Assembly (NCBI GenBank): GCA_965222115.1
Contig: CBDCTJ010000007.1
Location: forward strand, 1,932,082-1,996,081
Length of the DNA stretch: 64,000 bases
Direction: 5' to 3'
Source: Planctomycetota bacterium
Lineage (GTDB): Bacteria; Planctomycetota; PLA2; JAEUHO01
Within the stretch, counting starts at the first letter, position 1, and every line of letters begins with the position of its first letter. The notes under the pieces were generated by a model that worked only from the letters and a program-made list of their open reading frames with translations, searched no databases and had not been told where the DNA came from. Below, one piece after another: positions 1 to 64,000 of this stretch. The translations under genes and the position numbers were made by a program.

Positions 1-1
1 G

Positions 2-1174
2 CCGGAAGAGAGTGCGCTCGCCAAAGGCATCTACGTCACGCGCAACACCATCAAGGGCCAGGGCTCGGCCGCCGCCATTCTCAAGTTCATGAACATGGTG
101 GAGAACGATCCCCGTCTGGTGGCGGTCAAGGGCTTTGAAGTGCACGCCGGAAAGCGTGATGACGAAGCACCCAACCTTCCGATTGAACACTCATGCGAAG
201 TGATGCTCGAGACCTACTTCTACCGTCCCGCCGACGCGAAGTTTGAAGCCGTCCACATTCCGGGTGCCCTCAAGCGCCTGCAGCAGCCCGACGTGCGTCA
301 ACAGATTGCATCATTCCAGCCCGAGCGGCCCGATACCTATGTGTTGCGCCCCATGTCCTCGCGCCGCGATCCGTTGGTGGATCCCCGGCAGTATGCAACC
401 AAGGATGATCCCGCCGAGTACGAGGAGGAATTCAAGAAGCAGGAAGAACTCATTCTTCCCATCGAAGGACGCCACAGCGAGCTTGCGGAGATGATTGTTC
501 TTGAGCGTGAGTTGATCGACAAACACGACATCTTTCGCGCCAATCAGATGGGACTTCAGATTGCCGAGCGCGTTTCGGCATTGCAGTCGGAAATCGCCTC
601 GCTTGAGGACATGAAAACCATCACGATTCCGGAACTCGCCAAGCGCCTGAGTGTGGTCAAAGACGCTGTGACGCGAATCAGTCGTAGCCGGCCCAAGACC
701 GAGTTGGTGGTCACCCGATTGGTCGCCGAGCGGGTCCACGGAGATATCAATACGAAGTTCAACGAGGGCCAGCACGAAGAAGTCGCACGACTCGCTCAGC
801 AGTGGGCCACGTTCTTGCGCGGCAAGGAAGTGCGTCCTGGTGCACGCCGATTCTTGGACGAGATTGAGCGCATTCGCGACAAGTCAAAGAACCAAGCCGA
901 CTTCGCGTCGCTGGATTTCAGCGTGAGCGGCGTGATCGTTCATCCGCGTAACCCCCAGCGCAGCTTGGCGATCGTCAACAAGCGCCGCGTAAAGGTGGGC
1001 GATGCGTTGGACGAGGCCGATGAAGTCACGGTGGCGCAGATTACGTCGAAGACGCTCTGGGTTCGGTTCCGCGGCGAGGAACACGAGATCCCGGTTCGCG
1101 CCGTAGGTAAAAAGAACAAGGGTGCCGCGAGCCGCTCTCGCGGGACGCTGATGCGCGGCACTCGTAGACGTTAG
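2..1174 (+). CDS. Type IV pilus assembly protein, PilO/PilP-like (5' end truncated by window edge)
   Basis: Frame 2 is open from position 2 (PEESALAKGIYV...), so the gene starts upstream of the window. The C-terminal beta-rich segment (SVSGVIVHPRNPQRSLAIVNKRRVKVGDALDEADEVTVAQI) resembles the PilP secretin-binding domain. It sits directly upstream of a secretin gene. The family assignment is pattern-based only. Confidence 0.4.
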   Translation, partial: PEESALAKGIYVTRNTIKGQGSAAAILKFMNMVENDPRLVAVKGFEVHAGKRDDEAPNLPIEHSCEVMLETYFYRPADAKFEAVHIPGALKRLQQPDVRQQIASFQPERPDTYVLRPMSSRRDPLVDPRQYATKDDPAEYEEEFKKQEELILPIEGRHSELAEMIVLERELIDKHDIFRANQMGLQIAERVSALQSEIASLEDMKTITIPELAKRLSVVKDAVTRISRSRPKTELVVTRLVAERVHGDINTKFNEGQHEEVARLAQQWATFLRGKEVRPGARRFLDEIERIRDKSKNQADFASLDFSVSGVIVHPRNPQRSLAIVNKRRVKVGDALDEADEVTVAQITSKTLWVRFRGEEHEIPVRAVGKKNKGAASRSRGTLMRGTRRR

Positions 1175-1468
1175 GACGAGCGGCTTAGGCATGCCGCGAG
1201 AACGGGTTGGAGGCCCACGCAGGAGGACGCACGACATCGGGCGGATGCACCGTCACTAACAAAAGACGAACGCATCCCGCTCGCACGCAAGTGAATGAGG
1301 CACAAGGACTTTGACACGGGCCGGCTTGAGGGGCCAGGCGCCGCGGAATTGGAGTCGTGTCCTCGCCGCGTGACCGACTTGGGGGTCGCGCTTTACTTGG
1401 GCAGTCGAGCAACCGACTGAGGGCTACAGGAGGCAGGTCTTCTCGCGCGTTCCTCTGGAACGCCGAGG

Positions 1469-3562
1469 GTGAGGGTCGTCATGAAGTTTTCTCAGCTCAA
1501 AACCGCTCGATCCGGCACGGATGCGGTACGTCGTGTTCTTTGTGCCGCAACGCTCGCTTTGTTGAGCGTCATTGCGTTTTCTCCGACCACCAGCTTTGCT
1601 GGCGACGGTTCATTGGATCCCGATGCCTACCGCACGCGCGATGTGGGCTCCGGCAAGGTAACCATCGACGTGGATGACCAAGCCTTTGGTCAAGTTGTGC
1701 GCGAGCTCATCTCGCCAGCGACGTCCATGAACATCGTGGTTAGCGCGGCGGCAGAGTCCGAACCCGTCACGTTGCAGGTCCAAGACCTGCATTGGGTTCA
1801 CGCACTCAGCGCGCTCGCCAACAAGATTGGTGGCGTGATCATCGAAGAGGCGGACAATCTCATCAAGATTGAGCGCCCCGAGCCCGTCACGTTTAGTTAC
1901 ACCGACACCGACATTCGTGAAGTGATCGGTTCATTCGGCGATTACGCGGGCGCCAACATCATCGTAAGCCCCAAGGTAAGCGGCAATGTCACCGTCACGC
2001 TCAAGAACGTGCCTTGGCGACATGCGCTTGAGCAAATCGTGCGAACCGTTGGGCCCTATGCCGTGGTCGAAGAGAAGTTCGGCATGCTGCGTGTCGTGCC
2101 GCGAGATGAGCTTGAGCTCACGATGGCCTACCACCGCTTCAAGTTCATTCGTCCACCCGCACCCTATCGCGGTGTGATCGCCGGACAGGGCGGCGGCAGT
2201 GGCGGCGGCAGTGGCGGCGGAAGCGAGACACAGGCCACCGACGCCATCATTTTGGGCAAGCCCAATATTCCTTCCGACGACTACACCACCATCGAGGAGA
2301 CGTTCCCAATTCTCGGCGCACTCAAGCAGATCGTGACCGCGGATGGAGAAGGTGGAAACGTCAAGTATATCCCCTCTCAAAATACGATCGTCTTCACGGG
2401 TACAGCTCCGCGGATCCGCGAAGTGAAGGCCATGCTCAAGCAGCTCGACGTCGAGCCGCCGCAGGTTTTCATTGAGATGAATTTCATCGTGACCAGCAAC
2501 TCGGACGCGATCAACTTGGGCCTGGACGCGGGTGACGCCTCGGGCCTCAACATCGGCATGAGCGGTTCCGACATCATTCACGCCCTGCCCTTCAATACGG
2601 GCGGCGGCGATGGCCTAGCCAAGGCACTAACAGGAACTGCCTTCCCCGCTCCTGCGGCAAGTGCCTTCGGTCACGGTACACTCACCTTTGGTGAAACGCA
2701 GCTCCTCTGGAAATTCCTCCAGCGGGACTCGCGCAGCCGGATCGTTCAAGCTCCGAAGCTCTTGGCCCTGGACAATCAGGAATCCACGATCTTCATTGGC
2801 GAGTCGATCCGATACGCCCGTACGACAGCGGCAACCAACCAGAACGGCGGACTCACGTTCTCCGTAGAAGAAGATCCCAACAGTCCTGTGAGCGTTGGGT
2901 TCCAGCTCCTGGTGATTCCGCACATCATTCCGGGCGAACAGAAGATTCGCATGCTGGTTATTCCCCAGCGCCGCGCCCTTACGGGTACGGGGCCTTTGCC
3001 GGGGTTTGATCGCATCACGGTTTCCGGGCAGAGCATTGATCTGCCGCGTGTTCAGTCGAGTTCGTTGGTTACACACATGATTGTGCGCGATCGTGAGACG
3101 GCCGTCATCGGTGGCCTCATGGAAGAACGCGAAGTTGAACGCGCGGATAAGTGGCCCTTCTTTGGGGATCTCCCCATCATCGGGGCCGCCTTCCAAGGCA
3201 AGGAAAAGTCCATGGTTCGTGAGCACCTCCTCATCACCATCACTCCGCGCATTGTGCGCGGTACCGATGCGGTGAATGCGCGGGTGTCCGACGAACTGGC
3301 CAATCGACCTTATGAGTTGGCCGCCGAGTACGACAGCCTCTATAGCGGATGCGGTACACCCATGTACGGCACGCCTATGGGCGGCGGCGCGGCGACCTAT
3401 AGCACCGAAGTTCCCGGCACCCCGTCAGGTGGTGTCATCATTAAAAACTCCGGTGCTCCCGAAGTTGCTCCCGCCGACGTGGGCACACCTCCGAGCGAAA
3501 TGACCGCTCCCGGGGATGCCCCGCCCGCCGGCGAGCCGATTCCTGTAGCCCCTGGAAGGTAG
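1469..3562 (+). CDS. pilQ: Secretin (PilQ/GspD family) outer-membrane channel
   Basis: N-terminal signal peptide and N0/N1-like domains (VTLKNVPWRHALEQIVRTVGPYAVV). The C-terminal secretin core (NQESTIFIGESIRY..., VIGGLMEEREVERADKWPFFGDLPIIGAAFQGKEKSMVREHLLITITPRIV) is classic. A (GGGS)3 linker is encoded by a 12-bp tandem repeat at about 2189-2224. Confidence 0.85.
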   Translation: MRVVMKFSQLKTARSGTDAVRRVLCAATLALLSVIAFSPTTSFAGDGSLDPDAYRTRDVGSGKVTIDVDDQAFGQVVRELISPATSMNIVVSAAAESEPVTLQVQDLHWVHALSALANKIGGVIIEEADNLIKIERPEPVTFSYTDTDIREVIGSFGDYAGANIIVSPKVSGNVTVTLKNVPWRHALEQIVRTVGPYAVVEEKFGMLRVVPRDELELTMAYHRFKFIRPPAPYRGVIAGQGGGSGGGSGGGSETQATDAIILGKPNIPSDDYTTIEETFPILGALKQIVTADGEGGNVKYIPSQNTIVFTGTAPRIREVKAMLKQLDVEPPQVFIEMNFIVTSNSDAINLGLDAGDASGLNIGMSGSDIIHALPFNTGGGDGLAKALTGTAFPAPAASAFGHGTLTFGETQLLWKFLQRDSRSRIVQAPKLLALDNQESTIFIGESIRYARTTAATNQNGGLTFSVEEDPNSPVSVGFQLLVIPHIIPGEQKIRMLVIPQRRALTGTGPLPGFDRITVSGQSIDLPRVQSSSLVTHMIVRDRETAVIGGLMEEREVERADKWPFFGDLPIIGAAFQGKEKSMVREHLLITITPRIVRGTDAVNARVSDELANRPYELAAEYDSLYSGCGTPMYGTPMGGGAATYSTEVPGTPSGGVIIKNSGAPEVAPADVGTPPSEMTAPGDAPPAGEPIPVAPGR
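2189..2224 (+). repeat. 12-bp tandem repeat (GGCGGCGGCAGT x3) encoding the (GGGS)3 linker inside the secretin gene
   Basis: Direct read: ggcggcggcagt ggcggcggcagt ggcggcggaagc, in frame. Confidence 0.8.
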
Positions 3563-3709
3563 TCAAGCTCTGCTCTGGACCTTTACGTCAGTTTCGGTCC
3601 CGAGTTCCTTCATTACCTATAGCTGATCGTCGATCTGCTTGCGTTCCCACGTATCCGTGGTGCGAGCGTTCGAAGTTGGTTTTGGTGACGAAGTCGATGG
3701 AGCCTTCCA

Positions 3710-6673
3710 TTGGCCTCCGAGAGCAGCAACAGTCCACGCCGTCGACGCGCTCGAAATGGGCGTCGAGGGCGCACGCGGCACACAGATTCTTCCACCACAA
3801 GTGAGCCCGACGCACCAGCGCCGACGCCCGCGCCACCTCCGAAGTCCAGGCCGGCCAGGGGCAATCGAGCGTCTCGCACCCGAGGCGCTCCGGTTCCGCT
3901 GCATGACGCACCCGACGCACCGCCGCGCCTTTCAAATCGGGGCTCAAACCGCGCCAACGGGGAACGCAGTCCACGTCGAAGGGCTCGGCCCACATCACGT
4001 CGGCAGACCACGCGTCGAGCCGCAGAGCCATCCGAGCCAAAGGCGAAGCGCCCGCATCGTGTACGGAAGCGTGCTGTGGTCCGTCGTCGCGTCAAAGCCG
4101 AGCCCGACGTGGTTCCCTCGCGCGACGCGCCCATGCCCCCGACACGCGAAAAGCCCTCACGCCGACGTGAGTCGCGACGTTCCGGGCGCGGAGAACGCGG
4201 TTCGCTCAAGAAGGCACGAAACAAACGATCGCGAACCGATGACAGTCGTGAGCCAACCACCAGCAAGCGCAGTGGATCCCGAAAGAAGAAGAAGGGGGAC
4301 AGTCGGCGCACGCGCGGCGGCCGCGAAGGGCGTGCGCGCGACGCGCGTCGTACAAGTGATCGACGACGCGAGGGCGCACGCGGTCGCGATCGCCATCGAC
4401 GTCGCGACGCCTTTGATGGCAAGGCCATCGACATTGTGCCGCGCGCACCGAGTCCTGAGGACCAGCAACTGGAAAAAGTCTTGTTGGTCAATGCCGCAGA
4501 CCGTGAAGAGGCTCGTATTGCCCTCGTAGTGGGCGGGCGTCTTGAAGAGATCTACGTTGAATCCACACGCGATCGATCCACGGCGGGCCACATTTATCGT
4601 GGGCGCATTCAAAACGTGGAAAAGGGTATCGGCGCAGCATTTGTGGATCTTGGACGCGGCGTAACGGGCTTTCTACACGTGTCGGATATGCCGGTCATTC
4701 GCGACGACGACACAGGCGCCACCACGAAAGACAACTCGCAGGGCACCACAGACAGCGACGCGCAAGAAGCCAACCCGACCGAGCAAGATGCACCGTCTCG
4801 CTCCGAGGCTAACGAGCCACCCGAGCCGTCCGAACCTCTCGCGCTACACGAGCCACTTAGGGCGGGCGATGAGGTCATTGTTCAGATCACGCGGGATGGC
4901 ATCGGTCGCAAAGGGCCTGCGCTTACCGGGCGCATCTCTCTGCCGGGTCGCTATCTCGTCTTGCTTCCCTACGCCGGTCGTTCCGGTATTTCGCGCCGTA
5001 TTCCCCAAGGTCGTGAACGGCAACGCATGCGCAAGCTGTTGCGCAAACTTGATGTGCCGGGAGGCATGGGCGTGATTGTGCGCACCGCAAGCGAATCCAC
5101 CGACCTCGCCGCATTGCAGGCCGACTTGGCGCACTTGGTGGACGAGTGGTCGCGGATTCAAGAACGTGCGGCCGAGCCCGGTCCACCCGGCGTGTTGCGT
5201 GCGGAAAGCAATCTTGCCGAGCGCAGCGTGCGCGACATTATGCCGAGTGACGTGACGCGCATTGTTGTGGACCGCGGCGAAACCGCTGGCCAAATGCATC
5301 GATTATTGCGCACGTGGTACCCGTCGGCCGCCGCGGCGGCGGAAGAGGTGTCAAAGGTCGCTGCGCGCACCGTGTCCGCTTCGGCATTTACACCGCTCGG
5401 TGAGCTATCACCCACCGGCGAAGCCCTGGCGACCTCCGTGGGTGCTGCGCCCGATGCCACCGAAGACGAAACGCTGAGCGAAGTCGAAGGAGAGTGGGAG
5501 GAGGAATCGCATCCAGGTGCGAATGGGCTCGAGCCCATCGAGTTGAAAGACGACGAGCGTGTTGCGGATGAATGGGACGACTCCGAACTCGTGGATGACG
5601 ACGACGATCATCATGAAGATCTCGACGACGATGACGACGAGGATCACGATGTCGATGAGTACGACGAAGATGTCGATGACGACGAAGACGAAGAAGACCT
5701 GGAAGATGATGACGACGACGACCACGACCATGAAGACGAAGACGATCACGTAGCTGAGTCCGAAGAGTCGCCCTCGCTACAATCCGCTCCCGACGGTGAA
5801 GTTGAAGACGAAGAACTTGAGGACGCAGTCCAAATCGATGTCGAGTCTGAGGTCGCGTCCAATGAAGAGGATGAGGAGGATCCGGCCGCCCGCATTGAAC
5901 GCCTTCGCGCATTGGCCCGTTCCATGCCCGACGTTGAGATCCACACCGATCCCATGCCGCTGTTCCATGCCTACAACATCGAGACGCAGTTGGAAGAGGC
6001 CTTCCGTCGCACGGTGCGTCTGCCGTCGGGCGGTTCGCTCGTCTTTGATCCCACCGAGGCGCTCTTTGCCATCGACGTCAACAGCGGTCGTCTGACCGAC
6101 GCTGAAGATCCCGAACGCACCGCGCTCGTTACAAACTTGGAGGCCGTGGCCGAGGTCGCGCGTCAGCTTCGTTTGCGAGACCGCGGGGGGCTTGTGGTGA
6201 TCGACTTTATCGACATGCGCATGCGCAGTTCGCGTCGAAAGGTCGAAGTTGCGCTGCGTGAAGCCCTTTCGAAAGACCGCGCGCGCATTCGCTTGGGTCG
6301 CATGGGCCCCTTCGGCTTAGTGATTTTGTCTCGTCAGCGCATTCGCCAAGCGCTTTCCCGCGTCACGCACACATCGTGTACCGCGTGTCATGGCACCGGT
6401 CGCCGGCGTCATGTATCCGGGCTGGGCTTGCGGATTCTGCGCGAAATGGAAGCGCGTGTGGCACGGGCCCGCGGTCGGGGCGGTCTCGAAGTGCGGGCAC
6501 CGCAGGAAGTCTTGCAATGGCTCAAGAAGCATCGCGCGGGAGCGCTGCGTGCGTTGCGGGCCGAGGCGCGAGGGCCTCTTGAACTTGTGTCGGATAGCCG
6601 ATTGGCCGTGGATGGTTGGGCCATGAAGGGCATTGCCAACACCGAGCCGTCGGGAAAGCCTGACAAAACGTAG
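3710..6673 (+). CDS. rne: Ribonuclease E/G family endoribonuclease with Arg-rich N-terminal tail and internal polyacidic insert
   Basis: S1 domain (HIYRGRIQNVEKGIGAAFVDLGRGVTGFLHVSDM). DNase I-like catalytic subdomain (LVFDPTEALFAIDVNSGR...LVVIDFIDMRMR). Zn-link CTACHGTGRRRHVSG. The first about 250 aa are R/S/P-rich. An about 110-aa D/E/H-rich insert lies between the two catalytic halves. Confidence 0.85.
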   Translation: MASESSNSPRRRRARNGRRGRTRHTDSSTTSEPDAPAPTPAPPPKSRPARGNRASRTRGAPVPLHDAPDAPPRLSNRGSNRANGERSPRRRARPTSRRQTTRRAAEPSEPKAKRPHRVRKRAVVRRRVKAEPDVVPSRDAPMPPTREKPSRRRESRRSGRGERGSLKKARNKRSRTDDSREPTTSKRSGSRKKKKGDSRRTRGGREGRARDARRTSDRRREGARGRDRHRRRDAFDGKAIDIVPRAPSPEDQQLEKVLLVNAADREEARIALVVGGRLEEIYVESTRDRSTAGHIYRGRIQNVEKGIGAAFVDLGRGVTGFLHVSDMPVIRDDDTGATTKDNSQGTTDSDAQEANPTEQDAPSRSEANEPPEPSEPLALHEPLRAGDEVIVQITRDGIGRKGPALTGRISLPGRYLVLLPYAGRSGISRRIPQGRERQRMRKLLRKLDVPGGMGVIVRTASESTDLAALQADLAHLVDEWSRIQERAAEPGPPGVLRAESNLAERSVRDIMPSDVTRIVVDRGETAGQMHRLLRTWYPSAAAAAEEVSKVAARTVSASAFTPLGELSPTGEALATSVGAAPDATEDETLSEVEGEWEEESHPGANGLEPIELKDDERVADEWDDSELVDDDDDHHEDLDDDDDEDHDVDEYDEDVDDDEDEEDLEDDDDDDHDHEDEDDHVAESEESPSLQSAPDGEVEDEELEDAVQIDVESEVASNEEDEEDPAARIERLRALARSMPDVEIHTDPMPLFHAYNIETQLEEAFRRTVRLPSGGSLVFDPTEALFAIDVNSGRLTDAEDPERTALVTNLEAVAEVARQLRLRDRGGLVVIDFIDMRMRSSRRKVEVALREALSKDRARIRLGRMGPFGLVILSRQRIRQALSRVTHTSCTACHGTGRRRHVSGLGLRILREMEARVARARGRGGLEVRAPQEVLQWLKKHRAGALRALRAEARGPLELVSDSRLAVDGWAMKGIANTEPSGKPDKT

Positions 6674-6868
6674 CATTTGGCCCACCCGCCCCCGTGGATC
6701 GGGTGGGTTTCGTTTCTGCCCTTCATTGCGGAGGGCCCGCGGGGCCGCTATGGTCTCGGCCCGTATCTCATGAGTCGCGCGTGCGAAGCTCAGGCGTCGT
6801 GTATGTGCCCTCCGCGTGGCCCGCCCACGAGCAAATCCAGTTTGACCTGTTCCGTAGGAATCCGTCCC

Positions 6869-7177
6869 ATGTATGCGATCGTGAATGACCGAGGCAAGCA
6901 GTACATGGTCCACGAAGGCGATCGCCTTTGGATCGATCGTATTGATGCTGAACCCGGTTCCAGCATTTCCTTTGACCAGGTCATGGTGGTAGGCGGCGAT
7001 AGCGGCGTGCGCGTGGGTCGGCCCACCGTGGACGGCGCGTCCGTCAGTGCGACCGTGGTCGCCGAGCGCAAAGATAAGAAGATTGTCGTCTTCAAGAAGA
7101 AGCGCCGCAAGATGTACCGCCGCAAGCAGGGCCATCGTCAACGATATACAGAAATCGAAGTCGGAACCATCGCGTAG
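6869..7177 (+). CDS. rplU: 50S ribosomal protein L21
   Basis: MYAIVNDRGKQYMVHEGDRLWIDRI...KIVVFKKKRRKMYRRKQGHRQ is a typical L21 sequence. It is an internal ATG of the longer six-frame ORF 6677..7177. Confidence 0.93.
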   Translation: MYAIVNDRGKQYMVHEGDRLWIDRIDAEPGSSISFDQVMVVGGDSGVRVGRPTVDGASVSATVVAERKDKKIVVFKKKRRKMYRRKQGHRQRYTEIEVGTIA

Positions 7178-7250
7178 CCCGGACTCGAACCATTGAGATC
7201 GATGTTCACGAGGCCCACGATTTCCAAGGGGCCCAACAGGAGTACCAGTT

Positions 7251-7496
7251 ATGGCGCATAAGAAGGGTCAAGGTTCGTGTCGCAACGGACGCGACAGCAA
7301 TGCCAAGTCCCGCGGCATCAAGAAGTACGCCGGGGAAACGGTTCGTGCAGGCAATATCTTGGTTCGGCAAGTTGGATCGCGTTTCAAGCCCGGCCACGGT
7401 GTGGGCATGGGCAACGACTATACGCTTTTTGCGCTGCGTGACGGTGTTGTTGAATACCAAACCAACAAGCGCGTTCATATTCGCGAGCTGAGTTAG
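7251..7496 (+). CDS. rpmA: 50S ribosomal protein L27
   Basis: [29 protein letters not shown]...; conserved rplU-rpmA-obg order; RBS-like AGGAG 9 nt upstream. Confidence 0.95.
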
Positions 7497-7523
7497 CCGC
7501 GTCCGTCGATCGACGCGGTTCAT
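7497..7523 (+). terminator. Hairpin just after rpmA (possible attenuator/terminator)
   Basis: CCGCGTC-cgtcgatc-GACGCGG (7-bp perfect stem) followed by TTCAT. No strong U-tract. Confidence 0.25.
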
Positions 7524-7580
7524 AGGCCGTGCGCGTGCGAATCCTCGGTGCGACACACGGTGTTCTTGTAGGCTTGTTTC

Positions 7581-8609
7581 TTGTTTATTGACGAACGACG
7601 CATCCGTGTGCGCTCTGGGAATGGCGGCCACGGCATTGTGGCTTGGCGAAGAGAACGCCGCGTGCCGCGTGGGGGACCCGCCGGTGGCGATGGGGGGCGT
7701 GGGGGCGACGTTGTGCTCGTTGCCGACGTACAGATGACGACCTTTGCCGACATGCAGGACGTGCGTGTGGTCAAGGCGGGAAACGGTGAATCGGGAAGCG
7801 GTAACAAGTGCCACGGGGCCGGTGCAGACGACACCATTCTTCGCGTCCCCGTGGGCACCACGGTTTACGTGGAACCCTCCGGCAACAAACTCGTGGACTT
7901 TGTCGAGGACGGCCAGACGTACGTCGTAGCTCGTGGCGGGCGCGGAGGTCGCGGAAATGCGCGCTTTGCAACAGCGACAGATCAAGCGCCCACGCACCAC
8001 ACGAAGGGTCGACCCGGTCGTGAGCGTACGCTACGACTGGAACTGCGGCTCCTCGCCGACGTGGGATTGGTCGGACTGCCCAACGCGGGCAAGAGCACCT
8101 TGCTTTCGCGCGTGTCGGCGGCCACGCCGCGGGTGGCCGACTATCCGTTTACGACGCTCGTTCCCCATCTCGGCATTGTGGAGATCGACCGCACGCGTTT
8201 TGTGATGGCCGATCTTCCGGGGTTGATTGAAGGCGCCCATGCGGGCAGCGGGTTGGGCGACCGATTTCTGCGGCACATTGAACGCACCCGCGTGCTTCTA
8301 CACCTCGTGGATCCCCTGCCCGGCGATGGATCGAATCCGATTGAGAACTATTTGGCGATTCGAGGCGAACTCTTGGCTTACGACCCCGCGCTCGCGGAGC
8401 GCCCGGAGATCCTCGTGGCCACCAAAATGGACCTCTACCCCGAAATCGTCGCGGGTGGCGGGAAGGGCGATGATCCGATCACGGAGACCTTGAGGGAACT
8501 GGCGGCGCGTGCCGATAGGAGGGTGTTTCCTATTTCGGCCGCGTCTGGAATTGGCGTTCGCGGAATGCTCCGCGAAGTCGCCAAGGTGCTCGCGGCGACA
8601 CGGGAATAG
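7581..8609 (+). CDS. obg: GTPase Obg/CgtA
   Basis: Glycine-rich Obg fold (RVRSGNGGHGIVAWRRERRVPRGGPAGGDGGRGGDV) and G domain (GLVGLPNAGKSTLLS). TTG start in the ORF track. Confidence 0.93.
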   Translation: MFIDERRIRVRSGNGGHGIVAWRRERRVPRGGPAGGDGGRGGDVVLVADVQMTTFADMQDVRVVKAGNGESGSGNKCHGAGADDTILRVPVGTTVYVEPSGNKLVDFVEDGQTYVVARGGRGGRGNARFATATDQAPTHHTKGRPGRERTLRLELRLLADVGLVGLPNAGKSTLLSRVSAATPRVADYPFTTLVPHLGIVEIDRTRFVMADLPGLIEGAHAGSGLGDRFLRHIERTRVLLHLVDPLPGDGSNPIENYLAIRGELLAYDPALAERPEILVATKMDLYPEIVAGGGKGDDPITETLRELAARADRRVFPISAASGIGVRGMLREVAKVLAATRE

Positions 8610-8636
8610 AGGACGCTTCGAGCCGCTGGACCTTCG

Positions 8637-9911
8637 GTGGATTCGACGGGCGACCTCCAATTTTTGCACGTTTCGGGGCCCACCATGCTCGACGAGATCT
8701 TGATCCACTTCAAAGTGATGGTGAAAGAACGCGCGTCCGACCTATTCCTGCGCGCGGGGTACCGTCCCGCGTCGCGCATCGACGGCGTGATTCGGTTTCT
8801 CTCCGATCAGATTGTGACCGAGGAACAGGCCGACGCGTTGCTCAATCACATTCTTGCGCCCAAGGACGTGGATGACTTCGAGCGGAGGAAGGAAAAGGAC
8901 ACCGCGTTCGTGGTGCCCGGCGTGGGTCGCTTCCGTTGCAACATTCTCCGTCAGCGTCAGCGCCTCGCATTCGTCTTTCGCCACGTGCAGGAATCTATTC
9001 CGCCCATGGAGGCCTTGCACCTTCCGGTAAAGCCCATTCAGTCGCTCGCCATGAAAGAACGTGGTCTCATCTTGGTCACCGGCACAACGGGTTCCGGTAA
9101 ATCCACCACGCTCGCGTCGATGATCGACTACATGAATCAGCGCGTGGCACGCCACATTGTGACCGTTGAAGATCCGATGGAGTTTGTGTTCCACGACAAC
9201 AAATGCGCCATCATGCAACGTGAAGTGGGCATCGATACGCTCGATTACCCCTCGGCACTCAAGGGTGTTGTGCGTCAGAGCCCCGACGTGATTCTGATTG
9301 GTGAAATGCGCGATGCCGAGACGGTGTCGGCGGCGCTGAGCGCTGCGGAAACAGGTCATTTGGTCATGTCCACCTTGCACACCATCAATGCGGTGCAGAC
9401 CGTTGAACGTATCATTAGCTTCTTCCCGCCCCATCAACACGACACGATTCGCTTGCAGCTCTCCATGACGTTGCAGGGGGTCGTCAGCCAACGTCTACTC
9501 ACGCGTCGCGCTGCGCCGGGTCGTGTACCTGCGATTGAAATCTTGTTGGGTACGCCCACGGTGCGTGAAATGGTGCTAGAGGGGCGCACCCTTGAGTTGG
9601 CCGATGCACTGGAAGAGGGTCACAAGTATTACGGCAGCCAGAGCTTCAATCAGAGCTTGGTGGCGCTGCTTCGCGAAGGCGTGATTGACATTGACGACGC
9701 TATGGCCGCGGCCGACAGCCCCGACGAACTCAACCTCGTTCTGCGCGGCATCTCCAAGGGAACGAGCAATCTCGACGCCACGCCCACGAGCGGCGCCAAA
9801 CCCGCCGAAGGCGAGTCGAAAATCCGCCACGGGTTTGAGGGTGCGACGAAGACGCCGGCCGCTTCGGGCAGCCGTTCGAGTTCAAAGTCGGGCACCTGGG
9901 GATCCTCGTAA
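8637..9911 (+). CDS. pilT: Type IV pilus retraction ATPase PilT/PilU family, with about 70-aa low-complexity C-terminal extension
   Basis: Walker A GTTGSGKSTTLASMIDYMN; PilT signature HLVMSTLHT; conserved EDPMEF and ILIGEMRD motifs. The likely true start is the internal ATG at 8685 (MLDEILIHF...ASDLFL). Confidence 0.85.
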   Translation: MDSTGDLQFLHVSGPTMLDEILIHFKVMVKERASDLFLRAGYRPASRIDGVIRFLSDQIVTEEQADALLNHILAPKDVDDFERRKEKDTAFVVPGVGRFRCNILRQRQRLAFVFRHVQESIPPMEALHLPVKPIQSLAMKERGLILVTGTTGSGKSTTLASMIDYMNQRVARHIVTVEDPMEFVFHDNKCAIMQREVGIDTLDYPSALKGVVRQSPDVILIGEMRDAETVSAALSAAETGHLVMSTLHTINAVQTVERIISFFPPHQHDTIRLQLSMTLQGVVSQRLLTRRAAPGRVPAIEILLGTPTVREMVLEGRTLELADALEEGHKYYGSQSFNQSLVALLREGVIDIDDAMAAADSPDELNLVLRGISKGTSNLDATPTSGAKPAEGESKIRHGFEGATKTPAASGSRSSSKSGTWGSS

Positions 9912-10158
9912 CACGAGTTCCGCACGGTACGGCCTTCTCATAATGCCTAACGCACTCTCGAATCGTCTGGCGTCCGTCCCACATTTGGAAAGCCGCTGCG
10001 CGTAGAAGTCGTCCAAGGGGAGATTGCGACGACAACCAAGGAAGCGTAGGGATCCCGCCCCCGGTGGTATTCTGCTCCCCGTGACGCGCCGCGCTATACA
10101 TGCTGTTCGGCCCACGTCATGTGACCGCGTGACATGAGGCCAGGAGTGAGTTCACACC

Positions 10159-11499
10159 ATGAGCAAAGCAATCAAGCCCCACACCATGCGACGTGGATTT
10201 TGGTTACTCAACCTCGCACTCATTGCTGGCGTGGGGTACCTCGGCTATCAGTTCTTCACCAAGACGCGACCGGCTGTTGCCAGTGTGATCAACCGCAAGT
10301 CAAAGAAGTTGCCCAAGCCGTATCAGAAGCAGGTCAACGCCTATGCGCGTGCCTCCAAGAGTCTCGACTGGAAGCCGCGTCCACCGGTTATGAATGCTGA
10401 ACTCGAAAAAGTCATTCTTCGCAAGGACTATGAAGAGCGCAATCACTGGATCTTTTCCGGTCCGATGCCTCCGAAGGACAAGCCTGAAGTCATATCGGAT
10501 CCTGTGAAGCCGAAAGGCCCAAGGGGCCTCGCCGCAATCGGTCGCGTTGTGATGGCGACCTACATTCCCGGCAATCACTCGATCGTTTTCAGGTTTGGCA
10601 AAGGTGGTCCGCCCGCCGCAACAAAGTCAGCGCCGGGCAAGGCGCCGAAAGCGCCTCCCGGCAACACCGGCACGTTTACGCAGGGTGAGTTCATTCGCGA
10701 AACTCCGGAAGCCGCAAAGCGCTTCAAGTTTATCGACCTTGTGCGTGTCAACGACAAGCTCGGCGTGTTCAACGTCGTGTACGACGTGCATGACACATCC
10801 AGTGGCGAACGCGTCGAAGAGCGCAAGATGTACCTCTATGACACCAACCCACCGGATGATGACAGCGGTATTATTGTTTTCGCCGGCGACGCAGCAAAGC
10901 GTGCTGCCGCAAAGGTGGCGGCTGAAGGCCAGAATGGTGAGGGCACGGCCGGGGAGGGCGGCACGGGAGAGGCAGGCGAGGGCGAAACTACCGAAGCCGT
11001 TAGCGAAACGCCTACGGATGTCGGCACGACGAAACCCGTTGAGAGCGACACCTATGTTGTGGCCGATTTGCGGCCACAGGATCTGCGACCCAAGCGTCAC
11101 AATCTCGTGGGCGGGCGCAAGGGCATTGCCTTTGACAAGCGCACCTTCGACTATTTCCGCGGCAAGAATGCCAAGAAGGTCGCCGAGTCCATCAAGACCG
11201 AAATTGCACGGGATCCCAAGACGGGTACCACGTTGGGTTTGCGGTTTACGGGCTTCGGCAAAGACTCTCCCGCCGATGTATTCGATGTTAAGCGCGGCGA
11301 CATCTTAGTGTCGATCAATGGCCAGCGCGTGGCCAGCCGGGCCGACGTTATGGGCCTCATTGATCGCCTCAAGAACGCAAAGACTGTTGAAGTCGTACTC
11401 GACCGACTTGGCAAAAGAGTCACCTACATGGTTGACCCCAGCGATCCCCGCACCCGCCGCGAAGCGCGCTATTTGACTCAATTTGCGGAGCAAGAGTAG
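10159..11499 (+). CDS. Bitopic membrane protein with C-terminal PDZ domain, GspC/PilP-like
   Basis: Short basic N-terminus and one TM (FWLLNLALIAGVGYLGYQFF). Low-complexity A/G/E-rich linker. C-terminal PDZ (GLRFTGFGKDSPADVFDVKRGDILVSINGQRVASRADVMGLIDRL). RBS AGGAG upstream. Confidence 0.5.
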   Translation: MSKAIKPHTMRRGFWLLNLALIAGVGYLGYQFFTKTRPAVASVINRKSKKLPKPYQKQVNAYARASKSLDWKPRPPVMNAELEKVILRKDYEERNHWIFSGPMPPKDKPEVISDPVKPKGPRGLAAIGRVVMATYIPGNHSIVFRFGKGGPPAATKSAPGKAPKAPPGNTGTFTQGEFIRETPEAAKRFKFIDLVRVNDKLGVFNVVYDVHDTSSGERVEERKMYLYDTNPPDDDSGIIVFAGDAAKRAAAKVAAEGQNGEGTAGEGGTGEAGEGETTEAVSETPTDVGTTKPVESDTYVVADLRPQDLRPKRHNLVGGRKGIAFDKRTFDYFRGKNAKKVAESIKTEIARDPKTGTTLGLRFTGFGKDSPADVFDVKRGDILVSINGQRVASRADVMGLIDRLKNAKTVEVVLDRLGKRVTYMVDPSDPRTRREARYLTQFAEQE

Positions 11500-11650
11500 A
11501 GTACGAGCTGAGCAAGAATAGCGGACGCGCGCGGAGCACGAGTCGCCAACGCGCGGTCGACGAGCAATACATTTAGGCGAGTAACGCGGTGCGCGAATCT
11601 CGCGTCACGACGTCGGACCATTCCGCGACTCCCTTCCATCTACGGCTACC

Positions 11651-12442
11651 TTGCGCGAGACGAAACGCGCGAGGAACGCCATGGCCGCACCCGATCTCGA
11701 TCTCATTCTGGTCGTCGACGTAGGCAACAGCGGTGCCAAATTGGGGGCTGTGCGCGGTGACACCGTAGCGGGACCTGTACGGCTGCCACGCGCCGATGGT
11801 CGTGCCGTGGGGGATATGGCCAAACCCATGCTGCAGGGACGCAAAGCCGTCGTTGCCATCGCTGGAAGCGATCCCAAGAAAGTCGAAGGTCTTGCCTGGG
11901 AAGTGCGCAAGCTCGCATTGGGTACGTGCGTAAACGTGGATGCCAATCATCCCGGCATTCCCGCGGCGAAGGTCGATCAACCTCACAAGGCGGGCGTGGA
12001 TCGTCGGGTTCAAGCGTTGGCCGCCGTGAACATGGCCGGCGAAGCCAGCGTTGTCTTGTCGTGTGGCACCGCACTCACGATTGACTTGGCCGACGCTGAC
12101 GGCGCCTTGCTCGGGGGCGCGATACTCCCCGGCGTTGGCCTTGGCGCTGTGTCGCTCGCTGAACGTACGGCCGCACTGCCGCGCGTTGATCTCAAAGGCG
12201 AGGTCAGTATGCCGGCAAAGAATACAGAAGAAGCGATTCGCACCGGTTTGTTGCTCGGCGCGGCGGGCGCCGTGGATCGGCTTCTGGCCCATGCTGACAT
12301 CCCCGAATCGATGCCCGTTTACCTGACAGGATTTGATGCGGCGGCTTTGGCCCCCCACCTGAAACGCCCCGTTCGTTCGTCACCGGGGTTGGGTATGTAC
12401 GGCGTGGCTTTGGCCGTGCGTGCGGCACCGCCAAGGCGGTAA
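11651..12442 (+). CDS. coaX: Type III pantothenate kinase
   Basis: LILVVDVGNSGAKLGAV N-terminal ASKHA motif; VVLSCGTALTIDLADADGALLGGAILPGVGL matches CoaX. Confidence 0.85.
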   Translation: MRETKRARNAMAAPDLDLILVVDVGNSGAKLGAVRGDTVAGPVRLPRADGRAVGDMAKPMLQGRKAVVAIAGSDPKKVEGLAWEVRKLALGTCVNVDANHPGIPAAKVDQPHKAGVDRRVQALAAVNMAGEASVVLSCGTALTIDLADADGALLGGAILPGVGLGAVSLAERTAALPRVDLKGEVSMPAKNTEEAIRTGLLLGAAGAVDRLLAHADIPESMPVYLTGFDAAALAPHLKRPVRSSPGLGMYGVALAVRAAPPRR

Positions 12443-12480
12443 AGCCTGATCAGTTCGGATCGAATCTACTCGGAGACAGC

Positions 12481-13872
12481 ATGGCGCGTTGGCACTTGAT
12501 ACAGAATGCAACCCGCGTGCTCGACACCACCCATGCCCTCGATCTCCGTGGTGTAGATCTCTGGATTCGAAACGGCACACTGATCGATGTGATAGCAAGC
12601 GGTTCGGACGCCCCTGCATTGCTCAAGCCCGATGATGAACTTCACATCGTGGACGCACACGGCTTGCTCGTTACGCCGCGGTTTATGGACATTCATGTGC
12701 ATTTTCGTGAGCCGGGAAACGAGGACGCGGAAACGCTGGCGACGGGACGCAGGGCGGGATTGCGCGGCGGCTACGGGTGTGTGTTCACTATGGCGAACAC
12801 CACGCCGGTCTGCGATGAACCGGGCCTTGTGGAACGAACCGTAAACGCACCCATGGGCGACGATCCGTGTGACGTGGTTCCTGTGTCGGCCCTCAGTCGG
12901 GGGCTACGAGGTAGTGAACTCGTTGACTTGGAGGCTATGGCTGCGGCAGGGGCCGGCGCGTTTAGTGATGACGGCACGTGGTTGGCCGATCGAATGTTGG
13001 CGCGCCAGGCCTTTCAGTGGGCGGCGAAGAACAACGTTTTGATCATGCAACACTGCGAGGACTTCGAGGTTACGGGGCCGGGCGTACTGCACGCGTGTTC
13101 ATGTACTCACACTGCGGACATTCCCGGTATTGATCGCCGCGCCGAAGACAAGGCCGTGGCCGCCGATATCGCGTTGGCCGAGGAGACGCACGCAGCGTTT
13201 CATGTGTGCCACATTTCCACCGAAGGCGCCGTGAAGGCGTTGCGGGCCGGTCGTGAACGTGGGCTTTCCGTTACCGGTGAAGTTACGCCGCATCATTTGC
13301 TTTTGACCGCGGACGACGCCGTTGCCGGGGGTGTGGATTTCAAAATGAAGCCACCACTACGTGAATCAAACGATGTAGACGCATTGATTGACGCTTTGCA
13401 AGATGGGACCATTGAGGCGATCGCAACCGATCACGCGCCTCACACCGACGCGAGCAAAGCCGGCGGCCTGCTGCGCGCCCCCTTTGGTGCCATCGGCCTT
13501 GAGACAGCGTTCCCGTCGCTCTATACGGGGCTGGTCAAGACGGGTCGGTTGGATCTTGAACGGCTCGTTTCTGGGCTCACCACAGGTCCCGCGCGCATCG
13601 TGGGTCGTGACGTCCCTCTCATTGCCGTGGGCGAGGCATTCGACGCGAATCTGATCGATCTGGAGCACGAGGAAGCCGTCGATCGCGACCTGCTTGCCTC
13701 AAGGAGCAAAAATTGCCCATTTCATGGCCTGACGCTCATCGGCTGGCCGGTGGCGTCCTTTTGCCGGGCCCAGCTCTTAGTCCATCGGCCCAGAATCAAT
13801 GAGCGAATCCGCACCTACCACAACGCGAACGAGCGTCTTGAGGGCGATTCTGGACCCCCCAAAACGACGTAA
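12481..13872 (+). CDS. pyrC: Dihydroorotase (cyclic amidohydrolase family)
   Basis: Metal-binding HVHFREPG; VTGEVTPHHLLL; IATDHAPH motifs. Confidence 0.8.
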   Translation: MARWHLIQNATRVLDTTHALDLRGVDLWIRNGTLIDVIASGSDAPALLKPDDELHIVDAHGLLVTPRFMDIHVHFREPGNEDAETLATGRRAGLRGGYGCVFTMANTTPVCDEPGLVERTVNAPMGDDPCDVVPVSALSRGLRGSELVDLEAMAAAGAGAFSDDGTWLADRMLARQAFQWAAKNNVLIMQHCEDFEVTGPGVLHACSCTHTADIPGIDRRAEDKAVAADIALAEETHAAFHVCHISTEGAVKALRAGRERGLSVTGEVTPHHLLLTADDAVAGGVDFKMKPPLRESNDVDALIDALQDGTIEAIATDHAPHTDASKAGGLLRAPFGAIGLETAFPSLYTGLVKTGRLDLERLVSGLTTGPARIVGRDVPLIAVGEAFDANLIDLEHEEAVDRDLLASRSKNCPFHGLTLIGWPVASFCRAQLLVHRPRINERIRTYHNANERLEGDSGPPKTT

Positions 13873-14409
13873 GTTCCCTCAAAAAATGGTGTTGGGATCA
13901 ACGACCGCTAAAAATTGTAATGGAATGATGTTTGCGATTCTTCCCTCGCCGGAATCGGTCCCGCCCGCGGCGGGAGACTGCTGCTAGCGAGCGCCGTTTG
14001 TTTGGTGTTCGTCTCGCAAACATATTGATTTCGGTTCGGTGTCGAATTTGAGGCAGTGGCGGTGCCGCTGCTATTTCGGTCGGTTTGTCAGTTAGAGCGG
14101 GTTCGGTCGTGACTGCGTCCAATATCCGCTTTACGGTTGACCGGCGCGTCCGTAAGTTAGGAGCGTTCAAAGGTTAGGAAAGTCCAGCGATCCGGATTCT
14201 TTGCGGTCCAGGGTCGTGGGGCGGGTTTTCGGTTGCGGGACGTTTACAAACACGGATTCACAAAGACAAGGGTTGGCTGAGCGCTGAGAACGAGTTTGTC
14301 GCGCTATCGAGTCAACGCCTTTGATTCACGAGAGTTTTTGGAAAGCAAGATCCCCTAAGAGCACATGCGTATCGCGAGCGCGTGAAGGTTGCGGGGTGAG
14401 GAGCTGCAG

Positions 14410-16707
14410 ATGGTCCGAACAAATCGAGAAGGACGAGTAAGGCAATCTCGCCTTATTCAGCGTGCGGCACGCCTACGTCAGAAGGTGGGCTGTGTACTCG
14501 CACTTTGTGCTTCGATCGGCGTGAGCATGATGGCCGCTTCGTGTGGCGGCGGGGGTACGGGTAGTGCCGCCGCAGAGATGCGTTTGGTCGAATTCCTAAT
14601 TGTGGACCGCGCGTTGAATCCAGCGGCCTCAACAGGAAGTTTGAGCGTTCCGCGCAATGCTCAGTTCTTGATGGTCTTTTCCGAGATTGTTGACCCGGCC
14701 ACGGTGGACCAGCAGACCATTCAGGTGCGCACCGGCCCGGCCTTTCAGAGCGTGCCTACGGGATCCTTCTCGGTGTCCGGTCGTCGCGTGGTCTGGGACC
14801 CAACGGTCGATGTGCAGGGCCAGCCCAATCCACAGGGGTTGCCGTCAATCCAACAGTTCAGCATCAACATTCCGAGCTTTGAAGAGCAGCCGGGTGTCGT
14901 AAACAACTTGGACGCCGACCCCAACTTGAGTGCGTTCTTCACCAACTTCACTACATCCGATGGCTACCTGCGCGAATTGGTTCCGCCGGAGTTTGTCGGG
15001 TTCTACTTCATTCCGGAGCCCGATCCACTTACCGGTCAGATTCCTGGCAATGGTGTCTTGGCACTAGAGTTCTCCGAGGCGATGGACCCCGCCACATTCA
15101 TTCAGTCCCTCGGACCGGAACCCACTGCAGCTTCTGGTGTCGATATCCGCTATTTGGGCGGCACGCCCATCACGCCGCCGCCGGCTGTCAACGCGCCGGT
15201 TGCGGGTAAGTCCATCCCCGGTACGTTCACCAACGACGCAGCCATGAAGACCTTCTTCTTCAAGCCTGCGTTCTCGTTCGGCGATCAGAACTTTGTGTTC
15301 AACTTCAGCGTGTTTCAGGCGCTCAAGGATCTCGCGGGCAACTCGCTGATCAACCCTCAGAGTCGTGGCGATTTCGTTTGCGACGGTCTCGGAAACGCGA
15401 CGGGTTCGTTGCTCATTCAGGATTTTGAAAACACCGGTCCGTTCAAGCCAGACCACGACATCACGGCGGCGCCACCCGCCGACTGGGGTACGGGTGAAGC
15501 GGGCACGTTGCAGGGCGTACTGACTCCGCCGCGTGAGCAGACGATCTACGGGTACTTTGAGGCCGATGGGAATGACGACGGGACTTCAAATCGCGGCCAA
15601 TACTCGGCCACTCCCGATCCATTGGTAGGCGCAGATTTGAATCAGTTCGTTACGCCGGCCGTTCCCACGTCGGAAGGGCGTCGTGTGATGTTGTCCTTTA
15701 GCCATGAGGATATGGGGCCGCGTGGCAGCATTGTGGGCGCCGGCTGGGGGCCCGATTTCAATCGCACGTTTGCGGCGCTGTATCAGAACATTTATCTGCG
15801 CGCTGGCTACCAAGCCAACGACAGCGTGACATTGTCTGCTTCGTTCGCTGCCAACTTCAAGGGCGACCCCGCGCTGCTTTATCAGGGTGACTACACCGTG
15901 GGTAGTAATGCGGACGTTGGCAACAAGGCTACGCCTACCTATAATGGAGAGCCAAACGTCGGTGGTGCGCCAGGTTGCGTTTTTGCGAACTCGACGACCC
16001 AGTTCCTGTTTGACTGGACGGGCTTTTACGACTGGCCGGCATTTACAAACTTCTTTGAATGGGATCCGGCTCCATCCACATCGGGTGCCGACCCGGTGTT
16101 CATATTTGACGCCAGCGTGCCGGAAGGTTCTACGTTCCAGGCCATGCGTCGGTGGTCGGCGACCACGTTCGTGTGCTCGGGATTCCAGATTCCTTCTTAT
16201 CCGCTGCGGCGGTTGATGGGTATCTACGAGCAAGACGTAGTCAAGCCGCCGGAGCAGTTTGGCGTCACGCGCAATCCTGAGAACTCACTTGCCGACACGT
16301 TGTTCACGATCAGGACAGTGCGGAGCCTTGCGCGTTCGAAGTTCTACACGCCCACATTGCCGCTTCCGGGTGATCCCACGTTCCCCAACGGGGTTTCGGG
16401 TGGGTCCGTGTCGCTTGGTGGGACCACGTTCGGTACGAATTCGGATTATCTGACGCCTCAGATTGTTCCGCCCGTACAGGCGGGCGGCGCCAAGGTCGTG
16501 ATTGAGTACCAGGGTGCACAAGCGGTGCTTGCAGATCGCACCACCATCGACGCTGCGTTCCCGTTCACGGACTGGACACAGAATATCGATGACTGCGATG
16601 GCTATGCGTGCATTCGCTGGCGCGCCACGTTGATTGCCAACATTGTGAGCGAAGTTGTTCCCCAGGTCACTTCGATCACCATTCCGGTGCAGTCGTCCGG
16701 CCCCTAG
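14410..16707 (+). CDS. Large secreted lipoprotein with N-terminal SbsA/Big_5-like Ig domain (unknown function)
   Basis: GAGGAG RBS 6 nt before ATG 14410. Signal peptide plus lipobox (MMAASC) then a Gly run. Ig-like motif SLSVPRNAQFLMVFSEIVDPATVDQQTIQV. Paralogous in its N-terminal part to the next gene. Confidence 0.6.
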   Translation: MVRTNREGRVRQSRLIQRAARLRQKVGCVLALCASIGVSMMAASCGGGGTGSAAAEMRLVEFLIVDRALNPAASTGSLSVPRNAQFLMVFSEIVDPATVDQQTIQVRTGPAFQSVPTGSFSVSGRRVVWDPTVDVQGQPNPQGLPSIQQFSINIPSFEEQPGVVNNLDADPNLSAFFTNFTTSDGYLRELVPPEFVGFYFIPEPDPLTGQIPGNGVLALEFSEAMDPATFIQSLGPEPTAASGVDIRYLGGTPITPPPAVNAPVAGKSIPGTFTNDAAMKTFFFKPAFSFGDQNFVFNFSVFQALKDLAGNSLINPQSRGDFVCDGLGNATGSLLIQDFENTGPFKPDHDITAAPPADWGTGEAGTLQGVLTPPREQTIYGYFEADGNDDGTSNRGQYSATPDPLVGADLNQFVTPAVPTSEGRRVMLSFSHEDMGPRGSIVGAGWGPDFNRTFAALYQNIYLRAGYQANDSVTLSASFAANFKGDPALLYQGDYTVGSNADVGNKATPTYNGEPNVGGAPGCVFANSTTQFLFDWTGFYDWPAFTNFFEWDPAPSTSGADPVFIFDASVPEGSTFQAMRRWSATTFVCSGFQIPSYPLRRLMGIYEQDVVKPPEQFGVTRNPENSLADTLFTIRTVRSLARSKFYTPTLPLPGDPTFPNGVSGGSVSLGGTTFGTNSDYLTPQIVPPVQAGGAKVVIEYQGAQAVLADRTTIDAAFPFTDWTQNIDDCDGYACIRWRATLIANIVSEVVPQVTSITIPVQSSGP

Positions 16708-17027
16708 TTCGAAGAGATCGCGCCGAGAGGATTGCGTCGAGATGAACGCGGGATTGTCGGTGGCACGCTCGCGAGTTATGAAGCACGAACCCGGCGGTCA
16801 TGGGACCGCCGGGGGCTCGTTCGACGAGCGACGTATAGATCAAGAGTCGAGAGTCCAAGAGACTTCGAGCGAGCGGCACATGTGTGAGACGTATGCCCAG
16901 AGGGTGCGTTTCAAGCGCACGAGGCGTTTAGGTCAAGGCGTAAGAAACATAGAGAATCGTGAGTCGGTCCGTTCAGTGGCATCTGCGCGCGGCTGACTTG
17001 AAAAGAAATCGTAAGGAGATTCGTTCG

Positions 17028-20000
17028 ATGAATCTTAGTCAAGCAAATACGAATCAGGGCACGGCCTCGCGAGGCGGCTGGATCCGTGCGCGGCTAGCCT
17101 GCATTGCGCTCATGGTGAGTGTCGTCAGTGTCGGCACCAGCATGACTTCATGTGGTGGCGGTGGAGGCGGTGGGGGTGACCCCGACCTCGTGCTGGTGGG
17201 GTTCAACCTGCCAAACATTTCCGGGGTTGCGCTCAACACGCCCATCATCCTCACCTACAGCGCACCGATTGATCCGCAAAGTGTCACGCTCGATACGCTG
17301 CGAATCACCGGGAACCCCAACCCGCAATTTGACCGCACGATTGTTGACGGCGCGGTGATTGCGGTGCTGCCGCAGACCCCCAGCTTCTCCGACTACTCGG
17401 ATGTGGGACTTGCGCCGGGGACGACCTATACGGTCAGCATGCCCACCTTCCCCGCGATCGACACGATTGAATCGACCTCGGGGAAGCCGTTGCTTGAAGC
17501 CGAGACCTACAACTTCACCACGACGCCCACCATTACGTTTGTTGAGCCGCGCCGCGCGTTCTTGTATGGCGTTCCTCCGAGCGCAGGTGGAACCAGCGAC
17601 ACCGAGGGGTGTTTGCAGAACTCGCAAAACGCGCTCTACGTGTCGCCTACCGTGGATCCGTCCGTCGTACAGACCGGGTCGGCGCCGGGTGCGAACTTGA
17701 TTTGTTTGTGGAACCAGGGCGCGCCGCGCGTCATTGAGCCCTCCGCCACACCTCGCCACGACCAGCGCGCGGTTGGCCTGCCTTCCAACGCATTGCCTGG
17801 CTTCGTCGAGATTCCTGCGATTCGTATCCCCATCAATGAGCCGCTCGATCCGCTTACGGTCGCGCAGTACATCCCCACGTCACAGTTGGGCGTGAATGTC
17901 CAGTTGTGGCACGTGGCCGAAAGTGATGGGACCTTCCCGCCCTTCAACGGCATCCGTCAGATTCCGACGAACCAGCCGAGCGCCATTCAGGACAACGGTA
18001 GCTTCGAGATTCTGCTCGTGCCATCAGGTCCTATTCCGCAGGGTACGTTTGTTATCAACATCTCTCCTGCGGTCACGGACCTACCTGGCAATGGTCTCAC
18101 GACGGCCGACGCCCCGTCTCCTGCGATTGGCGGATACGATCAATACACGGGTCAGACCGCGTTCACCGACACGATTCCGGCTGGATACAAGATCTTCTTC
18201 CAGACGTTGCAAGTGCCTGGCGAGTTCTTGTCGTTGGCGGACCAGTTTGATGCCAACACCCATGAGTGGGGCGATCTCGCCAACGGCGACGCGGAAACGA
18301 TCAACGACGAGACGGGTGTGTTCACCATGAGCACGACCCCCGCCGATCCCGATGACGACAACACCGGTGGTACAACGACGCCGAACAAGACCACGACGTT
18401 TACTGCCGCGGATCCCAGTGCCACGTTCATTGGACAGTCAACCACGGCCAACTGGGGTGGCGGCAATCTCGCCACCACCGGTTTCCGATTCATGAATCTG
18501 GACAGCCTGCGCGTCAACGAAGACGCGGACTCGGGCGCAAGTGCTCTTAAGGCGGTGTGGAAGCCCTACTCCGGTTCCGGTGTGGATGGCGTGTTTACGA
18601 CAACCAGTTCGCAGACCATCGACACCACGCCGGGCAGTGCTACCGCGAGTAGCAATGCAGACGCGATCTACGAATTCGAGGAGTTCACCGTCGCTGCTGG
18701 GCACACGCTCACCGTATCGGGTAGCCGCCCGCTCGTGATTCTTTGCCGCGGCGACGTCACGATCAATGGCGAGATTCACGCCAACGGAGCGCAAGGCGGC
18801 CCCGGTCTTAACACGGACGGTTCAGCTACCTATACCAATCCGCCGACGATTCCGTTTGGTGGCGAAGGCGGTGCTGCAAACGCCGGCGGTGGCCGAGGCG
18901 GCAACGGCGCCGACCCCGTGTTGGCCATTGCATCAGGTAACGGAACTGGACCCGAGAGCATCTTCGGCACGTTCCTTGCCGAGAACACCGTGAGTGGTGG
19001 TGGTTCGGGTATATCGGGTGATGACTCCGCAGCAGGCGGCAACGGCAACAACGAAGTGGCCGGTGGTGGCGCCGGTGGCGGCTTCGCGACCGCTGGTGGC
19101 GGAGGCACATTGGCCGATGGCGGCCTTGGTAGCACAGCCGGTGCAGCCTTTGGGAATCCCGAGTTCCATCGCCTCTTGACTCACTTCCAACCCGATCGTG
19201 GCTACAGCCCCATGGCTGATGTTACCGGAGGTACTGGTGGCGGCGGTGGCGGCTTGGACGATGACAATGGCGCCGCTGAGCTTGGCAATGCCACGCCAGA
19301 GAACGGTGACGATGGCGGTGGCGGTGGTGGCGCCGGTGGCGGTGGCATCATGATCATTGCGCACGGCAAGATTACCGTTGCCGGTTCGATTCAGTGCAAC
19401 GGTGGCGCCGGTGGTAATACCTACGCCGAAGCCGATCAGACGGTAGACGGCACGCCCGCGGTTACGGGCGTCAATCTTGCGGCCGCGGCCTCCGGTGACG
19501 GTGGTCCTGGTGGCGGTGGCTCGGGTGGCGGCATCTTGCTTGCCGGTCGTGATGGCGTCGAGGTTACGGCTGCCGGATCAATATCTGCCGTGGGTGGCGC
19601 CGGTGGCGCCTCGGGCGACATCGATTTGGTCGGTGGTACGGGCAGCGATGGCCGCATTATCCTCGCCAAGTTTGCTGGCGCAGGTGGCACGGTAGTCAAT
19701 AGCGGCACCGTCAATCCCGCACCCACGACAACCGTGGACTATGCGCCCACAGTAGATCTTGCCAGTGTTGCGCAGAGCGACTGGTACGACTTGCTAGGAC
19801 CTCCCGTAGTGTTCGCACCCAAGGTTCCGGATACGCCAACGGGTATTCCGCAGTTGCCGGTTTTCAATAGCAACTTCTCGGACCTCACGGCAGCTGGCCT
19901 TGTGCAGGGAACCGACTGGGACGCCGTTTGGGAGTTCCAGGGCGCAGATACGCTCACGCCCGAGCCCAATGCAACTGCAACGGGTACGCCCACGCCCACG

Positions 20001-20177
20001 TCGGCAACGGGTCTCACGAGTTGGGAGCCCGTGTCCAACATTACGGCAATCAACAACAAGCGTTGGGTGCGCTATCGCTGGCGTTTCTTCGTCGCCGATA
20101 CGTACAACGGATGGGGCGTCGGCACCGCCGATCCGCTGCCGCAAGTCACAGACGTAGTAATCCCGTTCCGGAAGTAG
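17028..20177 (+). CDS. Large secreted lipoprotein: Ig-like N-domain plus C-terminal Gly-rich (beta-helix-like) region
   Basis: AAGGAG RBS 8 nt upstream of ATG 17028. Lipobox TSMTSC followed by G8. Ig-like motif NTPIILTYSAPIDPQSVTLDTLRI. About 300 aa of GG(A/S)GG repeats with periodic hydrophobics (IMIIAHGKITVAGSIQCNGGAGG, ILLAGRDGVEVTAAGSISAVGGAGG). Confidence 0.6.
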   Translation: MNLSQANTNQGTASRGGWIRARLACIALMVSVVSVGTSMTSCGGGGGGGGDPDLVLVGFNLPNISGVALNTPIILTYSAPIDPQSVTLDTLRITGNPNPQFDRTIVDGAVIAVLPQTPSFSDYSDVGLAPGTTYTVSMPTFPAIDTIESTSGKPLLEAETYNFTTTPTITFVEPRRAFLYGVPPSAGGTSDTEGCLQNSQNALYVSPTVDPSVVQTGSAPGANLICLWNQGAPRVIEPSATPRHDQRAVGLPSNALPGFVEIPAIRIPINEPLDPLTVAQYIPTSQLGVNVQLWHVAESDGTFPPFNGIRQIPTNQPSAIQDNGSFEILLVPSGPIPQGTFVINISPAVTDLPGNGLTTADAPSPAIGGYDQYTGQTAFTDTIPAGYKIFFQTLQVPGEFLSLADQFDANTHEWGDLANGDAETINDETGVFTMSTTPADPDDDNTGGTTTPNKTTTFTAADPSATFIGQSTTANWGGGNLATTGFRFMNLDSLRVNEDADSGASALKAVWKPYSGSGVDGVFTTTSSQTIDTTPGSATASSNADAIYEFEEFTVAAGHTLTVSGSRPLVILCRGDVTINGEIHANGAQGGPGLNTDGSATYTNPPTIPFGGEGGAANAGGGRGGNGADPVLAIASGNGTGPESIFGTFLAENTVSGGGSGISGDDSAAGGNGNNEVAGGGAGGGFATAGGGGTLADGGLGSTAGAAFGNPEFHRLLTHFQPDRGYSPMADVTGGTGGGGGGLDDDNGAAELGNATPENGDDGGGGGGAGGGGIMIIAHGKITVAGSIQCNGGAGGNTYAEADQTVDGTPAVTGVNLAAAASGDGGPGGGGSGGGILLAGRDGVEVTAAGSISAVGGAGGASGDIDLVGGTGSDGRIILAKFAGAGGTVVNSGTVNPAPTTTVDYAPTVDLASVAQSDWYDLLGPPVVFAPKVPDTPTGIPQLPVFNSNFSDLTAAGLVQGTDWDAVWEFQGADTLTPEPNATATGTPTPTSATGLTSWEPVSNITAINNKRWVRYRWRFFVADTYNGWGVGTADPLPQVTDVVIPFRK

Positions 20178-20435
20178 GTTCCGCAAGCAGACACCTCAAC
20201 CAGCAGACCTCAATTGGCGGGCCGCATTCACGGTTCGGGCCGCCGATTCGATTGGTGGTCACTCGCTGCGAGGCGCGTCGTATCGGCGCGCCTCGTTTGC
20301 GTATGTCGAAGATGCGTTGCGTCGCATTGGAGACGCGGCGTGGCCAGGTCCCGGACCTAGCTCGTCGTACCCCCTTTTCAGCGAGCGCATGAGTCGGTAT
20401 CGTGGGGTCCCCAAGGTCAAAGGACCGAATGCCCT

Positions 20436-20873
20436 ATGCCCGAGAGCCTTCCCGCCGCAGTGAGCCTCCGTGTACCCACGGACCTCGTCTTTGTTCGCCC
20501 CGTGCGAAAGATGATCGAAGGCTTGCTTGGGGGGCAAGGGTGGGGCGAAGACGATGTTGACGATGTGGCGATGATCGTTACCGAGGTCGTGCAGAACGCG
20601 ATTGAGCATGGGTCGCGCGCCGATGGCTCGGAGTGGATCGATGTCTCCATCGGGGTGCACGAGTCGTCGTTTTCGCTGGACGTGGCCGATCCCGGATCCG
20701 GCAAAGATCCTTCGATCGCCGTCACCCATGATGTGAGCGAACCGCCGTCGTTGGAAGCCGAACGCGGTCGCGGTCTTTTCCTCATCCATCGGCTATCCCA
20801 TCGATTTGAGCGCGTCCCCGCCGAGAGTGGTGGCCTACGGGTCCGAGTACTAAAGGAGGCGGGGACACCATGA
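20436..20873 (+). CDS. Anti-sigma regulatory factor, HATPase_c Ser/Thr kinase (RsbW/SpoIIAB-like)
   Basis: VTEVVQNAIEHGSRADGSEWIDVSIGV and ADPGSGKDP (N-box/G-box of GHKL kinases). 145 aa. Its stop overlaps the next start (ATGA). Confidence 0.7.
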   Translation: MPESLPAAVSLRVPTDLVFVRPVRKMIEGLLGGQGWGEDDVDDVAMIVTEVVQNAIEHGSRADGSEWIDVSIGVHESSFSLDVADPGSGKDPSIAVTHDVSEPPSLEAERGRGLFLIHRLSHRFERVPAESGGLRVRVLKEAGTP

Positions 20874-22156
20874 GCGATTCAATGTGGGATGTGCTCACGG
20901 GCAACCAAGAGCACGATCGCAGAAATGTGCGCGCGTTGCTCGAGTCGGTTCGTGAACTTTACGGCCGGCAAGCGCCCGCCGAACTTCAACGCCGTGTCGT
21001 GGATCGCGCCATTTCGGTTACGGGCGCTGAGCGCGGAATGTTGTTTCTCGTAGGTGAGGACGAACAACTCCGCGCGGCGGTTGCGCGCAAGGGCGGTGCG
21101 GATGTTCCCCTGGATATGCCGCACAGCGGAACGGTCGTCAACAAGGTTTGGAGTTCCGGTAAGTCCTTTCACACGGTCGATACGGCCGAGGCAAGTCAGA
21201 GCTCCCTTAGCGCGTCCATCGTAGCGCTCAAGCTTCTATCCGTAATGGCCGTGCCGCTTCCGGTAAAGGGCAAAGTCGCCGGTGTGCTCTACGTTGATAG
21301 TACCGCCCGGTCTCGTGAGTTCACCGACGCCGATATGACGGTGTTCGAAGTGTTGGGCGGCATGGTCGCTGTAGCTGTCGAGAATGCGCGGCTTTTGGGG
21401 GAAGAGGAAAAGAAGCAGCGTTACGAAGAGGAGTTGCGGATTGCGCAGCTCATTCAAACGCAGTTGTTTCCTCGAAAACTGCCACAAGGACCCGATTTCC
21501 AAATCGCAGCTGTGGGGCGGCCCTGCGAAGAGACCAGCGGCGACTACTACGATGTACTGCAACTGAAGAACGGAAACGTCGCTTTGGTGGTCGGCGACGT
21601 AAGCGGCCACGGTGTGGGTCCTGCGCTTCTCACCTCGTCTACACGGGCGTTGCTCCACTCCTATGTACATATGGGCATGGATCTCGTTCAAGTCGTCGAA
21701 AACCTCAACCAGTTCTTCGTGCGCGATGCACCTGACGACAAGTTCATGACGTTTTTCGTCGGTATGTTTGATCCGCGCTCACGCCAACTTCGATTCGTGA
21801 GTGCCGGCCATAACCCGCCGCTGATTTGGGTTGCCGCACGAGACGAGGTCGTCAGTTTGAAGCCTTCGGGGCCCGCGCTTGGCTTCCTTGATGAAGCCGT
21901 GTACGCATTGCAAATGACGGATCCGCTTGAGCCGGGCGACGTTGTTTTGGCCTACACCGACGGCCTCACGGAAGCGCGAAATCAGGCGGGCGACTACTGG
22001 GGCGATGACGCCATGATGCGCGTGTTTGTGGAGCAGGCCAAAGGCGGCGGCACGGCCGACGATATTCTCACGGGCGTCTTGCGCACGGTGGACCAGTACG
22101 TGGGCGACCAGCCCTGGGAAGATGACGTCACGGGCTGGGTCCTGCGCGCGTCGTAG
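20870..22156 (+). CDS. GAF domain plus PP2C-type (SpoIIE/RsbU-like) serine phosphatase
   Basis: N-terminal GAF-like region. PP2C motifs SGDYYDV, ALVVGDVSGHGVGPALL, AYTDGLTEARN. Confidence 0.8.
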   Translation: MSDSMWDVLTGNQEHDRRNVRALLESVRELYGRQAPAELQRRVVDRAISVTGAERGMLFLVGEDEQLRAAVARKGGADVPLDMPHSGTVVNKVWSSGKSFHTVDTAEASQSSLSASIVALKLLSVMAVPLPVKGKVAGVLYVDSTARSREFTDADMTVFEVLGGMVAVAVENARLLGEEEKKQRYEEELRIAQLIQTQLFPRKLPQGPDFQIAAVGRPCEETSGDYYDVLQLKNGNVALVVGDVSGHGVGPALLTSSTRALLHSYVHMGMDLVQVVENLNQFFVRDAPDDKFMTFFVGMFDPRSRQLRFVSAGHNPPLIWVAARDEVVSLKPSGPALGFLDEAVYALQMTDPLEPGDVVLAYTDGLTEARNQAGDYWGDDAMMRVFVEQAKGGGTADDILTGVLRTVDQYVGDQPWEDDVTGWVLRAS

Positions 22157-22324
22157 CCCTTCCAGACCAACCTCGCAGCGCCGTCCAGAGATACGGCCAT
22201 GGGTCCGGTCGTACCGGTTGGTATTCTGCGCGCCATGATGCCCCCGAATCACAACAACCGCGACCACACCAACCGCGCTGCGACGCTAGCCCGCGCCCGA
22301 ACGTCTCCATGGCCCTCGCTAACC

Positions 22325-23950
22325 ATGCTGTTGTCACTGGCCATTGCGAGTTTCGTCTTTGGCTGTGGCGACGACAAGGGCGAGGAATCGACTGTGTCGA
22401 CGTCGTCTTCATTTGTTGTGCCCGATCTGCCCGCCATCGTCCGTGGCAAGGGAGGCATGGAAGCCATCAAGAAGGCGTGGCCCCAGGCGTCGTGGTGGAA
22501 GGAAAAGCACGCGGTCACCCTTATGTTGGTGGGCGGGCAGCGCGGAAAACTCAAACCCTGTGGATGCAGCGCACCACAGCTCGGTGGCGTCACGCGTTTG
22601 GCCACCATTGTGGAGCGCATGCGGCAACGCGCGTCGGCATCGGGCGGGGCCATTGCTGGTTTGGCGCTCGGCGGGTCGTTGGCCGATCATGATGAACCGC
22701 AACGTCGTACCAAAGCGTCCTATGTGCGCGCAATCTACTCGCTACTCAACTTTGCAGGTGTGCTGCTCGACGACGCGGACGTACGCGAACCGGCCATGAC
22801 GCAGCCCTTTGACGACCGCGGCGAACTTGGTCGCCCGCGTCCTCCCGTCAATGTGCGCCTCTTGGCGAACAACTTTGCGTTCGAACAATCCCCCTACTTG
22901 GATCTACATCTAGGCCCTCTCGCCATGCGCGCGGTTCATGTGCTGGAGCCTGCCGATGCGGAAGCATTGACGCGAGGCGGCGCGGCGGAGGGGCACGTTT
23001 CGGTCACCATGGCGTTTCAACACTCGCAACCGACACCTGAAACGCTCTGGCTTGTCGCGCTGGATCGTCGCTTCGACGGCACGTTGGATGAGTTGACGGC
23101 CGCGGTCGGACGACTTGGTCCCGCCATCGTTGTCGACGTCTCGGGTGGCGCGGGCGTAGAGCGTGTGGATGGACACGCCTTGAAACCCGGCCAAGAACCG
23201 CTCGTCGTATCGGTGGACGAACTCGGAAAGACCGTCGGCGTATTGGACTTGGACAAGAACGCAAAGGGAGTATGGGAAGCCAGCTACCGGCGCGTTCCGC
23301 TTCATCCAAGCATTGACAATTGGTCCAGTGCACTTGGGAGCGAAGCCAAATCGCTGCTCGCGCTCTACAACCAAGACGTTAAGAACCAGGGCTATTTGCG
23401 CGACTTTCCCACGTCGCCGGACACCAGCGCGACGTTCGTGGGATCCGCGCGCTGCGCAAGTTGTCACGCAAGCATTCATGCGGCGTGGGCAAAAACCAAA
23501 CACGCCCACGCACTCGACACGCTGACGTCCATTCAGTATGACTACGATCCCGAGTGCATCCGTTGTCATGTCGTGGGGTGGGAGCGTGCCGATCGCGGGG
23601 GATGGATACGGCGTGCCAGTGGATTTCAAGATCCCGAACGCTCGGCGTTCTTGGGCGGTGTGGGGTGCGAAAACTGTCATGGTCCCGGATCGTTACACAT
23701 CGACGACCCATGGAACCCGGCTCATTTCGGCGAAGCAGGTCCCAACACCCGCGCACCCTCGCAGTCCGACTGCATGCGTTGCCACGATATTGAAAACAGT
23801 CACGGATTCGCGGATGCCTACGATCAATTTCGTGCCCACATCGATCATCGGGTCGTCGATCCCGCTACGCGGACCGTGGTGCCCGCCGGCGTTGAAGCCG
23901 AACTACGAGCAGCGGGAAAGCACAAGGGCGCCTACGGCTCAGGCCGATGA
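22325..23950 (+). CDS. Tetra-heme cytochrome c family lipoprotein with large N-terminal non-heme domain
   Basis: Four CxxCH motifs in the last about 150 aa (CASCH, CIRCH, CENCH, CMRCH). Lipoprotein-like signal (LAIASFVFGCGDD) at an internal Met; the ORF track extends it to 22199. Confidence 0.7.
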   Translation: MLLSLAIASFVFGCGDDKGEESTVSTSSSFVVPDLPAIVRGKGGMEAIKKAWPQASWWKEKHAVTLMLVGGQRGKLKPCGCSAPQLGGVTRLATIVERMRQRASASGGAIAGLALGGSLADHDEPQRRTKASYVRAIYSLLNFAGVLLDDADVREPAMTQPFDDRGELGRPRPPVNVRLLANNFAFEQSPYLDLHLGPLAMRAVHVLEPADAEALTRGGAAEGHVSVTMAFQHSQPTPETLWLVALDRRFDGTLDELTAAVGRLGPAIVVDVSGGAGVERVDGHALKPGQEPLVVSVDELGKTVGVLDLDKNAKGVWEASYRRVPLHPSIDNWSSALGSEAKSLLALYNQDVKNQGYLRDFPTSPDTSATFVGSARCASCHASIHAAWAKTKHAHALDTLTSIQYDYDPECIRCHVVGWERADRGGWIRRASGFQDPERSAFLGGVGCENCHGPGSLHIDDPWNPAHFGEAGPNTRAPSQSDCMRCHDIENSHGFADAYDQFRAHIDHRVVDPATRTVVPAGVEAELRAAGKHKGAYGSGR

Positions 23951-23968
23951 TGTGGCCCCTGCCTCGGT

Positions 23969-25297
23969 GTGAGCGAGCGAACCGGTCGCGCGAGACGCCG
24001 TTCTTCCTGTGAGAACCAACGCCCCAAGTACCATGAAGCCATGAGTGAAACCGACGCATCAACCGCAGGCACCGCGCCGACGAAATCGGCGTCGAATACC
24101 ACACCGGTTCTCGTTGTGTCGGCGGTGCTTTGCAGTCTCGTGATGGGTGTTGTTGTGGCATTCGCGCTGCGTGCCCGTTCGTCGTCGGCGGAGGATGGTA
24201 CGGCGCCCCTTGCGGGCGCGGCCTCCACGTACCGCGTTGCTGACGCGGCCGGTAGCGGCCAGGGGCTGTGCGGCGACGCCGATCCCGCGCTTCCGATAAA
24301 GGTCCGCTTTCATCTCGACAAACCTGGCGTATACGACTTTGGCGATGTCAAGCAGGGCATTGTAGAAGAGCGAACGATTGGGTTTACCAACGATGGCGAA
24401 GGCCCGCTCTGTGTTCGAAGCGTCAAGGCCAGTTGCGGATGCATCAAAGCTTCGCTCGCCTCGGAGTCCCAACGCTACGAGCCCGGTGAATCGGGTGCGA
24501 TTAAGATTATCCTCAAGACCGAAGGCAGAGTTGGGGAGCTCAACAAGCGCATTGAAATGCTCACCAACGACGTCAAGCGACCGCGCAAGCACTTCATGGC
24601 GCGGGTCAACATATGCAAAGGCGTGCTGACCAAGCCGTCGTTTCTCAATTTCGGTCGTAGCGCGTTGCGCGCCACTATGAAATCACACCCGCTACGCATC
24701 ATGTCACGGCCCAGCGAGCCCGCGTGGGAGATTACAAAAGTTGTCAAGCTGCCCGATCGTCCCGGGCAGGAACGAACCGACTACACGTTTCAAGTGAAGG
24801 AAAAAGACGATGATCAGTGGCGATCGCGCTACATCACCGTAGAGGCACCGGCGCCAATGAAGAAGGGCGTTGTTAAAGGTCGCGTGGAGATTCACACGAC
24901 CCATCCCGAGCACCCCGTACTAAGCGTCCGCATGAACGCCTATATCGTCGATCGCATTTTGATCATGAACAAGCGCGTAGCACTCGGTTACGTGCGGCGA
25001 GGGGAGGCCACGAAGCCGTCGCCAGCCACCCGCGTTCATCTCTATGCCGCAAGCCCGGCCGTCACATTCAAACTGTTGAGCGCGTCGGTGGAGCCCAAGA
25101 CAGGCGACCCGGTCGATCCCCGAGGCACCGGCTTTGCCGTGAAGACGGGTCGAGATCGCAAAGGCCCCTTTGCCGAGGTGATTTATGACGGGACACCGTT
25201 TGACCCCGGCCTATTGGAAGCGCAACTGGTCCTCAAGACGGATGACCCGCACCAATCCGAGATTCGCATTCCGGTCCTGGCGACTCTACGCGAATAA
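23969..25297 (+). CDS. DUF1573 domain-containing membrane-anchored protein
   Basis: DUF1573 hallmark YDFGDVKQG...FTNDGEGPLCVRSVKASCGCIKASL...YEPGESGAIKIIL. N-terminal TM (VLVVSAVLCSLVMGVVVAFAL). The true start may be an internal Met. Confidence 0.6.
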   Translation: MSERTGRARRRSSCENQRPKYHEAMSETDASTAGTAPTKSASNTTPVLVVSAVLCSLVMGVVVAFALRARSSSAEDGTAPLAGAASTYRVADAAGSGQGLCGDADPALPIKVRFHLDKPGVYDFGDVKQGIVEERTIGFTNDGEGPLCVRSVKASCGCIKASLASESQRYEPGESGAIKIILKTEGRVGELNKRIEMLTNDVKRPRKHFMARVNICKGVLTKPSFLNFGRSALRATMKSHPLRIMSRPSEPAWEITKVVKLPDRPGQERTDYTFQVKEKDDDQWRSRYITVEAPAPMKKGVVKGRVEIHTTHPEHPVLSVRMNAYIVDRILIMNKRVALGYVRRGEATKPSPATRVHLYAASPAVTFKLLSASVEPKTGDPVDPRGTGFAVKTGRDRKGPFAEVIYDGTPFDPGLLEAQLVLKTDDPHQSEIRIPVLATLRE

Positions 25298-25449
25298 CGA
25301 CCTCACAAGCGTCGATCCGGACGCCAATTCGGTGGCGCGTCGATGTCCGGGTGCGAACCGCGAGCGTTTGCGCGTCGATGAGGTAATGTACGCCGTTCGT
25401 TCGGATCGATGGGCTTCATGCCTACGACGCCCCTGGGAGGCCCACCATC

Positions 25450-27276
25450 ATGTGCGGGATCATTGGTTACACCGGATCGTCGCAGGCGCTCCCCATTCTG
25501 ATTCAGGGCATCCGCCTGTTGTCGTATCGCGGCTATGACTCCGCCGGCGTTGCTATTCATCAGGGGGAGACCATCGCGATCGCTAAGGACAAAGGGCGCA
25601 TTGCCGATCTTGCACCTCGTTGGGATCCCAAGGCGCTGGCGGGCACAACCGGCATCGGCCATACGCGTTGGGCCACACACGGCGGCGTCAACCGCAAGAA
25701 TGCGCATCCCCATACCGACGTGCCCACGCATGTTGCGGTTGTACACAATGGCATCATTGAAAACGACCTTGCGCTTCGCGAAGCGCTCGAGGCGGACGGG
25801 GTCACCTTTGCCTCCGACACCGACACAGAGATTGTGGCCCACCTATTTGCCAAACACTTCGAGGGCGACCTGGTAGCCGCCGCCGCCGTGGTCATGAAGG
25901 CATGCCACGGAACGTTCGCCCTTGCGATTCAACATGTTTCCGATCCCACAGCTTTGGTTGCCGTGCGCCGCGGCTCACCGCTTCTGATTGGACTGGGGGT
26001 GCGTGAGAATCTCGTTGCGAGCGACTTGCGCGCGTTGGCCGGTCGTGCGGATTCCGTAGTTGACATGGGCGAAGATCAAATCGCCCTTGTGCGCCCCGAC
26101 GGTGTTGAGCTGTTCCATATGGATGGTTCGCCGGCCGAACTCCGCACACGCGAGTTGGGTGAGCAAGAGCGTGATGTGGATAAGGGCGGCCACGCGCATT
26201 ACATGCTCAAAGAGATTCATGAGCAGCCCGAACGCTTGTACGAGCTAATCGCGGGTCGCTTGGATCATCCAAAGGGCGACGTGCGACTCGACGAAGTACC
26301 ACTCGACGACAAAGCGTGGAACTCGTTAGAACGCATTGATCTTATTGGATGTGGTACATCGTTTCACGCATGCATGTTCGGTGCTTACCTATTGGAAGCC
26401 TTTACCGGCATTCCCTCGCGCGCCATGATGGCCCACGAATACGATGTACGACGACCCCACTTATCCGAACGTGTCTTGGTGGTGGCGGTGTCGCAATCCG
26501 GCGAGACCGCCGATACCAAAGTGGCCATGCAAGTCGCTACCGATGGCGGTGCGCGCACACTCGGTGTGCTGAACGTACGCGACAGCATGATTGGTCGCAA
26601 CGCGGACGGCGTGATCGATATGCACGCCGGTCCCGAGGTTGGCGTAGCGAGTACCAAGGCCTACACGGGGATGCTTGCCGCGCTCTCGCTCTTGGCGATC
26701 CGCGCGGGACGGGCGCGCAATCGAAACGCCGCTGAGATCGACGCCTTTGCCGACGCACTCCGCACGGTGCCCGACTTGATTCGTCAGGTGATTGATCGCG
26801 CCGACCCCATACACGATGTCGTCCGCGAAATCTACCGTGCGGGCAATATGCTGTATTTGGGCCGTGGTGTGGACGCCGCGACAGCTCTCGAAGGCGCCCT
26901 CAAGATGAAGGAAATCTCCTACATCCACGCCGAGGGCTACCCCGCCGGCGAAATGAAGCATGGGCCCATCGCATTGGTTTCCTTCGAAGTGCCTACGGTT
27001 GCGATCGCCACCAGCGGTCCGTGGCGCGAACGCATGCTTGGCAACGTTCGTGAAGTGCGCGCTCGTGATGGTCTGGTGATCCTCGTGGCGTGCGAGGGCG
27101 ACCGCGATGCGGGCAAAGTCGCCGATTTCGTTCTGCGGGTACCGGAGGTCCACCCTTGGCTGGCCCCGCTGATCAACGTCATACCCTTACAAATCCTGGC
27201 CTACGAAACAGCGAAACGACGCGGCTGCGATATCGACCAACCGAGAAACCTCGCCAAGACGGTGACGGTGCAGTGA
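25450..27276 (+). CDS. glmS: Glutamine--fructose-6-phosphate aminotransferase
   Basis: MCGIIGY N-terminal nucleophile; SIS domains; full-length 608 aa. Confidence 0.95.
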   Translation: MCGIIGYTGSSQALPILIQGIRLLSYRGYDSAGVAIHQGETIAIAKDKGRIADLAPRWDPKALAGTTGIGHTRWATHGGVNRKNAHPHTDVPTHVAVVHNGIIENDLALREALEADGVTFASDTDTEIVAHLFAKHFEGDLVAAAAVVMKACHGTFALAIQHVSDPTALVAVRRGSPLLIGLGVRENLVASDLRALAGRADSVVDMGEDQIALVRPDGVELFHMDGSPAELRTRELGEQERDVDKGGHAHYMLKEIHEQPERLYELIAGRLDHPKGDVRLDEVPLDDKAWNSLERIDLIGCGTSFHACMFGAYLLEAFTGIPSRAMMAHEYDVRRPHLSERVLVVAVSQSGETADTKVAMQVATDGGARTLGVLNVRDSMIGRNADGVIDMHAGPEVGVASTKAYTGMLAALSLLAIRAGRARNRNAAEIDAFADALRTVPDLIRQVIDRADPIHDVVREIYRAGNMLYLGRGVDAATALEGALKMKEISYIHAEGYPAGEMKHGPIALVSFEVPTVAIATSGPWRERMLGNVREVRARDGLVILVACEGDRDAGKVADFVLRVPEVHPWLAPLINVIPLQILAYETAKRRGCDIDQPRNLAKTVTVQ

Positions 27277-27330
27277 CCCCCTTTGGCGAAGCTACAGTTG
27301 GTGCTCTGAATCGAACGTACGGCCTAAGGA

Positions 27331-30132
27331 ATGCGGTCGAACCAATGGACGAGGCTACCCATGGATGCAGTTAATCCCCGAACCGGCTCGGGCGAGATTT
27401 CCAGTCTCGGCCTTCGCGATGTGACGGTTGTAACGCCATGCGATACAACCGAGCGCAGCGCGTTTACGACAAGCTCACGCGCGAGATGGGCAGTGACACC
27501 GACGACGCATGAGCGCGCACTGCGTGTGCGCCAACTGTTGCGTACAACGGCCATGGCGAGCGTGGCGGCGCTCATGAGCCTTGCCATGTTCGGTACAGCC
27601 TTTGGTGAAGACTTCCCACTGGGCGATCCACCTGCCGAGAAGATTGTCGAAGAAGCGAAGAAGACTGCGTCGGACGTAGCCAAGAAAGCTGGCGAAGTTG
27701 CGGAAGCCGTTGGTGAAGCCGCCGAGACGGCTGCGAAGCCAATCAAAGACGCTGCAAAGAAGGCGGCCGACGCGCTAGCGAAAGACTCGTCGAGTACGAA
27801 AGATGAGCCCAAGGCCGAGTCCAAAGCCGAAGCGCCTAAGGACAACGGGCAAAAGCAACCCGCGGCTGCGGGGACAACCGGCGCAACCGCACCCTCGCCA
27901 GACGGCGCGAGTGCAGCGTTGGAGCGCGAAAACCCCGGCACACCGATTCCACCCGCGCCGGGAACCTCAACAAACGCACATGCTCCCAACCCGATGGCGC
28001 CGCGTGCCGTTCAGTACCGTTTGGAACAGCGATACGATCCGCGTACCGGGCGGCGTTTCTATGTGCGTGTACCGGTCGTACCGACTGCTGTAAGCGCACG
28101 GGCAACGAATCCGCAAGGCATAGGCGGCCGCCAACCCGCCGCCCAGCCACCCCTTCCAACTCGCGTTGGCCAAGTCGCCACGGCCGACCAACTTGCTGGC
28201 CAAACGTGGGTCGAGGTACTTCCCGACGGTCGCCGCATTTTGCATCGTCCCAAGACGGCGGGCACACGTCCCAACGGCACACCCAATACGGCGGACGCAC
28301 CCGCGTCACCGGGTTCTTCATCGCAACCCGGGCAGCCCGAGCCTGCCATCGGCGACACCGGCGCGCCGCCAACCAGCAATGGTGGCCAGTCACCGAACGG
28401 CACAATTAGTCCTGGAACTACAGGTAGTCCCGGAACTACAGGTAACCCTGGATCCGCCGCCCCCGATTCCGGCATTGGCATGCCGCCCGCAGAGGGCGCA
28501 TTCCCGGAGCCCACGGCCGATCCCGATGGTGCGGAACGTACAGCCGAAGATGCAGAGGAGGACTCGCCCGGAGCTTCTTCTAAGAATGAAACGGATGATG
28601 CCGGCCAGCCCTCGGAAGGGGATGACACCAATCCCTTCAACCCCGGCGAAGACGCTGACGCGACGAATGCTGAAGAATCCGGCGCTACCGATGCCAATGC
28701 GAGCGATCCGGCCTCCGCCGCCCCCGCGGCCAAAAACCTGCCAACGCCCGGCTCAAGTGCCGATCTGGGGACTCTGCCAGGATTGAAAAAACCCCTGGCG
28801 CCGCCAGCCGTGGATCCTGCTAGCAATGACCCCGCAGATTATGGCGACCCTCGCCATGTGGGTTCCGGTGGCTTTGAAGATGTGGGTCCGCCTTCACCTC
28901 CCGCCAGTTCGTCGAAAGAGCCCGCGGCTCCGACGTCCACTGAGACAGACGACGGTGGATCGATTTGGGCACCAGCCGAAGATGACACGACAAGCGAAGA
29001 TGTGCCGGAGGGTGCTGCGCCCACGGGAACGTCAACGCCTGTAGGTAAATCAGGCGAAGATGAAATCTGGGCCCCCGCAGCCGATGCACCGGGTTCCTTT
29101 GAAGATATCGATCGTCCTGCTCGAACCGATTCGGTGCCCGCCTCGACCGCCTCTTCCTCGTTGCAGGCACGGGTTCAAGAACACATTACGCTTCTGCGTG
29201 ATCGACCCGGTAGCGCGGGCGTTACGGCATATCCCGGCAGTCTGATTCAGCGCTCCCCAGCGGATGTGGCATTGGAACCTCGCCGAAAGGCGTGCGTGAT
29301 CGCATTCTTTGATGACACGTCGCGCGGTTCAGCAAACTTCGCCGCCGATGTTCTTCCCGTGCTTGCCAACTACCGCGATGAAATCGAGTTTGTTGCGATT
29401 GAGCAAAACTCCGACGCGAAGCCAAGTCCCACCGAAGAGCGCGTTGTGCGACGCTATTTGCAAGCCGTGCCCGGGTTGGTCGTGTTGCCCCCCAATCGAG
29501 ACGACCCGCGCATTTTCAACAGTCGCTATACCGCGGACGACATTGAAGAGGCGTTGGAACTTGCCGTGCGCGCACCCACGGCGTCTTCGCCATCGCGTCC
29601 CGTCGGCTCAGGGCCCATCGACGACGGTGGAACCGAACCTCCGTGGCATCCCAACGACACGCCACTTGTGCGTGAGCCCAAGAATCCCGCGGGACGCTTG
29701 GCGGGCGATGAGATTCGCACCACGGCCCGTGCACACGCAGACGAACTCCGACGCAATGCTGGTGACCCCGATCTTGTCGGATATCCGCGATCCCTGCTAA
29801 GTACTACGGCCCCGGCCGCCATTCTTGAGCGCGGCCAAAAGCCGCTCGTGATTCTGTTTTATGACGACAGCGCGAAGGCTTCCGACCGACAAGCCGCCGA
29901 ATTCTTGCCACTGCTGATTCGTCGCAGCGACGACATCGACCTCATTTTGATCGATGTGAGCACAAAGGCCGAGTGGAACGCGGTGGAACAGAAGATTGTT
30001 CGAACCTACTACATGTCCTACGTACCCACGACGGTCGTACTCACGTCGCGTCGTGCGCCCGTGCGCTCCTGGTACCACCTGGTTCGCGCCCGTGACTTGG
30101 AACGTGCGATCAACGAGGCCGCGCGAAAGTAG
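27331..30132 (+). CDS. Secreted Ala/Pro/Gly-rich protein with C-terminal tandem duplicated thioredoxin-like (CxxC-less) domains
   Basis: Probable signal peptide at internal Met 27553 (MASVAALMSLAMFGTAFGE). A/K/E-rich amphipathic repeat region, a long P/G/T/S/D-rich disordered region, then two about 130-aa homologous domains (ACVIAFFDDTSRGSANFAADVLPVL... and PLVILFYDDSAKASDRQAAEFLPLL...). Confidence 0.6.
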   Translation: MRSNQWTRLPMDAVNPRTGSGEISSLGLRDVTVVTPCDTTERSAFTTSSRARWAVTPTTHERALRVRQLLRTTAMASVAALMSLAMFGTAFGEDFPLGDPPAEKIVEEAKKTASDVAKKAGEVAEAVGEAAETAAKPIKDAAKKAADALAKDSSSTKDEPKAESKAEAPKDNGQKQPAAAGTTGATAPSPDGASAALERENPGTPIPPAPGTSTNAHAPNPMAPRAVQYRLEQRYDPRTGRRFYVRVPVVPTAVSARATNPQGIGGRQPAAQPPLPTRVGQVATADQLAGQTWVEVLPDGRRILHRPKTAGTRPNGTPNTADAPASPGSSSQPGQPEPAIGDTGAPPTSNGGQSPNGTISPGTTGSPGTTGNPGSAAPDSGIGMPPAEGAFPEPTADPDGAERTAEDAEEDSPGASSKNETDDAGQPSEGDDTNPFNPGEDADATNAEESGATDANASDPASAAPAAKNLPTPGSSADLGTLPGLKKPLAPPAVDPASNDPADYGDPRHVGSGGFEDVGPPSPPASSSKEPAAPTSTETDDGGSIWAPAEDDTTSEDVPEGAAPTGTSTPVGKSGEDEIWAPAADAPGSFEDIDRPARTDSVPASTASSSLQARVQEHITLLRDRPGSAGVTAYPGSLIQRSPADVALEPRRKACVIAFFDDTSRGSANFAADVLPVLANYRDEIEFVAIEQNSDAKPSPTEERVVRRYLQAVPGLVVLPPNRDDPRIFNSRYTADDIEEALELAVRAPTASSPSRPVGSGPIDDGGTEPPWHPNDTPLVREPKNPAGRLAGDEIRTTARAHADELRRNAGDPDLVGYPRSLLSTTAPAAILERGQKPLVILFYDDSAKASDRQAAEFLPLLIRRSDDIDLILIDVSTKAEWNAVEQKIVRTYYMSYVPTTVVLTSRRAPVRSWYHLVRARDLERAINEAARK

Positions 30133-30184
30133 CGCTACTGAGCAGCGCTACTGAATACAAGCAACGGGCGTCGGCTTGGGTCCA

Positions 30185-30838
30185 CTACTGCCACGTATCG
30201 ATGCGGGCTTCCAAGTGAGGTAGGGCCGTCGCCAAGCGTGTCTTGGCGCGGTGGAGCAATTGCCCCACACTCGATGCACTGATGTTCAATACACGCGCAA
30301 TCGTCTTGTAGTCACAGCCATCCAAGTAGCGCATGGTGAGTAGCAACCGATCCCGATCGGGCAACGCTTGCAGGCCCTCCCGGAGTTCCTGTAGTGCTCT
30401 GCGCTTGTCATCTTCACGCAGTAGACGATCCGCTCGGGTGTGGGTGGATACATCCGGTGCTTCAGACGCGCGCTCCAGGGGAAGCGGCGTTCGCCGGCGA
30501 CGTCGGAGCCACCGAATCACTTCGGTACGGATAATGACCCCCAGGTACGTCGAGAGTCGATACTCGGGTTTGTAGGCCTTGAGCAGTGCCCGTTCGCGGC
30601 GAACAAGTGCCAACAAAACGTCGGCCACGATCTCGTCGGTGTCAACGTCGTCGGCCCGTCCGGAATAGTGTCGCAGCAAGCGGCGCACGAGGGCCCGCAG
30701 CAAAGCGCCATAGCGATCTAGAAAGAGCTCCCACGCACCGCGATCCCCCTCGGCGCACCGTCGCGCGAGCTCGGCTTCGGTTACGTCATCGTTCGACGGG
30801 GGGGTGGGCGGATTCATGATTCTGTTAGGGAACACCAC
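30185..30838 (-). CDS. RNA polymerase sigma-70 factor, ECF subfamily
   Basis: Region 2 (ELFLDRYGALLRALVRRLLRH...DEIVADVLLAL) and region 4 HTH (LTMRYLDGCDYKTIARVLNISASSVGQLLHRAKTRL). Confidence 0.85.
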   Translation of the reverse strand: MVFPNRIMNPPTPPSNDDVTEAELARRCAEGDRGAWELFLDRYGALLRALVRRLLRHYSGRADDVDTDEIVADVLLALVRRERALLKAYKPEYRLSTYLGVIIRTEVIRWLRRRRRTPLPLERASEAPDVSTHTRADRLLREDDKRRALQELREGLQALPDRDRLLLTMRYLDGCDYKTIARVLNISASSVGQLLHRAKTRLATALPHLEARIDTWQ

Positions 30839-30996
30839 CCCCGGTGAGCAGGTTTTGTGCCGATGGATGGAGACGCGCTTTCATGTCCAGCCTACCTGGG
30901 TTCGTCTCGGCCTTCGGAAAGTCCGTTGCCGGTAGAACGTGGCCGCCTTACGCAAACAGGGGGCGCCACCATGCGTAGGATAGCCGTGCACGTAGT

Positions 30997-31860
30997 TTGG
31001 AGGACTCCATGAAACGCGCCCGAGGTACGCCTGCCGTCGGACGGTTCAGCTCTCCCGCTGTTGGAAGCCCGGTAGCCGGCTCCCCTCAGGTCGAACTGCA
31101 GACTGGCGTCAAGCTGTCCGTCGAACTATCCGCAGAGGGATCCGTATTGTCTCCTTCGGGGACTTTGGCGGCCGGCTCGTTGAAGTCCGGCACGCCCGCC
31201 GGTCATTCCGCCACTGCCAATGGCAAGCGCGCGGCTCGCCTCGCCAAGCGGCGTGAAGAGCAGGCGCGGGATGTCGTCATCGTGCGTGCCATTCTTGGGG
31301 GCGACCCCGAAGCGTTTCGGCAACTCGTCGATCGCTACCAGCAACCGCTCTTCTGGATCGCGCGCGACATCCTGTTGGATCGCGATGAGGCCTTGGATGT
31401 CGTGCAGGAGTGTTTCGTACGCGTGCACGCGGCGCTCACGCGCTTCGATCAGAGTCGCAGCTTTAAGAATTGGATATTTCGCATCGCGCGCAACCTCGCC
31501 ATCGACATGTATCGACGACGTCGACGGCGGCCCGGATCGGTGGAAGACCCTGCGGTCTATCAGGACGTTGCACCCGAAGCGGAGCGATCGCAATTGGGGG
31601 GACCGAGTGATGGTCGAGCATCGCTGACGGAGATCAAACAGCGTGTACGCGATGTAATGAATGCGCTCCCGCTTGAATACCGTCTCGCGTTGACGCTACG
31701 TGATTTTCACGGCCTTACGCCCCGCGAAGTCGCACGGGTTACCGATTGCAGCTATGCCACCGCGCGTTGGCGACTCCACCGCGCGCGCGCGTTGTTTCGC
31801 GCGTCTTGGCAAGATCGATTTGGCCATGCGATACCCGCGCCTGCAGGAGGTGTGTCATGA
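30997..31860 (+). CDS. RNA polymerase sigma-70 factor, ECF subfamily (with about 90-aa N-terminal extension)
   Basis: FRQLVDRYQQPLFWIARDILLDRDEALDVVQECFVRVH (region 2) and LTLRDFHGLTPREVARVTDCSYATARWRLHRARALF (region 4). Transcribed divergently from the other ECF sigma gene. Confidence 0.8.
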   Translation: MEDSMKRARGTPAVGRFSSPAVGSPVAGSPQVELQTGVKLSVELSAEGSVLSPSGTLAAGSLKSGTPAGHSATANGKRAARLAKRREEQARDVVIVRAILGGDPEAFRQLVDRYQQPLFWIARDILLDRDEALDVVQECFVRVHAALTRFDQSRSFKNWIFRIARNLAIDMYRRRRRRPGSVEDPAVYQDVAPEAERSQLGGPSDGRASLTEIKQRVRDVMNALPLEYRLALTLRDFHGLTPREVARVTDCSYATARWRLHRARALFRASWQDRFGHAIPAPAGGVS

Positions 31861-32846
31861 GTCCTATGCACCACAGGGATAGCATCCAAGACGAACGGGT
31901 TGTGATTGGCGAAGCAACCGGCGATGTGAACCATGAGGGCGTTGACCAGCAGGTTCGGGCACTTGTAAAGCGAGTAGAGCGCGCATTGGATCTTGGGCAA
32001 GACGTTTCGCCCGACGATGTGGATGCGTTACATACGCTTTCGCCCCTGCTTTGTAGGGCGCCGTCCACGCCGCGGCGCGCGCGGTTGCGTTCACGTTTGG
32101 CCGCGGTGGAAGCGCGGTTGGGGCTTAGGGCGCGCACCGAACCCGCGTCATCGTTTGAAGGTCTATATGAACGCGTGGCCACGCGTGTGGTGGAGGAGTC
32201 GGCCACAAGCGTGGATGCCGCGGGCGAAGCCGTGCGCTGGCGCCGCGCTGCGCTCTCAAACTCATTCTTGGATGCTCCGCGTGCGCTCATGTGGTGGCGC
32301 GTTGCGGCGTGCACCGCTGTGGCGTTGCTTGCGGTGGGGGCGTGGGCTTGGCAAGCGTCGAGCGATGGCGACTCACGCGCAACGATTGCGCGTGGGGATT
32401 CTGATGTTCTGCATCGAAGTCGCGTGATAGCCGACGACGATATGCGTCATGGCCTGCTGACCCTACACCCTTATGGCAACGACGCTGAAAACAACGGCGT
32501 CGAAGATTGGGCAGGAGACGTAGAGCCTGTCACGGACCGGCCCTTGCTCGCGCGACCCGTTCGGTTCGGCGCGAATTCCAATCCGGATCCATCGGAAGGT
32601 ATGTATTCAAGTGCACTCGTTAAATCGCGAAAAGACGGCGTAGAGGCACTTACAGGCCGCCAGATACGGTTTTCCAAACATCCCGGTTCGTCGTCCTACT
32701 CGGTGTGGATTGAATCCGATGCGGGTGAGCCAGAGATCATGTTGTTTGTAGACCGCAATCAGACGATTCGCACTCGCGTGAGGTCACGTAGCGGTTCGCG
32801 CGCTGCCATCCATTCAAGTGGCGAGCGAACCGAAGATCGTAAGTAG
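31857..32846 (+). CDS. Putative anti-sigma factor (single-pass membrane protein)
   Basis: ATGA overlap with the sigma gene stop (start taken at MSPMHHRD, 31857). A central TM (WWRVAACTAVALLAVGAWAW). The position is typical for cognate anti-sigma factors. No recognisable family motif. Confidence 0.45.
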   Translation: MSPMHHRDSIQDERVVIGEATGDVNHEGVDQQVRALVKRVERALDLGQDVSPDDVDALHTLSPLLCRAPSTPRRARLRSRLAAVEARLGLRARTEPASSFEGLYERVATRVVEESATSVDAAGEAVRWRRAALSNSFLDAPRALMWWRVAACTAVALLAVGAWAWQASSDGDSRATIARGDSDVLHRSRVIADDDMRHGLLTLHPYGNDAENNGVEDWAGDVEPVTDRPLLARPVRFGANSNPDPSEGMYSSALVKSRKDGVEALTGRQIRFSKHPGSSSYSVWIESDAGEPEIMLFVDRNQTIRTRVRSRSGSRAAIHSSGERTEDRK

Positions 32847-32855
32847 CAGCGACTC

Positions 32856-34100
32856 ATGAATCCATCGTTTGCATCCATTTCGTCGTTGGCGTTTGTAGCT
32901 GGCGTGCTGGCCTTCATGGGTCCGGCCTATGCCGAGGAACAGGCGGCGCCTGCGTCGAAACAACGCGCCCCCGCCAAGCAAACGAGCCCATCCCCGTCCG
33001 CACCGTCTGCACCTACACCGGCTACATCTACACCCGTTTCGATCGATGTATTGAGGCGCGTAAAGCAAAGTACAGCGCGCGTTGTGTGGCGAGATCGTGT
33101 ACGCCCCGCGGTGGTCACGCGGCGCAATGCAATCGCCATCGATGCCGATCAATACCTTTTGATGGCAGGTCCACCGCCGGAAGTTACGGCGGGCGCCATT
33201 ACCGTGACGCACGCAAATGGACTATCGGGCCGTGCCAGGGTGATTGCAGGCGACACGGAAGCAGCGTTGACACTTTTGCGCCTACCGGGTCATGGACTAC
33301 CTGCAGTTGCGCTTCGAAACGAAACTTCGGCGACGCTGGCGCATCGAGGTGAGCGCGTTGCCATGGTAAATGCCGCTGGCGCGATTGCGCGCGGCGCGCT
33401 GCGATCGTTCGGCACGCGCGTCACGGTGCGTCGAGGGCGTTTCCGTAGCCAGTCGTTGGGACTGTTGGAAGCGGGGCTTGCCACCGTGGCGGATGACGTC
33501 GGCAGTCCGTTTGCGGACGTGAATGGACGGGTTATTGGATTGTTCTTGGCCCATCGCGTGGCCAATACGACGAGTCGTGAAAGGGGCGCAACGCGCACCG
33601 GTGTAACGCTTCGCCCGCATGTCGTTTCGTCGTATGCGATTCCCGCATCGACGATTGCGGTGGTGTGGCCACTGCTTCGCGATCGCGGACGTGTACCGCG
33701 CGCCATACTTGGGTCTCACGTGAAAGCCAGGCCCGCACCTGCCGAGTTGCGTGAGCATCTTTGTGCCGGTTGCCCATCCTTCGTGATTACTCAGGCTGCC
33801 ACGATTGGGCTCGGCAACGACGATGTGTTGCGCTCCAACGATGTCATTGTTTCGTTCAATGATCTTCGGTTGCCCGAGGGGGCTAGCTTGGACGAGGCAC
33901 TGCTTCCCTATCGCCCTGGCGATTCGATTCGTGTGCGCGTGTTGCGCGGCGGAAAACCAACGGAAGTGGTCGTCAAGCTGAAAGAGCGCCGACAGACCGC
34001 CATTTCGATAGGCGGGGGCGGAATTCAGATTCGTCAGCAGGTTCGTTCGAAGGCTCGCTCCGGCGCTGCGGCAAGTACCGAATCGCCCGACGAGCGGTAG
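32856..34100 (+). CDS. HtrA/DegP-like trypsin-fold protein with C-terminal PDZ; catalytic Ser apparently substituted
   Basis: Signal peptide. Trypsin-like core with a His candidate (ITVTHANG) and an Asp candidate (GDTEAALTLLRL), but the Ser motif reads DDVGSPFADVNGRVIGLF instead of GNSGGPLxNxxGxVIGI. PDZ-like C-terminus (VIVSFNDLRLPEGASLDEALLPYRPGDSIRVRVLRGGKPTEV). Confidence 0.55.
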   Translation: MNPSFASISSLAFVAGVLAFMGPAYAEEQAAPASKQRAPAKQTSPSPSAPSAPTPATSTPVSIDVLRRVKQSTARVVWRDRVRPAVVTRRNAIAIDADQYLLMAGPPPEVTAGAITVTHANGLSGRARVIAGDTEAALTLLRLPGHGLPAVALRNETSATLAHRGERVAMVNAAGAIARGALRSFGTRVTVRRGRFRSQSLGLLEAGLATVADDVGSPFADVNGRVIGLFLAHRVANTTSRERGATRTGVTLRPHVVSSYAIPASTIAVVWPLLRDRGRVPRAILGSHVKARPAPAELREHLCAGCPSFVITQAATIGLGNDDVLRSNDVIVSFNDLRLPEGASLDEALLPYRPGDSIRVRVLRGGKPTEVVVKLKERRQTAISIGGGGIQIRQQVRSKARSGAAASTESPDER

Positions 34101-34227
34101 TATCAGGGTTGCCCAATACGGGGACAATGAAGTGTTTTGTTTGTATTGAGCCAAGTATGGTCAAGGGGCCCTGAAATCCCCATTATTTAGCGTCCCACGT
34201 CGATCTCGGGCTGTCTATACCCTCTCG

Positions 34228-36261
34228 ATGCCTACGGATCGACCCCAAGACTCCCGCTTTCCCCGCGATCCCCGCCTAATGGGTCGTGCCGGGGAGCCGC
34301 ACGCAAGAGCCGACGACGCCAACAAATGGATCTTTGAGGCGAATGAATGCCTTGAGATTCCCGAGCAGCGTTCTTCGTGGCGAGATTCGTCTTCGCAGAC
34401 TGGAGAAGACGTAGGAGTTGATCCGAGCCTCGTATCGACATTGCTAGCCGACGAGGCGCTTCGCCGGCTCGTGATCGAGGTGGCTCGCGTGGAATTGGAA
34501 GAGGAATATTCGGCCGGGTCCGATTCGGTGGCTCACGTTGGTGGTCCCACCGCCGATCGACTCGCAGAGAATGGACTCGCAAGCGTTGGTGCGGGGAGCC
34601 CTGGATTGGCGCCCACCATTCGCCAGGCGGCCATTCGTGCCTTTAGTGAGTCGTTGGCTTTTGATGAGTCATCGAATGTTCTAAATGGTGCTGGCTCAAA
34701 TGGTGTCTCGCCTTCGCTCAGGCTCGTAACAGTGTCCAATCGAAAGGCCGAGTCCAATCGAGAGGCCGATGAGAAGCAGTCGTCGGCTGCTGCTTCTGAA
34801 CGTTCTGCGGGGAAGGCCAACACGTCGTTTCCTTGGATCCGCATTGCGGCGTTGGTGTTGGTCGCCGTGGGTACCGCCGCGTTGTGGGTCGGGTCCACGC
34901 CCACGAAAGCCGAGGCGGGGTTGTCGCTCCAACGCATTGGTCGTCTCAGCCATCGTGGTGCGGTGTGGTCCCTTCCCAGCATTGAGCCCGCGCGCATTGC
35001 GCATAAGGGCGAGTCGTTTACGCCTCGTGAAGATGAATGGGTGTCGGTCGGACTCACGCATGAGTCGATGGTGGTCGTCGGCACCGGCGATCGCGTGCGC
35101 GTCGTTCCCGCGGAGGAGGTTTTCGCTTCGTTTGATGTCGACTCGATTGAAGCCAATCGCCACACAAAAGCACTTGGCGCATCGATCCGTCCAGGTCAGG
35201 GCATGCTTCGCTTGGAAGCGGGCGAAGCACGTATTGCGTGCAAGCCCGGTGAACCGGTGGTGTTGGCCATAGGTACCGCTGGTGTGCTCGTCGTGGACTA
35301 CGGCGCGGTCCATGTCGTCTTGGAGAGCGGGCTTGCGCATCCGATTGAGTCGGGACGATCGACGGCACGAATCGCAAGTGATGTGAGCGCGCCTCTCATT
35401 GCGCTCGCGCCTCGCAGTCGCGCCGAGTTTTATCCATCCGGCCGATCGAACACGGACTCGAGCACTGCATCGAGCGAGGTGTCGTCAACAAACGATGCAA
35501 CATATGAGAGTTTTGTTTTGTGCGCCGGCGCGCGCGCATTGGTTGGCGACGGCTTTGTTGAGCCCGTAGGGGCGGCCGATCTTTCGCTGTTTCGTGAGCT
35601 TCGATTCTTCGGCGGTCATGTGCCGCGTCCCTTGGCACAGCCACGTGTTCATCCGCGTCGATTCCGCGTGGGCGGTGTAGTGGCTCGCACGGGACGGCAC
35701 GAAGTCTCTTTAGGCTATCGTCGATCGACGAAGCGCGATAGTGAGCGCAAGCAACCGGAAACCCATGCGGCCTATTACATTGCCCGACTCTCCTATCGGC
35801 CGCCGCCGGCATTGGCGGATGCACAGTCGATTCGTGTAGAACTGCGGGCGCCGAAGGGCGCGGCCGCTTGGCTCTTGCGTGAGCCCATCGCGTTGAAAGA
35901 CCTTCGCGTTCTCAAATCACCGCCTGCGTCGGCGGTAGTGAACGATGCGAATACGGCGTCGCATGAACCGAGCACGGCTCATTTCGAGCTCGCGCTTCCC
36001 CGCGGTTGGTATGCCGCGCTGAACGGTCGCCCACTCGAAATTGCGCTCTGGTTGCCCGTGTCTCGGGCGGTGCAGAATCAAGGATCCGGTACGCCGTCGT
36101 CGCGACCGTCGCGTTTTGGTCGGCTCGGCGTCTTTGACGGCGTAACGTTTGTTCTTGAGGAAGGCGACGGCGTGTACGACACGCCGCGTAACGATTCAAA
36201 TCCTTGCTCCATTCCTTCTGGAAATGAACCTGCTTCCACGACGAAGCGGAGGAATTCATGA
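34228..36261 (+). CDS. FecR-like domain membrane protein (anti-sigma/sensor-like)
   Basis: A TM near aa 200 (WIRIAALVLVAVGTAALWV), followed by a FecR-like beta-rich region (RLEAGEARIACKPGEPVVLAIGTAGVLVVDYGAVHVVLESG). Its stop overlaps the start of the giant gene. Confidence 0.45.
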   Translation: MPTDRPQDSRFPRDPRLMGRAGEPHARADDANKWIFEANECLEIPEQRSSWRDSSSQTGEDVGVDPSLVSTLLADEALRRLVIEVARVELEEEYSAGSDSVAHVGGPTADRLAENGLASVGAGSPGLAPTIRQAAIRAFSESLAFDESSNVLNGAGSNGVSPSLRLVTVSNRKAESNREADEKQSSAAASERSAGKANTSFPWIRIAALVLVAVGTAALWVGSTPTKAEAGLSLQRIGRLSHRGAVWSLPSIEPARIAHKGESFTPREDEWVSVGLTHESMVVVGTGDRVRVVPAEEVFASFDVDSIEANRHTKALGASIRPGQGMLRLEAGEARIACKPGEPVVLAIGTAGVLVVDYGAVHVVLESGLAHPIESGRSTARIASDVSAPLIALAPRSRAEFYPSGRSNTDSSTASSEVSSTNDATYESFVLCAGARALVGDGFVEPVGAADLSLFRELRFFGGHVPRPLAQPRVHPRRFRVGGVVARTGRHEVSLGYRRSTKRDSERKQPETHAAYYIARLSYRPPPALADAQSIRVELRAPKGAAAWLLREPIALKDLRVLKSPPASAVVNDANTASHEPSTAHFELALPRGWYAALNGRPLEIALWLPVSRAVQNQGSGTPSSRPSRFGRLGVFDGVTFVLEEGDGVYDTPRNDSNPCSIPSGNEPASTTKRRNS

Positions 36262-39200
36262 TGCAACGAAATCTTCGAACGCCTGCCGAACACGGCGTGG
36301 CCATGATCATCGTCATCTCCATTTTGGTGACCATGCTGCTCATTGCCGTGCCGTTTGCGATGAGCATGCGCCAAGGTGAAGAGCGCACCGAAGCCGTGGC
36401 CGCTAAGCATCGCGCCATTACGGATGCTCAGGTGTTGAGCGATTTGGTGAAGGCGTTCTTGCAAGGGACGCGTCCCGAGCAAGAGGCCGCGCTGCGCACG
36501 CGTGGGGGCGGGGCGCTCGGCGTTGACGCCGATCCCAATGTGGACTCGCTTGCCGAGATTACGCCCGATGAGCGATTTCGTTCAAAGGCTGCGGAGATCA
36601 TTACCGAGCAGTGGATCACCGATCCCGCCATGGCGGCGCGCGCACAGAGTTTGAAGGCACGTGGGCTCTCGCCCCTTAACGATGATCGTGGTTCGATTTG
36701 GACCGTGCGTGTGCAAGATGCACAGGCGCGCATCAATGTGAATAGCGGCGCCGTATGGTTGCTCGCCAATGTCATGGGTGCGGCCACACTCTCAGAAGAT
36801 GTGGACGGCGGCGCCACCGACATTCCCGTCAGCAACGTTGTGGCACCCCTCGCAGGGTTCCCCGGGTTCCCCAGAGAGAACGGCTTCATTCGCATTGGTC
36901 GTGAGGTCATTAGCTACGAACAGTTCGATGGCTCGGCATTTCGCAATTGCACTCGAAGTGCACTGCAAGATTCACCGCTTGGCGACAATGGTACGGCCGA
37001 AGAGTACGAGCAGGGCACACCGGTCATCGATTACGTGGCCTACAAAGTGGCGACCCATCTTTTTGCAAGCAAGCCTGGCGAAATCAACCGCTTCCGCACG
37101 GTGGAAGAACTCAAGAACATCGCCACCTGGGGTGGTGGCGGCACCATGCTCTCCGATCGCCTTGAACAGTTGGAGCCATTCCTCACAGCCTTTAGCCGGC
37201 GGGAAACTGCCGGGGGCTGGATGGCGGAACAACTCGTCACCAATCAGTTGCCCGAGTCCCTGGAAACGGGTAGCGCCGATGTAGTGAAGGTGCGTGACCT
37301 CGTCAATCCCGCGGGGAACTCGTGGTACGTAAATCCCGGTACGCCCGTACGCATTTCAAATGGCGTGCACACGGCCTACCAGATGGTCGCCAACTTGGGT
37401 GATCTAGACGGCCGTCAACGAGGTCGCCAGTTCGCTTTGGCGGGTACGGTGGGCAGTCTCGGTGGTGACATCACCTTCGAAGGTGGCGAAACGCGCGTCG
37501 CTGCGTTTGCACCCTATCCCATCAACATCAATACGGCGTCGCGGGAAGTCCTGTATGCCGTCATGGCCAACGTGCAGCTATGGCGCGCGAAATCGGACGA
37601 ACAGATTGTCACGCCCAAGTTGGCGTGGATGTTGGCGGAGATGATTGAGCGCGAGCGCAAGGGCGCATTGTCCGTCGATGCCGAGTCCGGCGAGCGCCGC
37701 AGTGGTCCGTTTCGCCATGCTGAGGATTTCGGCCGCTTTCTCGGCAAGCTTGTGGATGCGGGCACGCTCAAGCTCGCACAGCAAGCGGCGCTGTATTTGA
37801 ACGCCACCAATCCACACTGCTCAGAACTGCGTTTTGGTACCGCGCCGTGGAACTATCGCACGTTGGATGTCTATCACGTGGAGACGCGTGTTGCGCTCAA
37901 TAATCGCGTGGGTGAACAGATTGCGGTTGCGGGCACGCGCGAAGTTGTTGAAATCGGTAGCGATAGCACCTGTGTATGGAGCATCGACTCGCAGAGTGAG
38001 TTCGAGCAGCGCTTGGAGCAGGGCCACGGCGCCAAGTGGACCACCACGTTTCCCTACAACGTGACGTTTAAAAATGAGGGATTGGCCCACATTCAGCCCG
38101 GGATTCGCGGGCCGCAGCAGTTTATTCGTGAGATTTATCCAAGCGACGACCGCGAGGAAGACCTCGGGGACGTTCGTATGGAGCCGGCGCGCATGCGTTT
38201 GCCCGGTGCGCAGGTCATCGACAACTTTGATTCGCGTTATTACGCCTACGGCCATTACACCGTGTACGACGGCGTCTATCGCAAGCGCACCAACCAGACG
38301 TTGATGGGTCGTCGCGACAAGGTCGTGCGTCCGTTCAAAATGTCGTTCTGGTGGCGCCCCTATTCCAGCGCCAACTGGACAGCGTTTGATTGCGCGCGCG
38401 AAAAGTTCGAAGATCGTTTTGCGATCTTTGTGACCGACAGCGAAAACGGTGGGCAAGAGCTGGTATTCCGTTGTTGCGCGAGCACGCTTGAGCAGCGCGG
38501 TGCGGAAGTCTATGTTCCCCTGGAGCGCATCGGCTACGAACCCGGTACGTGGTACCACATCGACGTGAGTTGCCGAGGGGAAGATCCCTCCACCATGCAA
38601 CTGCTAGTTGATGGTGTGGATGTTGGTATTCGCCGCTCGTTTACCTATTTGCGATCTTCGATTTCACAATCCGACGAGGAGATCGGCGTGGAGTCCACTG
38701 CGGGTTTCCCACCGCGCGGTGCACTGCGTATTGGCAACGAGATCATTGAGTACGATCTACTTGCAGGCGATACGGGATTTAGTGAGCTACTGCGCGGCGC
38801 ACGCGGCACCACGGCGGGGGATTGGGCCGAGGGCACACCGGTGCACTTGCTTGGCTATTCACTGCCCATTACCGTGGATGTCATGAAGGGTGGCGCCACG
38901 CTCGAGGACGGGCTCGGCAAATGGCGCGCAGTTCGCATTGTGAGCGATGAAGACTCGTTGACGGTCAATGTGGGACCCAATGGCGACATGCCCATTGTGA
39001 TTTTCGGGTATGCCCCCGAGAACACAGAGCCCACGCTTGAGATCACGGGTATGTGGAATTATGACGACACCGAGTGTACCGATGCGTTTCAGTCAGAAGG
39101 ATTTGCGCTCCTCGGTTGCCCCAAGCCAACGTTTTCCGATGGTGTTAATGCAGAAGAAGAGCCGGAGGTCATTCTCGGTGGCCATGAGGTTGTCTACTAC

Positions 39201-41846
39201 ACGAAGAACGGGAACTCCTTCACCGTTGAGCGCTTTCAAAAGACCGCGTGGCAAGGGGCCGCAGAGCCCTACTTCTTGATTTCGGGGGCGGATGCGGGTG
39301 CGGGGAAGTTCAACTTTCCCTGTTACATGTTGCCCATATCGATCTTAGCAAGCGGCGGGCAGGATCCCGATGCTTATCTCAATCCAGCGGTTGTGGAACA
39401 TCGAGAGATTCTTGGTCGGTATTACAACAATAGTGAGTCTGCGCGCATCTTGATTGGAACCGACGATCCTGTGGATCAACATGAAGTGATTCGATATGAC
39501 TCCATCGATACGCAACGTGCGCAGACGGGCGCGTTGTTTCTTCGCGACCGTGCGTTGGGCAGAATAACGCGACATTTCTTTGGAAACTCTGAGACGATTG
39601 AAGGTGGTTCATCCACCAATCCAGATCCCGACCCTGACCCCGATCCGGATCCAGATCCCGATCCCACGCCAGATCCCGGTCCTGGTTCAGGGGGTGGTAG
39701 TGGCGGAGGTGTCATCGATCCGGTGCCGGGCGATGGTGACGCGCCCCAACCCAATGGTGAGATTCCTCCTGGTTTGAGAGATCCGGAAGACACGCCCAGC
39801 ACGGAAGATCCAGATGAGGGTGAGACACCGACGGAACCCGGTACGGGCGAGCCTGATGAGGGAGAGGGCGAAGGCGGTAGCGAAGAACCAGATGAGCCCA
39901 CTGGCGAGACGCAAGAAGAGGAAGAGAGTGGAGATAGTCTTCTCGATGGAGAGGGGGAAGGCGTCGAAGAAGATGACGTGGACGACAACGGAAGCGATAC
40001 AGGGGGTGACAACGGGGAGGGTACGGGTGGTGCCAAGCCCACGCCCGAAGAGCCCACAGAAGACGAGAGTGGTGGTGGTGAATCTGAGTCATCACCCGAA
40101 CCTGATCGGGAAGACGAGATCATTCCCAATCAAGTTCTGCAGGATGACGTCGAGGTTGATGAAGACGTGCCACAGGAGGACACCGAGTTCGGTCTGGGCC
40201 GAAATGTGTACTACGAGCCGTTGGGGCCGAGAACCGCGATCGATGAATTGGGGTTCCGTGGCGTGAACGGAACAGTTCACCGTGATCACGCTTCCGGAGG
40301 TGAAGAACGCAACAGCCGCGTGATTCCTTGTTTCCGCGTATGGCAAGGTGGCTCGGGCATCACCGCTCGTGTGGGTCGCAACGACCGCATCACTTTGACG
40401 AGCGGGAGCCTGGAGGATCCAGTCGAGTATGAAGTCGGCATCCGTTGGGCCAGTAGCGATTGGGTCGCGCCGGAAGACTTTCCGCCTGAACGTATTAAGG
40501 CGGCCGTACAGGGCGCGCGTACGATTCGTACGGATTGGCGTGAGTTTCCTCGGGCACTTAAGTTCCCCTCGGGCGAACTACCGAGTCGTTTAGGCCGAGA
40601 GATTGAGTTTGGCCAGAGTACGGTGTCGGACAGCGGCATTGCTACGGCCTTCATGGATGACCTGCATATATGGCGACAAGATCTCGATCCACCGCTGCGT
40701 GTGGTGAATGAAGAAGAGATCACGCCCACGACGCCCGAGATCGCCGTAGTCAATACCGTCAATTTGCGTGAAGTATCGGACTTTGATGGGTTCCGCGCCA
40801 GCGGCGGCCTGATCATGGTTGAAAGCGAGATCATTTACTACCGCGGATACCGCGTGGACGGTGAGCGCACCTACGTCTTTGAAAACTGCATTCGTGGCGT
40901 GATGGGCACGCGCGCACGTGCCCATGCCATTGGTGCCAAGGCGCGCTTGCTGGCCGACATTCCCGCATCAACGCTGCAAGGGGGGCTCGCACCCGAGTCG
41001 TCGTCGATTCCTATTGCGGATGCACGCAACTGGCCCAGCGAGGGTCTTGTGCGCATCGTTGGCGAGGAAACGGTCGAGTTGGCCCACTACACCCGTAAGA
41101 GTGGCGCCGACCTGATTATGCCCGAGTCGCTGGATGCCGATCGGCGTTCCCGTGGACGCGGGTTATTCCGCGGTCGCTTTGGCACCGAAGCCATGTCGCA
41201 TGACTCCGATCAGGTCGTGTTCTTCCATCCCTACCGTTTCTGGGATCGCTTTGCGCCGCGTGCGGCGGAAGACGGGGACGCGTTCCCCGGTGTACACGAT
41301 CATCCCGAGACGTCCTACCTTGAGCTCGGCACCAAGGTGCACTCGGCCTATTGGCGTGGATTTACATGGCAAGAGAACCTGATCGCCAACTCGCGAGGTG
41401 CTGGAAACACGTTCGACAGCAGTGTCGGTGATGGCAGTGGCGCGCTTGATGTGATTGTGCTGGCGCGCTTCAATCCCAACGTCCCGTGGGACAGTACGCG
41501 CGTCATGGATATGCGCGATGCGTCAAGCGGGCTCGGGCAGACGTCGGGCGACAAGCGGGATGCCATGGATGCCCTGTTCGTGTTTGACGCACCGGGCGAA
41601 GGCGTGATCGGGTCTGGACTGAACGGTCATCACTTGGGTGTTGAATCCGACACGGCCGAATTCCGGGTCTACTTTGACTACAAGCCAAATGCCTATGAGG
41701 CCATGGACTTCCCGTCTACATCGGGCACGGTCTTTGATGATGAGCGCGTGTTCGTCAATGACTGGAAGTCCACGCCGTGGCTTCAGGCGCTCCGCGCGTC
41801 CTATGTGAGCCGAACGAAGACGCGTTACCGCGTGCCGTTGCGATAG
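36258..41846 (+). CDS. Giant (1862 aa) protein with GspK/PilX-like pseudopilin N-terminus, internal repeats and acidic PD/E-rich linker
   Basis: GGAGGA RBS. The N-terminus RTPAEHG|VAMIIVISILVTMLLIAVPFAMSMRQGEERTEAVAAKHRAITDAQ matches the GspK-type prepilin-like pattern (Gly at -1, no Glu5). Three copies of the motif (I/L)RIGxE(I/V)IxY...RGxxGTxAxxxxxGTPV. (PD)8 and Asp/Glu-rich block at about aa 1120-1290. Confidence 0.7.
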   Translation: MMQRNLRTPAEHGVAMIIVISILVTMLLIAVPFAMSMRQGEERTEAVAAKHRAITDAQVLSDLVKAFLQGTRPEQEAALRTRGGGALGVDADPNVDSLAEITPDERFRSKAAEIITEQWITDPAMAARAQSLKARGLSPLNDDRGSIWTVRVQDAQARINVNSGAVWLLANVMGAATLSEDVDGGATDIPVSNVVAPLAGFPGFPRENGFIRIGREVISYEQFDGSAFRNCTRSALQDSPLGDNGTAEEYEQGTPVIDYVAYKVATHLFASKPGEINRFRTVEELKNIATWGGGGTMLSDRLEQLEPFLTAFSRRETAGGWMAEQLVTNQLPESLETGSADVVKVRDLVNPAGNSWYVNPGTPVRISNGVHTAYQMVANLGDLDGRQRGRQFALAGTVGSLGGDITFEGGETRVAAFAPYPININTASREVLYAVMANVQLWRAKSDEQIVTPKLAWMLAEMIERERKGALSVDAESGERRSGPFRHAEDFGRFLGKLVDAGTLKLAQQAALYLNATNPHCSELRFGTAPWNYRTLDVYHVETRVALNNRVGEQIAVAGTREVVEIGSDSTCVWSIDSQSEFEQRLEQGHGAKWTTTFPYNVTFKNEGLAHIQPGIRGPQQFIREIYPSDDREEDLGDVRMEPARMRLPGAQVIDNFDSRYYAYGHYTVYDGVYRKRTNQTLMGRRDKVVRPFKMSFWWRPYSSANWTAFDCAREKFEDRFAIFVTDSENGGQELVFRCCASTLEQRGAEVYVPLERIGYEPGTWYHIDVSCRGEDPSTMQLLVDGVDVGIRRSFTYLRSSISQSDEEIGVESTAGFPPRGALRIGNEIIEYDLLAGDTGFSELLRGARGTTAGDWAEGTPVHLLGYSLPITVDVMKGGATLEDGLGKWRAVRIVSDEDSLTVNVGPNGDMPIVIFGYAPENTEPTLEITGMWNYDDTECTDAFQSEGFALLGCPKPTFSDGVNAEEEPEVILGGHEVVYYTKNGNSFTVERFQKTAWQGAAEPYFLISGADAGAGKFNFPCYMLPISILASGGQDPDAYLNPAVVEHREILGRYYNNSESARILIGTDDPVDQHEVIRYDSIDTQRAQTGALFLRDRALGRITRHFFGNSETIEGGSSTNPDPDPDPDPDPDPDPTPDPGPGSGGGSGGGVIDPVPGDGDAPQPNGEIPPGLRDPEDTPSTEDPDEGETPTEPGTGEPDEGEGEGGSEEPDEPTGETQEEEESGDSLLDGEGEGVEEDDVDDNGSDTGGDNGEGTGGAKPTPEEPTEDESGGGESESSPEPDREDEIIPNQVLQDDVEVDEDVPQEDTEFGLGRNVYYEPLGPRTAIDELGFRGVNGTVHRDHASGGEERNSRVIPCFRVWQGGSGITARVGRNDRITLTSGSLEDPVEYEVGIRWASSDWVAPEDFPPERIKAAVQGARTIRTDWREFPRALKFPSGELPSRLGREIEFGQSTVSDSGIATAFMDDLHIWRQDLDPPLRVVNEEEITPTTPEIAVVNTVNLREVSDFDGFRASGGLIMVESEIIYYRGYRVDGERTYVFENCIRGVMGTRARAHAIGAKARLLADIPASTLQGGLAPESSSIPIADARNWPSEGLVRIVGEETVELAHYTRKSGADLIMPESLDADRRSRGRGLFRGRFGTEAMSHDSDQVVFFHPYRFWDRFAPRAAEDGDAFPGVHDHPETSYLELGTKVHSAYWRGFTWQENLIANSRGAGNTFDSSVGDGSGALDVIVLARFNPNVPWDSTRVMDMRDASSGLGQTSGDKRDAMDALFVFDAPGEGVIGSGLNGHHLGVESDTAEFRVYFDYKPNAYEAMDFPSTSGTVFDDERVFVNDWKSTPWLQALRASYVSRTKTRYRVPLR

Positions 41847-41906
41847 CGACTACCGCAATCGCTCGTTCAGGCGGGCAAAGCACCCTGTAACGGGCGATCG
41901 CCAGCA

Positions 41907-41943
41907 AGGGACGTCTCCATTTGGGGGCGTCCCTTCTCAATTG
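41907..41943 (+). terminator. Putative rho-independent terminator after the giant gene
   Basis: AGGGACG...CGTCCCT inverted repeat (7-bp stem, long loop) followed by TTCTCAATT, 60 nt after the stop at 41846. Confidence 0.3.
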
Positions 41944-42036
41944 CGTCGATGATCCGTCCGTCCATAGCAAAGAATCTCTCGCCGAGGCCACCGGGGCGGA
42001 TAGCCTGCGTGCGTTCGAGTACCGGAGACCTCACTG

Positions 42037-42600
42037 ATGGACGCCACTGGAATACGTAAGGGCACCTACCTGACCCACAAGGGCGCGCTCTGGCAGGCGG
42101 TGGAAGTGACCCACCGAACGCCCGGCAACAAGCGCGGCTTTGTGCAGGTCAAGCTGCGCAATGTCCAAAGTGGCACGCATATCACCGAGCGATTTTCGTC
42201 CAACGAAGACGTCGAACGGGCGTGGCTTGACTCGCGCAAAGCTCAATACCTCTACGACGACGCGCAAACGGGCCCGGTCTTCATGGATTCGGAGACCTAC
42301 GAACAGTTCGGTTTGAGTCGCGAGGTGCTTGGCGATGCCATGAATTACGTACTTGAAAATGCCGAGGTCGAACTCACCTTTTATGAGGGCCAAGCAATCG
42401 GGTTGGATCTCCCTGCCAAAGTGGACCTCGTGGTGGTCGAAACCGAGCCCGCGGTCAAGGGCGATACGGTCAGCGGCGTCTCCAAGCCCGCAACGTGTGA
42501 AACCGGCGTTGTCGTCAAGGTCCCCGGACACATCAAGGTGGGGGATAAGATTCGCGTAAGCACGTCCACCGGGGAGTTTCAGGAACGCGTCAATAAGTAG
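42037..42600 (+). CDS. efp: Elongation factor P
   Basis: KGTYLTHKGALWQAVEVTHRTPGNKRGFVQVKLRNVQSG... is a typical EF-P (187 aa, KOW-like N-domain). Confidence 0.93.
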   Translation: MDATGIRKGTYLTHKGALWQAVEVTHRTPGNKRGFVQVKLRNVQSGTHITERFSSNEDVERAWLDSRKAQYLYDDAQTGPVFMDSETYEQFGLSREVLGDAMNYVLENAEVELTFYEGQAIGLDLPAKVDLVVVETEPAVKGDTVSGVSKPATCETGVVVKVPGHIKVGDKIRVSTSTGEFQERVNK

Positions 42601-42638
42601 GGCGTCGAGAAGTAAGGCGTCAATGCGAAGACGTAGGG

Positions 42639-43367
42639 GTGGCAATCCGCATGAGCAGGCCTCTCCGCAAGCGTCTTGTGAAGAAGTTGCTCGCCTCACG
42701 CGCGACACTCGCGGTGGCGTCGCCCTTGTTGCGGCTCTATCGCATGGTGGCGTATGGCGGCTTTCTGTGGCGTCATGATCCCACTCTGCTTCGGCTGATG
42801 CGCAGTCAAGAGCCCGTTATCTTCGCCGTCTGGCATCAGGACTTTGTCCACACGCTTGGCTACATCTCTCGCTGGAACACAAGGCGGCGAACCTATGCGC
42901 TTGCCAGTGCAAGCCGAGACGGATCGATTGCCGCGACCGCCGCGGAGTCGGTAGGGTTTCGTGCACCGGTGAGAGGCTCGTCGGCCAAGGGCGCTGCGCG
43001 CGCTCTGCGTGGATTGCGGCGCTTGAGTCGTGACGATCCGCGCGCATCGATCACCATTGTGTGCGATGGCCCGCGCCCACCGGCGCGCGTGCTACAGCCC
43101 GGCGTCTTGCATATGGCCCAGGCCTCCGGTCATCCTCTATGGCTCCTGCGAACGTCATTTCATCAACGTAAGGAACTGTCGAGAAGTTGGGCACGGTTTC
43201 ATCTGCCCTTGCCGTGGTCGCGCGGTGTGGTTGCCTGCGATGGACCCATTCACGTGCCCGCTTCCCTGTCGCGAAGTGAACTTGATGCGCTCCGCACGCA
43301 TATCGAACAGCGCCTCAACGCATTGGCCGGGGCTGCTGATCGCGTGGCGCAAGCGCTTGATTCATGA
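42639..43367 (+). CDS. DUF374 domain protein (lysophospholipid acyltransferase-like, lipid A/Kdo-associated)
   Basis: VIFAVWHQDFVHTLGY...ASASRDGSIAA...CDGPRPPARVLQPGVLHMAQASGHPLWLL pattern of the DUF374 family. Adjacent to a lipid A acyltransferase gene. Confidence 0.55.
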   Translation: MAIRMSRPLRKRLVKKLLASRATLAVASPLLRLYRMVAYGGFLWRHDPTLLRLMRSQEPVIFAVWHQDFVHTLGYISRWNTRRRTYALASASRDGSIAATAAESVGFRAPVRGSSAKGAARALRGLRRLSRDDPRASITIVCDGPRPPARVLQPGVLHMAQASGHPLWLLRTSFHQRKELSRSWARFHLPLPWSRGVVACDGPIHVPASLSRSELDALRTHIEQRLNALAGAADRVAQALDS

Positions 43368-43580
43368 TTTGTGGGGCGTCGCTGAGGCGCGTCGATCATA
43401 GAGTGCCAGCCCAGCGGGGAGTAGGAGCAGATCACCGACGAGTGCTGCCAGCATCATCGCACTCATGAGTTCCGCAGATCGACGAGTCGGCAAGAACGTG
43501 GACGTCATCATCAGGGCCATGCCGAGGAGTATGATCCGTGTGGTCAACATCATGGCGCGACCGGTTGTCTTCAGTGACAC
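43362..43580 (-). CDS. Small two-helix membrane ORF (72 aa), possibly a remnant of a transporter C-terminus
   Basis: Hydrophobic segments IILLGMALMMTSTFL and LMSAMMLAALVGDLLLLPAGLAL. GC3 about 65 %. Lies 12 nt downstream of the lpxL-like gene on the same strand. Confidence 0.25.
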   Translation of the reverse strand: MSLKTTGRAMMLTTRIILLGMALMMTSTFLPTRRSAELMSAMMLAALVGDLLLLPAGLALYDRRASATPHKS

Positions 43581-43591
43581 ATCGAGTGCGT

Positions 43592-44590
43592 CTACGCGTG
43601 CTCCGGGTCAAACGATGAGTAGGCCGGGTAGGTCTTGAGCTCGGGATGGGGGCGCGACTTGAAGCGTTTCATGCGCCAATTCCAGAGTTCCGGTTGGGCT
43701 CGAATGACGTCACTGAGCACGTCGTTGATGCGCGTTGTGAGTTCGAGCACCATCTCCGACGGCACATCACTTGTAAGACCTTGATTGAGGTCGGGGCCAA
43801 TCCACACCCGGTAGCGCCCGTTTGGCTTGGGAAAACAGAACACGGGCAGGAGCGGCACGCGCGTATGGACTGCGAGCCACGCCGGGAGGGGCGTTGTGCG
43901 TGAGGGATGACTGAGGAAAGGCGAATAGATCCCGCCATACTTCTTGCGCACATTGCGGTCCACGAGGAGTGCAGCAATGCCGCCACGTCGAACGACCTTT
44001 GCAACCGCCGCAGCGCCGCCCTTGCGAAACACATTGACGAGATCGGCGTGGCTGCGCAGCTCTTCCATGATGACGTTTAGTGCGGGGTGAGTGCTCGGCT
44101 CGGCGAGAAACACAGTGGGCGGAAAGTCTTCAAAGGCGGTGCGCATACCCAGGAGCAATTCCCAGTTTCCCACGTGGCCTGAGACAAGCACGCCCCCTCG
44201 GGCGCGAAGGGCTTCAACCGTGGCGCCTTCGCTCGCGTCGGCAGGCAACTCGACCCAATCCAGAAACGACTTCTTGGTGAGGGGTTGCAAATGGAGCAAG
44301 AGCGCCACGGCACGTGTGGCCTGCCGATAGCTCGCCTTGTGAATGCGCTTCGCCTCGTTCTCGGGCAGTGACTCGCCGAGTACCGTGCGCATATTGACGC
44401 GTGCGATGTGCCACGCGCGGCGATCGAGCACGGATAGCGCGCTGCCCACACCATCGCCGGTTGCCAAAATCCAATGCGACGGGAGTGCGGTGACGATTTT
44501 GATGATGCCGCGAAAGATCCAGGTCATCGAGGTCCGCACCATGGGGTGGGCAAAGATGCGGTGGCGAAGCGGGAGACGATCGGAGGGCAT
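43592..44590 (-). CDS. Lipid A biosynthesis lauroyl/myristoyl acyltransferase family (LpxL/HtrB-like LPLAT)
   Basis: HxxxxD-type region (VSGHVGNWELL) and overall LpxL-family pattern. 332 aa. Confidence 0.7.
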   Translation of the reverse strand: MPSDRLPLRHRIFAHPMVRTSMTWIFRGIIKIVTALPSHWILATGDGVGSALSVLDRRAWHIARVNMRTVLGESLPENEAKRIHKASYRQATRAVALLLHLQPLTKKSFLDWVELPADASEGATVEALRARGGVLVSGHVGNWELLLGMRTAFEDFPPTVFLAEPSTHPALNVIMEELRSHADLVNVFRKGGAAAVAKVVRRGGIAALLVDRNVRKKYGGIYSPFLSHPSRTTPLPAWLAVHTRVPLLPVFCFPKPNGRYRVWIGPDLNQGLTSDVPSEMVLELTTRINDVLSDVIRAQPELWNWRMKRFKSRPHPELKTYPAYSSFDPEHA

Positions 44591-44743
44591 GAGCGCGCAT
44601 CCTACGGAGGGCAGACGCTCGATCGACGGGAAAGCCCGATGACGAATCTCACCGCGCTACCCGACGCGAATCGTGCGTTGACCGCGCGGCTGTGAATAAT
44701 CAGGCCGCCGACCGTCTCGCGATCTACCGGAGCCGCATCGCCC

Positions 44744-45601
44744 ATGGCCACACCCACCGTGCGTCTCCAATTCGACGATCTAGCGCCCTACCTCCTACTC
44801 AAGAATGGGAACTTTCTCTACAAGGTTCCGTATCAAAATGGGCACGCAGTCATCAAGGTCTACGTCGGAAGTCGCGGGCGCTGGGGTCGCTTCACGAAGA
44901 GTATCGCCAACGTCTGGTTGTATGGGCAGACCTCCTATTTTGTTGGGACGCGCCTGCGGATTGAGCGCGAATGCATGGAGCTTTGGCAGTCGCATGGCTT
45001 TCGAACATTTGAACTCTACGATCACGTAACCGTGGACGCGCCGAACTGTCCCGAAGGTGCATACCTGGTGATGGAATATGTGGCGCGCCCGAAGCTCTTT
45101 GAAATCCTCTGCGACACATCGCGGAGCGTGGAGAAACGGTTCGAAATCTACCGTCGCTTCTTGGCCGAGTGGAGTCGCCGGCACGAGTTGGCCATTGAAC
45201 TCCAGGAACCCAAGTTGGTGCATGAGAACGGCGACGGCAAACACGCCATGTTGATGGAAGACGGTTCGTTTCTGTGGTTCGACTTCGAAATGATTTATCG
45301 CTCGCGCCGCCACACCGATCGTCATGTGTCGCACGAAATTATGCAGTACATTTGGCAGATGCTTCGCAAGGTTCCCGCCGACATTCAAGCGGCGTTCTTG
45401 GAAGAGACGGTGACGCACTATCCCGTGCCAAAGCGCCTCGAAGCAGCGCACGATCTCTTCTTGCGCCATCCGAATCTGTTCATGCGTATGGCGCGAGGGC
45501 TGGACCGACGTTTGACCAAGCGGGGGAAGAAACTCACCAGCAAGTACAACGTCGCGCGCAAACTTCGCGACGTTCTGCGTGAGTCGGGAAGGTGCTCGTA
45601 G
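44744..45601 (+). CDS. Lipopolysaccharide kinase (Kdo/WaaP/InaA)-like protein kinase fold, paralog 1
   Basis: N-lobe-like AVIKVY...; catalytic-loop-like LVHENGDGKHAMLMEDGSFLWFDFEM. Resembles Kdo kinase/RIO-like kinases. Tandem with a paralog. Confidence 0.45.
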   Translation: MATPTVRLQFDDLAPYLLLKNGNFLYKVPYQNGHAVIKVYVGSRGRWGRFTKSIANVWLYGQTSYFVGTRLRIERECMELWQSHGFRTFELYDHVTVDAPNCPEGAYLVMEYVARPKLFEILCDTSRSVEKRFEIYRRFLAEWSRRHELAIELQEPKLVHENGDGKHAMLMEDGSFLWFDFEMIYRSRRHTDRHVSHEIMQYIWQMLRKVPADIQAAFLEETVTHYPVPKRLEAAHDLFLRHPNLFMRMARGLDRRLTKRGKKLTSKYNVARKLRDVLRESGRCS

Positions 45602-45605
45602 GCCC

Positions 45606-46421
45606 ATGAACACACTCCCGATGATTCCGGGGGGCACACTGGTCCAAGGTCCCAATGCGCGCGGCGGCAACATGCTCTATCGAGTTGCCACGCCCGACGG
45701 CGATCTCGCGCTCAAGCTCTATCGACAACGCAAGGCGGCTTGGCGTGCACCGTTTCGTCGGCTTGCACATGCGATCGAAGGTAAGCGGGGCACATCGCCA
45801 AGCGCCCGATGCGAAACCGAACGAAGGACGCTCGAATGTTGGCAGCGTCATGGCTTTTCGGCACCGCGGTGGATGGATCGTCCATGCCCCGACGATGTGA
45901 ATCCTCCGTTTCTTTGGATGACGTGGTTGGCCGGCGTCGTGCTTCGAACAGCGTTGGAAGATCCCGACGTGGGGTCGCAGCAAAAGTCGCGATGGATGGA
46001 AGCGCTTGCCGATTCGATGTCGGCGCGCCACACGTGTGCTCTGGCAGAACGCGAGCCGTTGCTGATTCCCGAACATCCTCACGTACAACACGTGATCGTG
46101 CATGAAGACAGCGTGTCCGTGTTCGATCACGAGGGGGGATACGCACCGCGTTATCCAATTCGCCAGGCCATTGCTGCCGAGTTGGCGGGAACCGTTCGCT
46201 CCGCCTTGCGCGCGGCGCCGAACATGGAACGCGAGCTAGTGACGTCGTTCGTGATGGGCTACAAGGAACGAGACCGGGCAGTGACCATTTGCAAAGAGGC
46301 CCTCGAAGGGCGCGGAATCACACGGCGCGTTCACCGTTGGGACGACGAACGTAGACGTCCCGACTTCAGCAAAGCGAAAGCACTGCGTATGCTGCTCGGC
46401 GCGTTTCGTACAGCAACGTAG
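45606..46421 (+). CDS. Lipopolysaccharide kinase-like protein kinase fold, paralog 2
   Basis: Start at ATG 45606, 5 nt after the paralog 1 stop. LALKLYRQRKAAW...ERRTLECWQRHGFSAP parallels paralog 1 (VIKVYVGSRGRW...ERECMELWQSHGFRTF). Confidence 0.45.
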   Translation: MNTLPMIPGGTLVQGPNARGGNMLYRVATPDGDLALKLYRQRKAAWRAPFRRLAHAIEGKRGTSPSARCETERRTLECWQRHGFSAPRWMDRPCPDDVNPPFLWMTWLAGVVLRTALEDPDVGSQQKSRWMEALADSMSARHTCALAEREPLLIPEHPHVQHVIVHEDSVSVFDHEGGYAPRYPIRQAIAAELAGTVRSALRAAPNMERELVTSFVMGYKERDRAVTICKEALEGRGITRRVHRWDDERRRPDFSKAKALRMLLGAFRTAT

Positions 46422-46445
46422 CCCAGCACATTGACGTCGCGTTCC

Positions 46446-46607
46446 TTATGCGACGACCGCCAGTAGCACGGCGAGCATCACCATGACGGCGGCCCAGCCT
46501 TCGCCGGCGCATTCGCCGACGAGTCGCTGCAATGCGTCCGAGAAACGAGAGTCGTTTCTGTCTTCCAGGTTGACGCTTCGGTAGTAGGCGGTTCGGTTTG
46601 TGGACAT
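46446..46607 (-). CDS. Small tail-anchored membrane protein (53 aa), hypothetical
   Basis: GGAGG 7 nt upstream of ATG. GC3 about 75 %. MSTNRTAYYRSVNLEDRNDSRFSDALQRLVGECAGEGWAAVMVMLAVLLAVVA ends in a hydrophobic helix. Missing from the ORF track because it is under 60 aa. Confidence 0.4.
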   Translation of the reverse strand: MSTNRTAYYRSVNLEDRNDSRFSDALQRLVGECAGEGWAAVMVMLAVLLAVVA

Positions 46608-46780
46608 GGCAGATCCCTCCTGCTGGGACCGAAAGTAGTGTTAGTGTCGGACAGCTCCCGCGCGGCCGCCCTAAGTTGCGTGTTTTCATGTGGTTGCGGC
46701 GTTTTGGGTGCGAGTGGAGGCGCTCACGGCGTTGCGCTCGGACTCCACTGCCGGCGCTGACGCGCGCTCGGTAGGCTCGG

Positions 46781-48565
46781 GTGATGCGGAATTCAGCTCT
46801 TTCGGATCTCACCAGGACGTCGGTGTGGATCCTTCTCGTGTTGGTAGGCGTTGCCATTGTTGGGGGCGGGCGCGGCGAACTCGCGCGGGCGGACGGCGAA
46901 TCTGAGAACAAGGCGGCGCCAGCCTTGCGCTACCTCACATCGAGCGACGTGATGCAAACGCTCAAGCAGTTGAAGCTAGATCACACGATGCCCGAAGGCA
47001 TGGATTGCCTCGTGCTCAAGTACGGCAAGAGCGCACTCGATCGACCACTTGCTGCGATATTCATAGGCCGTAAACAGGCGCCCACCGTCTTGGTGCACGG
47101 TGGACTCATGGACCGAGATTGTGCTGGTACCGTCGCTTGCGTGGAATTGGCGCGTCGCATCCTCGCCAATATTGACACCCATACGAAGTCTGTCTCGTGG
47201 CTCATCATTCCCGCGCCGCATCCCGATGCGCTCGATGCGTTTCTGGCGGGAAGACCTAGTAGAACGCACAAGTCCTACTTGGTGGATCGCGACTTGGATG
47301 GCACACGCGGGGAGGACGGACCGCACGATATCAATGGCGACGGTGTGGTTGCCGAGATGCGAATACGAGATGCATCCGGTACCTGGGTTCCCAGCGAAAA
47401 GGACAACGAGTCTTCAAAGAAAGACGAATCAGAGGCATCGCCGAGTTCAGGCCGGGAAGAAATGGAAGACGCCGGTGTGGATGCGCGCCGTGCCGTGTCA
47501 TACCGGCTGTTGGACGAAGGTGCGGACCTCGATGGGGATGGTGAAATCGGGGAAGACCCACCGTCGCTCGACCTCAGTCGCAACATGACCGGTTATTGGA
47601 CGCACGCGGGTCCGTGGGGTGGCGAAGGGCCTTTTCCTGGGTGGGCGCCCGAGACGAAGGCGCTCATGGATCTCACGTACGGCATCACAAATTTGGTGGC
47701 CTGGTACAGCTTCACCAGTTCGGGCGATGAAATCCTCCGCGCGAATGCCAATGGAAAGATCAACGATGCCGATGGCGCCCTCTACAAGCGCATTGCCGCC
47801 GCTTTGAAAGAACGCGTCGGCCTCAAGACCATCAAAGCATCCGACTCCTACGAAGCGGGCAATCCTGGTTGCGATCTCGACTGGGCGGGTGTTCACCTCA
47901 CTGTGCCGGCGTTTCGCGTTCCCATTTGGCGCTTGCCGATGATGCCTATGAAGAAAGCGGCGAAGGACTCTTCTAACGATGAGGAGGTCAAGAAGAGCAA
48001 GGCAAAGGATGAGGCGAAACCAAAGCCATACGCCTCTTGGCTGGCGTGGGATGAAGCCGAAAACGGCGGGGAAGGGTTCATGCCTTGGACTGCACACAAG
48101 CATCCAACGTTGGGTGACGTGGAACTAGGAGGCTGGAAACCCTTCTATCGCTATGAGCCCCCCGAGTCTTATCTCTCCGCGGCAGTTGCGGCAGTCGTCG
48201 AAGCGCCACTTGTTCACAGCGAGTTTGCGCCGGCGTTGAAGCTTACGTTTGAAACCAAGTCGCTCGGGGTAGGCATTGTTGAAGTCACCGCACGAGTCAT
48301 GAACGTTGGCCACGTGCCTACCAGCACAGCGAGTGCCCGTAAGCGCAAGCGCTCCATGAGCGTGCGCGTGGAATGGGACCTAGCGGGTGACGTCACGCTT
48401 GTTGGCGGAAAGCGTCACGTGCGGGTTGGACACTTGGACGCAGGCAAGGCGTCCAAAGAACTGCGTTGGCTTCTCAGGAAGAATGATGGGGCGGCGCTTC
48501 TGGGCACGCTCAAAGCTCGGCATCGTGTCGCGGGATCGGTTTCGGAGGAGGTTCGGGTTCCATGA
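46781..48565 (+). CDS. M14 carboxypeptidase-like protein, probably catalytically degenerate (paralog of next gene)
   Basis: Signal/TM. The region aligned to the HxxE Zn motif of the downstream paralog reads VHGGLMDRD. Shared D-rich module (DRDLDGTRGEDGPHDINGDGVVAEMRIRD vs DNDRDGLIDEDGPDDLDGDGHILQMRIKD). Its stop overlaps the next start. Confidence 0.55.
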   Translation: MMRNSALSDLTRTSVWILLVLVGVAIVGGGRGELARADGESENKAAPALRYLTSSDVMQTLKQLKLDHTMPEGMDCLVLKYGKSALDRPLAAIFIGRKQAPTVLVHGGLMDRDCAGTVACVELARRILANIDTHTKSVSWLIIPAPHPDALDAFLAGRPSRTHKSYLVDRDLDGTRGEDGPHDINGDGVVAEMRIRDASGTWVPSEKDNESSKKDESEASPSSGREEMEDAGVDARRAVSYRLLDEGADLDGDGEIGEDPPSLDLSRNMTGYWTHAGPWGGEGPFPGWAPETKALMDLTYGITNLVAWYSFTSSGDEILRANANGKINDADGALYKRIAAALKERVGLKTIKASDSYEAGNPGCDLDWAGVHLTVPAFRVPIWRLPMMPMKKAAKDSSNDEEVKKSKAKDEAKPKPYASWLAWDEAENGGEGFMPWTAHKHPTLGDVELGGWKPFYRYEPPESYLSAAVAAVVEAPLVHSEFAPALKLTFETKSLGVGIVEVTARVMNVGHVPTSTASARKRKRSMSVRVEWDLAGDVTLVGGKRHVRVGHLDAGKASKELRWLLRKNDGAALLGTLKARHRVAGSVSEEVRVP

Positions 48566-51500
48566 AGCTGTTACGCCTATTGGCATTGGCATGTGTAGTT
48601 GCCGTACTTGCACCGTCGTCTGAAGCCAAAGACGCAGGTTACAGCACGCTGCCGAAGACGGTGAGAGACATTCACTTCGAGCGCTACTACGACGTGGAGG
48701 CGCTTTATGCTGCGATGAAGGTGTTGCATGCGGCTTATCCCAAGGCGTCTACGCTTGAATCCATGGGCAAGAGCCGAGAAGGCCGTGAGCTCTTGGTGAT
48801 GACCATCTTTGATCCCGCGACGGGCGATCCCCACAGAAAGCCGGCCATGTACGTGGACGGGAATACGCATGGCAACGAGGTCCAAGCGTCCGAAGTGTGC
48901 CTCTGGATTGTCAAGACATTGCTTACGAGAAACGATGCGTGGACCAAGTCCCTCCTGCGTCATGTCACATTTTACGTAGCGCCCTGCGTCAATCCGGATA
49001 GCCGCCACCGTTTTTTTCACACGCCTCAAACGCCACACTCTCCGCGCGGTGTCATGCGTCCGGTAGACAACGACCGCGACGGCTTGATTGATGAAGATGG
49101 GCCCGACGACTTGGACGGCGATGGCCACATCTTGCAGATGCGCATCAAAGATCCCGATGGCGATCGCGTCGTTGATGAACACGATGACCGACTGATGCGA
49201 CGTACGAAGGCTGGCGAGAAGGGCACCTATCGCATGCTGGGCCGCGAGGGTCGCGACGACGACCAAGACGGTCTGTTCAACGAGGACGGCGAAGGCAGTG
49301 TGGATCCCAATCGCAACTGGCCCGGACATTGGCGACCCAATGCGGAACAGCGCGGGGCAGGACCGTATCCACTTTCGGAGCCGGAGACGCGTGCCACGGC
49401 GCTATGGATGTTGGGTCGTCCGCACATTGCGGGCGTTCAGAGTTTCCACAACGCGGGCCGCATGATTCTGAGGCCCCCAGCGGCGTTTACCGACAAGGAA
49501 GCCGGCCTGTTGGGTGCCGACAAGAAGCTCTACGAAGAACTTCAGCAACGCGGCCTCCACATTCTGCCTACCTATCGCGCCCTGCAGATTCGCGAGGATC
49601 TCTACCGCGTGTATGGCGGCTTCGTCGATTGGACTTACTTCGATCTAGGCATCTTTTCGTTTACCAATGAACTGTGGGGCGATCTCGACTACGAGCGGCC
49701 CTATGACGACAACGAGAGTTCGGTTGAGAAGCAGCGCGCGCGCTTGAAGTGGAACGACCACGCACTTCACGGCGGCGGCTTTGAGCGATGGCGTGAAATC
49801 GATCATCCCGATCTTGGCAAAGTCGAGGTGGGCGGTTGGAAGCGATTTACAGTCCGCTCCAACCCGGTGGATTATCTGCAGAATACGTGTGCTCGAAACG
49901 GGCGCTTCGCTTTGGAGCACGCCGCGTCGCTGCCTCGCGTGTCGATGACTATCGCTGCGGTCAAAGACGACCCCACGGCATGGGATGTCACGCTCACCAA
50001 CGATGGGTTGTTGCCCACCATTGGTGCCATGGCCAAGAAGCACGGTGTCTTGCCGCCGGATCGCATACGTATGAGTGGAGCCAAGATTGTTGCGGCCGTT
50101 CGTCGGAAGACTGCCGCGCCCAGCACGCCTCTTCCCGTGGAGAGAGGCGTCGTGGAGCTTGAAGGGGGCGTGCCGAGTAAAGGCCGCGTTATGCTGCGCG
50201 TGTTTGTGGAGGGCGACGTTACCGGTGCATCGCTTTCGAGTCGCTTGGGCGGTGAGATTGACGCTGCAGTTGATAAGTCCACGCCAGCCGACAAGGGCGC
50301 GAACGAAGGCGACAAAGGCGACGGAAGTAGCGCCGGGAGCGACGATCGAGTTGAGCGCAGCGAGCGCCCGCAGCCCCTCCCCAAGAACCCTGTTCCCAAT
50401 CCGAACAAACCAGTTGGTGAACTCGTTGACACAGACGAAGAGTCCGGCGACAGCCCTTGGTTTACGAACATCGCCGCAGACGTTGGACTCGGTGACGCTC
50501 AGGCGAAAGGATGCGTACTCACCGATTTGAATGGCGACGGCTACTGGGACCTCTGCCTCGACAAACAGCGCTTTTATCTAAGCAAGAAGGGCGAGAAATT
50601 TACACCCCATGAGAAACACGGAATCGAGTTTCCGGTTGTAAACCATGTGCCTCTTGGCAAAGATGGCAAGGGCAATATGGCCAAGGCCAAGGAGAGGCCT
50701 CACGTTCCGCAGTATCTCTACTTCGCCGACGTCAACAATGACGGTAATCAGGACGCGCTTTGGGGCGTGCACAGTTCATGGGACGTGTTCACTGGACGCG
50801 CTTGGAAACGCGTGCCCGAGTGCGACCACGGGTTACGCAGTCGTGTGTATCTGGGCGATGGCAATGGCGGCTTCAAAGCCGGACCCACGTCAGAGTACAC
50901 AAGTGACGAGAAAGCAGGCCCTGCGATGGCATTGGCCATTGTTGACGTCGACGGCGACGGTGTGCTCGATTTGTATGAAGGGCGCGAGTACCGACAGTAC
51001 GGTGTGCTTTACGGATGTGGCGTAGACCGGCTTTTTGCCGGTGATGGGAAAGGCGGATTCAAGGACCGTACAAACCAAGCCAATCTTGAAACGCGGCCCG
51101 AACCCGGAACAAAGACCAGCTCACGGCCCAGCTATGGCGTGACGCACTGCGACTACAACAATGATGGGCACCAGGATCTGCTGCAACTTGCGTATGGCCG
51201 TCAATGGAATTACCTGTGGAAGAATAATGGAGATGGCACGTTTACAGATGTTGGCCACGAGACCAACTTTGCCGGTGACGCCATCACTCATGGCAAGTAC
51301 CCGCGTGGAAACAAACGGCGTCCCGAGCAACCGTTTCGAAGCAATGGCAATACGTTTGATTGCGCGGTGGGCGACGTGGACAACGACGGCGACATGGACT
51401 TGTTCCTTGGATGCATCTGCCACCGTTGGGCGGGTGAAGCTTCGGATCTGCCGTCGATGCTCTGGAACGAGGGCGAAAAGAACCACTTCAAGTTTCGACG

Positions 51501-52191
51501 CGAAACGGTGGTGGATCTCTTGCCGAAGCGCGAGTTCCGAAGTCCGAACTGGAACTACGGCGATCTTCATGTGGCCTTCGCCGACATAGACAACGATACG
51601 CGTTTGGATCTACTGATTGGCAGCGGCGACTATCCCGATGGGCAGTTCCTGCGTTGCTACCGGCAAAAGGAAGACGGCAAATTCGAAGAAGTCACCGTGG
51701 CGTGCGGATTCAACTGGGAAGGCTGTGGTGCTCTGTCCATCGGAGATATCGACCGTGATGGCGACGTGGACATCGTTGCCGGGCGTTCGCTACAACGACT
51801 CAATAAGGCCCATCGCGAGAAATATATGGGCGGCCTTGAGAAGGGTGTCGTTGGCATATTCCGCAATGACATCAACAATGGAAACCATTGGCTCAATGTG
51901 CGCCTACGCGGCAAAGGCAAAGGCGGCAGCAATCGCAGTGGTATTGGCGCGCGCATCCTCGTCACCACCGGCGAGGTCACGCAAATGCGCGAAATCCGCT
52001 GCGGTAGCGGTCTTAGCAATCATCAAGACCCGCCCGAAGCCTGCTTCGGCCTTGGTAAAGCTACGAAAATCGACAAACTAGAAGTTCGTTGGCCCGGGAA
52101 GAAGTCTAAGTCTCAGGTGTTTAAGAATGTTCCTGTGGATCGGTTCTTGGAGATTGCGGAAGGATCGGGGAAGTACAAAGTGATGAAATAG
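48562..52191 (+). CDS. M14 metallocarboxypeptidase domain plus FG-GAP repeat beta-propeller plus ASPIC/UnbV C-terminal domain protein
   Basis: Signal peptide. M14 motif NTHGNEVQASEV. At least seven FG-GAP-like repeats (DLNGDGYWDL, DVNNDGNQDAL, DVDGDGVLDL, DYNNDGHQDLL, DVDNDGDMDLF, DIDNDTRLDLL, DIDRDGDVDIV). C-terminal ASPIC/UnbV signature (GIGARILVTTGEVTQMREIRCGSGLSNHQDPPEACFGLGKATKIDKLEVRWPGK). Confidence 0.8.
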   Translation: MKLLRLLALACVVAVLAPSSEAKDAGYSTLPKTVRDIHFERYYDVEALYAAMKVLHAAYPKASTLESMGKSREGRELLVMTIFDPATGDPHRKPAMYVDGNTHGNEVQASEVCLWIVKTLLTRNDAWTKSLLRHVTFYVAPCVNPDSRHRFFHTPQTPHSPRGVMRPVDNDRDGLIDEDGPDDLDGDGHILQMRIKDPDGDRVVDEHDDRLMRRTKAGEKGTYRMLGREGRDDDQDGLFNEDGEGSVDPNRNWPGHWRPNAEQRGAGPYPLSEPETRATALWMLGRPHIAGVQSFHNAGRMILRPPAAFTDKEAGLLGADKKLYEELQQRGLHILPTYRALQIREDLYRVYGGFVDWTYFDLGIFSFTNELWGDLDYERPYDDNESSVEKQRARLKWNDHALHGGGFERWREIDHPDLGKVEVGGWKRFTVRSNPVDYLQNTCARNGRFALEHAASLPRVSMTIAAVKDDPTAWDVTLTNDGLLPTIGAMAKKHGVLPPDRIRMSGAKIVAAVRRKTAAPSTPLPVERGVVELEGGVPSKGRVMLRVFVEGDVTGASLSSRLGGEIDAAVDKSTPADKGANEGDKGDGSSAGSDDRVERSERPQPLPKNPVPNPNKPVGELVDTDEESGDSPWFTNIAADVGLGDAQAKGCVLTDLNGDGYWDLCLDKQRFYLSKKGEKFTPHEKHGIEFPVVNHVPLGKDGKGNMAKAKERPHVPQYLYFADVNNDGNQDALWGVHSSWDVFTGRAWKRVPECDHGLRSRVYLGDGNGGFKAGPTSEYTSDEKAGPAMALAIVDVDGDGVLDLYEGREYRQYGVLYGCGVDRLFAGDGKGGFKDRTNQANLETRPEPGTKTSSRPSYGVTHCDYNNDGHQDLLQLAYGRQWNYLWKNNGDGTFTDVGHETNFAGDAITHGKYPRGNKRRPEQPFRSNGNTFDCAVGDVDNDGDMDLFLGCICHRWAGEASDLPSMLWNEGEKNHFKFRRETVVDLLPKREFRSPNWNYGDLHVAFADIDNDTRLDLLIGSGDYPDGQFLRCYRQKEDGKFEEVTVACGFNWEGCGALSIGDIDRDGDVDIVAGRSLQRLNKAHREKYMGGLEKGVVGIFRNDINNGNHWLNVRLRGKGKGGSNRSGIGARILVTTGEVTQMREIRCGSGLSNHQDPPEACFGLGKATKIDKLEVRWPGKKSKSQVFKNVPVDRFLEIAEGSGKYKVMK

Positions 52192-52463
52192 GTGGGGCTC
52201 TTGTGGAGTCGTTCCGTGTTGTCTGCGAGAGGGCGACGCTCATCTCACGCAGAGGCGCAAAGGACGCGGGGGCGCAGAGGGCGGCCTGTTTAGGAGCGCG
52301 GCCTTGCGGAAGTGGGCACTGCTTGGTGGGGGAGGGGACTTGAAGAAAAAGCTCACACGAAGAGCGCCAAGGAACGAAGCGCAGGCGTGGCGGAGCAGTG
52401 TTCGAGAATGTGGAGGAGTGTCTGGTGGCGGGACGGTTTTTTGGAGAAGAAGGCTCTGTCGCG

Positions 52464-54381
52464 GTAGGGACTCCGGTTTCCCGGAGCCCCCCGCACAGAT
52501 CCCGGCGTGCGGATTTCCCGCACCGGGCTCCTGCCTTAGGTAATGACGCGCAAGTTCATGTAGGGACGTTTGTGACGGATGCGAAGGCTTGGGAAGTAGC
52601 GTTTTTCCAAGGCATACATGCGACACCAGGAACACCGTGAGCGTTGGCTACGCCGCCGTAGGTGGTTGCGCCAGATGCGCAGGAGCCGCCTCCGAAAGAG
52701 CTGGAGCGCTGTGCCGTTATCGGGGATGGCATGATAGTTCAGCCAGCCCCGCATAACAGACGCGAGCCATTTAGCCACACGTACGGGTTTCCAGTGGAGT
52801 CGTTTTCGGAGCGCATCACGGATGGCTCGTAGCGTGGCTACCAGTCGATCCGCACGCGTTCTGCGTACAACCTTGAAACGGCCTTTCCGGGTAGTTGCGC
52901 ATATGTGCGTAAAGCCCAGAAACTTGAATGTGGGCGGCTTCCCTTCACCGCGTTCCGCTCGGTTTACCGCTGCAAAGCGGCCAAACTCAATCAGACGCGT
53001 CTTGTCGGGATGCAGTTCCAGCTTGAACGTGTTGAGGCGTTCGCGAAGTTCCCGTAGGAATCGCTCAGCCTCGTTCTTGTACTTGAATCCCACCACAAAG
53101 TCGTCAGCGTAGCGCACGATGATGATGTCACCGCGCGCATGGCGCCGCCGCCACTGGTGGGCCCACAGATCAAAGGCGTAGTGCAGGTACACGTTGGCAA
53201 GCAGCGGACTAATGCCGCCCCCTTGCGGGGTGCCTGCCTTCGTCGGCCTGCGCACGCCATCTTCCATAACGCCCGCGTGCAACCACTTCTTGATAAAGCG
53301 ATGCACACGTTTGTCCGCAATCCGGTGCGAGATGAACTTCATTAGCCACTCATGGTCGATGGCATCGAAAAACCCACGAATGTCTGCATCAAGCACCCAG
53401 TTCACCTTCTTGCGCTCGATTCCCACGCATAGGGCGTCCAGCGCGTTGTGCTGGCTGCGCCCGGGGCGGAAGCCGTAGCTGAACCCGAGAAATTCCTCCT
53501 CGTACACCGTGCCAATCACCTCCGAAGCTGCGCGTTGGACCACGCGGTCCTCAATCGCAGGCACACCGAGTGGACGCTGCCGTCCATCGGCCTTCGGGAT
53601 GTACACACGTCGCACCGGAGGCGCTCGGTACGCGCCGCGCTTGAGGCGATCGGACAAGTCCACGAGATTATTCTCAAGGTTCTTGCCGTAGGCCTCCCAC
53701 GTAACCCCATCAACGCCGGCTGCGCCTTTGCGCTTGAGGCTGAAGTACGCCTCTCGAAGTCGGTCCACGGAGTACACGTGGTGCCAGAGCGTGGTGAACT
53801 TCTCATCTTTTCGTTCCACAGCAACTTGCCGTACCCGATCCATCTTCTGGTTCAGAACATTCCGTATCTGCGCACGGGTTCTGCTTCGTCGGATCGAGTT
53901 CCCCTTGGCCAAACCCCTTCCCTTCACGTCCTCCGCAGACCGGGACGCATCCCGACCCTTGTTCGGTCGCTTCTTCGGTACTACGGGTTTGTCCGACTGC
54001 CTGCGTTCGTTCATCGTCGGCGTGACCTCATTGAGGTTCCCGACGCGGACCCGTTGCCAAAGGCGGGCCAAACGTAGGCTCTCTCAGGTTCCGTATGGAA
54101 ATCTATTGGGGCATGCACCGGGTCTAAGACCGCGCAGGAGCAACTGGACGCTCGCCAAGGACGCACCCAGCCGTGTTGCCTTCTCACGTTGGTGATCGTG
54201 TCGGCCTCCTGGAATTTCATCGTGGTTTCGCGGCTCAATACCGGGCCTACCTCCCCTCTGTCTACGCTTCGCAGCGCGCCCTTACGAGCGCCCACGCAAG
54301 ACACGAGGCCGGCGTGAGTGGCTAGCTCTTCGCCGTAAGACTCTTTCATTCTCTGATCTCCATCGGCTTATCCTGACGCAC
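52464..54381 (-). mobile_element. Group II intron (bacterial, ORF in domain IV), approximate boundaries
   Basis: RT/maturase ORF. Domain V candidate at 52497-52530 (RNA GAGCCCGGUGCGGGAAAUCCGCACGCCGGG: AGC triad, GAAA tetraloop, 2-nt bulge). A following GAAA hairpin ending ...UAC is a domain VI candidate. GUGCG at 54381-54377 (minus sense) as a 5' end candidate gives about 1.9 kb total. Confidence 0.6.
52536..54071 (-). CDS. Group II intron-encoded reverse transcriptase/maturase
   Basis: RT motifs GFRPGRSQHNALDAL, DADIRGFFDAIDH, TPQGGGISPLLANVYL, YADDFVV. Maturase X-domain RGWLNYHAI. The functional start is probably an internal Met near 53843, with the upstream open frame running through domains I-IVa. 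Confidence 0.88.
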   Translation of the reverse strand: MARLWQRVRVGNLNEVTPTMNERRQSDKPVVPKKRPNKGRDASRSAEDVKGRGLAKGNSIRRSRTRAQIRNVLNQKMDRVRQVAVERKDEKFTTLWHHVYSVDRLREAYFSLKRKGAAGVDGVTWEAYGKNLENNLVDLSDRLKRGAYRAPPVRRVYIPKADGRQRPLGVPAIEDRVVQRAASEVIGTVYEEEFLGFSYGFRPGRSQHNALDALCVGIERKKVNWVLDADIRGFFDAIDHEWLMKFISHRIADKRVHRFIKKWLHAGVMEDGVRRPTKAGTPQGGGISPLLANVYLHYAFDLWAHQWRRRHARGDIIIVRYADDFVVGFKYKNEAERFLRELRERLNTFKLELHPDKTRLIEFGRFAAVNRAERGEGKPPTFKFLGFTHICATTRKGRFKVVRRTRADRLVATLRAIRDALRKRLHWKPVRVAKWLASVMRGWLNYHAIPDNGTALQLFRRRLLRIWRNHLRRRSQRSRCSWCRMYALEKRYFPSLRIRHKRPYMNLRVIT

Positions 54382-55022
54382 CACCAAGGACACGAAGGCC
54401 ACCAAGCGCGGCTCGATATGTGGACACTGCGTTCCATGAGGACGATCAAGGGGCGCAAGCGTCGCAGAATGCGGGTCGTGAAGATGGGGAATGGGCTTCA
54501 AGCAGTGCGTTGTTTGAATGGGCACGCTAAGAAACAAAGCAACGAAGGCGCAAGCGTCGGAGAGCGCCTCTTGACGGGGGCGTGCGCATTCGGGGCGGAA
54601 CGCTCTTTGAAGAAGAGAGTCTCTCCCAGGGCAGACGTGAGCTAGCGCTACTGATGAAGTAGTAATTTTGCTCGGAGCGGCGGCGCGGGCTTTAGGTGGG
54701 GTCGTGTCGCTTTGATGGTGGGAGAATGCTAGTTAATTCGCGGTCAACGTTCTTCATGACCCTACGACGGATGATCATTGTCTTCGCCGATAGTAGGCCG
54801 CAACATGGTCAACGGCCCCTTAGGGCCTTGGGTCAATAGCCTTATATGAACAGAGGCCGCCCTGAAAGGGCGCCGGAAGCGCGCATAACGCCAAGGGCTT
54901 GCATATTTCAATTCGATGCATCCGCAAGTCAAACACATTCATTGGAATTGCGGTCAAGAAACGCAGTGCCGTATTCGTCACTCGGGTGCGTCGAATGCGT
55001 TACGTGTGCTATACCTAACGTG

Positions 55023-56285
55023 ATGAGTTTCCCATTCTCACTAACGCACTTCAAACGGCCCGGCTTGCCTGAGTTGGAGATGGTAAAGATTGACGCATCG
55101 GTGATGCGGTCTGTTGCGGCAGGCAATATGGCAGTTGATAGCGCGATTCATGTATTTGTTGGCGACCATGAAGTTTCGCCGGCGGACATTGATGCGATCC
55201 GGAACGCTTGGCCTATCGATGGAGCAAGTTTTTCCGGCGCTCGTGCTTGCGGCCCCAGCGTGTTGAAGGCGATCCTGGCGATTCCATCGCTGAAGGTGTT
55301 GCATGTGCGGGCGCTTGGCGAGGAGTTCAACACGGTCCTCGAGCAGCTTAGTAAGGCCTCGAGTCTAGAAGTGCTGACAACGGACAACTGTTGGGGGATG
55401 ACAGAAAAGGGGTATTCGGAACTCACGAAGTTGTTCAATCTTAACTACCTCTACCTTGAAGAATACAACATGGGGGCGGATGACTTTGCGCAACTGGCGT
55501 CAATACCGTCCCTTGCGAGAATTCGGCTCATCGGCGCGGGTTTCGAGGATCTGTGGCCTCTCTTTGGAAGCAGGAGCATTCAAGAAATTTGGCTGAACGG
55601 AAGAGGAAGGATTTCTGACTCTGAGGTCCTCAAATCTCGCGTGGAGGCCTTGAAGCTAGAGGGCGTGGAGCTGTTCCCCGATGAAGTCGACATGCATTGT
55701 GCCAAACCTCGCCTCGAGCACCTACAAGTTTGGGCGCCCACCTTGTTTGCGGGCGGTCGCCTCAGGCACGTCGCCAAGAATCTTCGCGTCGTCCTTATTC
55801 AGTGTGTTGGAACCGCTTTGCACGATGTGCTGACCGCATTGCAGGCGGCCCCCATCCGCGCCTTGTCGATGAGCAAAATCGATCCATCGGTTGCAGGTAC
55901 GCTGTCAAGCGTGACGGAGTTGCACTCGATGGAGGCGCTTGCGCTCTCCTGCGATTACCTCGACGCTTTGCCGCTGGATGTACTGTCTCGAATGCCGACA
56001 TTGCGTGTGCTCAGGCTAAATGGCACCGCTGGGCGTACAACGATCAGGAACATTCGGGAGATCGTGGACCGTTCGTCGATTCGAATCTTGGATCTTATGC
56101 ACGTCAAGTCATCAGAGGAACTCATTGAGCTTCCCGGACATTCTATGACAACCCTCGTGCGCCATCCGAACGCAACGTGGAGCTTGAGCGATGTGGAGGC
56201 AGCGCTTCATGTAGCCCGTTGGCGGCCTACACATGCCGCCACGCTCAGACAATTTCGGTACTACCCATGGGAAAGCACTGTCTAG
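55023..56285 (+). CDS. Leucine-rich repeat (RNI-like) protein in AT-richer island, unknown function
   Basis: Repeated LxxLxLxxC/N-type segments (SLKVLHVRALG, LEVLTTDNCWGMTEKG, LNYLYLEEYNMG, LARIRLIGAGFEDL, LRVLRLNGTAG). GC visibly lower than the flanking genome. The six-frame ORF extends to 54846; the start was chosen at MSFPFSL. Confidence 0.45.
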   Translation: MSFPFSLTHFKRPGLPELEMVKIDASVMRSVAAGNMAVDSAIHVFVGDHEVSPADIDAIRNAWPIDGASFSGARACGPSVLKAILAIPSLKVLHVRALGEEFNTVLEQLSKASSLEVLTTDNCWGMTEKGYSELTKLFNLNYLYLEEYNMGADDFAQLASIPSLARIRLIGAGFEDLWPLFGSRSIQEIWLNGRGRISDSEVLKSRVEALKLEGVELFPDEVDMHCAKPRLEHLQVWAPTLFAGGRLRHVAKNLRVVLIQCVGTALHDVLTALQAAPIRALSMSKIDPSVAGTLSSVTELHSMEALALSCDYLDALPLDVLSRMPTLRVLRLNGTAGRTTIRNIREIVDRSSIRILDLMHVKSSEELIELPGHSMTTLVRHPNATWSLSDVEAALHVARWRPTHAATLRQFRYYPWESTV

Positions 56286-56611
56286 CCAGAAGTTGCGGTC
56301 AGGCGCGTGTCGCAGTGCGCCAAGGCTAGGCCCAGCGAAACGGGTCGCTGCTCGGGGTTGCGCTTCTTCCCATAGGTTTCGCCCTCAAAAGGTGGCGGAA
56401 TTGTGACGGGATGGGGTTTCGAGGCAATGGGCGGCAGGGTGCCTTATGCGTAGCAGCCTATTCGCCTACGTTGCTTTCTGATGACCCGAATTGCTTGCTA
56501 TGGTGAGGTCTGTCATGGCGTCGATCGATGGGTTGCCGAGGTAGCTCGGTTGCTCGTGTGCACGAAGTTTGGCACCAATGTGAGTCGTCGACCCACGACC
56601 GCTGGAGGAAC

Positions 56612-58315
56612 ATGGGTACCTCAAACCTTCTGAATACGAGCACGCCGAATCTCAAGGCACTCTTAAGTAACGGGCGAGTGTATCGCGTACCTCCGTTTCA
56701 GAGAGACTATTCGTGGCGACGGGAGAATTGGGAAGACCTGTGGTTGGACCTTCTTGAGCTTACGAAGGGGGCCACTCGTCAGCATTACATGGGGGCTGTA
56801 GTCTTGCGCCAGGAAGGGGCCGAGGAGTTTCAAGTAATCGATGGACAGCAGCGCCTCGCAACTTTAAGCCTCGTGGTGCTTGCCGTCGTAAAGCGCTTAC
56901 TTGTGCTTGCTGACGATGGAATTGAGCCGGATCAGAATCGTGAGCGAGCAACTCTTCTTCGAAGCGCATTTATCGGAACTAAGCAGGCAGGATCATTGAT
57001 CGAAGCCAGCAAGTTAACTCTTAATCGAAACGATAAGGGGTTTTATGAGGGAACGTTGGTGCAGCTACGTGATCCCGTTAGTGTTCGGACGCTCAGCGCA
57101 TCCGAGAGGTTCCTGTGGGGTGCATTTTGTTATTTCCGCGATCGCGTTACGGAAGAATTTTCAGAATATAGCGGCCAGCAGCTCGCCGAATGGATCGAGT
57201 CACTTGTTTCCGTACGCCTACTTTTTATTCAGGTCACCGTCGAAGATGAAGTTGGGGCATACACAGTTTTCGAAACACTAAACGCGCGTGGTCTTGACTT
57301 GACCGCTGGAGACCTAATAAAGAACTACTTGATGTCGAAAGTAGAACAATCGGGAGAAGGAGATTTGGCATTCGTGCTGGACAAGTGGAGCCGAATCTCG
57401 GCGCACGTTCGCGCTGGAAGGCTGCCCGAATTCTTGCGACATTACTACAATTCCCGGTATCCGTTTGTAAGAAAGGACCGTCTGTTTCGCGGTATCCGAA
57501 ACCGCGTAGCTACTGCGGACCAAGCAATCGCGTTGGTGGAGGACCTGGAACGAGCAGCGGTGCGTTACGGCGCCTTGTCGGCGGGCGATAACGAGTTCTG
57601 GTTGGACTTTGACGGTGCCGCACGTCATGTGAGGGCGCTCGTCTTGTTTGGCGTTGGGCAATATCGGCCGCTTGCGCTAGCGGCGCTGGACAAGATGGAC
57701 GGAAATGAGGTCGTAACCGTTCTGCGAGATTGTGTCACTCTATCGATGCGCTTCAACATGGTTGCGCGACGCGGGACGCATGAACTGGAAAAGCGATACA
57801 ATTTGGCAGCTATTGCTGTGACGGAGGGGAGAGCCGAAACTGCGGCGGAGATTAGAAAATTCTTACTACCCGCATACGTTGACGATGAAGAGTTTCGTTC
57901 TGACTTTGAACGGTATCAACTCCCACGCAGCCCTAAGGGGAAGAAATTGGTGCGCTACGTCCTTTGCGAACTGGAGCACCAGAACTCTGGCCAAGACCTG
58001 AGTTGGGGCAGCCTGAGAGCGACCATAGAGCACATTGTGCCCGAAAGTTTGACTGCGGAATGGGAGGAGTGCTTTCCGTCGACTAGGCATGCTGAACTTG
58101 TCGATCGGCTTGGAAACTTCGCTCTGCTTGAGTCGGGACTAAACAATCAGATAGGGCAAGAGCCCTTTTCAGAGAAAGTCCTCGCTTTTCGGAAAAGCCA
58201 GTATCAACTCACTCAGGAACTCGGTCAACTGAGTGAATGGACGCCCGCTGCATTGACGGAGCGCCAGAAAGGACTCGCCAAAATGGCTACTGCCATTTGG
58301 CGATTTCCGTCTTAG
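56612..58315 (+). CDS. GmrSD-family type IV (modification-dependent) restriction enzyme-like protein, DUF262 plus DUF1524
   Basis: N-terminal DUF262/ParB-like nuclease (YRVPPFQRDYSWRRENWEDLWLDL...VIDGQQRL). C-terminal DUF1524/HNH-like (IEHIVPESL...LGNFALLESGLNNQIG). AT-richer than the genome. Start chosen at MGTSNLL (the ORF track gives 56528). Confidence 0.75.
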   Translation: MGTSNLLNTSTPNLKALLSNGRVYRVPPFQRDYSWRRENWEDLWLDLLELTKGATRQHYMGAVVLRQEGAEEFQVIDGQQRLATLSLVVLAVVKRLLVLADDGIEPDQNRERATLLRSAFIGTKQAGSLIEASKLTLNRNDKGFYEGTLVQLRDPVSVRTLSASERFLWGAFCYFRDRVTEEFSEYSGQQLAEWIESLVSVRLLFIQVTVEDEVGAYTVFETLNARGLDLTAGDLIKNYLMSKVEQSGEGDLAFVLDKWSRISAHVRAGRLPEFLRHYYNSRYPFVRKDRLFRGIRNRVATADQAIALVEDLERAAVRYGALSAGDNEFWLDFDGAARHVRALVLFGVGQYRPLALAALDKMDGNEVVTVLRDCVTLSMRFNMVARRGTHELEKRYNLAAIAVTEGRAETAAEIRKFLLPAYVDDEEFRSDFERYQLPRSPKGKKLVRYVLCELEHQNSGQDLSWGSLRATIEHIVPESLTAEWEECFPSTRHAELVDRLGNFALLESGLNNQIGQEPFSEKVLAFRKSQYQLTQELGQLSEWTPAALTERQKGLAKMATAIWRFPS

Positions 58316-58411
58316 CGCTCACACGGGCAGCAGAAGGCTCGAATTGACTTTACGCGGCTCATGCAAGGGGATGGGAACTCGGTGTCTCCCTCGATCCGCA
58401 TTCGAGGCAAT

Positions 58412-59701
58412 TCATGCCTTTCCGTTCGAACTATCGGCTAGGCCCGCGGCTGACCTGTCGCTGCCGTCATTGCGCGCATACACACGTACCGCCATGCGCT
58501 CATCGGCCTGACGTACGCGGAGGTACATCCCCCCTTCGAGCTCAAGCACGTCGGCCGAAACGGGAATGCGATCGAGGCGCGCTTGCAGAATGCCGGTGAC
58601 GGTCGTGTTCTCTTCCTCTTCGTCCGCGAAGACAACATCGCAGTTGAGGAAACGAGCCACGTCACGGATGCGGGTGAGGCCGTGGACCAAGGCTTCGGTG
58701 CGCGACAGTCGCTTAACAAGTCCTTCGGTGACGTCGAGCTCGTCGATGGCTTCGCCCACGAGTTCTTCCACGAGGTCGTCCATCGTGACGATGCCTTCGG
58801 TGACGCCGTACTCGTCAATGACTACGGCCATACGGCCGTGGGCGCGTTGCACATCGCGCAAAACGTCGTCGACCTTTTTGCTGGTTGGAACAAACAACGC
58901 TTTGCGCTTGAATTCGCCGACCGTTTTCTCCTCGCCGCCTGTTGCGAGGGCCACCAGTGCATCGCGGCGCGCCAAGATTCCCGTCACGGCATCGAGGTCG
59001 TCGTCATAGATCGGAAACTGTGCGTGATTGGCACTCAACAGAATCTCGCGAATGCTTGCAAGTGGTGTGTCGGCCTTGAAACCACGAATGAGGCGTCGCG
59101 GCGTCATAACGTCTTCGGCCGTAATGTCGTCGAGTCGAAACACGCGCTGAATTAGTTCGACCTCGCGCGAGGCGATGTGGCCGCCCTCTTCGCCGAGCCG
59201 CGCGAGCTCCTTAATCTCCGATTCGCCGCCCGCGAGCACGCGTGACGACGGTTTGGCCCAACCCACGATCAGATCCACCAGCAACACGAGCGGGCGCAAT
59301 GCCATGCTGACCCACTGCAATAGGGGCGCAACGAGCATGGCAATCGGTTCGGGAAGCGCTTCACCGAGCACCTTGGGGACGATTTCACCAAAGGCGATGA
59401 TGGCCAATGTCTGCGCGGCGATAAAGGCGAACATGCCGCCCGTGCTGTCGATCACGGTGGTGGCGTAGGCCGAGATTGCCGCGGTGCCGGCAATGGCGAA
59501 GATGTTATTGAGGATCACAATGGAAGCGAGCGTGCGTCCGGGCTCGCGCTTGAGCGCCAGCAACCGGTCGGCGCCCTTTTCACCATTCTCCACGCGCACC
59601 CGTATGCGCGCTTCGCTCGTGGAGAGGAGCGCCGCCTCGCTAAGGGAGCAGAAAAAGGAGCCGGCCAGATTTCCGACAACGTAAAGGATGAGTTGCAACA
59701 T
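58412..59701 (-). CDS. HlyC/CorC (CNNM) family transporter: DUF21 membrane domain, CBS pair and CorC_HlyC domain
   Basis: N-terminal DUF21 TM region (SEAALLSTSEARIRV...), tandem CBS-like segments and a transporter-associated C-terminal domain. 429 aa. Confidence 0.8.
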   Translation of the reverse strand: MLQLILYVVGNLAGSFFCSLSEAALLSTSEARIRVRVENGEKGADRLLALKREPGRTLASIVILNNIFAIAGTAAISAYATTVIDSTGGMFAFIAAQTLAIIAFGEIVPKVLGEALPEPIAMLVAPLLQWVSMALRPLVLLVDLIVGWAKPSSRVLAGGESEIKELARLGEEGGHIASREVELIQRVFRLDDITAEDVMTPRRLIRGFKADTPLASIREILLSANHAQFPIYDDDLDAVTGILARRDALVALATGGEEKTVGEFKRKALFVPTSKKVDDVLRDVQRAHGRMAVVIDEYGVTEGIVTMDDLVEELVGEAIDELDVTEGLVKRLSRTEALVHGLTRIRDVARFLNCDVVFADEEEENTTVTGILQARLDRIPVSADVLELEGGMYLRVRQADERMAVRVYARNDGSDRSAAGLADSSNGKA

Positions 59702-59968
59702 GGGTTTGCCTGCCTACGCAGGAGCCGCAGAGCCGAGGCTCAGTTCGAAAACTCCTCTACTACGCGATCCGATCCACTCGCTGCGAGTTGCGTCCCATTG
59801 AAATTGTCATCCTCGACGTGAACAGATCACGTCTGCGGGTCAATTTCTCGGTCCATCAACTCTCGCGTCGGTCTCGAACCGCTCGCTACGAGGCTTTTCA
59901 AACAGAGCCTATACGCCCCCGCGTGAATTGCATAGATTCCATGGCATTTCCCGCAAATGGTGACCCAG

Positions 59969-60733
59969 CTAAAAGGTGTGCAAGGCTCCCTGAGCGGCCA
60001 TGCGAATGCGGGTATCGCCCAGCGCCGCCAGCTCGTTTCGAATTTCGGCGGCATAGCCAGGCTTGACATGAATGACGAAAATGGGGACGTCCTTGTTTAG
60101 CGAGGCCAGGTCGTTGGCCAGAAGCTGAGGTGTCATATGGCCGCTGCGCGTTGCCAAAGCCTCGTGGTGATTGGGGAAACTGCACTCCACGAATACGGCT
60201 CGCAGATCATCCGTCGCCGCGGCAAGATTCCACACCGCCGTGGTGGACGTCGTGTCGCCGGCAATGATGATTGACGCATCGCCGGAACGGATGCGAAAGC
60301 CCAAGCACGGCACACTGTGATTCATCTCGCACGCGGTGAGCTCGTAGCCGTCGATCCATGTGGATGACTCACCTGCTTCAACAAATTGCCAATCGAGTAC
60401 ATCGGCACCATTGTGTTGAAGGTGCGTCAGGTCTGGCCACACCACATCGTTGAATATGTGCTCTTTCAAAGCCTTTTGGGTGAGGCGGGTCGTCAATAGC
60501 TTCAGCGTATCGGGTTTGCCCATGAATCGATTGGCCACAAAGAGCGGTAGCGACCAGATGTGATCCACATGGGTATGCGTGATGGCGATTCCACGAATCT
60601 TCAGTTGCGCCGCAAGTGGCAGGCTGTCGGTGAGCGCCCCTGCGTCGACCGCCACGACGTCGTCGATGAGGTAGCACGACAGCCGCGTATTCGGCGCACT
60701 TCCCCCCCCGCAACCTAGGACTCGAATCTGCAT
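59969..60733 (-). CDS. MBL-fold metallo-hydrolase, class II 3',5'-cyclic-nucleotide phosphodiesterase-like
   Basis: MQIRVLGCGGG...; IAITHTHVDHIWSLPLF (HxHxDH); layout resembles class II cAMP PDEs (PF02112). Confidence 0.55.
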   Translation of the reverse strand: MQIRVLGCGGGSAPNTRLSCYLIDDVVAVDAGALTDSLPLAAQLKIRGIAITHTHVDHIWSLPLFVANRFMGKPDTLKLLTTRLTQKALKEHIFNDVVWPDLTHLQHNGADVLDWQFVEAGESSTWIDGYELTACEMNHSVPCLGFRIRSGDASIIIAGDTTSTTAVWNLAAATDDLRAVFVECSFPNHHEALATRSGHMTPQLLANDLASLNKDVPIFVIHVKPGYAAEIRNELAALGDTRIRMAAQGALHTF

Positions 60734-60930
60734 GTGGGCCGTAGCCTACCGCCGACGGCCTCATTGCACAGAAACACGGTGCGCGGAATCCCGCGAACCC
60801 ATCGACGCCGTGGGGTCCGGTGGAGTTGACCGATTTTGTTGGCGACGGCTAGCATATGGGCGCAACGCCGCAGCTCATGAGGGTCCGCTAGGACGAGCCT
60901 TCGTACGGCGATTGCAAAAATAGCCCGCGT

Positions 60931-63027
60931 ATGTCGGCGCGTACCACTCTCGGGAGAGCATCGGTGCAACAGAGCCCGCTAATTGGCGTCATGAAGATCT
61001 TGGCCTTCATCGCACTTGCATTCATGGTTTGGCTCACATGGTGGCAGGCCGATCGACGCGAGCAGCGCCTCGACGAAACCCGCAAACAGATCTCCGGTAT
61101 CAAAAACGACATTACGAAGATGCGCGGTGCCGTAGACAAACTCACTTCGTCGATTCGATCCGGCATCGTAGTTACCGGGCAGTCTTCAGTTTCGCCAGGC
61201 TCGTCCGGATCGTCGGGCGTAGCGAAGAAGAACATCCCTCCGCCTCCTGCGTACCTGAGTGAGAAGGCAAAGGCGCTTTGGGGGCGCTACGAGAACTACT
61301 TCACGCCCGAAGACGATCCGATTGAGATTCCCCCGCTCGACACGAAGGGCGCGGACGTCGATGGCCGAATCAACTGCTGGTTCCTCGGGAAACCCGCTGC
61401 CAAGGTCAACTGGGTCACCGGCAACGACAGCAATATGACCACGCAGGTTAGGGAGTATTGCGAGAGCAGGCTTGGCCGTGTACACGATCGAAACCCTTCC
61501 CTTTGGAAACCTGAGTCTGCTGTTCGTGTAGAGGTGAATCGCGAAGATGTTGGGGATACTCCTAAGTTCTGCGAGTGGGTCGTCTTCTTGCGCGACGACA
61601 TGTACTGGCACACACCCCAGGTAGACCTCACGAAATATCCGCATCTGGCCGGCGAACACAAGGTGACCTCGCGCGATTTCAAGTTTCGCCTCGATCTCAT
61701 TCTTAATGAGGACGTTGACTGCGCCAGCTTGCGCAACTACTACAGCGAGTGTGCAGGCATCGAGATCGTTGATGACTACTGTTTCATTGTTCGTTGGAAG
61801 AAGCCGCAGTACAACGCGATTACGTTCACCCTTGATCATAGACCGGCGCCCTACTTCGTATTCGCATTTGATGAAAAGGGACGCGAGTACGACGACAGCG
61901 AAGTGGGTGCGGCCTTCAACACCCATTGGATGTATCGAGACTTCAAATTCGTAGGCCACGGACCCTATTACGTGGCTGAGTTCAACCCATCAAGTCACGT
62001 GCTGTTGCGCCGATTCGATCGCTACTTTGGTGAGACGAGCCTCCCTAAGGAGATTCGCCAAGAGATGTTTCCAGCGGCGAAGATGGCCGTAGACAAGATG
62101 GAAAGCGGTGATTTTGACTACGTGCGTATGTCTGCAAAGGACTGGGACAAGAAGGTCAACAGCGGGAAGGAGACGCCGTTCAATGACGGTTCCATGGAAG
62201 AGGAGTGGGCATGGGACACCGGCTACTATTTCATCGCGTGGAAAACGACGCACAAGATCTTTCGAGACGTTCGCGTACGTCGCGCCATGACCATGGCGTG
62301 TGACCGCAATCGCGTGCGCGACGTGATTCAGCACGGAAAGTCGAAGGTTCTCACGGGGCCGCAGCACGTGAACTCGCCCTTCAATCCGCCTGATTTGGAG
62401 CCGTTGCCCTTCGACCTCGAAGCGTCAGCGGCGTTGCTCAAAGAGGCGGGTTGGGAAGACACCGATGGCGATGGCGTACTCGACAAACAGTTGGAGAAGG
62501 GCGCGGAGCGGACGGATTTTCGCTTCGTTGCAACGTTACCGAGCGGCAGTGAGCGCGCCGATGCAATCTTCAAGATGTTCAAAGAAGACCTGCGCAAGAT
62601 TGGCGTCGAAATGACCATCACACGCATGGCGTGGGCGCAGTTTGGCGAAGAGGCACTCGATGGCCGCAGCTTTGAGTGTACGACGCTCGGATGGAACGGC
62701 AGTGGTTGGGAGAGTGACCTCTATCAGATCTGGCACAGCAGTCAGATCAAGTCGGCGCGATCGAGTAATTTTATCGAGTTCAATGACAAGGTGACGGACG
62801 AGCTCATTGAACGGCTCCGCGCTACATTCGATGTAGATGAGCGCGTCCGTCTCCAGCGTAAAGCACACAAACGAATCGCAGAACTTCAGCCGTATACGTT
62901 TCTGACCACGCGGCGCATTCCTTGGTTTTCCTGGAAACACCGCGTTGGCAATTTCGCTGCAGGTACGCGATACGCCGTGCGTCCTGCCGTTCGCATGACG
63001 CCTATGTTTGTGAAGTCGCCCGACTAA
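60931..63027 (+). CDS. ABC transporter substrate-binding protein, family 5 (oligopeptide/dipeptide/nickel type)
   Basis: Signal/TM anchor; SBP_bac_5-like core (FKMFKEDLRKIGVEMTITRMAWAQF, TLGWNGSG). Followed by an OppB-like permease gene. Confidence 0.8.
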   Translation: MSARTTLGRASVQQSPLIGVMKILAFIALAFMVWLTWWQADRREQRLDETRKQISGIKNDITKMRGAVDKLTSSIRSGIVVTGQSSVSPGSSGSSGVAKKNIPPPPAYLSEKAKALWGRYENYFTPEDDPIEIPPLDTKGADVDGRINCWFLGKPAAKVNWVTGNDSNMTTQVREYCESRLGRVHDRNPSLWKPESAVRVEVNREDVGDTPKFCEWVVFLRDDMYWHTPQVDLTKYPHLAGEHKVTSRDFKFRLDLILNEDVDCASLRNYYSECAGIEIVDDYCFIVRWKKPQYNAITFTLDHRPAPYFVFAFDEKGREYDDSEVGAAFNTHWMYRDFKFVGHGPYYVAEFNPSSHVLLRRFDRYFGETSLPKEIRQEMFPAAKMAVDKMESGDFDYVRMSAKDWDKKVNSGKETPFNDGSMEEEWAWDTGYYFIAWKTTHKIFRDVRVRRAMTMACDRNRVRDVIQHGKSKVLTGPQHVNSPFNPPDLEPLPFDLEASAALLKEAGWEDTDGDGVLDKQLEKGAERTDFRFVATLPSGSERADAIFKMFKEDLRKIGVEMTITRMAWAQFGEEALDGRSFECTTLGWNGSGWESDLYQIWHSSQIKSARSSNFIEFNDKVTDELIERLRATFDVDERVRLQRKAHKRIAELQPYTFLTTRRIPWFSWKHRVGNFAAGTRYAVRPAVRMTPMFVKSPD

Positions 63028-63081
63028 GGTGCATGTGCGAACCCCGACGCCCCCGGTTGCGCCCTGCGATGGAGAAGCCAA

Positions 63082-64000
63082 GTGCTTGAGTACATCGTAA
63101 AGCGAGTGCTGCTTATGATCCCGACGTTCATCGGGATCTCGTTTTTGGTGTGGCTTATCATGACACTTGCACCCGGTGAACCTGCAGGTGCATCACAGCA
63201 GTCCAGCGACGGACAGGCCGATGCCAAAGACGCCGAGTCGGGCGACAAGAGTCAGCGCAATTTTCGTCGGCAGTTTGGACTCGATCGACCGCGCTTCATT
63301 AACACATGGACCACGCTCGACAAGAAGGAGGTACTTGAAGCATTGGACGCCGATTTGCGGGGTGCCGGAAGCGGCCCCGATGCAGTCTCGCCAAGCGCGC
63401 TCAAAGACGCCAAACGCAAGCTGCTCGACTGGCAACGCTACGCCATTCCGCCACTCCTAGAGATCGTGAAGGAATCGGGCGACAACCCACGACTCCAAGA
63501 TCGCGCGCTCTCGTACCTGCGCCGGTCGGCCTATACCATTCGCACACCGTATCCTGCCAGCTACGTTCCCACGGAAGCCGAATCCAAACGTGATCGCAAG
63601 ATTGAAGCCTTCAATCGGGAACTTGATACGGCTACTTACCGCTGGAGCGACGAATCAACTGCGCAAGAACGGCAAGCGGTACTCGACAACTGGAACACGT
63701 GGTTCGAAACGCACAAGCATGAGTTTGACTACTCCACCTGGGAAGTGTTCAAAATCGGAGTCACCGACACACAGTTCGGTAAGTACTGGGGTGGATTGCT
63801 AAAGCTCGATTTCGGGCTGAGTCTGCGCACCCGAGAGCCGGTGCTTAAGATGATTCTTAGCAAGCTCAAGTACAGTCTGTCGCTCGCCGTGCCGTCCTTC
63901 ATTATCGCGTGGATTTTGGCGGTGTTCTTGGGCGTATTTAGCGCCACGCACCCGAACACACCTACCGACCAAACGCTCAGCGTATCGCTCTATATGCTCT
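63082..64000 (+). CDS. ABC transporter permease, OppB/DppB-like (3' end truncated by window edge)
   Basis: GTG start with GGAGAAG RBS 5 nt upstream. N-terminus VLEYIVKRVLLMIPTFIGISFLVWLIMTLAPGEP is the canonical OppB start. Frame open to the window end, with a long periplasmic insert before the next TM (SLSLAVPSFIIAWILAVFLGVF). Absent from the ORF track because it runs off the window. Confidence 0.75.
   Translation, partial: MLEYIVKRVLLMIPTFIGISFLVWLIMTLAPGEPAGASQQSSDGQADAKDAESGDKSQRNFRRQFGLDRPRFINTWTTLDKKEVLEALDADLRGAGSGPDAVSPSALKDAKRKLLDWQRYAIPPLLEIVKESGDNPRLQDRALSYLRRSAYTIRTPYPASYVPTEAESKRDRKIEAFNRELDTATYRWSDESTAQERQAVLDNWNTWFETHKHEFDYSTWEVFKIGVTDTQFGKYWGGLLKLDFGLSLRTREPVLKMILSKLKYSLSLAVPSFIIAWILAVFLGVFSATHPNTPTDQTLSVSLYML

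Follow-up and report, generated by a model that had tools for sequence, protein, structure and literature searches.

A very large GspK-type modular minor pilin from a Planctomycetota bacterium, probably presented at a filament tip

The window, the whole 64,000-nt stretch of planctomycetal DNA analysed here, carries a gene for a giant protein of 1862 aa (Table 1). The reading frame at 36258..41846 (+) was verified; its start has an ATGA overlap with the ORF at 34228..36261 and is preceded by GGAGG 5 nt to the 5' side. An earlier note on this DNA had described the ORF, its N-terminus and the overlap, and each was found as described when re-read in the sequence; the N-terminal sequence quoted there matches the translation. 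Residues 13-37 form the sole hydrophobic (TM-like) segment of the protein. The neighbours of the giant gene are genes for sigma factors, EF-P, GlmS and LpxL.

Table 1. Features of the window, in order of position (aa positions refer to the giant protein unless the row names another).
Feature	Position	Strand	Basis
Secretin	1469-3562		Confirmed
PilT/PilU ATPase	8637-9911		Confirmed, over cut-off
PDZ protein	10159-11499		Confirmed
ECF sigma factor	30997..31860	+	Confirmed
Candidate anti-sigma factor, single-TM, ATGA-coupled	31857..32846	+	
HtrA/DegS-like PDZ protease	32856..34100	+	PDZ_2 over cut-off; Trypsin_2 just under
Upstream partner, bitopic membrane protein of 677 aa; TM at its aa ~204-222, conserved periplasmic part at its aa ~225-640	34228..36261	+	ATGA overlap with giant gene
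Giant GspK-type modular minor pseudopilin gene, 1862 aa	36258..41846	+	ORF and homologue searches
Class-III (prepilin-type) signal: 13-aa leader to Gly13, then hydrophobic alpha1-N helix VAMIIVISILVTMLLIAVPFAMSM	36258..36368	+	Sequence reading
GspK-fold module, aa 1-566: pilin fold and helical (SAM/HhH-like) domain, with two beta-domain insertions	36258..37955	+	
GspK signature strand SIWTVRVQDAQARINVNS, cf. E. coli GspK WQLRDAQHCFNLNAL	36690..36746	+	hhalign; NF037980 positions 1-107 span this stretch in homologues
Repeat copy 1, aa ~195-258, phage-tail-like beta-barrel inserted in GspK module	36840..37031	+	hhalign; model beta strands 207-258
Second beta-domain insertion within GspK module, aa ~320-418	37215..37511	+	
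PININTASREVLYAVM, helix-hairpin-helix start of second SAM-like domain of GspK	37518..37565	+	PF03934 (T2SSK) positions 1-22 match in 19/25 members
Probable ConA/LamG-like beta-sandwich (tentative), aa ~640-800	38175..38657	+	Laminin_G_3 in homologues
Repeat copy 2, aa ~812-867	38691..38858	+	PHROG and hhalign
Acidic Gly/Pro-rich disordered linker with (PD)7, aa ~1105-1295	39570..40142	+	Composition; model pLDDT <50
C-terminal all-beta module, aa 1296-1862; well-predicted part ~aa 1480-1820	40143..41843	+	
Repeat copy 3, aa ~1506-1565	40773..40952	+	PF23666
Repeat copy 4, aa ~1590-1655, with family-invariant RGRGLFRGRFGT	41025..41222	+	hhalign; absent from earlier note

The N-terminus has the form of a GspK-type class-III signal, dividing into the leader MMQRNLRTPAEHG and a mature protein that begins VAMIIVISILVTMLLIAVPF. 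Position +5 of the mature protein is Ile, not Glu, as is typical of the GspK type. Over the 25 aligned family members, this position is I, L, V, M or S and never Glu (25/25). The family consensus, (R/S)G↓(V/I/M)A(L/M)L.V(I/V)T, follows the same pattern as QRG↓VALLIVL of E. coli GspK (the arrow marks the cleavage site). The giant protein has no match to the N-methyl GFxxxE signature (PF07963 or TIGR02532), which is expected because K-type subunits lack Glu5.

The signal leads into a complete GspK fold, made up of a pilin fold with an inserted helical domain (two SAM/HhH-like), the arrangement of GspK-type proteins. NF037980 (T2SS_GspK) matches 22 of the 25 family members (best E 2.4e-10), its matches spanning the N-terminus together with a 'D.Q...N.N' strand, and the ININTA motif, while Pfam T2SSK (PF03934) matches 19 (best E 4.1e-4 over the 25). 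P421, N425, T426 and A427 are invariant in the family. Alignment with E. coli GspK by hhalign gave 86% (E 5e-6), and the structures nearest to the model of the giant are T2SS GspK and XcpX, with GspK by far the strongest structural match; the Foldseek search missed GspK. When aa 1-700 and the family profile were searched against PDB sequences, GspK was not among the matches, which were confined to low-complexity noise and a pappalysin LamG match that was not significant. The window protein itself has no Pfam or NCBIfam GspK match at E<=0.1 and lies under every curated GspK threshold; these are 130 bits for NF037980 and 24.2 bits for PF03934, and homologues scored 12.8-40.4 and at most 20.6 bits, respectively (five members scanned). 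Judged from sequence profiles, the homology of the giant with GspK is of superfamily level, not equivalog level.

Searches yielded 33 full-length homologues of 1.8-2.0 kaa, and at least 383 clusters (50% identity) match aa 1-620, most of the full-length ones being of 1300-2040 aa. The family, at 54 loci in species-representative genomes, is one of uncultured Planctomycetota: nearly all of these genomes carry that label and are MAGs. Clade A includes the window protein and clade B comprises distant full-length relatives (~24% identity); the GspK-module invariants G13, A15, V19, P421 and N425-A427 are kept in both. Each MAG has a clade-A or a clade-B gene and none has both, a distribution that fits one orthologous function.

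The gene context of clade B is that of a pseudopilin cluster. At all 25 clade-B loci, each in a Planctomycetota MAG, at least one pseudopilin gene adjoins the giant gene, and the full order is FHA, PilM-like, ..., GspG-like, GspH-like, giant, GspJ-like, GspI-like. Clade-B giants thus fill the K slot of G-H-K-J-I clusters, 3' of a gene whose product bears the source annotation 'pilus assembly protein PilM', and their GspJ-like neighbour bears the same barrel as the giant. No ATPase or secretin gene was found within 10 kb of these operons. The 64-kb window holds no second prepilin-type gene, and no clade-A relative has one within 10 kb, and so the partner pseudopilins in this genome are assumed rather than seen. 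A search for a PilM/G/H/J/I operon elsewhere in clade-A genomes, with a PilM-like query, returned close clade-B relatives only, with no clade-A locus-tag prefixes, and the 64-kb window contains no prepilin peptidase gene. The suggestion of the earlier note, that a GspK/PilX-type N-terminus is fused to a giant extension in a candidate fibre-tip protein, gains support from the profiles, from the Glu5-less class-III signal and from the K-slot context of the relatives.

The extension and the GspK module share a repeated motif. Three copies, at ~aa 205, 815 and 1510, had been noticed before and are real and homologous: hhalign gave profile-profile probabilities of 98.3% for copies 1 and 2, 95.9% for copies 1 and 3 and 96.8% for copies 2 and 3, whereas no control segment exceeded 1.2%. 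There is, however, a fourth copy, matching copies 1 and 2 at 89.9% by hhalign and carrying the family-invariant residues R1638, G1639, R1640, G1642 and T1643. Nor is the motif 'unrecognised', as had been stated. Copy 3 is Pfam PF23666 (Rcc01698_C; 31.5 bits against a cut-off of 27, E 2.3e-7), which matches 21 of the 25 family members, and copy 2 matches phrog_4406 (E 4.4e-14), phrog_2885 (baseplate wedge; E 7.9e-13) and phrog_1101 (tail protein). By these sequence matches, the motif is a small beta-barrel known from phage tail-tip proteins. The C-terminal region of the RcGTA megatron is a fibre-binding domain (PMC7296036).

The extension as a whole resembles the N-terminal barrels of phage tail-tip, tail-fibre and tailspike proteins, and no enzyme fold was found in it. 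A LamG-like domain at aa ~640-800 is probable but tentative: Laminin_G_3 matches the aligned region of the homologues P0027 (28.8 bits, over the cut-off) and P0016, with no direct match in the window protein. The Asp/Glu/Gly-rich linker reported earlier is real, spans ~190 aa and is confined to relatives in clade A, where its length varies (G 19%, E 18%, P 16%, D 15%; net charge -58); its dipeptide run, at aa 1122-1135, is (PD)7 and not (PD)8, with PT-PD next in the sequence. An RHS/YD-repeat or autotransporter adhesin was rejected, as there were no such Pfam matches and the sole AIDA-I match (18.7 bits against a cut-off of 1459) was to the (PD)n run. The proposal of a pilin-like giant stood when checked against an ordinary signal anchor and against a known adhesin or RHS family.

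Homologues of the upstream partner lie directly 5' of the giant gene in clade-A loci (28-36% identity). The label 'FecR-like' (PF04773) given earlier to this gene was dropped: the window protein and three orthologues have no Pfam match at E<=1, no PDB or FecR similarity was found, and the partner family gave 0.1% against E. coli FecR by hhalign, the single-pass topology being all that the two have in common. The placement of the giant gene downstream of an ECF sigma/anti-sigma/HtrA-like cassette was borne out, and in clade-A loci the cassette adjoins the pair of partner and giant in either orientation. This conserved adjacency only suggests control of the giant gene by the sigma factor. GlmS and EF-P are equally syntenic with the clade-A pair, and the adjacency may therefore simply be collinearity. 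A scan of 30-43 kb for sigma-70 promoters and terminators was of little use here, with no promoters and with terminators at chance level, and inspection by eye of the 127-nt gap before 34228 revealed no convincing ECF-type promoter.

The secretin, PilT and PDZ protein reported in the same window are all present, but their co-occurrence is not linkage. The three genes lie 25-35 kb from the giant gene and are interleaved with those for RNase E/G and Obg, and are therefore not in one operon with it.

GspK/PilX-type subunits are regarded as small caps whose task is to prime type IV filaments. The giant is a very large, new form of modular minor pilin. Taken together, the observations make it probable that a GspK/PilX-class minor (pseudo)pilin has grown into a ~200 kDa modular tip subunit of a type IV filament, be it a T2SS-like pseudopilus or a retractile pilus, and its role is likely that of a filament-tip binding module. 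In such a scheme, alpha1-N would hold the giant in the inner membrane and prepilin peptidase would cut the leader after Gly13. As it lacks Glu5, which bonds a subunit to the one above, the giant would occupy the topmost position of the filament, which it would nucleate with GspI/GspJ-like partners. As the fibre grows, the giant would be pushed outward, so that its beta modules come to be exposed at the tip and could bind there to a docking partner protein or to a ligand, a glycan or surface being the likeliest. In clade A, the gene would have left the pseudopilin cluster and now stands with a gene for a translationally coupled bitopic protein, beside an ECF cassette that may control it.

The giant differs from GspK/XcpX (PDB 3CI0 chain K and 5VTM chain X; PF03934; NF037980) in being about six times larger (1862 against ~330 aa), with two beta-domain insertions in the GspK module and ~1300 further residues after it. 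It also scores far under the curated thresholds and lies outside a gsp cluster in the window, and the gene order in its relatives is G-H-K-J-I, whereas that of GspK systems is G-H-I-J-K. The combination of an N-terminal pilin module with non-pilin modules (here the GspK module, the LamG-like region, four PF23666-type barrels and the C-terminal beta module) is that of modular pilins. In the passages drawn on here, modular type IV pilins such as S. sanguinis PilB/PilC, ETEC CofB and Thermus ComZ likewise join a pilin carrier to tip-presented effector modules (PMC8179133, PMC6561018). As described there, S. sanguinis PilC has a lectin-type (ConA-like) module, as the giant probably does, and Thermus ComZ has domains inserted within its pilin fold, as the giant also does. 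The carrier of the giant is, however, a K-type tip subunit and not the ordinary pilin of those passages. The largest modular pilin singled out in the cited part of the survey has 860 residues, that part does not mention phage-tail-tip-like barrels, and the InterPro N-methyl signature it describes using was not detected in the giant (PMC8179133). The PilY1/PilC type IVa tip adhesins exceed 1000 aa, are displayed at the tip and act alongside the minor-pilin priming complex, and the giant may be expected to play a similar part; PilY1 is, however, a non-pilin that docks by a C-terminal beta-propeller, whereas the giant is itself a pilin-like subunit, in which Pfam searches found no such propeller.

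It is possible, though unlikely, that the giant instead caps a periplasmic T2SS pseudopilus acting as a secretion piston and is never surface-exposed, its extension engaging cargo or the secretin. The closeness of the model to GspK and XcpX favours this, as do the best matches of the clade-B major subunit and its neighbour, to GspG (53 bits) and GspH, respectively, and the slightly better score of the window secretin against GspD than against PilQ. Yet the GspG, GspH and GspD scores all fall under the curated cut-offs, the clade-B operon uses a PilM-type protein, and the window has a PilT/PilU retraction ATPase that scores over its cut-off. Moreover, a periplasmic piston would hardly have room for tail-fibre-like barrels and a 190-aa tether in an extension of ~1300 aa.

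A bolder form of the filament-tip reading, which must be regarded as quite doubtful, is that the giants form the working tip of a retractile fibre peculiar to Planctomycetota. With receptor-binding modules of the phage-tail-tip kind and a lectin module, carried on a long acidic tether, the fibre would capture polysaccharides or particles, or recognise other cells, and then reel them in, and production of the clade-A tip would be gated by the ECF sigma/anti-sigma/DegS-like cassette. Planctomycetes have unexplained pili-like, dextran-binding fibres that bind substrate (PMC5394234), on which such a system, if real, would give a genetic handle.

It is improbable that the clade-A giant has ceased to be a filament subunit and become an inner-membrane-anchored envelope protein with an ancestral GspK module, for example a sensor or scaffold acting with its coupled partner under the ECF sigma factor. 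The lack of pseudopilin neighbours in the window and at every clade-A locus would be accounted for, as would the conserved pairing with a non-pilin membrane protein beside the ECF/anti-sigma/DegS-like cassette and the restriction of the acidic linker to clade A. However, both clades keep the prepilin-type signal and the module invariants, and they never occur in one MAG. Type IV filament genes are in any case scattered, with secretin and PilT split by housekeeping genes here and clade-B operons standing apart from ATPase and secretin genes, and the synteny of GlmS and EF-P weakens the argument from adjacency. The giant might also be read as what is left of a prophage or tail, a tail-tip protein of the J/megatron type whose hydrophobic N-terminus arose by chance; this idea is effectively refuted. 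The barrels (~50-150 aa) are all that the giant has in common with the GTA/siphophage megatron and the lambda gpJ-type tip attachment protein (PF23666). Pfam and PHROG searches found no phage hub or central tail-tip domain, and the gene is flanked by no tail or other phage genes. The locus lies on the chromosome, with its place between GlmS and EF-P kept in dozens of MAGs, and GspK is the far stronger structural match.

In this family the cap itself has grown to 1300-2000 residues and become a probable tip module of several domains, some of them phage tail-tip barrels. If fibres do display it, as the filament-tip reading has it, no other modular pilin would come near the giant in size, and it would show clearly that phage receptor-binding machinery and bacterial pilus tips have exchanged domains. 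The giant would then also be a candidate for what determines adhesion or substrate capture in this phylum, the surface fibres of which still lack a genetic characterisation. The clade-B GspG-like and GspH-like neighbours weakly match Verru_Chthon cassette protein D. The 'Verru_Chthon cassette' (NCBIfam TIGR02596 and relatives) we take to be a Verrucomicrobiota set of pseudopilin-like genes, encoding prepilin-type proteins of the PVC superphylum; the giant matches none of its models. A literature search found nothing specific on giant planctomycetal GspK proteins or on this cassette. The giant family goes without annotation ('hypothetical protein') and can now be given a name; one homologue has been annotated by JGI as 'pseudopilin PulG'.

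The giant protein has a single hydrophobic segment, at its N-terminus (MMQRNLRTPAEHG-VAMIIVISILVTMLLIAVPFAMSM). As proposed from the sequence in an earlier note, this N-terminus is of GspK type: the leader ends in Gly, a long hydrophobic helix follows, and the mature +5 residue is I, L, V, M or S, never Glu, in every family member. The absence of Glu at +5 is a hallmark of the topmost filament subunit. The window protein itself has no GspK match in Pfam or NCBIfam. When 25 family members were scanned singly, NCBIfam NF037980 (T2SS_GspK) matched 22 (best E 2.4e-10) and Pfam T2SSK matched 19; the matches covered the N-terminal helix and first strand (profile positions 1-107) and a 'PININTA..VL.A' motif. 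The family aligned with E. coli K-12 GspK over aa 11-319 at 86% probability (hhalign), and by eye 'QRGVALLIVLMLLAL...WQLRDAQHCFNLN' of the E. coli protein parallels 'RGVALLIVITILV...WTVxVxDAQAxVNVN' of the family. In the predicted structure alpha1 is a helix of 60 residues, and the beta strands of GspK and its two SAM-like helical subdomains are all present; the modelled fold is broken by two beta-domain insertions, one at aa ~195-258, which is repeat copy 1, and one at aa ~320-418. The giant protein is a GspK homologue at the superfamily level; it scores below the curated GspK equivalog thresholds, and in this window its gene lacks the operon context expected of GspK.

Homologues spanning the full length numbered 33 (1.8-2.0 kaa) and come from Planctomycetota MAGs wherever the source names an organism; one carries the JGI annotation 'pseudopilin PulG'. 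A query with aa 1-620 against 1.84 billion representative proteins returned 383 clusters (233 at E<=1e-10), and because nearly all full-length members among them are 1300-2040 aa long, the giant size is typical of the family and not peculiar to this genome. Scanning of GTDB species representatives gave 54 loci, almost all labelled as Planctomycetota MAGs.

Mapping of neighbours by tblastn split these 54 loci into two clades. Clade A (38-56% identity to the window protein) is arranged as in the window, with GlmS, a ~930-aa unknown protein, an ECF sigma, a single-TM ORF and an HtrA-like gene upstream, a 500-680-aa bitopic membrane protein directly before the giant, often with a 4-nt overlap, and EF-P and DUF374 downstream. 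The sigma/HtrA-like cassette is inverted in several clade-A MAGs, and no pseudopilin gene occurs within 10 kb of a clade-A giant. Clade B (23-33% identity) can be aligned over the whole length, each module having invariant residues, and its giant sits within a type IV filament operon: sigma-54 activator, FHA protein, PilM-like protein (536 aa), two small proteins and a TPR protein, GspG-like pseudopilin ('KGFTLIELLVV'), GspH-like pseudopilin, giant, GspJ-position pseudopilin ('GLTLIEILVA') and GspI/PilV-like pseudopilin. At least one of these pseudopilins adjoins the giant in 25/25 clade-B loci. No MAG among the 54 loci holds both clades, which suggests that A and B serve a single orthologous function and that the gene moved to a new site in the lineage of the window. 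One locus labelled 'Bacillota bacterium MAG 7' (L054; QNYK01000052.1) carries a clade-B giant with J-like and I-like pseudopilins; this probably reflects faulty binning or labelling and not a true occurrence outside Planctomycetota.

The fold, signal type and family of the giant, and the operon context of its relatives, are established. The giant is probably a tip pseudopilin of the K class that has grown into a modular subunit for display. Its leader would be cleaved by a peptidase, it would assemble with I/J partners and be exposed at the cell surface, and its modules may bind ligand. Alongside the matches to T2SS GspK, a periplasmic T2SS piston cap is conceivable, though we consider it unlikely.

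In the window, the neighbourhood of the giant gene is tightly packed on a single strand (see table). The ATGA overlap claimed between the giant gene and its upstream partner is present, with GGAGG 5 nt upstream; the ECF sigma and single-TM ORF overlap likewise (AGGAGG upstream), as is typical of sigma/anti-sigma coupling. The 677-aa partner has one TM segment (aa ~204-222), and its periplasmic part is conserved. This partner had been called FecR-like, a term that describes its topology only, since it has no Pfam match at E<=1, no PDB match and 0.1% probability against E. coli FecR (hhalign). In clade-A MAGs the 933-aa protein (34-45% identity) keeps its place, with GlmS on one side and the sigma cassette on the other.

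Features of the window
Feature	Coordinates	Strand	Remarks
Secretin	1469-3562		
PilT/PilU ATPase	8637-9911		TIGR01420, 427 bits (cut-off 319)
PDZ protein	10159-11499		
Adjacent 772- and 1072-aa proteins	14389-20177	+	weak Big_5 Ig-like matches, otherwise unannotated
933-aa protein	27331-30132	+	no Pfam family
Second ECF sigma	30185-30838	opposite	
ECF sigma	30997-31860	+	ATGA overlap follows (31857-31860)
Single-TM ORF	31857-32846	+	9-nt gap follows
HtrA/DegS-like gene	32856-34100	+	127-nt gap follows
677-aa protein	34228-36261	+	ATGA overlap follows
Giant gene	36258-41846	+	5589 nt, 1862 aa
Gene pair (594 and 1209 aa)	46781-52191	+	4-nt overlap
Group II intron	52458-54344	-	apparently complete
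RF00029 (Rfam)	52458-52532	-	44.6 bits
RT/maturase ORF	52536-54071		flanked by RF02005 and RF00029
RF02005, D1-D4 (Rfam)	54120-54344	-	169 bits
GmrSD-type restriction endonuclease	56528-58315	+	GmrSD_N and GmrSD_C both present

The secretin, PilT/PilU ATPase and PDZ protein reported in the same window are there, at a distance of 25-35 kb from the giant and interspersed with RNase E/G and Obg. Their presence is evidence of type IV filament machinery in this genome, its genes scattered and not grouped in an operon, but is not evidence of linkage to the giant gene. No other ORF of the 64-kb window has a prepilin-type N-terminus. With this clade-A setting in view, the giant might have been exapted as a membrane-anchored envelope protein under ECF control, a reading to which we give little credence beside that of an enlarged tip pseudopilin.

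The three repeat copies described earlier (aa 205, 815 and 1510) proved genuine, their family profiles matching one another at 96-98% probability (hhalign) against at most 1.2% for control segments, and a fourth copy (aa ~1590-1655) matched copies 1 and 2 at 90%. The motif had been taken as unrecognised; copy 3 in fact scores above Pfam's gathering threshold for PF23666, which is the C-terminal domain (Rcc01698-like) of 'megatron', a tail-tip protein of the GTA, and copy 2 matches PHROG virion-structural, baseplate-wedge and tail families (E down to 4e-14). In RcGTA the C-terminal part of the megatron is the domain that binds the fibre, and sugar binding has been proposed for tail-tip modules (PMC7296036). 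Despite the phage-tail-like barrels, that the giant is a phage remnant is very improbable. The same barrel ends the 361-aa GspJ-position pseudopilin beside clade-B giants (15700-16785 in clade-B locus L004; also loci L007 and L049-L058), as seen in 'IDCIRGVRGTKAQEHLKGTRV' and a PHROG tail protein match; the domain is thus present on two tip subunits of a single filament. A LamG assignment at about aa 680-790 is tentative, as judged from sequence: Laminin_G_3 matches the aligned region in three homologues and, in a Pfam scan, does not match the window protein itself. The claimed acidic linker was found, at about 190 instead of 170 aa (G 19%, E 18%, P 16%, D 15%; net charge -58), and contains (PD)7 (aa 1122-1135) instead of (PD)8. 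Only clade A, in which the gene stands apart from the pseudopilin operon, has this Gly/Pro-rich linker, which can be as short as about 70 aa or as long as about 500 aa.

As an enlarged tip pseudopilin, the giant would, on our working view, unite in a single polypeptide the roles of GspK/PilX and of a tip adhesin like PilY1. The concept of the 'modular pilin', for which the largest example highlighted has 860 aa (PMC8179133), accommodates it. The protein should interest specialists in type IV filaments and planctomycete cell biology; it is not categorically new.

Elsewhere in the window, the GmrSD gene lies just downstream of the group II intron and an LRR protein, where GC falls to 0.54-0.57, and this region may represent a small patch of mobile or defence genes. 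The 594-aa member of the overlapping gene pair has a weak M14 peptidase match, and its 1209-aa partner combines an M14 carboxypeptidase with FG-GAP repeats and an ASPIC/UnbV domain.
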